63,721 nucleotides of DNA, filler included, from 13 parts of 13 records of this genome joined end to end with filler, not necessarily neighbours in it, one strand, 5' to 3'. Positions 1 to 63,721 are shown, numbered from the whole stretch's first letter. The notes: a model not told the origin generated them from the sequence alone. Numbers and translations: made by a program.

Positions 1-3000
1 GCCTGGGCTGCGATTGCCCCTGGTGGTCGCCCTCTTTCCGTATCCAGTGCGGTGGTGGGTGCGGTGGGTGTGGTGGGTGGTGGAGATGGTGCAGCTGCAG
101 CACCACAAGGAGGGCGGGATCGAGCGCTGCACGCTGCACAAGTCCGCGCCCCTGAACCGCAGCATTCTCACGGCGGTGTTCGTCGTCATCTATGCGTACA
201 CCGCCTCCGAGATGTACGCGACGATGGGCTTGCCGCGCCAGGAGGCGATCCTACAGCAGGAGACCCTGCGCATCAAGACGCTGCAGGAACTCGCGGAGGA
301 GCAGACCGAGCTGGGCGCAGGCGCGCTCGCCGCCGACACAGCTGCCGACGAGCTGGACGAAGAAGAGGAGGACGGCGGCGAGGTGGTCTGGCAGACGGCG
401 GAGCTCGTGGACCACGACGAGGACGACAGTCTGGTAGAGGACGACGACGAGCGACCGCTGCCGTCAGTCTACCTCCCGAGCGCGTTCTCGTGCTGCGTGC
501 TCTTCATGGCTGTGACGTTGCACTCGTTGTTTTACCTCGGCTGCCACTGGTCTGTAACATTCACCGCCCGGGCGCTCTACACCGACGCCGACCAGGCTGA
601 AGAGGGCGCGTACGTGCAAATTCAGCCGAAGGAGCATCGTGGCAAGGCTGCGATGGTGCGGATGGTGCGCTCGGCTCGTACCGGCCGGCTCACGTTCGAA
701 TTCCAGCGCCAGAAGTTCGAGTACTACGAAGCACACGAGCTTCGGCGCTTGAAGCAGAAGGGCGAGGACGTGGAAGAGCTCGAAGGCGGCGACCCAGAGA
801 ACGGTGCTGTCCGGCTGATCGGCTGCCCAGTTGGCGAGCAGCTGGGCTTCTACATTGATTCGAAAGGTCTGAAGAAGCAAGAGGAGGTCGACTCGCGCAA
901 GGACCACTTCGGGGAGAACCGCCTCGCCATCAAGCAGCCCACTTTCGTAGAGCTGATGGTGGACCAGCTTCTCTCGCCGATCGCCGTGTTCCAGGTCTTC
1001 TGCTCGGTTCTCTGGCTGCTGGACGCGTACTGGCAGTACACAGTATTCACCGTCTTTTCCATCGTGATGCTAGAGTCCACGAGTGCGTTCCAGCGCCTCA
1101 AGACGCTGCAGCAGCTGTCTGGGATGTCTTCGAAGCCATACGCCGTGAAGGTGTATCGCATGGGCAAGTGGCACGACATGATGACGGAGGAATTATTGCC
1201 CGGGGACCTCGTGTCGCTCAAGGGGAACCGCGTGTCAAAGGCAGTCGCCAAACCAGGAGCACCGGGCGCGCCTGCGCCTGCACCGGGTGCACGACCACCG
1301 ATGCCACCGCCTGGTTCCGATATCGTTCCCTGCGACTGTCTCGTCCTGAGCGGCAGCGCGGTAGTCAACGAATCGTCCTTGACTGGCGAATCAGTCCCGC
1401 TGATGAAGGAAGCTGTGCAGCCTGACACCAAGGACAAGGAAGGGAAGGAGCGTCGGCTTGCTTTCGACGGCCGCGACCGGCTGAACACCCTTTTCTCTGG
1501 CACACAAATTGTGAGCGCCGGAGCCTCGGGTGGACACTGTGGCGGTGATCTGCCGACGACACCAGATGGTGGGTGTCTCTGCTACGTTCTACGTACCGGT
1601 TTCAGCTCTTCGCAAGGGGAGCTGGTGCAGCTGATCGAGTTCTCCACCCAGAAGGTCTCGGCAGACTCGAAGGAGATTTTCATGGCGTTATTCCTGCTGC
1701 TAATCTTTGCGCTCGTCGCTGCTGGATACGTGATGAAGACAGGGCTGGAAAAGGGTGACCGTACCACACACGAGCTCCTTCTCAAGTGCGTCATCATCAT
1801 CACTTCGGTCGTGCCACGCCAGCTTCCCGTGCAGATGGCGATGGCAGTCAACCAGGCTCTGATGTCACTGACTAAGTCTGGCATTTTCTGCACCGAACCG
1901 TATCGCGTACCTCTCGCGGGTAAGATTACGCACTGTCTGTTCGACAAGACAGGAACCATCACGACAGATACTCTCGTCCCCGTGGGTGTCGTCAACGGTG
2001 GCGACGGGCTAGTTGCCGGTGCTCGCGTGGCGCTAAATGGAATCAAGAGTAAGCCGGAGCTTAATGGCCAGAGCGGTGTTCTGATCGGAAAGAGCGAAGG
2101 GGACTCCAGTCGTTACTCAGTCAGAGTAGACGATAAACGCATGTCTTTGAAGCCAGAAACTCTTGAACCGACCGGTGCTCCGCCAGAACGGGTGCCAGTC
2201 CCCGATGCAGGTCAGAACGTGGCGATGGTGTTGAGCTCGTGCCACGCATTGATGCGCATAGAAGGCGCCACTGATCTGATCGGCGACCCGATCGAAATTG
2301 CTGGCCTGCGCGGTGTCGGGTGGAGATTTGACGCTGGCGATGGCACTTCACGGCCAGGCAGATGGGAAGACGCCGAGAAGGCCGCCGTACAACTGAATGT
2401 CAAGCTCGACAAGCTGGAGGCAGGCACGGCGCAGAGAGCTGAGTGCGAGCTGGAAATGGAGAAAATTCAGGCTAGCATTCGTCAGCAAAAGTCTAGAGCG
2501 GAAGCCTCACCCGTTCGAGCCATCAAAATCCTTCACCGCTATCACTTCGCCTCAGCACTGCAGCGCATGTCAACAGTGTGTGACGTGTCGGCTACAGGCG
2601 AATCCAAATCGGGGAAGGTGTGCTTGGTCAAAGGTTCACCTGAGGCAGTGCAGAAATTGCTCGCACAAGGCAAGGAGCCAAGTTGGTATGAAGACACTTA
2701 CCGGACGATGGCGGAGCGTGGCTTCCGTGTGCTGGCTCTCGCGTACAAGTGGGCGCCAGATCTTGACGTGAGTAACGCTCCGGATCGCAAAACCGTTGAA
2801 AGCGGACTCAGCTTCGCTGGGTTCGTCGCATTTGAGTGTAAGACTCGATCGGACTCGCCGACAGTCATCACAGCGCTTGAGCAGGCCGCTCTCCAAACTG
2901 GAATGCTGACCGGCGATGCACCGCTCACAGCCCTGCATGTGGCACGGAAGGTGGGGATGTGTTCGAAGGACAAACCTGCGCTGGAACTTACACTGTCTCC

Positions 3001-5340
3001 TGACAGTGAATTTGGCGTGTGCTGGACTGTCGCGGTTGGCGCATCAAAGGAGACTGTACCTTTCGAGATCTCGACGGTCGAAGGTCTACGTGAAAAGTAC
3101 GAGCTAATGTCGACGGAGGCTGTACTGCTCAAGGCTGCGGCAAATAGTGGGGAGGAAGAGTCACCGGTGTGGTCCATAGTCCAGCACATTACCGTCTTCG
3201 CGCGTATGTCGCCGCAAGGTAAGGCCCAGATTATCCGCTCAATGCAGCAGCTACACGGTCATCAGGTCCTCATGTGTGGCGATGGCGGTAACGATGTCGG
3301 TGCGCTTAAGCAAGCCGATGTTGGAATTGCTCTTCTTGGGGGCTTCGGCAATAGTATGATTGGTGAACAGGCAGAGGAGACGGAAGACAGTGAGGCCAAG
3401 GAACAACACGGGAATGACGCGAATGCGGAAGACGACCTGAACAAGTCGCAAGAAGAACTACAACGCAAGGGGAAAGAGTCGGCGACACTGCGACAAAAGC
3501 TGCTCAAAGACAAGCAAGCAGAGCTAGCTGGCCTGCAACAGCAATGGATGCAAGAGGAGCTAGCGGCGATGGAGGCGCGCGACGGTCAGCCTCCAGGTGT
3601 GATGGCCAACATGACCGCAGTGAAAAACGTCACGATGCGGCTCAAGAACGAAATGGCTGCTTACCAGCGTGAGCTGAATGTGAAATACGGAAACGTATAT
3701 GACAAGCCAGACGACATCATGGACATGGAGGCAGGGGCCGGAATGAACATTATCCGCCCTGGAGATGCATCAGTCGCTGCCCCGTTCACTTCTCGCATAC
3801 CATCCTTGCGCTCCTGTATCGACCTGCTCCGGCAGGGACGGTGCACACTGCTCTCTGCGCTTCAACAGCAGCAGATCATGATGCTTGAATGCATGATATC
3901 CGCTTATACCTTGTCGGCTCTATCGCTGGAAGGCGCCCGATCATCGGAGAGGCAAATGATGGCGTCGTCATGGCTCATCATGACGGCTTCTCTTGCTTTT
4001 TCGTACGCAACACCGATCAAGTCGATGTCGCCGGTTCGGCCTCTGAAGTCCCTGTTCCACCCTGGGATTTTCATCTCGATTCTAGGGCAGGCGGCGATCC
4101 ATCTATACTGTATGGTCTATGCGGTCAACATGGCGAAAGAGCAAATGGGCGACAAGCACCGAATGAACGGCCAATGCCGCGATGCAAACGACATGCTCCT
4201 TGCTGCGACAACGGAGGAGCTCTGTGGCGAGGCAGACGGGACGTGGTCTGACAACGGACCTTGCCTGCAAGAGGTGATCACTTTCTTCAAGAAAGTCAAG
4301 GCGGGAGAAGAGGTTGACCCCAACGATGAGGACCCATTAGCTGAGATCATGGCGTTGTGGTCCACCCCATTCCTGCCCAACCTCATGAACTCCACCGTCT
4401 TCCTCGTGGAGACTGCGCAAATCATTGCAGTGCTTTTTGTCAATTACAAGGGGCGCCCCTGGATGAATGGTCTCACCGAGAACCATCCGCTCTTTCTCTC
4501 CATTTTTGCGTGCATTGGCGGCGTTACGTTTCTTGCTTTCGAGGTGCGAACACACCCAGCTCTTCCTTAGCCACCTGCTGTTTGTTTTCCTGTTCGTGAC
4601 GATGATTCATGTGATTTTTCCGATGCTCGACCTAACAACTCGAGCTTGGGCCCCAATCCCACACATGAGCGATCTACATTATCATTCCGACACTTGATAT
4701 GAGTCCTGAACACACACCAAAAAATGCGCACGCGTTCTCCATGAGCTCAGCTGCTGCTGCTTTAGTGGCGGTCGCAGCGCCCTCACGTCGTACTTTATTG
4801 AAGCGCGCTGTACTGCGTGCGCACGTTGCAGATGAGCCCGGACATCAACCACATGCTGCACCTGTCTGTGTTTCCAGACGATGAATTTCGCCAAACGACG
4901 ATATTCCTGGTCTGCATGTCCATTGCGGGCACATTCCTCTGGGATAGATTCGTCCTTCTAATTTTCGGTCCGCCGTCCACCTTGCCTGCTCCTGCTACGC
5001 ACTTTGCGTCTACCCACTGCTGCCTCTGCGTTTAGAACGATGACCGTCGCTGAGAAACTGACCGCTCAACTGCGCCTGATCGCACCTGCTCGCAGCCAAC
5101 CACATATTCATGGCCATGTGGAGGGAGGCCCTAAAGACGTCTCTAATGGACTGCCTGCCGATCTTCGGTTCGTTGGCCAAGGTCGCTGTCGGCATTGTTG
5201 TGCTGGGCTCTGGGAACCCTCTGATCTGGGGTGGTGCGTGGTACTTCAATAAGAGGCGCAAAGCGATGACAGAAGAATGGGATAACCAGAAGCGACTCAA
5301 AGAGGTCGAAGAGAAGAAGAGGCAAAAACTGGGGCAGTGA
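1..5340 (+). CDS. P5A-type ATPase (ATP13A1/Spf1-like), 5' partial, 3 exons (~1-4543, ~4831-4965, ~5096-5340)
   Basis: Motifs VPCDC, LTGESVP, LFDKTGT (phospho-Asp), FASALQRMS, KGSPE, LTGD, FARMSPQGK, MCGDGGNDVGALKQA, GDASVAAPFTS, RQGRCTL; GT-AG introns join the C-terminal TM exons. Confidence 0.93.
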
Positions 5341-5713
5341 AACAGTGAAACTGCTCCCTGGTGAATGCAATATATTCCAGCTCCGTTAAGCATAAGCAGC
5401 CATACGCCTCCACGCATTCGATACTATAGTGCGTTGTTCACCTACCAGGGATCGCTCGGTATTGCTGTATTGGCGGAGTAGCTGCCGAGCCCGCCGGTCT
5501 GGGCTGCTACAATCGGCAGTGGGGAGGGCGCGCCGCGAACTTCGGCCTGGCGTATTCGATCTCTAGAGGATACCGTCAGTACATCTACATGTTCTAATGT
5601 AGTGCCATGTCGCGGCGCGCGAGGGCGCGGCGGGCGCGCGCGGCGCGCGTGGAGGGGGCCAGGTGGTGATCTCGGGGAGTATCTGAGGAATGTGTCGAAT
5701 CCGGGGTGAAGAC

Positions 5714-5813
5714 NNNNNNNNNNNNNNNNNNNNNNNNNNNNNNNNNNNNNNNNNNNNTTAATTAATTAANNNNNNNNNNNNNNNNNNNNNNNNNNNNNNN
5801 NNNNNNNNNNNNN
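5714..5813. other. Artificial contig spacer N44-TTAATTAATTAA-N44
   Basis: Identical 100-bp linker repeated 12 times in the window; stop codons in all six frames. Confidence 0.98.
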
Positions 5814-5841
5814 TCTCTCTCTCTCTCTCTCTCTCTCTCTC
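5814..5841. repeat. (TC)n microsatellite at contig start, ending at a 3' splice site
   Basis: tctctc...tcag directly before the GH3 exon. Confidence 0.9.
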
Positions 5842-5843
5842 AG

Positions 5844-8800
5844 GACACAGGCAACCCTGCGATCGAGCGCCTGGGTGTTGCGAGCATGCAGGGGGGCGAG
5901 TGCACGCATGGCGTCGCTGGCGGCTGTGGTGCCGCAGTTGCGGGCTCCACGGGATGTCCGACATCGTTCCCGTCTGGCCCAGCCCTCGGGGCGACATTCG
6001 ACAAGGACATTTGGTCAAAGGTGGGGCAGACCATTGGGCGCGAGGCTCGTGCACTAAACAATCAGGCCATCCCTGACCCGGGTGTAGCCGAGTCACGCAA
6101 AGGTGTTCCGGGGCTTCCACCGAACGGAAAGAGCGGGATCTACTTCCTCGACCCGAACATTAACTGTATGGACAACATACTTGCCCTCTATCCCATTTCG
6201 CTATCAAATCATCGCTGACGTCCTTGAACCTGCACGGATGCCAGTGATGCGCGATCCGCGTTGGGGTCGTGCCCAAGAGGTCCCAGGTACGTGGCAAATT
6301 TCCAATGGCTTCGAACATCTTGACAGTTGATCTTTGAGTGGTTGTCTTTATGGATCGTTCCAGGAGAATGTCCGAAGCTGACATCGGAATACGCTGCGAA
6401 TCTCATCAGTGGGGCACAACGGGGAAACACAACGACGTCGCATGATGAAGACCCACGTTTCTGGCTCTCTGCCGTGACCGCAAAGCACTTCTCGATGTAT
6501 GACATGGAGGGCTACATTCCTCGGACACCACTAGAGGCCAAGGCTGCCATTCCAGGTGTACCTTCGGCGACGGCTGATACCACCGGTGGTGTGCAACGAT
6601 GGAACTTTGAGTAAGTCAAGCTTGGATGTTCATTGGATTCCGACCAAAAAACCAAAGTGCGCTCATTTAAAGAATATCCTGCGTCCACAGCGCAAGCCCA
6701 CCGCTCTCTGACTTCGTTGACTACTACATGCCACCCTTCAAGAGTGCGGTACAGCGAGGTAAATACCGAACTTCTGCGAACTTGTTTTGATCATACTTAA
6801 ATTCTGCCAGAAGTTCCTCACATATCTCAACCGTTTTTCGACCGTTTTCTCTCTGCAGGTCGGGTTGCGTCAATTATGTGTTCTTACAACGCAGCGTACG
6901 GAAAGCCAACTTGCGCCAGCGACGAGATGAACAATCAGATGGTCCGCTCCGACTGGGACTGGGACGGCTTCTTTGTCTCCGACTGTGAGATGCACAAAAT
7001 TGTCTGCGTAGATGATTGCTCTTCCACACTGACCATTGAAAAATGAAAAATGAATTCAAGGAGAGACAGTGCGAGAGGGACAGAGAGCCACAGAGCTGAT
7101 GAGTGTGGCCATGGCCGATGCCCTGGCAGGCACAGCACTTGAGCTCATGCAAGACGTCAAGTGGGACAACTGCAAGCCACCGTACTCGCCAGGAAACTGC
7201 ACCCCTGACCCGTTTTCCGGTGGTCACAACTACACTGGATGGTGTGGTGACAAAGCCTGCCCAGTAAATTCTAAGGAGGGCGTAGGTAAGAACTTCAATG
7301 TATCAGCCACGTTGGTCTGCTCTACCAATCTATCATGTTCTGCTGCTGCGTGTCGAATTGATTCAACTGAGGAAGAGGGATTAAAATTCAATCGACTGAT
7401 CGAGTTCGGTGGCTGTCGATTAGGAGCAACTGTTGCAGCTGCACTGAATGATGGCGGGATTGATTACAATTGTGGCCCACTGTAAATATTCTCATTGATT
7501 CAAATTAGCTGCATCTTGTCCTTCTCACAGCTTACAGTGTTTATTGCTGTGCCCTGGTTGCCTCACTCTGCAGATACAAGACACAGTTGTACAACGCGCT
7601 GCAACTCGGGGCGGTTACCGAGGCAGACATTGATCGCGCTGCCGGTCGGATCTACCATACTCAGATCAAGCTAGGAATGCTGGATGAACCGGAGGACCAG
7701 GAATACCAGAGATGGGGACCGGAGATGGTTGATACTGTTGAATCTCGAGCTCTCTCTCGCCGCGCCGCGCAGGAAGGTCTTGTGCTGCTGAAGAACGAGC
7801 CGCCTGTACTGGCTACAGGAACGGCGATCCATACCAGTGGACCGGTGCTGCCGCTGACGAAGGGGCTGAAACTTGCATTTATTGGGCCACACGCCAACTC
7901 AACTCAATCGCTGCTTTCCAACTATCACGGTAAGAACGAACTAGTAAACTCACACTCACCTCTATTGGCTGCACAAGCCGCGGGGTTGAATGTATCCTAT
8001 GCAATGGGGTGCAACATCTGCGATTTTCCGGTGAGAACCTCACTGCTTCATTCTCTGCCAGCCACGCGTTCAAACCCCGAGCTGAGCGACAATGTTGCAC
8101 TGACGGTATCCCGGCTTTCAGATCGGAAAAAATCCCGGGTTTCCGAACATGCCTTGTCCCGATGGGAAGGCGGTTGACAAGTCCGGGTTTCCAGCCGCTG
8201 TGGCTGCGGCCAAGGCAGCCGATGTCGCCGTAGTCTTTCTTGGCAGTGACCAGACCACAGAGGCAGAGAACTATGACCGCAAGGAGATTGGATTGGCAGG
8301 AGTGCAGGAGGAGCTGCTTGCGTCAGTGGTGGCTGTTAACGCGCAAACTGTTTTGGTGCTGATTAATGGCGGTCCCTTGGCCGTCGAAAGCGCAAAGGAG
8401 ACCGTACCGGCGATGTGAGCATAGTTTCTTTCTGTTTTATGCTGTGGTTCTTGATGCCAGCTACTGTACTGCCTTTCGTGCGCTTCTAGATGGATTTTGT
8501 CCTGGCGCTCTGCTATCGTGCCACAGCGCTTTGTGTGGTCTCAATTTTTGATTTCAAGGTTATTGAGACGCATCCGTGCGCGCGTGTGCATGTGCAACGT
8601 GTGGTGTGTGTTGTCTGACATGCATGATAGTATCGAGGCCTTCTACCCCGGTCAGCTGGGTGGTGATGCAATCATCGACGCTCTTACAGGTGCTGTCAAC
8701 AATTTCGGGAAGCTGCCCGGTGAGCACAGGGCAGTGCCGATCACTGCAACTTAATCTATTTGAATGCAACAGATCTAGCAGCTATCTTGGTTTGGGGGCA

Positions 8801-9573
8801 TATGTCTTGGTCATGTCGGAAGCTGTTCTCGAGACTGTAGCTGGTACTGAGACGATATGTGTCACTCTTACGTGTCAGTGACAACCTATTACAAGAACTT
8901 CACGCAGCGCGACGTGCGGGACGTCGACATGAGCCACGGGACCGGGATTACATATCGCCACTTTGCTGGTTCCGTTCTGTGGCCTTTCGGGTTCGGTGCG
9001 ACTGGCACACGCGCACACGCCTAGAGATTGAGCGCGACACAGATCCACAGACGATGGACTTGACTGGTTGCTCATGCAGGACTATCGTACACCACTTTCT
9101 CCTACAAATGGTCCGATGTTCTGGGTGCTTCGGGACTGCCGCTGGTTGTCAGTGCGGGCGACGTCCACAGCAGCGGATCAATTGACCACGCAGTTGAAGT
9201 GACCAATACCGGCAATGTCGCGGGTGACTGCGTGGTTCTGGCCTTTGCGGTTGCACAAAGCAATTTCCACGGAACGAACAAAGATGCAGCTGAGGCTCCC
9301 CTTAAGCAGCTTTTTGGTTTCGAGCGCTTACACGACATGGCGCCAGGAGAGAAGCGATCGGTCCTGTTTAGTTCCACCGCTGAAGACTTCTCAGTCGTTG
9401 ACAGCGGTGGGAATCGCTGGCTCAGGCCGCGTCGTTTCAACATTGAGATCGGAGATGTCCTCGTCCCAGCACGCCGCGAAGTTGTGATTGAAGGCAAGGA
9501 ACGCTTGCTCGAAGCAGCTGGGTCATGGGCGGAAGCGGCTGCAGCACACCTGTCTGGGATATCGCAGAAATGA
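5844..9573 (+). CDS. GH3 beta-xylosidase/beta-glucosidase, multi-exon, 5' partial
   Basis: PAIERLG, ECTHG, PNIN/RDPRWGRAQEVPGE, AKHF, MCSYN, VSDC nucleophile motif across an intron, VLLKN, IGPHAN, EAENYDR, FYPGQLGG, TYR/PFGFGLSYT, C-terminal Fn3-like KQLFGFER; about 10 GT-AG introns. Confidence 0.95.
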
Positions 9574-9671
9574 TGAATGGATTGCAGTTGAATTTTGCGA
9601 AATTGAATCTGAAACAGAGGTTTGAACAGTGCGCCAGAAACCACTGTTTCCCATCAGCTCCTCACAATCTA

Positions 9672-10377
9672 CTATAGTCCCATCTCCGCTTTCAGTCTGG
9701 CTATTTCCGCTTGGACAGCATCAAGTTCATCTCCGCCCTCCCCGCTGTCCTCTGCACCTGCTGGCTTGGCTTGAGGAGCAAGCGCAGGGACAAGCGAACG
9801 GTCTGTCTGAGACAGTGGCGCTACAGACAGACCGTTCGCTTGTCCCTGCGCCACTGTCTCTCGCCGGCCCGCCCATTGATTCGGATTTCCTGCTCGCAAT
9901 CCCTCGTCCATGGCACTGCGCACTTCCAACGAACTTGATTCGTAAGTGGCTACTTTCGCTCGCGCTGCGTTCACACTGTGCTCCGTGTGACACCAAGCCT
10001 GCTGCATGGCACCTGCTGCCGAGAGCCGTGGTCCTGGCTCTGGTTGCAACAACCCACCAAGCAGCTGTTGCAGGTCTGCAGAGAAGATCAAGTCCGGATT
10101 GCTAGCAGGCATAGGCATTTCAGCTTCACCCCTTGCCGCAGAGCCAGCTTGTCTACCAAACTCGCTGATTGTGTCAGACATAAACATCAGGCGCTGCGGA
10201 TCTAGGTCCTGCTCGAAATCGATACCATCAAACGGCAGCGCCCCCGCGACTAGCTGGTACATCATGAGGCCACATGCCCACATATCCAGCTTGTGGCCAT
10301 CGCATTCGTCTGCGAGCCACAGCTCTGGTGCCCACATGCAAGGAGTTCCGACACCCGCCGCGTTCGTCATTCCACCC
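9672..10377 (-). CDS. Ser/Thr protein kinase, last exon only (subdomains VIII-XI plus tail)
   Basis: GTPCMWAPE, KLDMWACG, LPFDG, LLQPEPGPRLSA; preceded by a CAG acceptor. Confidence 0.85.
9782..9860. repeat. Overlapping inverted repeats (28-bp arms 9782-9809/9824-9851; 13-bp arms 9809-9821/9848-9860)
   Basis: gcgcagggacaagcgaacggtctgtctg and its exact reverse complement; gagacagtggcgc and gcgccactgtctc. Confidence 0.95.
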
Positions 10378-10408
10378 TGTATGACGACACAAAATTGTGA
10401 GACTCGCA

Positions 10409-10435
10409 GTGTGTGTGTGTGTGTGTGTGTGTGTG
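10409..10435. repeat. (GT)n microsatellite at contig end
   Basis: Direct reading. Confidence 0.9.
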
Positions 10436-10535
10436 NNNNNNNNNNNNNNNNNNNNNNNNNNNNNNNNNNNNNNNNNNNNTTAATTAATTAANNNNNNNNN
10501 NNNNNNNNNNNNNNNNNNNNNNNNNNNNNNNNNNN
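10436..10535. other. Artificial contig spacer
   Basis: N44-TTAATTAATTAA-N44. Confidence 0.98.
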
Positions 10536-13500
10536 GCGCCTGTTGGACGTGGTTGAGCCCGAGGCGGTGGCGGAGGCAATCCATGAGGCACTGGATCCAA
10601 GCCGATCCAGGCCGAACCCTGTCGTTGCAGTGTACCATTCAGACAGCCGAGTGAAAGGAAAACGTAGAAGCAGATGCATCATGTTTCGCCTCTGCGTGAC
10701 CGACGTTGCGTTTCTGCACACGTTGCGGGACCGGATGCTGTTGCGGCACGATGATATGTGCACGCGTGTCCTCACGAAGCTACAAGCGTCAATTCGCAAC
10801 CCGGAGGAGGCGGCAGTGCTGGCCAAGGTCGGAGTCAACTTGACACATTTCTGCGAGCGTTATGAGGCTTCCATCTTCAGTCTGCAGAAGCTCACGCCCC
10901 ATCAACGCGATGTTCTGGCAGAGTCGCAGGAGAAGATCAAGCAGGGGTACAACATCAACATCACTGCACCGGCGGGGGCAGGCAAGACGTTCGTCGCCCT
11001 GGACTTCATGCACAGTCGGCTCGAGCAGTACGGTGAGGGGAACATCCTGTTTTGCGCGAAGAACCAGCCGCTCGCGCTGCTGGTGGCAAAGTGGATGATT
11101 AGACGGATCGGGCGCCAAAACGAAGGCACCTACCTGCCTCGTCTCCATGTGCTGTTTCATCCATTTGAATTGGGACCCCGATCGATCAAGATTGAGGACA
11201 GCACCAAAGGCAGAGTGATCGAGGTGAACCCTCTGCACCAAGGGGACGGAAGCGACACACCAGTGACGTTCGACCTGGTAGTCATAGACGAAGCACACCA
11301 CGTGTGGAGAGACCCAGTGCTGAAGCCACTGGTGGTGAAGCACATCAGCAATAAGTTCATGCTGCTCTCAGACGTGTCTCAGTCTGTCGGAGCCTTCGAG
11401 GACTTCCGCCTGTGCGAGACAGACAACAGCGTGCACCAAAAAGACATGCGCGCCGAGCACAGCAAGCCTCTGCAGGAAGCAACAGCCACGGTGGCGTTGA
11501 CACAAGTGGTTCGCAGCAGCATGCGCATCGTGGAGGCGGCGAAAGAGTTCCAGATGCAGGGCAACGACGCGCTTGAGGAAAAGAGAAACGCTACGCACTG
11601 CCACAGCGAGACGGCCGGCCCGCCACTGGAGTCGTTCTTGTTCGACGCAGAGCAAGCGGCTGCGGCGTCGCAGTATACCGAGCACACGATGAAGGCCGTG
11701 GAGCACGTGATGACCACCTTCGACGGCCTCAGGCTTGACGGGCGACTGGCGTTCATCGTGCCAGATGCCGGTTTCCGCGACATGCTCAAGGCGCCGCTGC
11801 AGCGAGCCTTGAACGGGAAGTACCCAGACGAGCGTTTCGATCTGGTCGGCGCGGCGGAAGCGGCTACAGCCTGCCCAGACGATGACGGCACGTCTGTGGG
11901 GCGCAGGCAAAGCTTGATGCTTGATCACATCGCTGAAGTTGATGGCATGGAGTGGCTCATGGTGGTGTGTGTTGGGCTGGAGACTCCGGATGACAGCTAC
12001 GAAGAGTCTCGCTCCAAACTTTACCGCGGCATCACGCGTGCGCACATGATGGTGCTGGTCGTCAACGCGTTCAAACCAGCAGGGCTGTTTGCGTTTTTGA
12101 CGGGCATCGAAATGGAGGAAGGCAAAGAGTTTGACGACAAGGCGGAGCGGGAAGCTCGAAAGGTGAAGGATGGAGCTGCCAGGGAGCTCAATAAGAAGCG
12201 CGCTGAGCAGAGGAAGAGGCAACAGGAAGAGGAAGCACAGTTGCGGGAGGCCGCTGTCCAGGCTTTCCATAAGCTTCACGACCGCCCAGACAAGCTGGAG
12301 GAGGCGCGCAAAGCGTTCCTCCAGGCGGCGGTTGTTCACGAGGTCACCAGCAGCCCTGTGCATAAGCCTGCAGTTGACGAGGATGCTGTGAGTGCATGTA
12401 TCCAACGGGCCGAGGCGCAATGGACGCGACAAGAGGCACTGAAGGGCAAGACAAAACTAGCGGTGGAGACTCGAATGTCTGAGCGGGCCACATCATTGCA
12501 GCAGCGGTTGATGGGCACAGATCATGAGCACGTTATTACCACGTTCACCAGCCGCAATACATCACCGGACTTCATCCATACAAAGGTGACAAATCAGCTG
12601 GGCGGGGAGTCAGACGACGGCAAAGTCGTTGCAAGCGTTGTCAAGGCGGTGGAAACTTCGTGGCTCGCTACGTACCTGGAGTTCGTCGTCGAATCCAAGG
12701 CAACCCAGGCCGGCATTGCTGAGTCCAGCTGCGTCAGCTCGCTGAGAGAGACTGTACAAAAGAGAGTACAACCTGCTGCAAGTGAGGCCGACATTGAAGC
12801 CCAGGCAGAGCAGGTATTTTTGCAGTGGGAACAGCTAGACAAGCTACTGTCACGCAGTGCCCAGTTGCTGTCAGGGCCGTTCGAAGCGGAGATGCGGCAA
12901 GTGGTGCTTCAACAGCAGCCAGCCATGCAAGTCCAAGCCATGAAGCTAGCAGTTGGTGACGGCCTGCAGTCTACTGTCGAAGCCCTGGTTGACGAGGCAG
13001 CGGTAAAGTTCCAGCTGGACAAGGCTCTGGGAGAGTGCGTCAAGAATAGAGCAAAGGAGTCTGCTCGACCGAAGCTAGATTCATCATCGGAGCACTTTTT
13101 GCGCGGTATGATTGCAGAGAATCTTGGTGAAAGCCGTCAGTCTGAAACCACCCTCGTCGTAGATGCTGGTCGCAAGGCGCTCGAGGAGTGGCAGTCCATC
13201 GAGGACGCCATTGCAGCGGAAGCTGAGAGGCAAGGGATTTCAACACCAGAACGCGCAGCTGATTGGATCAGCGTTGAGAGCATTATAACCGAATGCTTAG
13301 CCACGGGGCTGGAGGTGCGGCAAGTGGTGACCGGTGCCGTGACCATGTGGCGAGAGCGCAAAGAACAGAAGGCAAAGGTCAAGCAGTCCATTTGGAGCAC
13401 GAGGCAGAACACAACGTCCAACACACAGTCAGTCGAAGCCATCGCAGACGCGCTCTGGCACGCAGTTCGCGAAGATCAATGGGACACGATGCTGCGCATT

Positions 13501-13661
13501 CCACTGACTGCTGCCGCTTGCGAGACATCAAGCGACGGCAAATACGCTCTGGAGTGCGCAGTCGAGCGCAATGCACCTGCGAAAGCTGTGAAATCTCTTC
13601 GTGCGTCGTCCGAGTTCGACGAAGCCATCATACAGGCGCTGTTGTGCGCCGTTCGCAAAGA
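10536..13661 (+). CDS. Schlafen-type/DUF2075-like superfamily-1 helicase with helical region and C-terminal ankyrin-like repeats; intronless here, truncated at both ends
   Basis: LTPHQ, APAGAGKT, ILFCAKNQPL, IDEAH, LLSDVSQ, LTQVVRSS, LDHIAEVDGMEW, LYRGITRA; DGKYALECAVERN ankyrin-like. Confidence 0.8.
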
Positions 13662-13761
13662 NNNNNNNNNNNNNNNNNNNNNNNNNNNNNNNNNNNNNNN
13701 NNNNNTTAATTAATTAANNNNNNNNNNNNNNNNNNNNNNNNNNNNNNNNNNNNNNNNNNNN
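13662..13761. other. Artificial contig spacer
   Basis: N44-TTAATTAATTAA-N44. Confidence 0.98.
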
Positions 13762-13787
13762 GGCATAAGGCCTTATGCCCGGTGTCA
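13762..13787. repeat. Palindromic element GGCATAAGGCCTTATGCC(CGGTGTCA), truncated by the contig start
   Basis: Perfect 18-bp palindrome at 13762-13779; related copy at 58815-58856. Confidence 0.75.
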
Positions 13788-13845
13788 GTATTCGCCGGGG
13801 GCATGCACTGACTCAACCAACTGCAACTAAGTTATTGTGTAGCAG

Positions 13846-16800
13846 CTAGTAAGGGCCATCGCAGCCTGACATGAAGGTACAACCTTGCGCGACGCATTTG
13901 TGCGGGTCGCAGTGACAATTCGAGACATTTCGCTGCTCCCTAAAGCGACTGTTCAAGCCGTAGAGATCGGCTGTAAACTGAGGATTCCCGCTCACGTTCA
14001 ACGACGGCTCGTAATTCCAAAAGGACCCCGCACCCTGCAATCATCGAAGCCAATCTTGTCAATCAATGGCACCACCAAAGTCGCCACACCATAGCATCTC
14101 AGGTCGCAACACACACCAGAACAAAGACGGGCACAGACGGAGAAAATCGCACCATGTAGGCCCGTGGCCACAGGAGACCCGTCACCGCCCGTGCAAAGCC
14201 GGCGTCCTGGGTCCGAGGAAACAACGACGCCGCTCTAGCCTCACCAGAATGACATGATGAGAACTCATCCGTCCAGAAAGACATTCGACCGCCGAGTAAG
14301 AGCGAGTTGCCACTGCCGTGTGGAACTCCATGGCTGATGTCATACCAGAACTGGTCCTCGTTGCCACAAACGTTATGGCCGTGCAACCGTTCTGCCAGGT
14401 AAAATCGTCCAGCGTTCGCCTCGACCGCAGGATAGCCTGCTGCAATTACTTCTGCTGCCGTGTGTGCCGACCAGCTTGCGACGATCGCGCTGTGATTGGT
14501 GACCTGGGCGCCCTGTGTTTTGAAGAGGATTTCCTCCCACCCCATCGGGATCTTGTTTAGGGTCATCACATGCCGTGCGAGTTCCTGTTCCATCCGAACG
14601 ACGGTGTCCAGCGAGCAGTTGCCAACTAGGTATGGCTCATCTCCACCAATCGAGAAGACCTTGTCAGGGAAGAGCGACGCCATCTCAGTGAAAATGTGCT
14701 TGAGGGTATTGACGGTGACATTCTGAGGATCATTATATAGCATTGCACCCGTGCACACCTTGATTGTACCCTCTCCGACCTACCCATGTGCACATGCCAC
14801 AACCAGTCAACCAGACAGCCCAGACGCCACAGAGGGGATACGTTGAAGCAAACCATTTGGCTAGAAAGCATATGCGTTAGGGTTTTCAAAAAGACGAGCA
14901 GTACGCACGAGCGCATCGTAACCATAGGCATGCTCAGGCTGTTCCATCTCTGGAATTATACGTATCCCCCTATCTTGCCCATATGCAACAAGATCCTTGA
15001 TGTCATCCTGGGTATAATAGCCTGCAAAGCTGCCATTCTTTAGGCAGCGTGGGTTTTTGCCATCGCACTCGCCGAGCAATCCAGGATACAGCTTGGACTC
15101 GATCCCGAAGCGACAGAAGTCAACCGCGTGGAGAAGAAGAACATTCAGCTTTACGAAGGACATGCTATCCATAACGTCCTTGACTAATGACACTGGCCAG
15201 AAGCGCCGCCCTGCAGAATCGTAAGGCTCAGTAGTTGACACATCGCAGCCGACTGTCAACTCTACAAGTGCAGATTCAGTCTAGCAGATTCTACATAATG
15301 TCATACCTGCATCAATCATCAGGCTTCGATGTCTGTACATTGGAGAGTCGACAATCGTCACCGTCGCGTGGGGTAGGTACGGGCTGCTACTGTTGATTGG
15401 TGCTGTTGTGTCGAATCCGGCAGGCGAGTTCACGAGCTGCGTGAAGGTTTCGAACGCATACATCGCACCGTACGTTGAAGCTGCAGTGATGTTGCAGCTG
15501 GCATCACTGATCTGCAGTGTATAGGAGTAATTCGTGTCAATTGAGAGCTCATCGTTGAGAGAGGCCAGCGTGACCGTGCAAACTTCAAGGCTGCTTGTGC
15601 TACCACTGCTATGGCTGAGATTCAGATAGCGAAGGTAGCGCGCTGCCGAGCGCTGCAGACGGCCCACTGCTGGTGCGCTTGCGGGCCCAGTTGCTATCTC
15701 GAAACAAAATGAGCTTGACAATGTCAATGGCACATCACCACTCACTTCAGAACTTCGCGGCTTGGGCCACACCCAGCCCTCTGATGCAATTGGTCTCGGA
15801 GTAGGTGGCGCTGGTGGTGTAGGTGTAGGCGGTGGTGGCGGTACCGGGGGTGCTGGCGGTGGTGGAGGAGGCAAGAAGGCTGACATTGACAAATAGATCC
15901 CTTCGCCTGGTGCAAGGGTGACATTCTTGCAGTGCACTTTCCAAGACTCGTTGACCAGGACATTGAGGCAGAGCTCAGCGCTGCGCACATTTTCCTTCGG
16001 TTTCGGAGGTGGGCATGGGATGCGACAGTGCCTCGTATTGCAAGGGTGACAGCGTGGCGCCATCTCCTCTTGACGTCCATGATCAAACCTGGAGGAAAGC
16101 CCGTCAGGCTTGTCAGATACCAGACGCGTGTCAACAACAAGCATACCAGAGGCATTCACGGCCGCTGTCTCTGCCGTGCCCCCGAGAAGACTAACCACCA
16201 GGTCTGAATCCATGCTGTGGATAATACCACTACTTCCACTGCCAACATTCACGTCATCGCCACCACTTCGAACAAATCCGATAGCAGTCAGCTTTGTAGC
16301 GTTTGGACTCGTAGAGTTCGCTACTTTCCATGACGCTGTGGAGAATAGCTCTATCACATCATTCTGCAGCAATGTCGCACCGATTTCAGAGAATTTGCCT
16401 GCTATGGTAGAGGCAGCTGTACCAATCGCCTGCATGGTGCTCGCTGCAATGCTGCTGTTCATTCCGCTGTTCCGGTATAAAGTGGCATTGCAAGCGAGAA
16501 CGTTGTGAAACCAAAGAGACCGAGCACCATACGCCATTGCGAGGTAGCTTTGCAGCCGCGGACCTAAACCAAGCGTCGAACTCTGGCAAAAGTCAATCCC
16601 AACGGATCGCGTGAAGCCAAGGTCTGTTGCATTCAGCGCCTGCAAGGTTGCTAACGAAAGCGTCAACTGCTCCGCAGAGGTAGGCAAAAGTTCGTCTGCG
16701 GTACTGGCACCGTCCACGCTGGTACCAACGCCGTCGATGGTGAGCGGCGGAAGGATTAGAACGGGAACCACAACTCCCGCCAGAGCTAACTCCTTTACAC

Positions 16801-17615
16801 CGTTCAGGCTGGTAGTGGAGCCAGTGTTGATCCCTCGTGGTAGGCCATGCTTGGCCTCAGTCGCCAGAATTGCTAGGTGTGCCCTCTGAGCAGAAGTCAA
16901 CGGCACGCTAAGATTCAAGGCAACTGCAGCTCCGACGGACGCCTTGCACCAGTAACGCAACGACGCGGTTATAATGTCACGTGGATCAGTAACAGGAATG
17001 CTACTACTGTGTATCGCAGACTCCGATCGGTCAACACCAGGTACGACTGCGAGTGCGTGACCACCGCTGATGAGCTCGGCAAAGTTCGTGTCATTTTGTC
17101 GTGACCATGCCACATGCATCACGCCAGTGCCTGTCCGCCTGGCCATGCCTAGCTCCTGATCATTGTGCACAACATCCAAGACTCCAGAGATTGGAGTGCA
17201 GCAGCTTGCTGCACCCATTGCAACTTCAATTGGGGCGAGGTTCGCCTGTGTTTTGTCAAAGGACCACTTTAGCTGCCTGCGGGCGAGGTTTACCAGCGGG
17301 TTGGACGCAGCTATCTTAGGTGGCGCCTCAGCGTTGGAGAGGAGGAGCATCGCTGCGTCACCTGCTGTCAAGTGCAGGCGCACCTGCAGCCTGGTACCAG
17401 CACCATCGGAAGTGATATTCTGCACAGATATCGGAGCGTTGACAGCACCTACCGCTGTGACGGAGGAGACTAGCGGCGAAAGAGTTAGACTGACCACTCT
17501 GGAAGTGTTCGGGACAGTCCCATTCACAGCAGTAATGCTGACGTTCACCCGTTTGTCCACCACCATCAGCAGAACACTGCGATCCCATTCACCTTCCATT
17601 GGGGGTTCTGGCGCT
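13846..17615 (-). CDS. GH20 beta-N-acetylhexosaminidase with long N-terminal extra region and Pro-rich linker; 5' partial, multi-exon
   Basis: VWPKP, YGAMYAFETFTQL, DSPMYRHRSLMIDAG/RRF (intron 15211-15306), KLNVLLLHAVD, YTQDDI, RGIRIIPE, IGGDE, GGRMSFWTD, LWPRA. Confidence 0.9.
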
Positions 17616-17715
17616 NNNNNNNNNNNNNNNNNNNNNNNNNNNNNNNNNNNNNNNNNNNNTTAATTAATTAANNNNNNNNNNNNNNNNNNNNNNNNNNNNN
17701 NNNNNNNNNNNNNNN
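17616..17715. other. Artificial contig spacer
   Basis: N44-TTAATTAATTAA-N44. Confidence 0.98.
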
Positions 17716-18271
17716 GGCAAAAGATGCACACTTCTGTCGATTCAAGCAACCAATCCCCATACATTACCGAGGTAACCTCAAATCGATGGAGTCTCGGCTT
17801 ATCGGGCGGCGCCGGATCGCGGGGAGAAAATACCTCGGTGGTACACGTACAATTGTTAGCCGCAATGTGAGAATCGACCTGGGAATAAGTACAGTACGAG
17901 AACCCAAATAACCGAGAGGACGTTGACACAAAAAGAGAAACCCGTATCTGACATCTGATGGGAGCTGGCTGGCGGGCTGATGGCGTCATATGATGGCGTT
18001 CGAGCTGGCGGGCAGAGGGGGCTGGACACAGGGCAGCTATCGCGAGATCTGAACATTGTTCGCGGGGTAAGAGACGGCCGTCCAGTCGAGCAGCTTGCTT
18101 CGCAGTGTGTTTTCTTTCTCAGGCGCACGTGATCAGATCACGTGCGTTTCTCGGCGGCACAGAGGGGAGGATCACGTACTCTCGCAGGCAGTGTGGGTTT
18201 GGAGTGACTAGGGATTGGTGTGCAGTGAGTCGACGCCACAGTGAGCTGAAGTGGCAGCACGGGCCAGCTGG

Positions 18272-18910
18272 ATGGGGTGCTGCAGCGGGAAGACGGCTGT
18301 CCAGTCGAGCATTGCGTTCTCGCGGGCGCATGAGCGCATCGAGATCTCCGATGGTGGTGCAAAGGTGACAAAGATTGGCGGTGGGAAAGACCGTGTCGCG
18401 GCGGTGGAAAAGGTGATGACGGAGGGCCGGCACTTTGTCGAGTTCACGAGGGAAAGCGGCGATGTACTGATCGGAGTGATGCGCCCGGAGTTTGATGTGG
18501 AGCAGGGCAACAATTGCCACAAGGAGGAGGGCCACGCCTTCTATCAGTGCGTAGGAGGCTACAAGTACCCAGGTGGTGGGCAGTGGAGCGCCTCGACAGA
18601 GGCGGCAGACGGCGATCGTTTCGGCCTCCTGCTGGACCTCGAGGCTGGCAGCTTGATCGTGTTCAAAAACGACGAGCGGCTCGGCATGATGGCGGCCGGC
18701 CTCACGGGCAGCTACTGCTGGGCTACCGTACTGTATGATAAACGTGCAGCTGTGACGATAAAGGCACTGCGGCTGCCAAAAGTGGCAAAGGCGGGCTCTG
18801 CACGGTCTGCTGATGACATGACGGAGGACGAAGCCGCCCTCGCCATTCAGGCACGCGTGCGAAGTCGGGCGACGAAAGCCAAGGCAGACGAGACTAGGCC
18901 CGCAACATGA
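18272..18910 (+). CDS. Small SPRY/B30.2-domain protein with N-terminal MGCCSG acylation signal and C-terminal IQ-like motif
   Basis: GRHFVEF, VLIGV, GDRFGLLLDLEAGSLIVFKNDERLG, YCWA; AALAIQARVRSR. Confidence 0.8.
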   Translation: MGCCSGKTAVQSSIAFSRAHERIEISDGGAKVTKIGGGKDRVAAVEKVMTEGRHFVEFTRESGDVLIGVMRPEFDVEQGNNCHKEEGHAFYQCVGGYKYPGGGQWSASTEAADGDRFGLLLDLEAGSLIVFKNDERLGMMAAGLTGSYCWATVLYDKRAAVTIKALRLPKVAKAGSARSADDMTEDEAALAIQARVRSRATKAKADETRPAT

Positions 18911-19279
18911 CACGCCGTCGTAGCGGGACAGTGGACATCGTGAATATCATTACAAACTAACTCTAATACAGGCCAGTCAGATTCCGCTCCCGGCCACGTG
19001 TCGCCACCACGACTTTCCCGCTCGCGTTTAGGCAAATCGCGCCCGTTTCTAGCATATGTTGCATGATAGACGCGAGCTGTGCGGCACTCACGCCACCGCC
19101 GTCAGTGTCGTAGTCATGCCACACTTTTTGGCACACCTGCAGCTCCTCGTCCTATGAGATCGTTGCAAAGCAAATGCAAGCACACCCACATGTACCACAA
19201 GGCGGTGAGACGTTCACATCGATCACGACTGGCTTGTGGACATGGACAGGTGATTTTCAAGAAGTTTAGGGTCGTCGCG

Positions 19280-22200
19280 CGCACCTGGATCCGAGAAGAA
19301 CCAGCGTTGACTGACTTGATCTGCTTTTGCCACCAGCGCATGAACCGCATGAAGTTGAGCTTCCCCTCCTGGTTGGCCGTGAAGCCGATCTTCAGATCCT
19401 GGAAGACGCTCTCGGCTGCCTTTTCGCTGCGTGTGCCGCGGCAGCAGAGAGAAGTGATTCAGCATTTGAAACAGATTGGATTGCAACATCACTCTTGGTT
19501 GTCAAATGGATGTGCAATGTGCTTAGTCTAAACGGGTCACATAGGCGATGCCTGGTGCACTCACGCAGCCTTCTGGATCAACGCCTTGTTCTCTTCGGTC
19601 TTAATTGTAACGTCGATTGCCTTCTGCTCCTCGACTGGAGTTTCCTCTTCCGCCGCCGCAGCCGCAGCTGCCGCACCCTTCTCCGCCTCGCGGCACCGGC
19701 CAAGCCACTCCAACGCACGCAGGTCGTGAGGCCAGGCCTCCAATGCCTCCTCAAACTTCGCAACGGCACCGGCAAGGTCCTGCGGATCCGCGTTGAACAA
19801 GGTGATACCCTCATCCTCGAGCTCGCTTGCCTTGGACCACTTGGCCGCATCCTCGATTGCTTCTTTCAGCAGCTCTTGGAGAGCCGGGTTCTCGGGCTCG
19901 ATCGCAAGCGCTTTTTGAAAGGAATCTTTGCCGCGCTCGTACTCATGTGCACCGCACTGTGCCTGTCCTTGTGTTTGAAGGGCCATGGCTTCATTGACAT
20001 TGGCGATGTCGCGGTCAGCAACTGCCTTGTCTTCGCTGTCATTCTGATCGAGTTCATCAATAAGCTGCAACGCATGTTCGAAGTAGCCCATAGCCTTGCT
20101 GTTGTTGCCAGCGATCATCTCCTTCTCGCCGCGGGCCAACAGACCCTGCACGTCGTCCTCCTTCCGCTTGCGTTCTGCCACCTCCCGCTCCAGTGCGAGA
20201 GCTTGCGCGTTTTCTGGATCCGCCGCCATCGCCGAGCGAACACACACCAGTGCCCCGTCTTCGTCGCCTGCCTGCAACAGACGTCGAGCTTTGTCGAGCA
20301 ATGATTCGACATATTTTGCCAGGTCGTCCGCCTTCCTACGGAGTGCAGCCTCTCTTGCCGCGACCAACTCAATGTGCAGACGATTGTCATCAGTTGCGTT
20401 CGTGCTGCTCGGGACCTGTGTGAGTGCTCGGTCGTACGTGGCGATGGCCTGATCGACCTGGTCATGCGCTAATTGTAGAGCTGCTTGGGCACCAAGCTTT
20501 TGGCCGCTCGCCTTACTCTCCGCTTCTTGCTTGAGGGCTTCGTCAGCCTCCGTTAGCGCGCTTGATCCCATAGAGCGCAGCTCGAGCCAGATCCGAACCG
20601 CCTCTGCAAACTCTCCAGACTTCATTTGGCTGACGGCCTGCGTTTTCAGTCGCTCGATGCGCAACAGGCGCTCTGCTGCAACATCAGCGTCCTTGATCAC
20701 GGCGTTGTTCGCGTCCAGAGCAAGGGCTTGCTGCAGTGCCCGAACAGCATCCTCTGTTTTGCCCTCGGCTAGGAGACGGCGGGAGTCAGCAAGCAGCTGT
20801 TGAGCCTTCAGCTTGCGAGCTGTGGCTTCGCGTGCAGATTTGATCTCTTCATTATCAGGCCACAGTGCCAGTGCCAGGTCAAACTCGTGAACAGCTGCGG
20901 CAAAATCACGCGCGGCAGCAGCTTCCTGGCCGTTCTGTTGGTGTTGCTTGGCTTCAATCTTCTTCGTTACCTCCACAATACGAGTGGGCAGATCCGCGTC
21001 ATCAGAATTCAGAGCAAGCGCTGACTGATAGCTGACTAGAGCAGCCTGAAACTCTGCGGCAGTAGCCTGATTGTCACCTAATATCTTCAGTTCGTCCGCT
21101 TTCTTGTGCTTCTCTGCGAGAGCTTCCTCTGCCTTAATATCAGCGTTGTCTGGATCTGCCGCGAGTGCCTGCAGCAGCAGCTCGCAAGCCTTGGCGTTCT
21201 CACCGTGAGAGAGCGCGGCCTCACCTTCACGTTGCAGCTTCAGTACGAGAGCCTTACGTGCCGCCTCGTCTCGCAAAGTTTTGATATCCTCGTTGTCAGG
21301 GTGAAGGCCTAGTGCCTCGTCTAATGATGCAACAGCACCATCATAGTCCTTGACGCCCATCTGCTCGCGCGCACGGGCCAGTAGTTGTTGTGCCTGGTGC
21401 CTATGTTTGGCTGTCTCGAACACTACGTCGAGATCTAAACGCCTCTGATACACTCGAGCTGTGTGTCCATCTTTGTCAGTTTCGTCAAGTGCAATCGCGC
21501 TCTCACACTTCGTAATGCAGTCTGCATAGCGTCCCGCCGCCAAGTCATCGCTGGCCTGCGTGTGGAACGCTCCGATCTGCATGATCACAGCGGCGAGGCG
21601 ACGATCAAGCTCGGCCTGGCAGGAGTCCCGCGACGCTCGAATGTCCGCATTCTCGGAGTCCAGGGCAAGAGCGTGATCGAAGAGTGTAAACACATGCTCT
21701 GCGTGGAAGCCTTGCACGTTGTCGAATTCGTGCGCAGCCTGCGTGGCCAGCTCTCGGGCTTTCAGCTTCGCTTCCGCTATCTTCTTCAATTCTGGCAGCT
21801 CCTCATCATCCGCATCTAGCTCGATGGCAGCGCCGAAGGTTGCTGCAGCCGCTGCGAAGTTCTCCTGTTCAAGTTCACGCAAGCCTTTTACCTTGAGCTT
21901 CGATGCCTGCAGCTTGTTTTCGGCATCCTGCTCTTCCTGTTCGAGCTGAGTATTGTTTGGATCGAGAGCAAGCGCCTCTTTCAGTAGCTCGATGGCTTTC
22001 TCGAAGTGCTCTGCAGTAATCTCAGCCTCAGCAAGGCGTCGAAGCTCTTGTGCTCGAGCCTTACGTGTTGCCTCGTCGAGCAGGAGCTTGATCTCTCCGT
22101 TGTCTGGGAACAGAGCAAGCGCAGCGGTCAAAGTCTGTACAGCACCAGAGTAGTCGCGTGCAGCTAGCTCGTGTACACCCTGTCGTTTCTGCGCTAGAGC

Positions 22201-23441
22201 GGACACTTTGTTGTCAGCGCTGTCAACGCGTGGTTTCAAGGTCTCGTCGTCTGGATTCAGCACTGATGCAGTACGGTACAACGTGAGCGCTTGTTCGTAT
22301 TCCCTAGTGTGGGCTTCCTCAAGGGAGGACAGCAAGCCAGCGACATCGTTGGCATCCAGCTGCTGCTCTGCGCTCTCGATAAGGTGCATAGTGGGTCCCA
22401 TGCGTGCAGTTTTGTCATCTAGTGTCTCTTCGTGAATCAAGCCGTCACAACCGACCGCGAGGGCACCCGCTGCAAAGTAGCACTTCATCAAGTGCTCGAT
22501 TGGGCGCACAGACTCTCTTTGTTTGTCCAAAACACGAAGCTCCACGGTTTTCGTCCCACTAAAATGCAACTCGAAGTGACCGTGGGCCAAATTGTTGGAC
22601 GTGATCCACGTGCACTGATTCACCATGAGACTGCTCTTCTTCTTCTCCTTCTCCTTTTCGTCTGAAAAGTATGCCATCTCTCCACTTGGATGGAACACAA
22701 ACCAGCGTTTCTGCCATCCCTTGAATATGGATGGCGACTTCTTCTCTAGCCACATGGCCACACACCCATCCGAGGTGCGTGCCCCTGGCAGACCAGCGCC
22801 TAGCAGGTCCGTCGCTTCACTGGGTTTCGCATCCTGCATGTCAGCCTCCACCGCTTTATCGGCAGCCCGGGCCAGCAATTCCTTGATGTTTTTCCGGGCG
22901 TGGACGTCGTTTGGGTCTCGCTCCAAGTCCAATGCGTTAAGCTTGGCATCCAACAACAACCTACCGGCTTGAGTGTGAGCATCAGCCTGACCTCGGAGGT
23001 TTCCTGAAGCGTGAGCTTTGTGCACAGAAGCCTCTTGCTTGCGGATTTCTTCATTGTCGGGGTCGAGTGCAAGTGCCTGGACGAAAAGATCGTCTGCCTT
23101 CGCGTTGTCACCGGCCTCCATTGCTTCTTCCGCTTGGCGCTTCAGTTCCAGTGCACGGCGCTTGCGGTCGCACATGTCCCGAAGCCATTTGATCTCCTGG
23201 TTGTGTGGCCACAGGTTGAGAGCTGAGTCAAAAGTCCCAATTGCACCAGGATAGTCCTGAGCGTTCATCTCATGGATCCCTGTGAGCTTCAGCTGCAGCG
23301 CATCAACATAGTTTTGGGCAGACTGGAGACGAGGCGGGATCTCGGCATCACCGGGGACGAGGCCATCGCCAGCCCTGTAGGTAGCGAGAGCAGCTGAAAA
23401 CTCCGTCGCATGTGCATCATTGAGAGTCTTGAGCACGCTCG
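19280..23441 (-). CDS. Large TPR-repeat protein with an embedded PH domain; 5' partial, 3' end uncertain
   Basis: Many A-L-x-L-x-P-x-N TPR ends; PH motif WLEKKSP-x4-WQKRWFVF-x4-MAYF; next exon after a GT-AG intron at ~19428-19564. Confidence 0.85.
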
Positions 23442-23541
23442 NNNNNNNNNNNNNNNNNNNNNNNNNNNNNNNNNNNNNNNNNNNNTTAATTAATTAANNN
23501 NNNNNNNNNNNNNNNNNNNNNNNNNNNNNNNNNNNNNNNNN
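23442..23541. other. Artificial contig spacer
   Basis: N44-TTAATTAATTAA-N44. Confidence 0.98.
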
Positions 23542-23571
23542 CAGCAGCCATCCTGATTTCTTTCTCCTGCC
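23542..23571 (-). repeat. 30-bp terminal inverted repeat, left copy
   Basis: cagcagccatcctgatttctttctcctgcc is the exact reverse complement of 29149-29178. Confidence 0.95.
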
Positions 23572-24934
23572 GGAGCTGGTCAACAGTTGAGGTATGTTCA
23601 GCTTCCAATGCAACCTGCTGCGCCCGTAGTTGCTCCAGCTCTTTTGCGACTGCGGCCCCTGCATCCTTCGCACCCGTAGCTACATGCAATTGCTGCCGAA
23701 CCGTAGCCAGCTCCGTTTGAGAAGCGGTGGCAGTGAGCTCTGCGCTACGAGCGCGGTCATCAGCTTTTGCGAGCTCCATACGACATTGTTGCAACTGTTG
23801 CTCACTTGTCTGAGCCCTATTCAACGCTTCCGCGAGTTCTGACTCAAGACTGCAGATTTTTGCCCCCTTTGCTATGCTTGCTTCGTCGGCACGATTCATC
23901 TGCGCCTGCAGATCGGCGTTCTGCTCTATCAAGGTGTGAACTTGTCGCGATTGTTCGGCAGAAACCGTTTGCTCATCATCAGAAGGCGCCTGCTTCTGCT
24001 GGGCCATCAGCAGTTCGCTGTTGAGTTCGTCGCGAGAAGATATCAGCTCAGCTTGCTTTAGTTTCCACGCTTGCTGATTTGTGTCAGCCTGGCGCTGTGC
24101 TGTCTGCACAGCCTGCTCAGCGGCGACGCGGACGGTCGCCGTCTTGCGTTGCTCTGTACGAATCGCTGCCTCAGCGGCCCGCCTGGCTGCGCGCTCGCCA
24201 GACAGCTCCTTTTCAGCAGCCCGTCTGCACTCCTCCTGGGCGGCTAGCTGCCTGCGCAAGTCCGCTGCGTCTGCCACAGATATCATGCCTGCATGTTCGT
24301 GCTCCGTTGCCACCCTGATGGCGGCCGCTTCTGTGCGCATTGCGGACAGCAATCGGTCACTCTCCGCACAACGCTGTGCGGCTGAGTCTGCTACCGTGCG
24401 CGCTTCCTCTGCCACCGCCAGTGCTTCGATCGCCCGGTTTCTTTCTTCGCGGATCTCGGCGTTTGCCCTCTCTCGGGCTTCTTGCGCTTCTCGAGACAGC
24501 TGGTCGTGGCGCTGTTCCGCTAGGGCCCGGGCGTCTTCGGCTGCCGCGAGTTGCTGCCGTAGCGTGTCAGCCGTCGTGCTAAGGCTGTTATCGGTGCCCA
24601 CTGGCGACGCTGGCGTCGGCCTTGAACGCGGATCTGGTGTGGCAACGGGGCTGTCGAACAGGTTGCCGCGCCGCACACTCCCGAGCAGTCCACCGTGAGT
24701 TGCACGATGTCCTGGCGTCTCTTGGCGCCGCAGTGATGCTAGCTGCATCTCCATCGTGTCTGCGGCCGTCAGCTCGGCCAACGCGTCGCGCTCTGCGGCC
24801 TTCATCCGCTGACACCAGGAAGGCGACCCAAGCGATGCCTCGCTTTTGAATTGCTCGAAGCTCTGCTCATCCAGCGCATCTACGCCGGCAGCCAGCGCAG
24901 CGCCGATAGACGCCTGCTCTTCCCCCGCCGCCAT
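23542..24934 (-). CDS. Coiled-coil protein, 3' partial
   Basis: Long ATG-initiated ORF with A/E/Q/R heptad pattern. Confidence 0.75.
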
Positions 24935-25131
24935 CTCTCCCGCCTCAGCCTGCCATCGCCAGCTCCTCCCTTACAGGCCCATACCGATGATCACTAGCAG
25001 CCCCAGCCCCAATTGTCCGTGGGTGTGGCCGCCTCGGCCGTTCGTTCGACTTGAAAATGCATGATCCCGCCTTCCCGCGGGCTGCATCGTGCATCGCACT
25101 GCATGGGAAGCCGTCAGCGTCACGCGTCGTC

Positions 25132-25158
25132 ACATGTACCTGGTACATGTACATGTAC
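25132..25158. promoter_or_regulatory. Palindromic ACATGTAC cluster in the divergent intergenic region
   Basis: acatgtacc-t-ggtacatgt inverted repeat overlapping gtacatgtacatgtac, between divergent starts at 24934 and 25301; function inferred only. Confidence 0.35.
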
Positions 25159-25300
25159 ACCCGCGGCTCCGGGCGGGTCCACCGCCTCGGGGTGGTTCTG
25201 CCGGTCGAGCGCCGCGGGCCCCCTCCGGCACGGCGTGGGTTGTGTTGCTGTTGGTGTTGGGTCTTCGCGTTGTTCATTTTTCCCGTGGGGACGAATCAGA

Positions 25301-27967
25301 ATGCTGTCCACGGCGGCATTTCTGGCAGTGACACTCAGCAGCAGCGCCGCGCTGCAGCAGGTGGGCCACGACTGGATCCGTGGCTCGGGCTTTGCGGGCG
25401 GGCCGATGGCGGCAGCGCAGACGCCACTGGCCAGTTCTGCGTCGAACCACAGCTTGGCGGCGCTGGCGGCCACAGGTGCGACTGTCGTGCGGCTGTACTC
25501 GACGTGGTACATGGCGAGCCCGAGCAGCACGGCTATCGGACCGAAAAATACTGCCGCGTCGCCCCTGCGTAGCGAGACTGATGCGGAGCTGCGTGATACA
25601 CTCGCCATGGCAGCGCAGCTGGGGCTCCGCACAATTCTGTCGCCGCGGGTGGACTTCGACTGGGACCAGGCACAAATGGCGGGCTCGGCGCCGTATAACA
25701 CGAGCGTCGGCGCGCTGGGTGCGAGTTTTTCCGCCGCGCAGTGGCGCGCATGGTTCGTGGCGTACCGCACATTCGTACATCACCACGCTGCCATCTGTGC
25801 GGTGGCGCCACGATGCTCTGGGCTGGTGCTGGCGGACGAGCTGCGTAGTGCCTTCACATCTGTAGACGAGACCGGCTGGCGGACGCTAGCAGACAGCACC
25901 AGACAGCTTCTGCCGGCCGGTGCCAGCCTGCTCGTCATGACCTCACGCCCTGATGCGGTGACTTGGTGGGCAGCAGTTGACTACATCGGCTTCAATGCCG
26001 AGCAGACACCTCTCGCAAGGTACACGTACACGAAGGCCCCCGACGAGGCGGTAATCACGTCAGGCATTCACGTACCCTGGCCACCCTTGCCGTTTGAATC
26101 GACTCCAATGAAGCTCGGCCAAGTTACGTGGGGCGGCAACGTCACGCTGCTACAGTGTGAGGCAGCATGCTCCAGCGGCGTGTCTCACTCGTCCGGCGTC
26201 TGCACCGCAATCCAGTGGGACTCAGCGACCAAACAATGCTACCTTTACGCCCATGTGACAGGGACTAAACCGGCTGGTAGCTCGACGTGGCGCTCGTTCA
26301 AGCAATCGCTCGCACATGGCAGCGCCGCTTCTTGCAGCGATACCGCGGGGCTGGTAGCCAGCTGGCAGGCCGATGGGATTCTCGAGACTCTAGCCGCGCT
26401 GCACAAGCGCCACAATAAGACCGTAGTTGTGAGCTTCGGATACCAGAGCCGACCCGACGCCCATCGCGCACCAGCAGGTGCGTTGCGTCCAGGGTACACA
26501 GACTGCTCCGTCTGGATGCGTTGCTACGACGACGCCTGCCAAGCATCACTCGTGCAGGCCGCGCTGACTGCCTTCTCCAGCGAGGCATTCTTCGGTGGCG
26601 CATTGTACTCGTACTGGAGCACGGACCCATCGCAAGGTGGCCGTAGCGACTCTTCACGGGCAGTGCGTGGGAAATCTGCAGAAGGGGTGCTCAGAAAGTG
26701 GTTTGGCGCCGAGTCGGTAGCTGTACCGCCTATCGATGTCTCACTAGCGCTCCCAGACACTACTGATTTAGTGAAGAGTGCGACTGCAGCGTCTTCGATA
26801 CTTGAAGCCTCGTCCGGTCCAGCACCTGCAGGTATGCGCAATGGCTATGTGTTTGGCACCGGCGAGTGGAGCGCGGCGAACCTCACCCTTACGGAGGTCA
26901 AGCAAAGCATGGATAATGCCGTGGCTGCTGGTGCTAATGCGCTGGAGTTCATGGTCACTTGGTACGCGTTGGATGGTGTCGAATCTACTGTGTTTTATCC
27001 AGCAAACGACAGCTCGCCGTTGGCAACAGTCAGTGACACTGATTTGACTGCCTTGTTCAAGTACGCCAAGCAGCAGCACAATTTGACGACTGCATTCACG
27101 CCGTTTCTCGACCCTATTTGCAATGATCCAAGCAATGGTTGCTTGAATTACTGGCGGGGGCAGCTCTGTCAGGGTTTCAACACAAGTCAGTTTGACGCTT
27201 TCTTTGCTAATTACTCAGCGATAATTCTGCGGTATGCCAAGCTAGCGGAGGCTTCCGGTGCGGTCGACGAGTATTTTGTCAGCCACGAGCTCATGACGTG
27301 CGTGAAGTCCGCGCCAGCGCACTACTGGACCACGTTGCTGACTGAAACTCGGAAAGTCTTCTCTGGGAGGTTAGCAGTGGCTCTCAATTGGGGTCCTTTC
27401 ACAAGTCAAAACCCTCAAATCATTCCAGGGTGGCTGAGCGAGTTGGACTTCCTTGGACTCGACTGCTATTACAATAACCCCGTGGCGAGCAGCTTGCCAC
27501 CATCACGGCCTTGGCAACTTCCAACGCGCGAGCAGCTCTTGGCAGGCTGGACTACCACACCCAGCGTGGGTTCGCTCCCATGGGTTGAGGCAATCGCGAA
27601 CTACTCAAAAGCGCTCGGTGATATCAGCATCGTCTGTACAGAGGTTGGCTATCAATCGAAACCTAAACCCTGGATCAATCCGGCTGGGACGGCTAGTCTC
27701 GATACGAGGGACTGCACAGTGCAAAGTCTCTGCGTCTCCACGGCCTCGCAAGCTTTGAGCTACGAGGTGCTATTCAGTGCACTTTATCCTCAAAAGTGGT
27801 TCGGTGGGTTTTACCTTTGGCTCTGGCGCAGCGACCCTTCCGCAGGGGGACCGTCGGACGACTCGTTCGGTGGCGCTGGTAAGGTGGAGACCCTGGCAGT
27901 GCTGGACCGTTGGTGGAAGCAAAAGAAGCCTGTCATTGGTGACGCTAGCGAACCAGCATCTCTTTAG
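25301..27967 (+). CDS. Secreted protein with two GH113/GTA-TIM-barrel-like domains and a PAN/apple-like insert; intronless
   Basis: Signal peptide MLSTAAFLAVTL; duplicated motifs W/FF-x2-Y-x2-(F/I)-x2-(H/Y)A, (D/H)EL, D(Y/F)(I/L)G, GYQS, DC(S/T)V, FGG-x3-W-x-(T/S)DP; CEAAC...CTAIQWD...CYL apple-like. Confidence 0.75.
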   Translation: MLSTAAFLAVTLSSSAALQQVGHDWIRGSGFAGGPMAAAQTPLASSASNHSLAALAATGATVVRLYSTWYMASPSSTAIGPKNTAASPLRSETDAELRDTLAMAAQLGLRTILSPRVDFDWDQAQMAGSAPYNTSVGALGASFSAAQWRAWFVAYRTFVHHHAAICAVAPRCSGLVLADELRSAFTSVDETGWRTLADSTRQLLPAGASLLVMTSRPDAVTWWAAVDYIGFNAEQTPLARYTYTKAPDEAVITSGIHVPWPPLPFESTPMKLGQVTWGGNVTLLQCEAACSSGVSHSSGVCTAIQWDSATKQCYLYAHVTGTKPAGSSTWRSFKQSLAHGSAASCSDTAGLVASWQADGILETLAALHKRHNKTVVVSFGYQSRPDAHRAPAGALRPGYTDCSVWMRCYDDACQASLVQAALTAFSSEAFFGGALYSYWSTDPSQGGRSDSSRAVRGKSAEGVLRKWFGAESVAVPPIDVSLALPDTTDLVKSATAASSILEASSGPAPAGMRNGYVFGTGEWSAANLTLTEVKQSMDNAVAAGANALEFMVTWYALDGVESTVFYPANDSSPLATVSDTDLTALFKYAKQQHNLTTAFTPFLDPICNDPSNGCLNYWRGQLCQGFNTSQFDAFFANYSAIILRYAKLAEASGAVDEYFVSHELMTCVKSAPAHYWTTLLTETRKVFSGRLAVALNWGPFTSQNPQIIPGWLSELDFLGLDCYYNNPVASSLPPSRPWQLPTREQLLAGWTTTPSVGSLPWVEAIANYSKALGDISIVCTEVGYQSKPKPWINPAGTASLDTRDCTVQSLCVSTASQALSYEVLFSALYPQKWFGGFYLWLWRSDPSAGGPSDDSFGGAGKVETLAVLDRWWKQKKPVIGDASEPASL

Positions 27968-28799
27968 TTCGACGATTGCGTTGGTGCCGAGCACATATAT
28001 TTCATGTACTAATCAGTATCAACGACGGTGAATCTGCACGGTGTGCTGGCCATGGTGTGTGTTGGATATTGTACTGCTAGTGCACGCGAGCGTAGCGTAC
28101 AGGCTGTCGGCCTTTACTGATGGCTTCGTGATCATGGTAAATAATGCTTATGCATGCTGATATTTCACGGCAACCCTCCCTTTATCACTCATTGCCCGCC
28201 CACAATCACACCCACGCTACGATCTAAATGAGCTACGAGGAGTTATTCCGAGCGCAGTTTGTAAATGCTAAGATAGACCAGACGTGCGGTGGCGCATACA
28301 AGATACCAGTACGTGTACCTGTTAGTGCTACCAGATGTATACGCGGATTGCAATCATGGCGCCTACGCACACGCGCCCTCAGCGTGCACCGACCGCCGCG
28401 CCGCGCCGCTAGCTAGGGGTCATCATGCACGGTGCATGCTGGCTGATGGCCGACGAATCGCATTGTGGTGGCCCAGCACGCAGCGTGACGACGCGCGCAC
28501 GCATTCGCGACGACGCACGCCGGCCGCGGCAGCGTCGTCCCCGTCTGCGTGCGGGAGCATATGGGCGGCACCCGCAGCGCCAAAAAGAAGGCAGCCCCAA
28601 AGAAGCGTTCGCCGCGCCCTACGTCCCACCCACCACTGTGAGTGCTACCCACAACCCACCTGACAGTGACACGCAGACACACTGTCACACCAGCGCAGCC
28701 ATTCACTCCCGCGACTGAATCTTCTGACCTGTCTGACTGAATCTCTGCACTGATACTGCTGCGAACCGCACTGCTGGACCACTACGCTCCGCCACCAGC

Positions 28800-29178
28800 T
28801 TGCCCGCAGACATCGGGCTGGTCTCACTGCTGCCATTCTCTGCTGCCCGCAAACGCGGTCGGCTCGATCTGGAAGGGGCCGCTGCGGCTAAGCGAGCAAA
28901 GCTGCCGGGCTGCCTTCCTTCCGCAGCAGCTGCAGTGCCAGGTGTGCGAGAGGCCACAGGCGTCCGGCTGGCCGCAAACAGCCTCGCCTGGGCGCGGCAG
29001 CAGTCCTGCGAGAAATGGTACCCTGTACAGGTTGAGACGGAAACATTTGAGTCGGATGGGCGCGTCGTGGTCTTGAGCTTGATCCCCCCTCACACTCGCG
29101 AGAGCTTGCTCGTCGAAAATGTCAAGGGCCACTCTGACTCGACGGACTGGCAGGAGAAAGAAATCAGGATGGCTGCTG
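28800..29178 (+). CDS. Possible PWWP/Tudor-like protein fragment, 3' partial
   Basis: LAWARQQSCEKWYPVQV resembles VWAK-x2-G-x-PWWP; NLS-like RKR...KRAK; start not defined. Confidence 0.35.
29149..29178 (+). repeat. 30-bp terminal inverted repeat, right copy
   Basis: ggcaggagaaagaaatcaggatggctgctg. Confidence 0.95.
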
Positions 29179-29278
29179 NNNNNNNNNNNNNNNNNNNNNN
29201 NNNNNNNNNNNNNNNNNNNNNNTTAATTAATTAANNNNNNNNNNNNNNNNNNNNNNNNNNNNNNNNNNNNNNNNNNNN
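29179..29278. other. Artificial contig spacer
   Basis: N44-TTAATTAATTAA-N44. Confidence 0.98.
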
Positions 29279-29505
29279 ACAAAGCCAAGCACCGGTGATC
29301 CGTGACCCCGTCGCCTGCACCACCTCCGGGGTGGCCGGGCGCGGGGCGGGGGGCGATAAATTCGGGTACCAAGTTTTCAAAGAGGGCGAGGGTTCGAGGG
29401 TTTCGGCGCATGCTCAAACCATGCGGCACGTATGAACTGGCGGGGCAATAGAACGAAAGCGCGTGCATGCACAACAATACTTGTGTTGAAGTTGTTCATA
29501 ATGCA

Positions 29506-32500
29506 TCACTGCTGTGATTGCTTAATCTGCAATTGCAGACTCGCCACGCGCCTCTCTAGTTGCTTAACCTGGGCATCCTGGTTCAATGCCTTGCCGACAC
29601 CATTCTGAGACAACAAACGAAAAGCTTTAGTTCAGCAACACTACAATGTTGAGCGCAACTGTTCCCCACCTTGATGCGACTGGCGCGCGTTGCGTACGCA
29701 AGAGCACTGCGGCTCTCATCCAAATTAGTAGTTGCAGGCGAAATGTTGACAAACATGAGCGTCTTGGCATTTCCGCCCAATGAATCTGCCATCAACTCCG
29801 TCAGTGGATGGTTGCGATAAGGTACACCCGTCTTGTTTTGATCCGAGGTACCGCGCTTAGTAAGTGCATCGATGACATCTAGTAGTGATGAGAGCGACTT
29901 GTTGATTTCAACAGCTTCTTTGAAACCATCTCCCACAACTTCTGACCGTTTGACCTTTTCTGAACCGGCAAGGTCTACAAGCGATAGCTTGCCGAAGCGC
30001 TTGGAACCGTCAGGGCCTTTCGAGGTCACCAGCAACGAAAAAATCAGATGCGAGCGCGAAGATTGCGCATTCAGGGATGTTTTGGAGACGTGGCGCTTCT
30101 TTTCTCCGTCAGTAAGCAGCTTCAACACTTCGGCAGCGCTGGTGACCTTCGTCTCTGTTATCTGCAAGCATGACGACAACTTGAAACGTAAGGTGACAGT
30201 GTACCGGATTTGCAAAAACTTAGCAAGACTCGCACATTCTGAATGCTAGTAACGCCAGATGCGTCCTTCCTGACACGCAAGACTGGCGGGTCCTGCTGTG
30301 GTTGAAGGAGCAAATCTCTCCATTTGCCCTGATGATGCAATCAACGTGAGACTTCCAGATGCGAAGAATTGGTGCATGATTAGCCGCGCACCAAGTACAG
30401 CTCTGCCATATAGACCGACACAGAATACTCTCCACCTCGCTTTGATTGGGACTCAATCGAAGCCCATATGCTCTCGATGGCGCGAGGAGTTAGTCCGGGC
30501 ATTTCGTTATCGCCGTACATTGTATGCGTCTTTCCGCCTGTAGCGCATACACAGGAACTCGATATTGTAAATCGACGAGATATTTAGAGATGACAATCCT
30601 GAGGAACAACATACGCAGCTGAGACGACACTCACTACCACTCTGGCCGTAAGCGAAAATGCAGGCGTTGTAGCCATCAAATACAGACTGTATCAGCTCCT
30701 GTGACTCCTTGAACACGTCTACTTGCGTGGAAGTCTCCGCAAAACACCCACTGAACTTGAAGGATTTAATCCCATTGCCTTGCGCGTCAGGTATACGCAC
30801 GATCTCTCGCCCATCTGTGGTGACAATAGATTTGTCGCCACGCTCCTTTTCAAACGGTAGCAGTGGCCGGATGCGAGCATACACACGGATATTGCCTGCC
30901 AGATCCTGGAGCTTGTTGTGCAGCTTGCGTCGCTGCTGAGCCTCAGTATGGAACTGCTCTTCAACTCTGTAGTATCTAGCTCGAAGTGCCGCTGTCAGCA
31001 GAGAGCAGGCAACCAAGTCCTTTTGGGTCGCTTTGTCGTGTTCTATCGCTTGGTCCTCCTCGGTGACGTGCTTGGCATTAAGTTTGCTCTGTAGTTTAGC
31101 ATGCGCCAACTCTCTACGGACGGTAGCCAAAGACCTGTTCCTTGCGTGGGCAGTACTCGCAGCTGCTGACAATCGGGCTTGCAGATCTTTCTCGACGCTC
31201 AGCCAGTGCTCGCGCTCACGTACTGTAGCTAGATGCATGCTGCGAGATTGCTTATGCGCCAGCTTTTCGGCCAGCTTCGCGTGATGTAGCTGTGAATTTA
31301 GCATTTTCACATTGTCCTGAAGGTTCAGTACTTGCTCCTTCAACACACCAGTTGCCTTACCTGATTCCGTGGCATCACCATCGACGACAGCATCCTCTGA
31401 AGTCTGTAGCTCGCTGAGCTTTGCGTTTCGAGCGTCAGCAGCCTTGGCATGCTCCGCCGCAAATTCCTTGGCTTGCTGACTCATATCACGCAGTTGTTCA
31501 TGAAGCTGTGCAATTTCAGAGCGAGCAGCCTTCAGTTCCTGTTTCGAGTGTACATCTGCCTGTTGAAGGTGGCGCTTTTCACGCAACAAGTCGTTGCGCT
31601 CTTCCAGCAAGCGGTTGATCTTTGAGGTCATTGCAGCCACGTCCTCTTCGCTGGCGTCTGTGCCCATCTTGAATTCTTCTCCACTTTGAACTGCGTCCGC
31701 CTCAGTCTCGGGTGCCTCCTGCGAGACAGGAGCCGCCTCGACAATGCGCTCACAGTAACTTGTCGGGAAAAAGCCCATTTTCCCGTTAGTGCGGCCGATG
31801 CTCCAACCCTCCCAGTCAGGAACATGATCACTGAGCACGTCGATAATGTCATCAAGTTCGAACTTCAGATCGTCGTCCTCGTCACTGCCACCACTGCTTT
31901 TAAACAACGCGCGTGCTCTGTACAGGGCTGTGTTATCAAACGGAAGTGCTACGCTGGCAACATCCTCAACGTTCTGTTTAGACTGTCGAAGTGGAGCGGT
32001 GTCTTTCACAATGGTTTCCCCTTCATCATGCAACGTTTCATCGTCCAGGTGACGGCCCTCCGTTTCCTCGTCGTTTTCTGTGATTTTTGTATCGCCGCGA
32101 AGCGCCGCTTGGATCTCGCTTGAGTTGGTCACAGCAAACGCCTGTTCTCCATCCCCATCCAAAACGGTTGTTGACGCTCCAGCGTCAACAAGAAGGGTGC
32201 AGCAGGATACTGAGTCGATGTATGCTGCGAGATGGAGTGGTGTGGTACCACAAACATCCGTGGCATCGATGGCTGCCACCGCCTTGCGAGTCAGTAGTAG
32301 CTCTACGACTTCACTGGAACGACTGTAGGCCGCAAGCAATAGCACACTTTCCTCATCATGAGTAACCCAGTTTCCTGCTGGGCCATCATGCTTCAGCTTG
32401 TGTAACTCCTCCGCCATGTCGGACGGTACCACGGGGACCTGGCTTGCATCGAGCAAGGCAGCCACACAGTCTGCTGCTGGTAGCAGCGCCGCGTAGTGAA

Positions 32501-32948
32501 GCGCGGTGCAACCGTTCGTATCGACGGCGTGAATATCTGCCCCGTTTTTCAGCAGAATTTTCACAGCATCTGCATGCCCACCAGCGCAAGCTGCGTGCAA
32601 CGGAGTGCCATGCCACGACCACTCTTTCTGCGCAAGCAGGTCTTTCTTCTCGGTATCAGTGTGCGAATTTAGCTTCCTTTCGATCTCTGCTGAATAACCA
32701 GCGAAGGCCAAGTCACTTAGGACAGGGTTGGGCGGCTGGTCCTCATAGATTGCATCTTCCTCCAACACGAACATTGTGCTGCGCAGATCCTCGATGCGTT
32801 GCTCGCTAGTACCCGTGCCTGACAAGCCGGGTGATGGATGACGCCGGTGGGGCAACCAAAGGTCGCCGTAGGAGGTCGAAGCGAGGCCACCACTCGGCGC
32901 TCCATCTGGCAGCCCAACTACGGCAGGCGTGCTCGCACCACCTCCCAT
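29506..32948 (-). CDS. C-terminal-motor kinesin (kinesin-14-like) with N-terminal ankyrin repeats, SH3 domain and coiled coil
   Basis: MGGGAS start; GTPLHAAC, GCTALHYAA, GTTPLHLAA; SH3 ARALF...DLKFELDDII...WSIG...GFFPTSY; neck RRKLHNKLQDLAGNIRVYARIRP; FAYGQSGSGKT across an intron; SSRSH, LVDLAGSE, INKSLSSL, VPYRN, DSLGGNAKTLMFVNISP. Confidence 0.92.
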
Positions 32949-33729
32949 GAAGTGCTCTGCAGCTCTCGCCCACCCCAGCGCCCGTGTTGATCAGTTCCAC
33001 CGCGAGCGCCAGAGCCGCGGCACTGCGTGCTCCGCAAATCAACACGCGCCGCGGCGCGCGCGCGGCCTCCACGCGTACGCGCGCGCGGCCCGCATCGTAC
33101 TACGCAGAATTGATCGTTTCGCGTACGCACGCGCGTCGCATGCGTGCGCGCGTCGCGAACGTCGCGGCGGTTCGATTCTCGTACTCGAGCAACGTTATAC
33201 GTTTTTCGGACTGTGAACTTGTGAAGTGCTCAGGTCCACAAGCAAGTGGCTTGTCCTTGAACTCAGCTTGGCGCCGGTTGCTCCTCCCGACGTGGCCACG
33301 ACAGAGGACGACAGTTCTCAAACCGGCGTTTGGTTGGTCTTGGGAAAATAAGCGCATTTTCTGAGGCGCATTTTCGCGGAAGATGGAAAAATGGCACAAC
33401 CAGCGCCAAATTAGGCACAAATACATGTATCTCTGTGGGGCTGCGGGGCTGTTGCCGACCGCTTGAGGGCGTTCGGCTGGGCTGGGAGGCTGTGTGGGTG
33501 GGTGTAGCAGCCGGTGCAGGTGTGTGTTGGGGTGTGTGACACGATCATCATCACGGGAGGGATCAGGGATGTCGTTTCGGTATGAGGTGCAGGTGTCACA
33601 CGAGAGGTACACACTGTGTACTATACACATAATATTCACATAATAATGCCCTTCGCCAAATTCGAACCACGGTACCGTACTGTACTGTAAAATAGTACTT
33701 ACCAAGCGTAGCAAGATCGGAGATCGAGG

Positions 33730-33829
33730 NNNNNNNNNNNNNNNNNNNNNNNNNNNNNNNNNNNNNNNNNNNNTTAATTAATTAANNNNNNNNNNNNNNN
33801 NNNNNNNNNNNNNNNNNNNNNNNNNNNNN
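33730..33829. other. Artificial contig spacer
   Basis: N44-TTAATTAATTAA-N44. Confidence 0.98.
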
Positions 33830-34117
33830 CTTCACAGGCGCGGGGCGTTTGCCCGCCACCAAACGAACCCACAATTCAAAACAAATGTACAGTATATTAT
33901 ATATACAAGACTGAGACTCGACCACACCGCCTGATGAACACCAAGCCATGCACCAAGCAAGCCTGCAGATGCACGCGCGACTGGCCAAGCACGTGATGAC
34001 GAAAAGTTCTAAAATGATCGTTTTCGCGCCTGCCGGGAGCGGCTACACCTACAGACAGCAGGGTAGACGGGGCGTAGGGCCGTAGGCGCCGCCCGTCGGT
34101 CGCATGTGGGCAGCACG

Positions 34118-35203
34118 ATGATGGCGATCCACCCGACGCCGCCGAAGCGCGGCCCCCGTCGGAGGCAGCGCCCGCCCGCTTTCGTGGACGAAGGGTTCGC
34201 TGCGGTGCTGAGCCGAGCCGCGGCGCAGGCGGATGCGGTGGCGATCGGTGGGTCACGTCAGCAGCACCGCGGCGATCGACACGGTCGCAGAACGGCTGCG
34301 GGTGCAGTCGCTGGCGCCCACACGGCGACGCGTGCGCCTGGGCTACTGCTGGCTGCGGTGCAGCCTGGTCGTGGACCACGAGCGAGGATGGAGGGTAGGG
34401 TGCGCTCCCGCCCGGAGCCTGCCGTAGCTGCAGCAGACGGATCCGGACGCCATCACGCGTCACCATCGAGGAGCAGGGCGCTGGCGCCGCGTTCGGCGGC
34501 TGCGGCCAACGCACGCACACAAGAGCGGCCACGGTCAGCGACAACTCGACGCCAGCGACCAGTGAGTGGGTCCCCGACGAAGCCTCGACGCCGGCGCTCG
34601 GCGCCGTCTTGCGCGCCTTTCGCAAGCCAGAATTGGCCAGTGGTTCCACACCCGCCAGCAAAGAGCATCGCCGCCGCACCACTCTGGCACTGGAGCGGTG
34701 ATGCACTAGCGAACGTCGTTGGCGCTGCGTCGCGCTACAAGAGACCAGCAAGACGGCAGCACGGCCTTGATGACACCCCGTCTATGGTCGCTGATGAGGC
34801 TGCGAAGAGCGCCGGATCCGAACTGTGGACACGGCAGTCAGAGCAGCAGGTGCAACGCTGGCTGCGCGACCGGCGGATACTGCCATCTCACGCACGTCAG
34901 ACACTAGCACCCGCACTGCAAGCGCTGGATTTTCCAGAGCAGGAGTGGGTTGCTACTCTCGATGAGATGGGCACTGACGGCGTCCGTGCGCTCATAAAGT
35001 CTGTTCAGGACCAGCAGGAGGAGGAAGCAAAGGAAGCGGCGGCCGCGGCGGAGGCAGACGTTCAGATGGAGCTGCAGATAGAGATGCCGACCGATCCTAT
35101 CGAGTTGGAGGCCCTGCAGCTGCAGATCAGAACTGATATGGCCGCGGCGCTTGGTGTGGATGTGAGTCAGGTTGGGGAAATTGAGCTGTCGGCACCAGAT
35201 TGA
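34118..35203 (+). CDS. Hypothetical protein (low-complexity N-terminus, possible SAM-like helical domain)
   Basis: Long ORF; W-x5-QVQRWL pattern; acidic C-terminus. Confidence 0.5.
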   Translation: MMAIHPTPPKRGPRRRQRPPAFVDEGFAAVLSRAAAQADAVAIGGSRQQHRGDRHGRRTAAGAVAGAHTATRAPGLLLAAVQPGRGPRARMEGRVRSRPEPAVAAADGSGRHHASPSRSRALAPRSAAAANARTQERPRSATTRRQRPVSGSPTKPRRRRSAPSCAPFASQNWPVVPHPPAKSIAAAPLWHWSGDALANVVGAASRYKRPARRQHGLDDTPSMVADEAAKSAGSELWTRQSEQQVQRWLRDRRILPSHARQTLAPALQALDFPEQEWVATLDEMGTDGVRALIKSVQDQQEEEAKEAAAAAEADVQMELQIEMPTDPIELEALQLQIRTDMAAALGVDVSQVGEIELSAPD

Positions 35204-35452
35204 TTTGTCCGGACAGGCATGCAGACCGGAGGGAGCCTCCAAGCGGTGTCCTAAGATTCAGATTACAACAGACCAGTTGTTTTGGACTGTCTTACAGACC
35301 CGAACTTCGGATACATGCAGCCGTGTCGGGCACTCTTTCGCAAGCGGTTCAGGATGTTGTGTCGTGACGGCTGTTCCATCGGCTGGCATTGAGAGCCCCC
35401 GGGGAGCACTGCCGTGCCGGTATGGCCTTTGCCCGGCACTATACACTAGGTA

Positions 35453-36811
35453 CTACAATTGATGATTGCTTGAGTTAACACAGGTGGGGAAATTCGCCAG
35501 CCTTCCGCCAACCTTCGCTGATACACCTGCCAGGCGAACATCAGCATTCTCACAGCTGCCGATGGCCTTTGCTTCTTCAACGGTGAAGTTCTCAAGTGTC
35601 AGGCCTACGATCTGCTGCTGCGCTGCGGGCGATCTATAGCCGCCGACCTCAAATGCTGAGTACACCGCGTCACCCACACAAATATTCTTTGCAGTGATGT
35701 TCATGATGCGGATTGTCCCTGTATCATTGCAACTGGTGACACTTGGTGGCGTGCCATAGCGCGATGCATAGACCCCTTGACCCATGTTGCTGCCGGTCAG
35801 ATTCTCGTAGTGAACGTTGCGCACGAAGCCACCGCGTCCGCATTCGTTCTTGATCTTTACCATCGCCACGCCGTTTCCCGGGCTGTTGAGTAGGCGGGAA
35901 TTGGTGATCAAAACGTCTTCCACCCCTCCCGAGATCTCAGAGCCGATGGTTATTCCGTGAGCGGCAATGCATGTGACGTTGTTGACGTAGATGCGACGGG
36001 AGGGCCGGCGGCACACCTTGTAGTATGGGAGCGTCCAGTTGACCTGCACGCCCGACTTGATTGCCACGCAGTCATCCCCGGGCCCTTCATACAAACTGTC
36101 CTCAAAACTAGCATCCTCAGAACCCATTGGATCGAAGCCGTCGGTGTTAGAATGATGAGCTGCCTCGCCTGAGATGTGTAGCCGCAAAAACTGCACTCGC
36201 TTGGAGAAAATTGGTACAAGTGTCCAGGCTGAAGAGTTGCGAACTGTCAAGTCGCTGACTTTGACGTCTTCGCATTGCACAAACGTGAACATATTGGACC
36301 GGTTTCCGTAGTCGTGGTTAAACCACTGGCCCGCGCCGTCGACAACGGCACCAGACCCTAGCGGTGTGTCCGGCGGGCCGCCTCGAATCGTGAAATTCTT
36401 CGCTAGGTTGGCCCAGAACAGGCCACCTCGTGGGCCCGGAGACATGACGCGCGGGAATGAGAGCCCACCAGGCATCATTGCGTTCGGACCGTCGCACTCT
36501 GGCGGAAAAGTCAGGTCGGCGCCAGTGCGAGTCCAGTGCTCGGGCGCGGAGCTCCCGCGGACGCTCGAGTTCTGCGCAATGTCGAGCACGACGTGGCTCC
36601 GCAGCTCGATGCCGCCAGTGACGTAGACCCCACCACCGCGCATGCGCACTGTCCCCCTTCCCGCCGCCGCTACAGCAGCAATCGCGGCGTTAACGCCGGT
36701 GCCACTGAACGTTCTGCCGTCCGCCGCCGCGCCATATGCTTCCACGTCCACCTCCAGCGCGGAAGCAGCGCGGAGGGCGGCCAGTGCCCACGCCAGCAGT
36801 GCCAGCCCCAT
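35453..36811 (-). CDS. GH28 polygalacturonase-family glycoside hydrolase, secreted, intronless
   Basis: Signal peptide; YGAAADG; NTDG, GDDC, HGITIGSEISGGV, KIK (RIK motif), RGGFVRN. Confidence 0.93.
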   Translation of the reverse strand: MGLALLAWALAALRAASALEVDVEAYGAAADGRTFSGTGVNAAIAAVAAAGRGTVRMRGGGVYVTGGIELRSHVVLDIAQNSSVRGSSAPEHWTRTGADLTFPPECDGPNAMMPGGLSFPRVMSPGPRGGLFWANLAKNFTIRGGPPDTPLGSGAVVDGAGQWFNHDYGNRSNMFTFVQCEDVKVSDLTVRNSSAWTLVPIFSKRVQFLRLHISGEAAHHSNTDGFDPMGSEDASFEDSLYEGPGDDCVAIKSGVQVNWTLPYYKVCRRPSRRIYVNNVTCIAAHGITIGSEISGGVEDVLITNSRLLNSPGNGVAMVKIKNECGRGGFVRNVHYENLTGSNMGQGVYASRYGTPPSVTSCNDTGTIRIMNITAKNICVGDAVYSAFEVGGYRSPAAQQQIVGLTLENFTVEEAKAIGSCENADVRLAGVSAKVGGRLANFPTCVNSSNHQL

Positions 36812-37285
36812 CAGGCAGCAGCACCGCGTGCACCCACGCCGCTGGCAGCGGACCACGCACCCGTGCATGCGCGCGCGCGCGCGCGCCGGTAGTCTGAACC
36901 GTCGTGCCGCCTATACGCTATGATGTAAGAAAAGTGTATTGGAGTCGGATACCATACGCTATACGGCGTAGCCTGCAAACTCAGATTTCCTGGAAGTCCT
37001 CTGGTTGAGTTTGCACGTAGACTCACGCTTTGCAAACTCAAACTATTGAGCTTACTATACAATTCGCAGAAGTGCACGAAATTGCAGGTTCGCACAGGGA
37101 CAATGAGTCGTATTCATCTGTTACATAAGTCTGTAAATCAGCATGCAGTATTGGAATCCCCTATGGTTTGCATGATCAGAATCCACGATTCATAAACTCT
37201 CAGAATCATGACACTTTTCACTCAACCCTCAGCCAGCAGGTATCCCCCCATCCGGTTCTCGGTCGTCAGAAGCAAACATGGGAAA

Positions 37286-37385
37286 NNNNNNNNNNNNNNN
37301 NNNNNNNNNNNNNNNNNNNNNNNNNNNNNTTAATTAATTAANNNNNNNNNNNNNNNNNNNNNNNNNNNNNNNNNNNNNNNNNNNN
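37286..37385. other. Artificial contig spacer
   Basis: N44-TTAATTAATTAA-N44. Confidence 0.98.
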
Positions 37386-40300
37386 TGTCTCAGACGTGTG
37401 GTGCTGGCGGCGACGCTAGCGGCAGATGGGATTATCGGAACCTCGAGGGCTACGGCTGGACCACGCTTCTGAAGTCTGAATCAACTGCAAATGTGCATTT
37501 TGCGCCATGGGAAGATGTGGTGGACGAGAGCTACCGTGGTTGTTTTGTGTCGAGTCAGACCGATGCTGAGAGAGATGTGCAGCATGATATGACCGAAATC
37601 CGCCATACTTGCAAGAACCTCCAAACTGAAGATTATCAAGTAGTCGGCCACAGCGACGAGGAGTACAACGGAGTGTATTTCGCGTTTGCTATTGTGAATG
37701 ATCGCCCAGCATTCCGAAACGCTGACAAAAACAAATTTCTGTACTTTTTTGACCCTACACAGTCCCTTGGGGAGGCTCACGATCACGGAATTGCCTCCTG
37801 GTCCTTGGATGATCGTGATCCAACCGGCGATCTTGAACCGACCTGGCTAGTACGCGACTGGCACCGAGGAGGGTGTTCTGTTGACGCAGAACCGAACATA
37901 CGCACGGGTATCGTGAGCTGGCAGCAGGATAAGGGCGCTGTGATGAACGTAGACGGGACTCAAACTCGCGCCGAGGAAGTAACCTATCGAGCAGAAGAAG
38001 CTCACGATCGATTGGGGATCGTACCTGTTCCACGACCCGAAGAGGGGTTCGGATGCGAGTGGGAGCATTCTGCAGAGATGCCGTCGCCCTCATACGGAGA
38101 ATGCGCTGAAGTATGCTCTGACTTTGCGTTCATGGCGTTGCGAGGCGCGAATATCTGCCTGTGTGGAAACACGTACAACCACTTTGGTCATGCCGCCGCA
38201 GCAGAGTGCGGAGCCCGTGGGATGAACTGCGGCAACGGCGTTGCGACAAACGAATCTATCGCAGCAGCAGCGGTGTACAAAGTGCCGCGTCCCTCCGCTG
38301 GTTTTGCCACAGCTGGTGGTCGACTCGAAGTAAGATTGGGTGGCGTGGGCGTTGTGCGTTACGTCAGATTTGCAGGCAACTCTGCCACAGACGGTGGGGC
38401 TGTGTATGTGCGCGATGGATCGCTTACGATGATGTCGGTCGAGGTCAAAGACAACAGTGCGATCCGCGGCGGTGGTCTATTTATAGCGGGCGACGATTAT
38501 TATGGATACATAGTGATGAAGCTACGGATATCGCTTTCTCATGTTGCCTTTCGCAACAACGTCGCAAACCAGGGTGGTGCAATATTTTTGCAGGGGCCGC
38601 CTTTGGATGCTGAGCATCTGCTCTTTACTGGCAATCGCGGGATCGAGGCAGGGGCAGCAATCTACGTGGCACAGACGCCTAACAGGGCTGATACGCTCGT
38701 GGCATTTCGCTCCACACGCTTCAGCGCGAACGAGTCTCCTGCAGGTACTGTGACTATCGAGGCGGGTGTGTCTCTGGCGTTGACTGACACAACATTTGAC
38801 TCCAGCCAGAGTATCACCTGCGACGGCAGCGTCTGCAGTGCTGTCTCAGACCAGGAGTCACAGACAGGCCGGGATATCATGGCAATAGGCGCCAGGGAGC
38901 ACCTGAGGCTGCAGGATGTCACCTACAGCCCTAGGTCACCTTCGGTGAGGATTGAGCCGGACATCTCCGTTGTCAATTGCCACGCAAACCCCTGCCCCGC
39001 GGGATTTTTCTGCACATACGATCCATCTCTATTCTCCATGGCGTGCACACAGTGTCCTGCGGGCTTGTTTAGCAGCGATGGGGAGTCATGTGTGGTGTGC
39101 GACTCCGGCACACGGCCGAACGAGAATCGAACGGGGTGCGAAATATGCCCCCTTGGTTACTATTCGGATAGTGGCAGCGTCTGTCAGATTTGTCCATTCC
39201 CTCTCGTGACCAACTACAACCGCACGACATGTACGCGATGCAATCCTGGCACTGGACCAAACACTGAGAGGACTGACTGCCAGCGTTGCACCGATCGCGA
39301 TGCGTCAGTGAACGGCGAGCCATGTGAACAGTGTCCAGACGACAGGATTGCATCGCCAAAGAACGATGCCTGCAAAACGTGTGGCAATCGCGAGGTGGCC
39401 GTCGACGGTGTGTGCAAATGTGCACCTGGTAGCTACAACAGCACAGATGGAGTGATCTCCTGCTCAGTTGGGCTAGATTGCTTTCTAGAGCAGACGCGGA
39501 TTACTGGGTGCGAGCCTTGCCCAACTGAGTGTAGCAGGTGTCCTGTTGGCCCGGATGGACGCTCATCGATGACGTTGATTCAGCCAGGCTACGGTCTGCC
39601 GCAGCGCCTTGCCAAGAGAGGCCAGAGCCTCTCGCAGATCCGTGCGAGTGAGACAATGCATGTCGACCTGTATCCGTGTGTTGCTTCAATGTGCCCAGGA
39701 GAGCACTTTTTGGTTCCGGCGTCGTTGGTGAATGCGAGCAACGTCGATGACGTCTTTCTGACTTCGACAGAGCAGCTGCGGGATGGCTCCACAGAGGAAG
39801 CCGTACGCGTGGCGACAGCCCTGGTCGAGGCAGCTGGGAAACACGGCTGGACGCCACCAACGTCGCTGCACTCCAGTGGTCCTCTCGCGGACGTCCAGCG
39901 CGACTTCCAGAGCGACAGAACCACTCTGCTGGCGCTTCAAGCTGCTCTGCGCGATTACTATGTGAGCTCGCCCGATTCACACGTTGTCATTTATGATTCA
40001 GCCATGGAAGCACTCACACAGAGCCACCCGATTATTTCAACGCGCATTCCAGAGCGTGACATTGAGAGCGCGAAATACACAGTATACAGCTGCAGGATTG
40101 GCCACAACGAGGAATCTCCAGTGTGCGCTCTGTGTGATGACGAGTACGCTGGCGGCTCGACAAACTTGTGCGCTAGCTGTGACGCTACTGAGAATGGCAC
40201 CAAGGTTGTGCTTTTCGTCATAATGCTTGCATTCGCTTATCTTCTCTTGATTCACATCCCGGTGAAGATCATGGAAAAGCGTGAACTACTGCGGCAGCAG

Positions 40301-43255
40301 AACGAAGCTGAGCTCAGCACGGATGGATCAGTCCATGTTGCGCAAGCGCGAGATGAGAAGGCCTCCATCATCGTATATGGGAAGATCCTCATCAGCCATT
40401 TTCAAATCTTAATGCAGTTCAAAATCGTTATGGATGTCGATTTCCCAGTACAGTTTGAACAGATACTCAACAGCATGCGATGGCTAAAGGGTGACATCGT
40501 TGCGTATTTCAACATCAAGTGCGCGGTGCCCATGAATCTTTACTCAGAATTTTTCTTAGTGATTGCGATCATTCCACTATTTTTGGCAATGTTGCTTTCA
40601 ACGTCGTGCATTGGCATCTGGTTGGAGACACGGCAGGCAGCTTCTGAAGCTCAGAAGCCACCATCCTCAGAAGTCGAGGCACCTGTTGCCGCTCTGTCTG
40701 AGCGGCTGGCAGGTTTGTCTGGCAGCACAATGTCGCAGCTTGAACTTGATAACCGGCGCACGAAGACACAGCGAACGCAGAGCATTCTCGGCCGCATGTT
40801 CATTCTGGTCTTCCTAATTTGTGCGTACGCAAATCACCTCTCAGCTGTCCCATTCACAATAGGACTAAATATTAAGTGCTAACACTGTTGCATCGTGTGT
40901 GCAGATCCGCTCGTCACGCTGCGCATCTTTCACATGTTTGGCTGTCGAGAGCTGAAGCAGAGTGCTGGTGAGCACACCGACGCTGAGAGCTGGCATCGCT
41001 ACGACTATTCCATAAACTGCAACAGCGACGAGTATCTCAACTTCCGGACCCTCGCACAACTTATGGTTCTACTGTATCCACTCGGGATCCCAGCAGCTGT
41101 GCTATGGATCTTCCATCGTAACTCTGAAAGGCTGACTGACGAGTCGTTGCTTGGCAACACTACGCCCGTCTCCGATGGTACCGATGAGCCCGGATCGAAT
41201 GCGATCGATTCAGCAGCCGCGTGGGCAACAGCACAAGAGGCTGCAGTCGTACCGTGGTGGTACGGCGATCGAAGCACTTTCAACTTTATGGTTCGCGACT
41301 TCCAGCCTCGCTATTACTTCTTCGAGATCGTCGAATTTATGCGTAAGCTGGGTCTTACTGGGCTGGTGATGATCATTGAGCCAGGAAGTGTCATGCAGAT
41401 CTGCGTTGCTATCACGATTGCTTTTGCTTTTGCGGCTGTCAATGCTGTGGTCCGTCCTTACGCCGACCCGCGTGCCAACTACATGCGACTGCTGGCTGAT
41501 ACCTCGCTTTTCTTTACGCTCCTGTGCATTCTGGTTTTGCACTTTGTCGACCATTTGGATCCATGTGAACCACTGCAAAACAGCTTTATCGGCTGGTTCC
41601 TGATCATCATGAACTTCGTGCTGCTACTGCTGTTCGTCTGCGCTGAGATGGTGTCGCGAGCGGTACGCATGTACAGTGATAGTCTATTCGTCGGGATCTC
41701 GTACAGGCCTGATGCTCCACTAAACATGCGCATAGATGATCAGTTCAGCACTGGACTTGTCCAAGCCACAAACGTGGCTGCTAATGTCTACCGTGGCGAA
41801 TACAAGGCTGCCGCCAGTGCCCAATCTGTGCCGTGTGCCGTCAAGATACGCCCCAAGAACCAGGACAGCAGGGTCGTTGATATCGAGGCAGCCATCATGC
41901 TCAGTTGCAACCACTCGAACGTTGTGCGGATCTATCACCTGGAGGAGGACGCAGGGATGTATTATTTATGCACCGAGCTGTGCAGCGAGCTATCGGTTGA
42001 GATTGCTGTACTACGAGGAAAAGTGGAGTCGGCGGACGCACGCATCAATCTCTGTCGTTCGATGCTAGAAGGTCTGCAAGCGTTTCACACTGCTGGCTTC
42101 GTGCACGGCAACTGTACACCATCAAACTTTGTCTTGGGCGATGATGGTGTGCCTCGTCTATGTGGCTTTTCTTCCTCGAACGTGTCAAATCATGCCGCTG
42201 CAGCAACAAAGCTTAATACGATGGGCGGAACCGTCGGCTACATGCCGAGCGAAATCATTAACGGGCGGCGGATATCTATGAAAGTGGAGGTTGCGAACCC
42301 AGTAGCCGTGGATACATTTTCCCTGGGGTGCACACTTTGCTTCGTCCTCTCCGACTCGCAGCGGCCATTCCACGGCAATCTGATGACAAGCACAGTTGAG
42401 CGCAACATCCAGACGGGTGTCCATGGCGTTGAGCATATCGGCAGCCTGTCCACTGAGGCAAAGCATCTGATAGCAATGATGGTGAGCCACACACCTGGTG
42501 CACGGCCACCGTTGAACTACATCCTCAAGCATCCGCTCTTTTGGGACATGACAGAAACAGTGAAGTATCTTGCAACAATAGGCGGCGCTCTCGGGACACG
42601 ATTCGCCCGTAAGTCAAATCCGTTTGTCAACGACATCGAACAGGCGGTTGACGCTGCCCTTGGATCGTACAACGAGGCAGATCCTGCTGCAGGAGGGAGC
42701 TGGTCTAGACAGCTGTGTGACAAGTACCCACTTGGAGGGGACTGGGGCAAGCAGCAGCGCCCGCCTGCGGACGAGGAGCATGCCTACCACATCTACGGCG
42801 CGCCTCCTTCAAAGAAACAAGCAGCGCAGAGAGAGGCGCAGTTGGCGGCTGGCAAGTTATCAGGAACACACCAAGCCAAGGAGATCCGCTCTGTTGGCCT
42901 TCTCAAGTTCATTCGGAACGTCAGCGTACACGGCGAGCAGATGCTCCAAATGAATCGCTTCGAGTCGAAGGACGCACTACAGCACTACCTGATCGATCCA
43001 TTCCCATGGTTGCTGATCGCTGTCTTCGAAGCCGACGAGAAGCACAGATTTTCTGACAAGTGGAACGACAGCAGTGGTAGCGGCGCCAACACTGACGGCG
43101 AGGGCATAGATCGTGGCGGAGACTTGACCTCGATGACTGCGAACCCTCTCTCGGGTACCACATCGTCGCCGGCAATCTTGGGCCAGCAAGATAATGGAGG
43201 AGCCGAGCCAGCAGGGCCACCACCGGCCCAAGTTGGCGAGGTGACAGCGCTATGA
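37386..43255 (+). CDS. Multipass membrane receptor: split WSC + GGA/FxxN beta-helix + Cys-rich repeats + 7TM-like region + IRE1-type pseudokinase + KEN ribonuclease; 5' partial, one intron 40821-40904
   Basis: Intron gtgcgt...gctaac...gcag joins the two long ORFs in frame (FLI-Y-PLVT); kinase AVK, HSNVVRIY, TELC, GTVGYMPSE, VDTFSLGC, HPLFW; KEN LLKFIRNVSVH and FPWLL. Confidence 0.85.
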
Positions 43256-43602
43256 GAAAACAGCGTGGCTACTGCACGCACGAGCTCGGTCGGGCATTCG
43301 TATAGGTTTTTAAATGGACGTAGTTTATGTGTGCCGTTTTTTTGGGTCAGCGACCGCAAAATCGCAATACATGCAGTCATATAGCTTGGAGGCGAGCCGC
43401 GACATCGTTGTTCATGTAGATTACAATCATGAACACAGCTAATAGTCAGCGAAAACCCCTAGCGAGGAGCAGAGTTCGTTGTCTAGTAACCTGTTAGAGT
43501 AGTTTATCTATAGATGTCTAGCAGCTAACTTTTTCGTAGATGCACGCGATCATTAGCTGTTGCAGCGAGCCACATTGTACATTCTCGCGCACTTCCACGC
43601 AG

Positions 43603-44260
43603 CTAACAGCTCCCAAAACAGCACGGGTCCTTACCTATGGCGAGCGCGATATCGTCTAGGCCACGCCGAAGATGCGAGACTGCCATCGGACCATTGTTGA
43701 CCAGCATAGAGAATGTACAACCGTGCACGTAGCCTGAGAGGGCTGACGGGGGCGCGGAGCGCCCGCGCATGGCGCAGATCGGGGCGGAAATCCGTGGGAG
43801 TGGGCAGCCCGCCAAGCACCCCTTCCGCTGCCAGAGTGGCTGCCTCGAGGCGGCGCCAAATGGCGTCCGCTGCCAGCTCGCGGGCGTCGCGCGGTACGTC
43901 GTGAAGATGCCGCCTGCATGGAAGGGCTTGGGCGGCTAGGCAACTTGGTCCCAGTACAATCATCATTGGTGACTACAGCGCCTGCAATATCAACTCAAGT
44001 CTCAGCTTCGTTAGCACCAGCTCCAGCGAGCCGTCCGGTGCCACTTCGATGTAGTTGGGCGAGTTGGTCGCGCGCAGCTCGTCTTCGCTGGGTGTGCCCT
44101 CGACGAAGCGCGCACCACCGAAATGGTTGCGCACCGGCGGCAGCACGGTGTGCATGGCCAGCAGTACATTCGACTGCAGCGTCTGGAAGCGGCCCGGCTC
44201 GTTGCGCAGGGTGGCGACGTCCGTCCGCCGCGCCGAAGGCCGCGATCGCCTCCTGCACGA
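43603..44260 (-). pseudogene. Possible degenerate fragment resembling a peptidase S13 (DacB/PBP4) C-terminus
   Basis: SALSGYV...FSMLVNN...RRGLDDIALAI; upstream frames are broken and no KTG motif is seen. Confidence 0.25.
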
Positions 44261-44638
44261 GCGGCGCAATATGATTTTGGAGGTCCGGCCATTGAATCCA
44301 ATTCTCTCAGAACGAATACAGGTTTATTCATTCCTTTTTTGGGTTGCCCGAGTTTTGTCCGTAAGAACGGTTGGCAGAACATTCGTGGAACTTTGTGAGT
44401 GCGTTCGAGGAACGAGCAATTCCTTCTTTTTTTCTAACCGCCGCGGCCGAGGGCATTGAGGGCCTGTCAGCTGCCACCGATGTGGCCGGTGATGCAGGTG
44501 ACATCGGGTGCTGCGCCAGGGGAGGTAGATTGCGGTGGGAAGCGGGTGCTTCCCCGAGAGTGACGGGTTCACTTTCAGCGATCTGGCCTGCTGGTGGCTT
44601 GGCGGGTTGGTGGAGGGAGAGGAGTAGAGCTGATATTT

Positions 44639-44738
44639 NNNNNNNNNNNNNNNNNNNNNNNNNNNNNNNNNNNNNNNNNNNNTTAATTAATTAANNNNNN
44701 NNNNNNNNNNNNNNNNNNNNNNNNNNNNNNNNNNNNNN
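44639..44738. other. Artificial contig spacer
   Basis: N44-TTAATTAATTAA-N44. Confidence 0.98.
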
Positions 44739-45024
44739 CTGCATGCCCGGTCGGGACAGGCACATCGCGGGTCCTGCATGACTGCCTGGCGCGGGTCTGT
44801 ATGTGCGCACGCATGCATCGCACGCGCGCGCGCGTATCCGTCCGTCGCGCGTGGCGAACACCGACTCGCAGCGTTGACGTGGCCGAGCGAACGTTCATTT
44901 GTTCCTCTAGGAGGATCACGCATTTCCTTGCGTGTAGGCTGGGAGTCGACTGATGCTATACTACAGCTGTAGTATATGAGTCTCTCAGGCTAGGCCGTCC
45001 TCCTCGCGCTCGCGGGTTTAGAGA

Positions 45025-46714
45025 ATGCCAGCGGTGCTGCTGTTCCTGTTGTGGCAACTACGATCTGCTGTCGCTGCGCCACAACGCTCCAATCCGTTTG
45101 GTATAGGGGCATACTACCCTCCCGGAGCTGGGCAGATCGCGACTGCAGCTGAGCTGGTTGGCAAAGGTGGCTGGGTGCTGATTCTGGTCCCGTGTGGTAA
45201 CGTCACGTCCGAAACAAAGCTCCCACCAACTTGTCCTGGTTTTGACCCTGCGGCAGAGATGCTGCAAGCATGGAAGCTTGGACTGAATGTGGTGGTGCGA
45301 CTGGAGCCGCAATACTCTGCGTGGGGTTGCTCGGATGGATCATGCAACGCACCTGGTCGGGGAGTGTGTTTTGGAGCTCAGCCTGGCCAGGCTAATTGGG
45401 TTCTGCCGGACTCGACGCAATCTTGGACAGGTCACCTGCGTGCCACGCATGATCCAGGCAGCAACCACACATCATACAGAGAGGTGGCGAAGTCATATGC
45501 CAAGGTCGCGGCAAGTCTTCCAAAACCTTCGGATGGCAGCCGGCTGTTCGTACAGATTGGAAACGGTACCGCCCTGCGCGATTCCCACCTAGCACATTCA
45601 GTGGGGCAGTCAGCATTGATCGGAACGCTCGCTAATATAACACAGATTGTTTTGGGTGTTTGTAGAGCTGAATCTCGCGTGGGGTTGTGATTGTGAAAGC
45701 GACAACGTCTGCATGTCGATGGAGGCTGTCGCTGCCGAGAACGCCTACTTCGCACGAGACGCAGCCGTAGCGCTGAAACAAGAACCAGGGCTTGCAGTTG
45801 CAATTAATCCAGTGGCTCCTATTGGGCTCGCGGCGCGTCCATGTTGTGCGAATGAGTCGCAGTGCAACTCTATCGCACGCGATCCTGCCGATTGTGCATG
45901 TCATGGGGGAAGTAACATTACTCTAACTTCATTGTCCTACGAGAAGCTTCTCGTCAAAGCGGTCCCAGATCTGTACAAGGATGTAGACTGGTTTTCGTCT
46001 CACGCGTATCCTTGCGCGGGGGATGGCTCTGGCGGGCCACACGACGGGTGTGGTCTGCACGGCGATCCACGACCGTGTGTCTCCCTGTTCTACAATTCTG
46101 CTTTTGTTGTGTCACAATTGCTAATCCTTTAAGCGCCGTCACTTGACCTTCTTGAAACACACTACTGCCATAGGAACACAAACGGATGGAATGCACCATG
46201 GGATGTTGCGAAAAAGTGGATGCTGGTGTACCAGAACGAGACGCGGCTAGTTGGTAGACCAGATTTGCCAGTCATAATCACCGAGACTGGGTGGTGCGCC
46301 CACGATGATTTGCACGTTTCAGGAACAGACCAATCCGACGGCTTACTTGTGCCCGGTTGGACAGGTGTGCCGACTTTTGCACAGAGGAACAGCGTGCTGA
46401 ATGGACTATCTCTGCCTGGCAGGCGTGGTACAGCGACACGCAGCTACTGGCGTCTTGCCCGTTCTTGCTGCAGGTGAGTCTAGTCAGCTCAGTGCCCACC
46501 AGTCGCTGTTCTTGACCACAGTTATGATCTGTCAAGCGATTGTCAAACGTCGATTGCATGCATGTTCATGAAGGTTATTTCATGTTCTGTATGGTAGGGA
46601 GGACAATGGTGGCCAAAAGGATTTCCATGGATCGCAAAGGACGGCGTTACCAGATTGCCAGTCTTTAACGCCACAGTTGCACTACGGTGTCGTTTGCTCC
46701 CGGCGACGTGCTAG
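45025..46714 (+). CDS. Secreted clan GH-A-like glycoside hydrolase (family unassigned), multi-exon
   Basis: Signal peptide; QIGN/ELN acid-base motif across an intron; WFSSHAYP; PVIITETGW nucleophile motif; CPFLL. Confidence 0.75.
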
Positions 46715-47160
46715 TCATGCATAACTTTGTGTGAGTTCAATGTGGAATGCAGTGCTGGGACTTCTGTACCTTCACTTTTATCCACAGATGCAGCAACAAC
46801 GCTTGGATGCCTCGGACTACTTGGGCATGAAGCCTGCTAAAGCTACCTCAAGTGCAACCGTGACTGCTCGGCCAACCTCTCGCCCATTTCAGCACGAAAC
46901 ATCGGTGAATACATCACCGTTGAACATGAAAATTCCAGTTTAGAACAGAACAAACGGAGCTCTGGTTCCTGAGATGGGTTCTGTACCTCCCACACATAGT
47001 ATTTTACATAGTATCTGAGTACCATAGCCGCCCGCGCGGGTACTAGCGTATCCCGCCGCGGAATGCACACGCCACGGAATGCATGAAACGCTAATTTGCG
47101 CCGCGCGGGCGCGCGGGTCGCCGGTACACTACGCAAAGCGCGTCGGTCCGTCGTCGCCAC

Positions 47161-47745
47161 ATGTCCTCACGGATGTTGGACAGCATCGGCCCGATGGCGC
47201 AGTCCCTGTCGCTGTATCAGCTGACGGCCGCCGAGCTGGGGCGCAGCGACGTCCCGCTGCTTTCGACGTCTGGGCTTAGCGCCATCAACGAGGTGACCCT
47301 CAAGGAGGCCATCGTCGACAACGGGGCATCCGTGGGCCTGCGGCGTTCCATGACTGCCACCGCCAGGATGAGTCCTTCGCTGAGCGCGCCGTGTCCGCCG
47401 CTGTTCATCCCAGATGCGCACACCAGCCGCGGTGGCGGCGAGCTGCGGCCTTACCGAAGCCGCGGTCTGGCGTACGAAGCACCATTGGAAGGCTACCAAA
47501 GATCGACGGGCCCGGCCGAGTTTGGTGAGCCGGCGATCGACGCCGGGCTGAAGTACGAGTTCCAGTCGGAAGAATTCCGGCAAGTGCGCGAGCAAATGCT
47601 GCTCGACGCGGGATATGCCGAGGAGGACGCGAAGGGCGCGCTGACGAGCATTCGGCTATCATGCAGCGCAGCGGATGACGTGCGATTGGCAACGACTTGG
47701 CTCAACACCAAAGGTGCGCGCCAGGAGCGGTTGACACGATTCTGA
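47161..47745 (+). CDS. Hypothetical protein with possible C-terminal UBA-like domain
   Basis: ATG ORF of 194 aa; LLDAGY-x5-GAL...ATTWL resembles the UBA pattern. Confidence 0.5.
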   Translation: MSSRMLDSIGPMAQSLSLYQLTAAELGRSDVPLLSTSGLSAINEVTLKEAIVDNGASVGLRRSMTATARMSPSLSAPCPPLFIPDAHTSRGGGELRPYRSRGLAYEAPLEGYQRSTGPAEFGEPAIDAGLKYEFQSEEFRQVREQMLLDAGYAEEDAKGALTSIRLSCSAADDVRLATTWLNTKGARQERLTRF

Positions 47746-48341
47746 ACTCGGCGAGTACGCACAGGAGCATGGCATGACCGACGGCCTCGCGGATGTCAAA
47801 TCAGAGAATAAAAAATAACCCGGTCCAATAACGAACACTTGGATTGCGCCGACAGGCCGCGAGAGCGCGACATACCGCCTCAGAGTTTTGCCGCGTCCAT
47901 GCGCCCAAGGTCCATTGGCTGGCGCTCGGGTCGGGACCCAGTGCGCAACAACCTGGCACTACCAGGTTCAGGACGTGAATGACCGTTTTTGTAGTGCTTT
48001 TGGGTCACCCTGTCACTCCTAGGCGACCTGGCGTTGAGCTACTAGCTTACTAGTAGCGTGAGGCCGCCAACGCCTTGTGCTCGGTGTCAAATAGGCTTTT
48101 GAAAGCATGACTGTGTCCGGCGTCACGCTATAGTCATTCCCACCAAGCCGACTCCTCTTCCTCACCGTGATCCTGTGTGCGAGGTCTCCTGGCCTCCCAG
48201 GCGCCCGCTCGACTGCCCTTGCTTTTGTTCCCGCCTTCTCTCGGCGCCGTGCTGCTGCACCGTATCAGTAAAACGAACAACAAGCGCTGGAGTTAGGCTG
48301 TGTCGTCGCTGTGGCGACCTATCACGCTCGAAAAGACACAA

Positions 48342-49453
48342 TCATGCAAACACTATCGATAACACGACGCGTGGGTACACTGCATACCCGTTGCGGTGCT
48401 CGCTAAGGTCATCGTCTTCGCTGCCGTCGAGCAGACCTTGCGCCTCCCCGTCCCCATGCTGTGTGTCTGCCCCGACCCAATTCGCACGTCGGGCCAGCGC
48501 GTGTCGGTGGCTCAACAAAATCAGCAATCCGAACAGGGCCAGCTGCTCCAGCCCCGAGACCAGAGGTGCCACCCATGCGGAGCCGGCCACGGCGCAGTCT
48601 GACAAGGTAGCTGCGGCTCCACATTGACCGAGGCCACCGATCAGCGCACCTGGTATGGTCACGGCCCCGACGCTGCCACTCGTAGCCGAGAGGTGAATCT
48701 GCGGAAGCCAGGCTAGGAGAATCATCGCATCAGCACACGCGGCGAGGAGACACCCAAGATCGACGGCGATCCCACACGCACCCCCCTGCAGGCCAAGTAG
48801 AGCTAGCACCAGGACCAGTAGAGAGCCTAATGCCACGCAAAAGCGCTGGAACAACAGAATGCCCGCCTCCCGTGCCACCGAGTCGGCGCGAGAGCGACTC
48901 GGCGTCCAGTGAACTGCGTGGATGTAGACCGACAGCCACAGCACGGCCAGGATGACCTGCACTATCAGCGGCGTCAGCTCCGGGCTCGACCATTGCCAGC
49001 TGTGCCAACGTGGTCGTACACGCAGGCGTGCGATGAGCTGACCAAGGGCTTCGCAGACCATCGAGCCACAGCCCAGGCAGAGCATCGGCAGCGACACGCC
49101 CTTGCTTGAACGCCGCCGCCAGAGCTTCCGGTGCTGCGTCACGAGCGCCGCCATGCTCGCCATTGCGAAGCTCCATCGCCACGTCACTGCCCCTCCCTGC
49201 CAGCGCGCACGGCTGTCAACGCCCAATTCGCGATGACTAAAGTGCTAAATGGAGGTTTTGTAGCTATGCAAGACGGCAAGGGTTTGTACGGTCGGACCTG
49301 CCAGCACGCACGCGGCCACTCGTCGCCACAGCCGCCGAACGCTGGCATGCTGCACACCAGCCCAGGCTGAGCCACGGCAACCGGCAGCAGCTGCGCCTGC
49401 ACTGCCACACATGCACAAACCGCTGCTAGTTTCGCCGGCTGGACGAGCGACAT
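48342..49453 (-). CDS. PQ-loop-repeat membrane protein (exon boundaries approximate)
   Basis: LVTQHRKLWRRRSSKGVS and WLPQIHLSATSGSVGAVTIP, several hydrophobic helices. Confidence 0.7.
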
Positions 49454-49808
49454 GGCTCCACTAGCACCCTGGGGGGAAGGGGGGAGAAGGCCCACCCGCC
49501 CCGCTGGCAGCACTTGCGCGAGAAGCGCAGGAGCCTCTATCTTGACCAGTCTTCTCTCGCGTGGCCGCGACACGCCGTTCAAGCTAGCGTTGCTGGTGGT
49601 GGTGCCGTGTTTTGGATAGTAGACGCTCCCGATGGTCACCAGTACTGACAGTTTTCAGCTGTATGCACTGCACGCGGCGTCCTCTACATATAGTGTCTCT
49701 AGCTAGAGAGCGCTACCTCGCGCGCGCTGCACAATGGGTATATCCGAATCGCGCGCGCGCGTCCACGCGATCACATGAGGCGAGTGACTGCGTGCTCGAC
49801 CCTCGAAT

Positions 49809-49908
49809 NNNNNNNNNNNNNNNNNNNNNNNNNNNNNNNNNNNNNNNNNNNNTTAATTAATTAANNNNNNNNNNNNNNNNNNNNNNNNNNNNNNNNNNNN
49901 NNNNNNNN
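49809..49908. other. Artificial contig spacer
   Basis: N44-TTAATTAATTAA-N44. Confidence 0.98.
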
Positions 49909-49938
49909 AGAGAGAGAGAGAGAGAGAGTGAGAGAGAG
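49909..49938. repeat. (AG)n microsatellite at contig start
   Basis: Direct reading. Confidence 0.9.
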
Positions 49939-49972
49939 CTAGGACAGTAGGATCCACGCGCGATACATATCC

Positions 49973-52900
49973 ATGGAGTATCCTGTGAGCGCACGCGTAC
50001 ACGCCAGTGGGGTGGCGATGCCGCACCTCGCTGCAACTAGATTCACGTTGGTGCTCTGCTGGCAGTGGAGCTATTCCTGCGCTATAGCTACTGCACTGCA
50101 CCGCACGCCTGCTGCTGCACCAGGTAGTGCCAGCTATAGGATGCTGCAGCCTGCGGCTCAGTCGACTGAATGGGCGAGTGATCACACGCTGGGCGGCGGC
50201 GGCGGCGGCGGTGGTGATGGTAGTGGTGGTGGTGATGCTGGTGCCCCACCGAACACGGAGGTAGCGATGCCACCAAGCACCGTGTGGAGTTCGCCGACCC
50301 AAGAGCCTGGCACGAGCGAGTTCTATGGGCACGCGACGGCGCAGGGGGCGATGCCCATTGGCAACGGCGACACGACGGCGCTGGTCTGGCCTGACTTTGA
50401 AGCCGGTGCCGTGCACATTCAGGTGGCGAAGCAGGACGCGATGGGCAACGACATGGCACTGATGAAGATCGGCAGTGTCAGCCTCATCGCTGGGCTGCCG
50501 CTGCGCCCAGAATACTTCAAGCAGACACTCCACCTCGCCAACGCAACAGTGAAAATCGAAGCTGGGGACACAGAAGCCGAAGCTACTACAGTGACGGTGT
50601 GGGTTGACGCGAGCTCCAACTGCGTGCGGGCTAGAGTCAAGCGCCGTGGCACGATCGGGATGTCGAGGGGCGACGCGGGGCACGGCACAGCTGCTGCTGC
50701 TTCGCCGATGGTAGTCGAGCTATCCAGCGTGCGTGAAATGAAGACTGGAACTGCTGCCTGGGACACCGGCGGTGGGCTAAACAACTGCACCTACTGCACA
50801 GGCACGACCTACTGGCAACCGCCCGACACCTTCGACGACCCTCCCGATGCACCACCGACGACGCCACTGCTCTTGTCGCACAGCAATCCTCGGAACTTCA
50901 GCATCGTGGAGGCGGTCTTGACACAGCAGGGCTTAGGCGACCTGCTGCGCCAGCCCAGAATTCGCGCGCTGGAGCAGTGGACTGGGCGTACATTTGGTCT
51001 TGCTGTAAGCGGTGATGGATTGGACCGCCTCAGCGCGCGCTTCCTTGTTTCTTCGTCGGATGCCAGCGAGCACGAGGTGACAGTCACGACGCTCAGTGCA
51101 CTCCATCTGCCATCCCAAAATGGCGCGTGGCGCAACGAGGTGTTGCAAGCACATCGGCGTGACCGGGGTGTTGCTTATGCTAGCGCATGGACAGCACACG
51201 AATCGTGGTGGCGGAGCTTCTGGGACCGAAGCAGTGTTCAAATCACGCCTGGGATCAACAACACAAGCCAGACGGCTGTGGATGAGGCGACCATGCTGAC
51301 AAGGCAATACGCCAACGCACGATACTTGCAGATTATTCAGTCCCGCGGACAATGGCCGATAAAGTTCAACGGGCAGCTCTTCGTCAACCACTTGCCCCCC
51401 TTTGCAGACTTTCGGGAGTGGGGCAGCGACGAGTGGTGGCAGAATACACGACTACCATACGGAAATATGCTCTCTGCCGGCGACATCGACGGGTTTGACG
51501 TGATACTTGAATTCTATCTTCGAATGCTACCATTTTCTGTTGCACGTACGCAGTCATACTTTGACCACCCTGGTGCGTTCTGGACTGAGACAAAGACCCT
51601 GTTTGGGGCATATTCGCCGCGTGGCTGGGGCTGTCCAAATCCGGGCGAGCCGGGGTATCAGAGTAACTACAGCCAGATCAATTTCAGCAATTTTCACTGC
51701 TACCGGCCAGCTCATTACCCTCAGGGCTACGAGATGTCCAACAGCACCCATCTTGACTTTCACGGGGGTGGGCAGGTTGCAATGATGGTACTCGACCATT
51801 ATCTGTACACGGGGAACTCCACTGCACTCCAGAGGTACCTACCAATCGCGAGTGCTGCCGTGGAGTTCTTCTACTGGCATTATCCGCAGCGCACCAGTAC
51901 ACCCGATGGTGGGATGTTTCAGGTATTTCCTGCACAGGCACTCGAGGCCTACTGGTGTCCTCTTCCAGTCCGATCCGGGGAATGCTCAACAGACGATGCA
52001 CCTACACTGGCTGCGCTGCACGCTGTGCTTCCACGGCTACTCGAGCTGCCCGATACACTCACGAGTGCAGAGCAGCGAACGCTGTGGACAACGTTTCTCG
52101 ATATCCTGCCACCACTACCAACCAAGATATGCTCTCTGCGCACCAACACCACTGGCGATAATCAAGTAGCTTGTGACGAAGCTAACGCTGGCAAGATGGT
52201 GCTCTCGCCTTGTCGTGTTTGCTCCAACATCACCAACCTGCAGGAAACACCCGAGCTTTACTCTGTACATCCGTTTCAGGTCATTACTGCTGGGCGTGCC
52301 CACGCTGCTGCTCGCGCATCACGCGGTGCTGGCCGAGTCGAAGCAGTCACAACGTCAAGGGTAACACCGTCACCCAAAGAGACGGAGCTACAGCTGGTGA
52401 TGGCAGTGCGCAGCTATAAGGCGGCACCCCTGGCCCACTACGACGCTGACAATCCGTGGATCAGCAACATTGGCTGGCAGCAAGTGCGTATCGATAGACA
52501 CATCTCTAATACCTCTACCTCTAGAAACATACACACATGTAGATGTTGTCCAGGTAGAGGAAGTAACTTGAGCTGAACCTGGGGCGTGGTGGATATCTGG
52601 ACGCATCGTTCAACCCGATGGCCATGAGAAAATGTCGATCTGCAATACTCAATGAATATCAATCTCACCATCAGCTGACCTCGGTCGGTGTTCAGGGACT
52701 GATGAACGCTGCACTTCTCGGCCAGAGTGAAGATGCGTTTAGAATGGCACTGCAGCGGGCGTTCCTCCCGCCGGCAGCTGGAGCACGGTGGATTGGCTTT
52801 GCACAGCACCTGCAGGTTCGAACATCGTCTCAACTGAATCTTGTTCTGTCTCATGTCTGATTGCTGAAACGAACTCTGTTCATTGCATTCGACGAAAAAG

Positions 52901-53272
52901 CAACTGTGGCGCTCAACCTGCATGTCTGGCTCAGTTAGTTTCGTCTGAGAGACACTAACGAGATTGCACATTCTGTCTCGTCTCTCTTAGGACTCGGAGC
53001 CGTCGGCTGACCACTTCGCCAATTTGAATTCTGCAGTGCAATTTATGCTACTGCAACCCGCCCACGACGGCCTGCAAAATGCTTCGATTGTGCTGCTGCC
53101 AGCATGGCCTTGTGACTGGAGCGTCAGGTTCAAACTTCACGCCCCGCGGAGCACAGTAGTCGAGGTGGATTACGATGGGAACCACAAGCAGGCACGGTTG
53201 GAGGTGAGACCGCCAGAGCGGAGAGGAGCGGTGAGCTTCGCGAGATGTGTCGCGGCTGACTCGCTACATTAG
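49973..53272 (+). CDS. GH95-like (DUF5703-type) (alpha/alpha)6 glycoside hydrolase, 3 exons
   Basis: AMPIGNGD, HESWWRSFWDRS, PIKFNG, WWQNTRLPY, PAQALE, ETPELYSVHPF, GWQQ, MLLQ, LLPAWP, FKLHAP. Confidence 0.8.
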
Positions 53273-53300
53273 CTAAGATCATCATTTCGGATCTCAACGT

Positions 53301-55758
53301 TTATTGGACGTCACCGTACTCACCGAAGACAGGTGAAGGCAGCACAGCGGTCGTCTTCGGTTTGTAGCAGGTACGGTTCTCTGTCACGTAGAAGACCACG
53401 CTGTATCGTGCCCCAGCCGCACCACGGTCATCACCGTCGGCACCAACATCGTAACCTGCAACCCAATGTGGAAAGCGGCCATCAATGCATGCCAATCGGT
53501 TCTGGGTCCGCACCAAGGCCACACCACGCCCGTCGTTCTCTTCCACGCAAAGCTCTCCACCCCCTCGGAACTCGCCAACGGAGAGGGCATATTGGAAGCT
53601 GGTGTCAAAGCGATCTGTCACACATATAGTTTAGAGATCCGAAACGCAATTTCTCGAAACCTGAAGGGCATAAATATTCAGATCATATCATCGAGGCTTA
53701 CCAATATGTGGACTCCCAGAGAAGTTCTTCGTTACTGCCATATGGAACGGCTGCCGCGCATAGACAGGGTCTGCTGCCGCGAGTACAGCATGTGCAGCAT
53801 GCCACAACGCGCCATGGACGGTTTGCTGCTTGGCAATCTTTTTCTGTGCTGTGGTCAACTTTCGCTTGGGCAGCAGTTTGCTGCGTCTGTTGCTCTGCTC
53901 ATCTAATGTGTTGTGCTCGTTGCGCCGGTGTGGCACCTCCGGTGCTCCTGCACCCACATGAGGCCTTGCAGTATCGAAGCAGGCAGATGTAAACGAACAC
54001 GAACACGGTGGTGCTAGCACGAAGTAACCACCCGCCTGAAGTCCAGCACGCTGGCGCCTGCCTGGAAACTTTGTCCTTTCAAGGGCCTCCCTGCGTTCAT
54101 GACACAGTGATCAGCAACAACACGCCCGTCGAACGAGGTTGAATCAAATCAACATGACTGCATGGTACAGCTGACACCGACGCACCGAAGGGGCCTGAGC
54201 AACGCAGCTGGCACTAACGTGCCGTCTATACGCCGTGCCAACCGCCAGCCAACTCGCTCTGTGCCACTACCGTTCGAGCCACATGCATTTGTGGTGCCAT
54301 TATCCTTGATAGCACCAACACTGGCGCCATTACCAGCAGCTGCAGCATACTCAGCACATAGCCGAGCGAGTACGTCCGGCCGTGCACTTGTCAACGGATC
54401 CAAACAAACGCCAAACAGCGAGGAAAGACGATCTCTGCCCATCGATAGAACGCACAGACACGCACACCACGTGGAACAATACAACACGTCCACCATAGTT
54501 AGTAGACGAATTGATCACTGGAAGCATTTTCCAATGCGATCATGAACGAACTTGCCATCAACTCGATTCCGTAGCTTTCCTATGCCTGCTTAGTACTCAC
54601 CTCAAAACGCTAGTTCCGTAAGGCGCGAGCTGGCATTCGAGCGAGGGCTGTGCTCCTGGTGCCAAGCGTGGCGGCGCTACAGGTGGACCACTGCGGTGCA
54701 ACGACACACTGCTATTGCCAGCTGCATCAGTTCCATCGACGGACGGAGGTGTATACCAAAGTCGTCTTGTCGAGGGCGCCCATTCTGCGGCAATTCCCAC
54801 TCTAGTGTCTTCATTGCTAGTTGTCTCGCGATCTTCCCAGTGCGCGATTGCCGTGGCGTCTTCTGTCACAGTGGCCAGTGAAAAAAGCGTAAGATTGTCA
54901 CGTACGTCAAACTCATGGAGATGTGGAAACAGCGACGACGCCGGTGGCAGAGCGAATGGAAGCGACCCTTGACCGAGGCGGTTGAACCGTAGGAAAAGGC
55001 GCTCCAACTTCCGCAGACGCATTGCGCGGCTGTCAATGCTGCTAAGGTTGTTGTCTGTAAGCACAAGCACACGCAGCTCTACACAGTGCCAGAGGGCGCT
55101 GGTGGCACCCAGAATAGCGAGGCGATTGCCCACTAGATCCAGCCTCCGCAGTCGAGGCAGTTCCTGTAAGGGGAGCTTGCATCCCACCGCCGTGTCTCCT
55201 CCACAGCCGCTACCGGCCTCTTCGCCGAACGTTTCCAGGGCGCAGTAGTTGAGGTTGAGTTCCTCCAGCCCGCGAAGCTTCCACAGCTCCGCTGGCAGCC
55301 CTGGTAGATTGTTCTTGTAGGCACAGCCACAAAGGCTGAGCTTGCGCAGCATTTCCGGCTGCGGCAGTGCCAGCGCCCCCGCACCAAGCCCATCAGCACC
55401 ACCCATCCCAAGCTCATTGGCGTCCAGCACCAACGATTCGAGCGCCGCAAGCCCCTGCAGCGCACCGCCTATGGTGCGGAGCAGGTTCTTACTGAGGTCC
55501 AGGTGTCGCAGCTCGCTCAGCTCGGCCAGTGCGCCGCCAAGTAAGCGCAGTCGATTGTCCGCCAGGACGAGCCGCTGCAACGTGTGTGGCAGGTGATGAG
55601 GCAGCTCCGTCAGCCCGCATCCCGGCAGCTGCAGCTCTTGTAGCACTGCAGCGTGGGGCAGCATACCCAAACACCCTTTGCCCTGCGCGCTGGTCCAGCA
55701 TCGAGCGGACTCGACCTCCTCTTGTTGCTGCTGGTGCTGGTGCTGGTGGTGCTGGTGG
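53301..55758 (-). CDS. Leucine-rich-repeat protein fused to a C-terminal 2OG-Fe(II) oxygenase-like domain; multi-exon, 5' partial
   Basis: LxxLxLxxN repeats at 54880-55660; spliced AVTKNFSGSPH-I-D-RFD (HxD), GEFRGGGELCVE, DGRFPHWV, RYSVVFY. Confidence 0.7.
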
Positions 55759-55858
55759 NNNNNNNNNNNNNNNNNNNNNNNNNNNNNNNNNNNNNNNNNN
55801 NNTTAATTAATTAANNNNNNNNNNNNNNNNNNNNNNNNNNNNNNNNNNNNNNNNNNNN
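55759..55858. other. Artificial contig spacer
   Basis: N44-TTAATTAATTAA-N44. Confidence 0.98.
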
Positions 55859-56114
55859 CGATGAGACTGCACAGTGCCCAGGTCCGTGAGATTGTATTCA
55901 TACTATTGATATAGTAGATTCCCACTGAGCCACTGAGACGCGGCGCCGCTCGGCGCGCGCCGCCGGCGCCGCCGGCGCTCGCGCGCGCTCGGAACGTGGC
56001 AGCGGCGTCAGCGCGACCCGCGCATGCGCACGGCACCCGTACCGCGCGAGCGTATACGCACACTGACAGCTCACAGCCTGGACCACATACTGACACACAC
56101 GCGCACAGTATCGT

Positions 56115-57838
56115 ATGGCGGCTGTGTACCGGTTTGCAGTGGGTGCGCGTGTGCAGTGCAATGTGGGCAAGTGGGAGCCGGGGAGCGTCGTTGCGCTGGA
56201 TTACCGAGAGGAAGAATGGCCCGAAGGCGAAACAGCGCCGTACCAGGTGCGCACGCGCGCTGTATAAGATTGATGTCGTGGCGCTATGCAGTGGCTTCCG
56301 GCATGATTCTGCGCTGATTGGCCTGCTCTGCTCTGCTATATGCATATGTATAGGTGAAGCTAGACAGCGGCTCTCTGATCTACGCGCCGGAGGACAACGA
56401 CCGGTACGTCATGTCTCTGTCGTCCGAAGACGCGGCCGACGTAGATATGCTACTGGCACGCGAACGCGCAGGCTGGGTCCAGGAGGAAGACATGCCGACA
56501 GACACTAGTTTCGAACCCAGCATGAGCTGGGAGGATATTAAGAACTGGGACAAGCCGCCCACTTATCCACCGCCGCGGCCAGCGCATTGGCTGCCCGTCG
56601 ACGAGGACGAGGAACCATACCGCAAACGAGATTGGGCACGGGAGGCAGCCGACTGGCGCGCTGGCGAGAAGGGCAGTGGGCACGGCGGTCGATACGAGAT
56701 CGGTGGTCAGACGATGGTCAACGCGCATCATCCAGACGGCACACGAGGGTTTGTGACCGCGCATGAGTTCGCGCGACTCGAAGAGCTGCGCGCGACCTCA
56801 CCGGCGTACGATGCCGAGGTCCGTGCCCGCGTGCACTGGGATGGACCGCGAGAGGAGTGCGGCTGTTATATCTGTGTGCTGGAAGCAGACAGTGAAGAAG
56901 AGGAAGATAAAAGCGTACTTGAGGTCGGAGCGAGCGTGCAAGTCCACTCACTTTCGAGCTCTATGTCGAAGCACCTCAATGGGATGGTCGGCGAGATCGT
57001 CGGGTACGTGGAGACCTCTGGACGGTGGAGAGTCAAACTGCCAGACGGAGTCAAGAAAAATATCAAACCAGCGAATCTCACTCGCTGTGCCATCCATCCC
57101 ACGGCAGAATTGGCATCAGGAGGTGCAAAAGTAGCAGGAGGACGTGGTGGCGGTGGGAAGGCGAAGAAGGCTAACAGAATTGCAGGTCGGGGTCACCATG
57201 ACCAGCGCCAGCACGTGGAGCAGGGACAGACCAAGCTGGTGCCGCCGCCCAATATTTCGTTCCAAGAAATGCTAGCCAAACCGGGTGCAATTGAAATGCT
57301 CAAAAGTCATATCGGGATCTCTCCTGATCAAGAAATTCCGCTCCAAATTTTGCAGCAAATGGAGAGTGACTACAACGAGCAGCAGCGCCGCGCATCTAAT
57401 GGAAATGGTGGCAGTGCGAGTGCTATGGATCCAAACGAGATTTCTAGCGAGAGCGATGATGAGTCTGACCTGCCCAGCAGGCTATCGCGTGGGTGGCAGC
57501 CTGTGGAAGTTGTTGAGATGGACCTGAAGGCATGGATGATCCAGCGAGGGCTCGATTGCTTCTTCTCTTTCGGTTTTGGCAACACGTACGGCAGCCTGCG
57601 GAAGGCTGGGCTCTCTGATGCCGAGATAGTCTGCTCAGTACCAGAATGCAGTGGCAAGCGCGCACTCAGCGAGCGAAATTACGACTGGTGTAGCAAGGCA
57701 AACGGTAGGCGGACCGCACTTCGTTACATGTCGCTCACACCGGAGAAATCGAGGGAGGCTGCCCTGGCAGCTGGCGCGAAGGGCTGGTGCGCATCGAGCC
57801 TCATATTGCTATCAAGCTGTCTAGAATCATTACTATAG
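56115..57838 (+). CDS. Hypothetical protein with two small SH3-like beta-barrel modules; exon 1 (56115-56246) is absent from the ORF track
   Basis: Exon 1 [44 protein letters not shown] spliced (56247-56353) to [14 protein letters not shown]; second module [10 protein letters not shown]...LNGMVGEIV...GRWRVKL...IKPANL; 3' end uncertain. Confidence 0.7.
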
Positions 57839-58814
57839 ATGTCTCGAAGGGAGTACCGGTGCCACTGCGCATGACCTGACTTACTGTGCACGGATGACAA
57901 CGGTCGCAGGCGTTCAAGCCCACGTGGAAGTTTTGTGAGCCTGGTTTGCGAAGGTTGTTTTGCACAGATGATGTCCGATGCGAACGTCCCAGACTTGAAG
58001 GGTGGACCCGACTGTAGGGTAGGGGACGACACGCACTCGCTCCGATGCATCCCTGGAGTGACGGTGAGTAGTATCGAAGAGTCTGGCAAGGATTGATGCT
58101 CGGTCCAATGAGATCATGATTGCACCGATCCTTCAGTGATGATCTACGGTCGTATTGATGATCGCTCGGACGTAGATTATCATCAGAGAATTCTGACCGT
58201 TCACTGAGCGCTGTAACCTGATGCCTGGTCCTCATTTGTGCTGGTTGTTGTTGACCGTTTGTGACGGGTCAGGGATCTGTTAAGTGTACAGCTGGGAAAT
58301 ACATCGACGACCACTGCCTACGGGCGAACGAGGCACGGTACGGATCGGTAGTATTAGCTGGCTATTTTGTAGACTTGTGACCGAGTTGCACACGGCTGCG
58401 CTGTTCTTTTCGCGTGCTGACTGTTGTCTGGTGCACTGCAATGCATGTATTCGAATACGAGCAGTGCTATGCTCCACCAAGCAGTTCGCGCAGGGCTTGC
58501 GCAACATGCCGACAATGACCTCAACGCAGTCGAGGAGGCGAATGCAAGCCGCGCGAACGACGACGCGACGCAGGCTTTCACTCAGTCGCAGCGCGAAGGC
58601 ATGCAACGTGCGGAGAAGCTCGAGCGCAAGGACATCTAGTGCGACCTGAGAGTAGATTCTGAAGAGGAAATGCAATGCATTAATAGACATGTTCACACAG
58701 CTGTCTTAAGTCTCAAAACGCGGAGAGCCACGCAACTAGTCCCCCTTCTTCTTCCCCACACGGATGCAAGCGATGTACAGGTTTGGCGCCTTCGATGCCA
58801 CGAGATGCTTCGTG

Positions 58815-58856
58815 TTGACAACGGGCATAAGGCCTTACTAGTATGCCCGTTGTCAA
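58815..58856. repeat. Hairpin element with 15-bp perfect arms, related to 13762-13787
   Basis: ttgacaacgggcata-aggccttactag-tatgcccgttgtcaa. Confidence 0.85.
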
Positions 58857-59096
58857 AAATGAGTGGGGGCGGGTTGGATTCCGCCACATGGGCCAGTGTT
58901 ATCACACTAGTCTACACTTCCGCTCATTCCCGAGCGCGGGAATAGATTTGAGACTGTGGACCGGGACGGTCGCAATGATGAATAGATCTGGATGGTTATT
59001 ACTTCATTCAGTCAGTGCTCATGATTTAGCGTCTATGTACCATGCGTGGGCAACCAACTACACCGGGGCTGACTGGCGAGTCTGGTCACCATAGCA

Positions 59097-60136
59097 TTAT
59101 GGTTGCGTGGGGGGGTTGACCATGAATTGCTGTCCAGGACCGACTCCCTGTGGCACAGCCACGGACATTTTCTGCCCGTTGATGTTAACCTCGATCATTG
59201 ATCCAGCCATGCAGCCCTGTGGGCACACAACGGTGACCGGCTGTGGTTGCGGAATTGCTGTGGCAACGGCGGCCACTGGCTGGGCCGCAACAACCATCGC
59301 CGGCTGGGCCGGAGCGCCTGTTTGGATGATGATGTTTGGTGCTGCGGATTGCGTTGGAGCTGGCGTGTAGCAGCAAGCCCCCATGCAGGCACAGATCAGG
59401 CAGATGAGGATTAGAATGAACCGAGCGACACTAGCCACGGCCAACAATCCGACATGGGAGCAGAAGTCTGACTGGTGCTGTGTGCCCCACACGCAGCTGC
59501 GAACGATTTGGTGCAACAACAACACCATTCTGGTTACGGGCCGCCAGTATGGATGCCCAGCGTGGTGGGGTGGGCAAATGCCGACCGGGGTTGCGCGTGG
59601 AAGCGAGGAGACGCACCCATTTGCTTCGCAAGTAGTCCTGGTATCCCAAGTAGAGGACATCACACAGCTGTCAAGCATGTTGCCATTGTCGTCGTACGAG
59701 TTGCACTGGTTGTCGTACTGGTCGATCGTGGCGCACGCACTAGAGAAAACGACAGTGATGAAGCCTGCATGTGCGATGTGCACCAGCCCACCGATCCGAT
59801 TGGGATCAGCTGAGTCATCGAGCTCTACAGCCTACGGCTGTAGTAGATCGTGGGCAGGGCGGGGCTTTACCGATGAATCCAACGACGATGATCTGGAGCG
59901 TTCCGAGTACGAGGGCGACGATGGTGAACGGCTTTCCGTCCTCGGGCTGGGCGCAGACAAGCCACCACATGCGTGCTGCGGGATAAGTGGTGCCGACGGA
60001 GCTCACCAACCAGCGCAAAAAGGCTGAGGCGCATTGTACTCACGCCTTTCCAACCGCCCAGAACGAAGCATCCGGCGGTAACCACCCCAAAGGCCGGGTA
60101 CCACATGCCCCAACCCTCATCGGCATCGACACCCAT
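59097..60136 (-). CDS. Small multipass membrane protein with Cys-rich loop and Pro/Gln-rich tail; multi-exon
   Basis: Hydrophobic exons; C-terminal VVCPQGCMAGSMIEV...VAVPQGVGPGQQFMV internal repeat. Confidence 0.65.
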
Positions 60137-60506
60137 GAAGTCGATCGCGGCGGGTATCTGCAGGCACGAAGGAAGAACTGAGCGCTTGCCAGTGGTACAA
60201 AAACATTTTGCGCTCTGCATCCATCTCATACCCTCCGAGAATTCTCTTGGCAAGTGACGGGACGTGCGAGATCAACTAGCGCCTGCGGACGGACGCGATA
60301 GGTTCGTACCAAGGAGAGGCCCCCACAGATTGCCATGGTCGTCGACGGCGAGTGGTTGTGGTCGAACATGTCGAGCCAGCTCGTTGCTGGTCGTAGATGG
60401 TCGGGCGCACCAGGCGCGCGCGGCGTGCGCGCCGCCGCACAGACCCGCTCGATGGCCGGCGATGCGTCCGTCCGGTGGTGAACGCATGAGTGCCCAGATT
60501 GAAACG

Positions 60507-60606
60507 NNNNNNNNNNNNNNNNNNNNNNNNNNNNNNNNNNNNNNNNNNNNTTAATTAATTAANNNNNNNNNNNNNNNNNNNNNNNNNNNNNNNNNNNNNN
60601 NNNNNN
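60507..60606. other. Artificial contig spacer
   Basis: N44-TTAATTAATTAA-N44. Confidence 0.98.
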
Positions 60607-63600
60607 CACAGTCAGCGCAGCTGGATGAGTCGCCTTGGCACACGCCACACGAGTCTGGTTCAGCAGAACCACCCCATACACCTGTGCAGTCAAGCGTGCA
60701 GTGGTCCGTGGAGTCTGCGTTGCACGATCCGCAGTTGTCTTCTGTTGCTGGGCCGTTCGGCACACCTGCACAATCGGTACAATCGTTTGCACCACCGCAG
60801 ACTCCACAGTCGTCAATATCCGCGCTTCCGCCAGTAACACCAGCACAGTCAATTGGAAGTGCCTGTGCAGACCCTGAAGTTACGTCCAGATCTGTTGCTG
60901 CTGCAACCCCGGAGCTGAGGCTAAGAACCAAGTCGCCAAACTGTAGTCGCCGGCGGTCTCCATCCACAACTCTCAGCTCAAACGAGAACGTTACCGTAGG
61001 TGGGCCAGTACATGTGTTGCATTCATTGACGGCACAGTTTTGAATTGTGATGAATTGCTCCGCCAAAGAGAGCGAGCTTGACACAGCGGTGATAATCTCA
61101 CTTCGCAACGTATCGTCGTCACACGTGGTTTGATCGCCAGGCAGCTCGATTGGTACCCTAACGGACTGTCGACACACACCATTACCCCCACACACGCCAC
61201 AGACGTCCACTTCAGCTACCCCGCCCCATTCTCCATCACAATCGAGGGTGCATTTGTCTACCGGATCGACGCAGTTGCCGCAGTCATCTGTTACACTCCC
61301 GCCGTTCGCAACCCCTGCACAGTCAGGAACACAAGCTGATCCGTCACCTTCACAGATCCCGCACGCATCCTGTCTCGCACTTCCTCCCCAGATACCAAGG
61401 CAATCGCGTACACAATCGTTCGTGTCATCTATATCACAGACCGCGCATCTGTCAACAGTAGCGGCACCATTGGGAGTCCCTGCACAGTCTGCACATGTCG
61501 AATTGTCGCCATCACAGACACCGCAGGCATCCAGATGTTTGCCACCTTCAACGAAAAGGACGCCGTCACAACCTACGACCGGAATGACTGGTGGGGGCTC
61601 GGGAAGCTCACACCCACGACCACCATACCTAGAGCCGATGAAACCGGATAGGCAAGGTGAGCACTCAAAGTAGCCTTCAAAATTGACACACCCCGAGCTG
61701 TACTGGTGGCAGCATCCGCATGCAGCCAGCTGGGCGCCTGTGGCTGTCCGCTGATCGAAACCGAAGCAAAGCTCAAAGTCAACGGTAGACGTGTTGCATA
61801 CACCACCAATAGAAATGCTGGTGTGGTAGTCAGCAGCGCACTCGTCAATATCGACGCAAGATTGACCACCATCGGCCGTGTAGCCAGTTTTGCATTTGCA
61901 GTTGGAACGATCGATCTCACTTAGAGGCTCCGAATTTGCCCAACACTGGCCACACACAATGCCATCCGTACTGTAGAACTTGGCAGTCGCAGTGTCCTGA
62001 AGACGGCACGACTCACAGCGACTCTTGTCACTCGAAGAAGCAGTTCCAGGGCTGCATAGAACGCACTCAGCTCCTGTACTTGCCTGTCCGGCCAAGCAAG
62101 GGATGCATTGGTCTCGACTGTCATTCGGTGCCGTTCCTGCAGCACACTGGATGCAGACTGCGCCTGTGGCAGAAATGAAGCCATCACCAATGTCGCTGCA
62201 GTCCTCGCAGCTCGATCGCTCAGCGTTAGGCTGAGTTCCAGTTTCACATTCAAGGCATAAAGCGAGGCCGCCAGGCGAGTATTTGTTGTCGCCAATGAAT
62301 GCACAGCTTTCGCAGGATCCCTTGTCTGTTGATGGCTGCGTCCCAGCTCCACATGCCGAGCAACCACTGCCGTCACTGTACTCACCTGGGCCGCAATCAT
62401 CGCAACCGGAGCGATCTGCATTCGGCTGCTTGCCGTTTCCGCATGCCAGACACTGTTGACCGCCAGTCGAGTAGCCAGATGGACCAACCACGTCTGCACA
62501 GGCCTCACACGAAGCACACCCAACACCTGCAGTTCCAACAGCGTAAGCACCGTGAGCGCCATACACGCCTGTTGCTGGCACAGCATCGGGCTGCCAACTG
62601 ATCTGTGCACTATCGTCCCCGCAGTCTGGCTGTTCCCCAGGAGCACATGTCTGGCAGCTGGTTCCATCGTTGCTGTACTTGCCGAACGCACAGTCGACGC
62701 ATTGCGTTCCAGCTGTGTTCGGGGCAGTACCATCAGGGCAAGGCTCGCACCAGCCCAATGAGCCGGCCTGCCCTGGTGTCGACGTGCACGGATCACAGCC
62801 AGCGCGGATGAAACCGCCGTTTTCGTCCGGCACGACCACAGGGCCGCGACCAGCTGCACATTTGGTGCAGAACGCCTCGCCACTGGCAGCTTGGAATGGA
62901 TAGACAGTGTATGTCTGAATGCCATTGGCAGCAGTTGCTGGCTCCTCAAGGTTGCCGCAGTCCTGGCATCCAATTCCTGCGCTACCGGCCGGACAGTTCA
63001 CACAGTGTGAGCGTTCATCGTTTGGAGTTAGCCCACTACTGCAAGGAGTACAAAGTCCGTTGGACGAAGCGTCGTTTCCAGCGCACGGAACACAGCTGTC
63101 GAAAGCTTCGTTCGGCTCACTGCCAGTCGGACACGGCTCGCAAGCAAACCGGCCTGAGTTAACCACGAATGGTTGGCCACAAACTACGCACTCAATACCG
63201 AACGAGGAGTATGTGGTGCCAGTACAGTCCTCGCATGCTGACCTGTCAGTCGCTGGCTCTGATCCCACGCTGCATGCTTCGCACGCCGTTTGTTCAGCGT
63301 TCGCTACCTTTCCAGGCTCTGCGCAGGTCTCACAGGCTGCTCCCCCAGGGCTAACGGAGCCAGCAGAACATGGGGTGCAGTCCACTAGCTCGTCACACAG
63401 TGCGTTGTCGAAGTCACCGGATCCGTCCAGACACTGCGTGCCAGCTGGACATTGGAAGGGTGAAACACACGACCCTTGGTCAGACGCCACTGAGCTAGGG
63501 GCGAGGCAGTCCGCCCTGCACAATCCATCACCTTTTGAGTATGTGTTGGGAGGACAAGGCTCACACGCTGTCTGTTCAGCGTTGGCCCCTTCTCCCGGCC

Positions 63601-63721
63601 GACAATTGGAACAGGTGATGCCGTCCAGTCCGACAGTTGTACCAGGGCATGCCGAGCACCACAGCGAGTAATGCGTGTACTCGCAGCCCTCGCCGGCCGC
63701 GCACGGGTGTGTGTTGCAGTC
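60607..63721 (-). CDS. Large Cys-rich surface protein fragment (GCC2/GCC3-ephrin-like repeats, Ca-EGF, DCAG/DxCGVC repeats, RRRLQ motif); open at both ends
   Basis: C-x2-C-x2-G-x2-PN repeats; CVDIDEC; DCAGxxxGxAxxDxCGVC repeats; uninterrupted frame across the contig. Confidence 0.85.

Follow-up and report, generated by a model that had tools for sequence, protein, structure and literature searches.

The gene analysed here encodes a protein whose adhesion-type ectodomain is followed by a multipass membrane module, then by an IRE1-like pseudokinase, and finally by a divergent KEN domain, and this domain combination appears to be undescribed. With a probability of roughly 0.55, we regard the protein as a receptor, most likely of a picozoan, in which a variable adhesion-like ectodomain and a nine-helix module of the Pkd2/Flc type are joined to an IRE1-type pseudokinase and a KEN domain, and whose clustering would activate the cytosolic RNase. 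The window, i.e., the whole stretch of DNA that was analysed (63,721 nucleotides), consists of 13 short contigs and spacers, and the gene occupies most of the contig at 37386-44638 (Table 1).

The gene is real, and its 5' end is truncated by the contig edge. The start codon and the signal peptide are absent from it, 37386 being the first base of the contig, a point that the sequence-only reading had missed. Two ORFs (37334..40882 and 40883..43255) lie in one frame, and the sole separator between them is an intronic TAA at 40880-82. As the sequence-only reading had claimed, an 84-nt intron joins the two ORFs into a protein of more than 1900 amino acids: the intron begins with GT at 40821-22, ends with AG at 40903-04, and contains the proposed branch-point motif GCTAAC at 40878-83, approximately 22 nt upstream of the acceptor. 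The spliced CDS has 5784 nt, encoding 1927 amino acids plus the stop, and the protein is partial at its N-terminus. The spliced junction, ..MFILVFLIYPLVTLRIFHMFGC.., was aligned without a gap to the single-ORF homologues P0003, P0005, P0047, P0202, and P0204, and the 28 codons from GT to AG had no counterpart in any homologue. In the nearest relative, P0002 (67% identity), the ORF starts at the matching point, which fits a shared intron. The motifs KILISHFQI and YFFEIVEFMRKL, named earlier for the membrane region, are present, and FLIYP arises through splicing.

Furthermore, the gene was covered by independent metagenome contigs of at least 99% identity, and three other runs gave such matches. 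The intron was present in a DNA contig of run X1 (record 5), and record 19 of run X2 spanned the junction between the membrane module and the kinase, the place at which a chimera had been considered. Two contigs of an RNA library matched exon 1 exactly, which is a hint of expression only, as an RNA library can contain DNA. The proposed check for RNA across the intron came out negative, with no spanning RNA contig found among the matching run contigs. The host is probably an uncultured marine protist of the Picozoa; all six family proteins with an organism name came from Picozoa single-cell assemblies.

Table 1. Features of the gene, in window coordinates.
Feature	Position	Strand	Basis
Contig edge, 5'-open gene	37386..37387	+	N run with TTAATTAATTAA spacer up to 37385
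N-terminal ectodomain part (ORF1 aa 1-232)	37388..38083	+	No family by Pfam
Weak WSC-like Cys motif (ORF1 aa 233-275)	38084..38212	+	Pfam WSC, below cut-off
PMP-type parallel beta-helix repeats	38300..38902	+	Pfam Chlam_PMP; limits by sequence reading
Cys-rich repeats, TNFR/ELAPOR1 or ephrin-receptor-like type	38975..39562	+	TNFR_ELAPOR1_6th; alignment with P0052
Membrane-proximal stalk, family-conserved (ORF1 aa 676-935)	39413..40192	+	BLASTP vs P0202
Membrane module part 1 (TM1-TM3 and start of TM4, end of exon 1)	40205..40820	+	Hydropathy; helices of the P0003 model
Intron, 84 nt, GT..AG, in-frame TAA at 40880-82	40821..40904	+	Sequence; gapless collinear homologues; DNA contig of run X1
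Membrane module part 2 (rest of TM4 to TM9), PF06011-like	40905..41641	+	Pfam TRP, subthreshold
IRE1-like pseudokinase	41780..42541	+	Pfam Pkinase, E 6e-27; IRE1 best PDB match
VAIK Lys	41843-45	+	Kept in 13 of 14 family sequences
HGN replacing HRD	42104-12	+	HGN Asn in 17 of 17
GF replacing DFG	42164-69	+	GF in 17 of 18
Divergent KEN (HEPN) RNase domain, predicted	42542..43066	+	IRE1 KEN fold match; KEN-only profile
R-N-x3-H motif (R-N-V-S-V-H)	42914-42931	+	Rx4-6H with a polar residue after Arg
Disordered C-terminal tail, ending VTAL and stop	43067..43255	+	Low pLDDT in P0003 tail; family endings compared

The ectodomain was read earlier as a WSC/beta-helix/Cys-rich array, of which the last two parts stood. 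The beta-helix repeats passed the Chlam_PMP cut-off (31.8 against 20.6 bits), with the best stretch at aa 386-400, and the Cys-rich region was aligned with the Cys-rich repeats of P0052, its TNFR_ELAPOR1_6th scores of 21-24 bits being under the cut-off of 33.2. The WSC part (PF01822) was only weak (E 0.0066; 17.1 bits, where 27.8 are required), at model positions 24-69 of 82. Glycan binding by the ectodomain, which hangs on this match below threshold, is possible. In the first 232 residues of ORF1, no Pfam match was obtained at E≤10 and the atlas search gave no usable match. The membrane-proximal stalk was 40% identical to P0202 (BLASTP, E 3e-87) from aa 676 onwards, and nothing upstream of this residue was common to the two proteins.

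Hydropathy gave seven strong and two weaker peaks, with those of exon 1 at aa 940-958, 1057-1075, and 1132-1150. With the help of the model of homologue P0003, whose helices were predicted at pLDDT >90, they were taken as nine TM helices, which bears out the multipass region that had been proposed. In this reading, the four loop cysteines are all found in loops predicted to be outside, and the cytosolic loops contain no cysteine. From the signal-peptide-like segment at the start of homologue P0202 and from helix counting, we infer a module of nine helices with an N-out/C-in orientation, in which the ectodomain would face the outside or the lumen and the pseudokinase-KEN part the cytosol. The Pfam TRP family (PF06011) was matched at 23.1 bits, with a cut-off of 28.5, at model positions 278-401, and the similarity covers the last four or more helices. 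The match was also subthreshold in eight kinase-bearing relatives. The cut-off was passed by P0059 (30.9) and by the kinase-less P0113 (38.3), P0114 (41.1), P0131 (31.9), and P0105 (29.2), and the family profile matched these five relatives at E ~1e-35. Weak EF-hand matches, below the cut-off, were noted near the membrane module in the kinase-less P0128, P0131, and P0155.

The IRE1-like kinase fold of the sequence-only reading was recovered by Pfam and by the fold match, and IRE1 was the best PDB match both with the single sequence (E 1e-17) and with the profile (E 8e-32). With HGN in place of HRD and with DFG absent, the catalytic residues of the kinase are lost, and, as judged from these residues, the domain is inactive as a kinase.

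A KEN-type helical fold is predicted directly after the C-lobe of the kinase. The AlphaFold model of the kinase-KEN part had a pLDDT of 90.3 and a pTM of 0.89, and among the Foldseek matches listed (30 entries, ranks 1-49) all were IRE1, over approximately 470 columns. In VIA-align, IRE1 took at least 27 of the best 29 rows (ranks 1-27 and 29) with Z 26.9-30.6 over residues 8-467 of the model, while other kinases ended at approximately residue 295. All 18 PDB matches of the KEN-only profile were IRE1 or RNase L, and this profile paired the LLKFIRN..H stretch of the family with the corresponding motif of RNase L. The KEN domain claimed earlier is thus borne out by fold and by profile; by Pfam it is not, as Ribonuc_2-5A (PF06479) was matched at 17.4 bits, below the cut-off of 23.3. 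The homologues gave matches of 14.9-21.1 bits, six of seven being below the cut-off and only P0065 (23.5) reaching it, consistently on model positions ~51-124. Since canonical IRE1-like proteins scored 90-142 bits on the same model and the family 15-23 bits, the KEN domain must be very divergent. The Rx4-6H motif is the active site of HEPN and KEN domains, as stated in a HEPN survey (PMC3710099), and within the family Arg was kept in 25, Asn in 27, and His in 26 of 28 sequences. The domain may be an RNA-cutting one, a putative endoribonuclease that keeps the RNase motif; elsewhere, such a domain is known from IRE1, a stress sensor, and from RNase L, an antiviral enzyme.

The membrane module, the kinase, and the KEN domain occurred together in at least 27 of 227 fetched proteins. 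The HEPN survey names fusions of KEN with kinase, ankyrin, CCCH, UBI, and BRCT domains only (PMC3710099). The earlier statement that no such architecture had been described was sustained, as no published description of an ectodomain combined with a multipass module, an IRE1-like pseudokinase, and KEN was found in the literature searched. Each Picozoa assembly contained several paralogues with differing ectodomains, and distal ectodomains were exchanged among relatives (EGF, CUB with LRR, and NCD3G/ephrin-receptor-like). In P0009, a TIR domain (TIR_2) was found where KEN is expected; this protein is the sister of the KEN-bearing P0007 (support 99/96) and is nested in the family. Immune receptors that bear TIR or HEPN and whose effector domains are exchangeable occur among plant TNLs and bacterial defence systems. 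The present family likewise has alternative death or effector modules on one putative sensor chassis, most members carrying KEN and P0009 carrying TIR_2; however, this chassis is a membrane module with a pseudokinase and is without NB-ARC or STAND.

Could the architecture be an artefact? A single-cell or metagenome assembly may be chimeric, or the gene may be a pseudogene in which translation truly ends at the TAA, leaving two separate products or no product at all. The contig is short, the assembly is fragmented, a stop lies in frame between the ORFs, and spliced RNA was not found among the matching run contigs. Nevertheless, the same domain order exists as single ORFs in P0047, P0202, P0203, P0204, P0052, and P0053, which are from other sources, and the intron codons absent from every homologue, the ORF start of P0002, and the matching contigs of three other runs all argue against an artefact, which we consider extremely unlikely. 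It is also improbable that the protein is the divergent IRE1 orthologue of its host, an ER-resident sensor of unfolded proteins whose lumenal and membrane parts would be unusual. Over both domains, sequence and fold searches of the PDB alike ranked IRE1 first, and it is near-universal among eukaryotes according to the HEPN survey (PMC3710099). IRE1/ERN1 (yeast Ire1p, human IRE1alpha; PDB 2rio, 3fbv, and 6w3k, among others) shares the kinase fold placed directly before KEN and, like the present protein, with its predicted cytosolic RNase, is membrane-anchored. However, IRE1 crosses the membrane once and carries its sensor in the lumen, whereas nine helices and an adhesion-type ectodomain are predicted here; its kinase is active, whereas the catalytic Asp and DFG are lost across the family; and its KEN domain is far less divergent, by the scores given above. 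The PQQ/beta-propeller-like lumenal domain of IRE1, found by Pfam in the IRE1-like P0139, P0156, and P0165, gave no Pfam match in ORF1, of which the extreme N-terminus is missing. Moreover, each Picozoa assembly holds multiple paralogues with varied ectodomains, and the family formed a clade apart from four IRE1-like sequences in a tree with a midpoint root only.

A third view, doubtful but to be taken seriously, is that the protein is mainly a channel- or transporter-like one of the Pkd2/Flc type that senses force, calcium, or the surface, and that its pseudokinase-KEN part is an appendage for regulation or scaffolding, or a housekeeping RNase whose substrates are mRNAs located at the membrane. 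The kinase is dead, the membrane module is common to many kinase-less relatives (module alone in 30 of 227 fetched proteins), and among these relatives there are several with a PF06011 score above the cut-off and several with the weak EF-hand matches. Fission-yeast Pkd2 is reported to be calcium-permeable and activated by membrane stretch (PMC9727806). Pkd2 was modelled with an extracellular N-domain, nine TM helices, and a cytosolic tail, and the fungal PF06011 proteins (S. pombe Pkd2, Trp663, and Trp1322; yeast Flc) have an outer N-domain, a nine-helix domain, and a cytosolic C-terminus, an arrangement that is predicted for the present protein as well. Their N-domain is ML-like and binds lipid, and their disordered tail is short, whereas the present protein has an ectodomain of more than 900 amino acids, a pseudokinase-KEN tail, and a score below the Pfam cut-off; the ML-like N-domain (TRP_N) gave no Pfam match in this protein, whose N-terminus is incomplete. 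Furthermore, a mere scaffold would hardly account for the retention of R-N-x3-H in 25-27 of 28 sequences, the nested paralogue with TIR at the position of KEN suits an effector role, and the shuffled adhesion-type ectodomains suggest diverse ligands.

In the receptor reading that we prefer, the membrane module would be clustered, or would change its arrangement, in response to a ligand or to some mechanical or ionic stimulus. Because the kinase is unable to phosphorylate, the pseudokinase would act as a dimerisation scaffold in the manner of RNase L; the pseudokinase domains would pair, the KEN active site would be assembled, and cytosolic RNA would be cut, resulting in translation shutdown, selective decay, or a specific splice. 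The logic of RNase L, dimerisation without phosphorylation, is proposed here by analogy. RNase L (PDB 4o1o, 4oav) shares the pseudokinase scaffold followed by KEN, and its LLKFIRN..H stretch is nearly identical. It is, however, a soluble protein that senses 2-5A via ankyrin repeats and is reportedly confined to vertebrates, whereas the present protein is a predicted integral membrane protein of a protist; ankyrin repeats gave no Pfam match in it, and the ectodomain and the membrane module stand N-terminally instead. If PF06011 modules are constitutive oligomers like channels, clustering by itself may not be the switch.

The trigger may be an external or phagosomal ligand, as the sequence-only reading had suggested. 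This has become more plausible, since close relatives have exchanged their distal ectodomains, TIR takes the place of KEN in a nested paralogue, and the homologue signal peptide together with the N-out/C-in reading of nine helices would place the ectodomain outside. The least secure step is a part in the recognition of non-self (a virus, prey, or a pathogen); it is considered because TIR replaces KEN in a sister paralogue and the ectodomains are shuffled, and an immune function is perhaps to be read from this analogy.

The combination may connect outside signals directly to RNA cleavage. Tentatively, and with less confidence than in the receptor architecture, we propose that Picozoa have a one-protein pathway from the surface to RNA decay, in which receptors with diversifying ectodomains and a Pkd2-like nine-helix module would directly switch on an RNase L-like pseudokinase-KEN nuclease, or a TIR domain in one paralogue, when a virus, prey, or a pathogen comes into contact with the cell. 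If true, a KEN RNase under control from outside the cell would be seen here for the first time, and the family would represent a class of protist innate-immune receptors with exchangeable death effectors, independent of the animal and plant systems.

The window contained 12 copies of the spacer pattern TTAATTAATTAA with N runs on either side, which delimited the 13 contigs of 3-6 kb that make it up (positions are collected in the table below). Since the window is a set of joined contigs and not one molecule, genes facing each other across a spacer are not linked. The receptor gene begins at the first base of its contig; it is therefore open at the 5' end, and its start codon and signal peptide lie outside the data. 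Two ORFs of this gene stand in one frame and are parted by a single TAA, which lies inside a predicted intron. The predicted spliced junction, 40820/40905, reads ..TTCCTAATTT before and ATCCGCTCG.. after the splice point, and the spliced product is 5784 nt, encoding 1927 aa plus the stop. The junction peptide ..MFILVFLIYPLVTLRIFHMFGC.. was aligned gap-free with the single-ORF homologues P0003, P0005, P0047, P0202, and P0204 (P-numbers denote fetched homologous proteins), and a counterpart of the 28 intron codons was found in none of these five; the P0003 stretch opposite the junction peptide is ..MFILVFLTYPFITMRIFHMFGC... In the nearest relative, P0002 (67% identity), the ORF starts where the second ORF of the window starts, which is consistent with a shared intron. 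Read-through of the TAA, or a variant genetic code, in place of the intron was rejected, because the 28 codons lack a homologue counterpart and have GT and AG at their borders. The sequence-only reading, in which an 84-nt intron fused two ORFs into a protein of more than 1900 aa, was thus upheld by the splice signals, the length, and the collinear homologues.

Positions of the features in the window
Feature	Position	Strand	Remarks
Spacers	5758, 10480, 13706, 17660, 23486, 29223, 33774, 37330, 44683, 49853, 55803, 60551		
Helicase-like ORF	10537-13659	+	1041 aa; matches ResIII, Schlafen-group-3 helicase, UvrD_C_2
Glycoside-hydrolase-type protein	15284-17614	-	GH20 accessory domain
Glycoside-hydrolase-type protein	25055-27964	+	GH113 with PAN domain
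Glycoside-hydrolase-type protein	49943-52573	+	DUF5703_N
Contig of the receptor gene	37386-44638		
First ORF (ORF1)	37334..40882		
RNA contigs in exon 1	39540-39690, 40468-40675		exact
Predicted intron	40821-40904		GT start, AG end
GCTAAC	40878-83		in the intron
TAA	40880-82		in the intron
Second ORF	40883..43255		
Modelled pseudokinase-KEN part	41669-43090		
Disordered C-terminal tail	43067-43252		
High-depth stretch	43736-43933		~200 nt 3' of the gene; loose ends at 43732 and 43933
Large open frame	60608-63721	-	runs past window end

At the RNA level, two exact contigs within exon 1 and no intron-spanning contig were found in the RNA-library run; expression of the gene is therefore hinted at, and splicing is predicted. 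Most of the gene was without cover in the RNA run X19. In run X3, which is labelled as a marine metagenome, the match of record 26 begins exactly at 40905, the first base of exon 2, and is preceded by 26 unplaced letters. This record is possibly a spliced copy; since loose ends are common in run X3, it was not counted as evidence.

In the cytosolic part of the protein, the Pkinase profile of Pfam was matched at an E value of 6e-27. The Ribonuc_2-5A profile scored 17.4 bits, under its cut-off of 23.3, and a weak KEN match, always at model positions ~51-124, was also obtained in 7 family homologues (14.9-23.5 bits). Since canonical IRE1-like proteins from the same search reached 90-142 bits with the KEN model, far above the family, the KEN domain of the family is, by these scores, a very divergent branch. 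The closest solved relative was IRE1 (E 1e-17 with the single sequence and 8e-32 with the family profile), and the alignment passes HPLFW into the start of the KEN domain and then resumes at its end. When a profile of the KEN fragment only was compared with the PDB, all 18 matches at E<=1 belonged to IRE1 or RNase L (lowest E values 4e-4 and 0.0019), and the LLKFIRN..H of the family was paired with LLKFIRNLGEH of RNase L. An AlphaFold model of the pseudokinase-KEN part, built from 30 sequences, had a pLDDT of 90.3 and a pTM of 0.89. For this predicted structure, all rows listed by Foldseek (30 entries, ranks 1-49) were IRE1 kinase-RNase chains, aligned over ~470 columns. In VIA-align, IRE1 accounted for 27 of the best 29 rows and reached Z scores of 26.9-30.6 across model residues 8-467, and non-IRE1 kinases covered residues 5-295 only. 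Thus, the earlier assignment of an IRE1-like kinase with a KEN domain held for the kinase profile and the predicted fold, and on the KEN side the Pfam score stayed below the cut-off.

The HRD site reads HGN, with Asn in 17/17 sequences, and GF stands at the DFG site in 17 of 18, while the VAIK Lys is retained in 13 of 14; from this pattern, the kinase domain is classed as a conserved pseudokinase which may still bind nucleotide. In the KEN domain, R-N-x3-H is conserved at Arg (25/28), Asn (27/28), and His (26/28). Rx4-6H has been described as the active site of HEPN/KEN domains, and RNase L activity requires the His and the Arg (PMC3710099). An unrelated match, P0145 (1104 aa), carries two kinase and two Ribonuc_2-5A stretches in a tandem kinase-KEN arrangement. 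Of 36 distinct disordered C-terminal tails, those of the window protein, P0002-P0008, and P0203 included, 14 have [ST]-x-[LVIF] as their last residues, mostly VTAL, and NP[LVIM] is present in 24 of the 36; both may act as short linear motifs that bind, for instance, PDZ-type or sorting partners.

The hydropathy of the window protein showed seven strong and two weaker peaks, and the corresponding helices are present in the AlphaFold model of the intron-free P0003 (58% identity; pLDDT 83, >90 in helices). The multipass region proposed earlier was retained and read as nine TM helices. In this reading, 4/4 loop cysteines lie in predicted outward loops and 0 in predicted cytosolic loops; moreover, P0202 starts with a signal-peptide-like segment. 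Taken together, we infer an N-out/C-in topology, which would place the pseudokinase-KEN part in the cytosol. On the last four helices, PF06011 ('TRP', fungal Pkd2/Flc family) scored 23.1 bits versus a cut-off of 28.5. The same profile was matched below the cut-off in 8 kinase-bearing relatives, with model positions 165-423 reached in some, and above it in P0059 (kinase and KEN present) and in P0105, P0113, P0114, and P0131, which lack the kinase. Fission-yeast Pkd2 has been modelled with its N-domain outside the cell, nine TM helices, and its tail in the cytosol (bioRxiv 10.1101/2022.08.11.503631). Weak EF-hand matches below the Pfam cut-offs were seen beside or between the module parts in P0128, P0131, and P0155, which have the membrane module only and no kinase, and P0125 carries WWE. 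One membrane chassis seems to have been joined to various cytosolic parts.

In the ectodomain, Chlam_PMP repeats scored 31.8 bits, above the Pfam cut-off, which supports a predicted beta-helix. The Cys-rich repeats gave weak TNFR_ELAPOR1 matches only, and WSC reached an E value of 0.0066 and 17.1 bits (cut-off 27.8). Because the PMP match is above its cut-off and the WSC match is weak, the description as adhesin-like and Cys-rich was confirmed, and WSC/glycan binding was reduced to a lead. No family was assigned to the first ~230 residues by Pfam or the atlas search, in which the ectodomain ORF as query gave no usable match.

An exhaustive profile search returned 135 proteins at E<=1e-30. When 227 fetched proteins were sorted by sub-profiles, membrane module, kinase, and KEN were all present in 27; kinase and KEN were found in 15 and KEN alone in 19 (both mostly fragments), membrane module and kinase in 13 (fragments, or the TIR form), and the membrane module alone in 30. 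The remaining 123 (116 with the kinase profile alone, 7 with no profile) were not classed as family. Among the long single-ORF proteins, the distal ectodomain is EGF in P0202 (1775 aa), EGF plus ephrin-receptor-like in P0204 (2130 aa), NCD3G/ephrin-receptor-like in P0203 (2284 aa), and CUB plus LRR in P0052 (2364 aa). The region common to ORF1 and P0202 is limited to residues 676-1107 (40% identity), yet their kinase domains fall in one well-supported subclade, which indicates at the sequence level that close relatives have exchanged distal ectodomains. Furthermore, P0009 (850 aa) has the family membrane module and pseudokinase, with TIR_2 (35.4 bits, above the cut-off) where KEN was expected. 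A maximum-likelihood tree was built from 25 kinase domains, rooted at the midpoint only and leaving out P0139, which has no long kinase match; in it, P0009 paired as sister with P0007, which bears KEN (support 99/96), and was nested within the family. No relatives were found in the viral contigs scanned, and the metagenome contigs scanned gave four short loci only (L001-L004), without useful context.

The source of the window is most likely a picozoan or a close relative. Organism-named proteins occurred in six family clusters (P0004, P0059, P0050, P0155, P0131, and P0195), and 6/6 names were Picozoa single-cell co-assemblies (EukProt). The remaining contigs carry ordinary eukaryotic genes, the secreted-type glycoside hydrolases among them; these fit a polysaccharide-degrading heterotroph and agree with the polysaccharide-degrading repertoire reported for Picozoa, a marine lineage that is abundant but not in culture and whose role in the food web is still termed unclear. 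A helicase-like ORF lies on another contig. The large open frame at the window end, with Cys-rich TNFR_ELAPOR1-like and cEGF matches, may represent another receptor ectodomain of similar general kind. The stretch 3' of the receptor gene had a word depth of 68-90 versus 2-5 on the remainder of the contig in two metagenome runs and numerous variant letters, and resembles an element that is repeated or widely shared.

The reading preferred here is a clustering-activated receptor RNase. Its established portion comprises the component parts in their order, the dead kinase, the conservation of the RNase motif, and the exchange of ectodomains and effectors. A stimulus acting on the ectodomain or on the membrane module would alter receptor clustering or conformation, the pseudokinase domains would pair without phosphorylation in an RNase L-like manner, and the paired KEN domains would then cleave cytosolic RNA. 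By analogy, the exchange of KEN for TIR and the shuffled ectodomains point to a role in conflict or non-self sensing, the weakest step. A two-copy complex prediction of the pseudokinase-KEN part scored 0.00, with the alignment not used and controls not run, and counts neither way.

The gene and its architecture are real, and an assembly artefact is very improbable. At least part of the stretch was present in 19 runs, nearly all labelled as seawater or marine metagenomes, and DNA contigs from 3 of the 19 matched it at at least 99% identity. The intron is contained in a DNA contig of run X1 (record 5), and the border of membrane module and kinase, where a chimera had been a concern, is bridged by one of run X2 (record 19; at least 99% match). 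A Pkd2-like channel, to which the cytosolic part would be a regulatory tail, is a more serious alternative that we consider doubtful: fission-yeast Pkd2 was reported to be a calcium-permeable channel activated by membrane stretch (PMC9727806), while the tail considered here bears the conserved RNase motif. Judged by its modules, the protein groups with the kinase-KEN nucleases IRE1 and RNase L and has a looser tie to the PF06011 membrane proteins. A divergent IRE1 would account for the closest solved relative, but is improbable; unlike IRE1, the protein has no lumenal sensor, single pass, or active kinase, and unlike RNase L, it has neither an ankyrin sensor nor a soluble state.

Returning to the receptor RNase, the HEPN survey gives kinase, ankyrin, CCCH, UBI, and BRCT as the only fusion partners of KEN (PMC3710099), and in the RNase L origin paper 'transmembrane' has 0 occurrences and no such forms are mentioned. 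The literature search found no paper on this receptor-pseudokinase-KEN architecture, as the sequence-only reading had presumed, nor on any Picozoa kinase-KEN protein; supplements may list such genes.

Two inputs of kinase-KEN modules have been well studied: IRE1 responds to stress in the ER lumen, and RNase L to 2-5A in the cytosol. A third kind of input would be given by a kinase-KEN on a multipass Pkd2-like module whose adhesion-type ectodomains are shuffled, and the TIR-for-KEN swap would connect KEN with the exchange of modular effectors that is typical of immune systems. An expressible cytosolic fragment would offer a way to ask whether KEN activation on a pseudokinase scaffold is older than the RNase L of vertebrates. 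For Picozoa, the proteins are a first candidate family of signalling or defence receptors.
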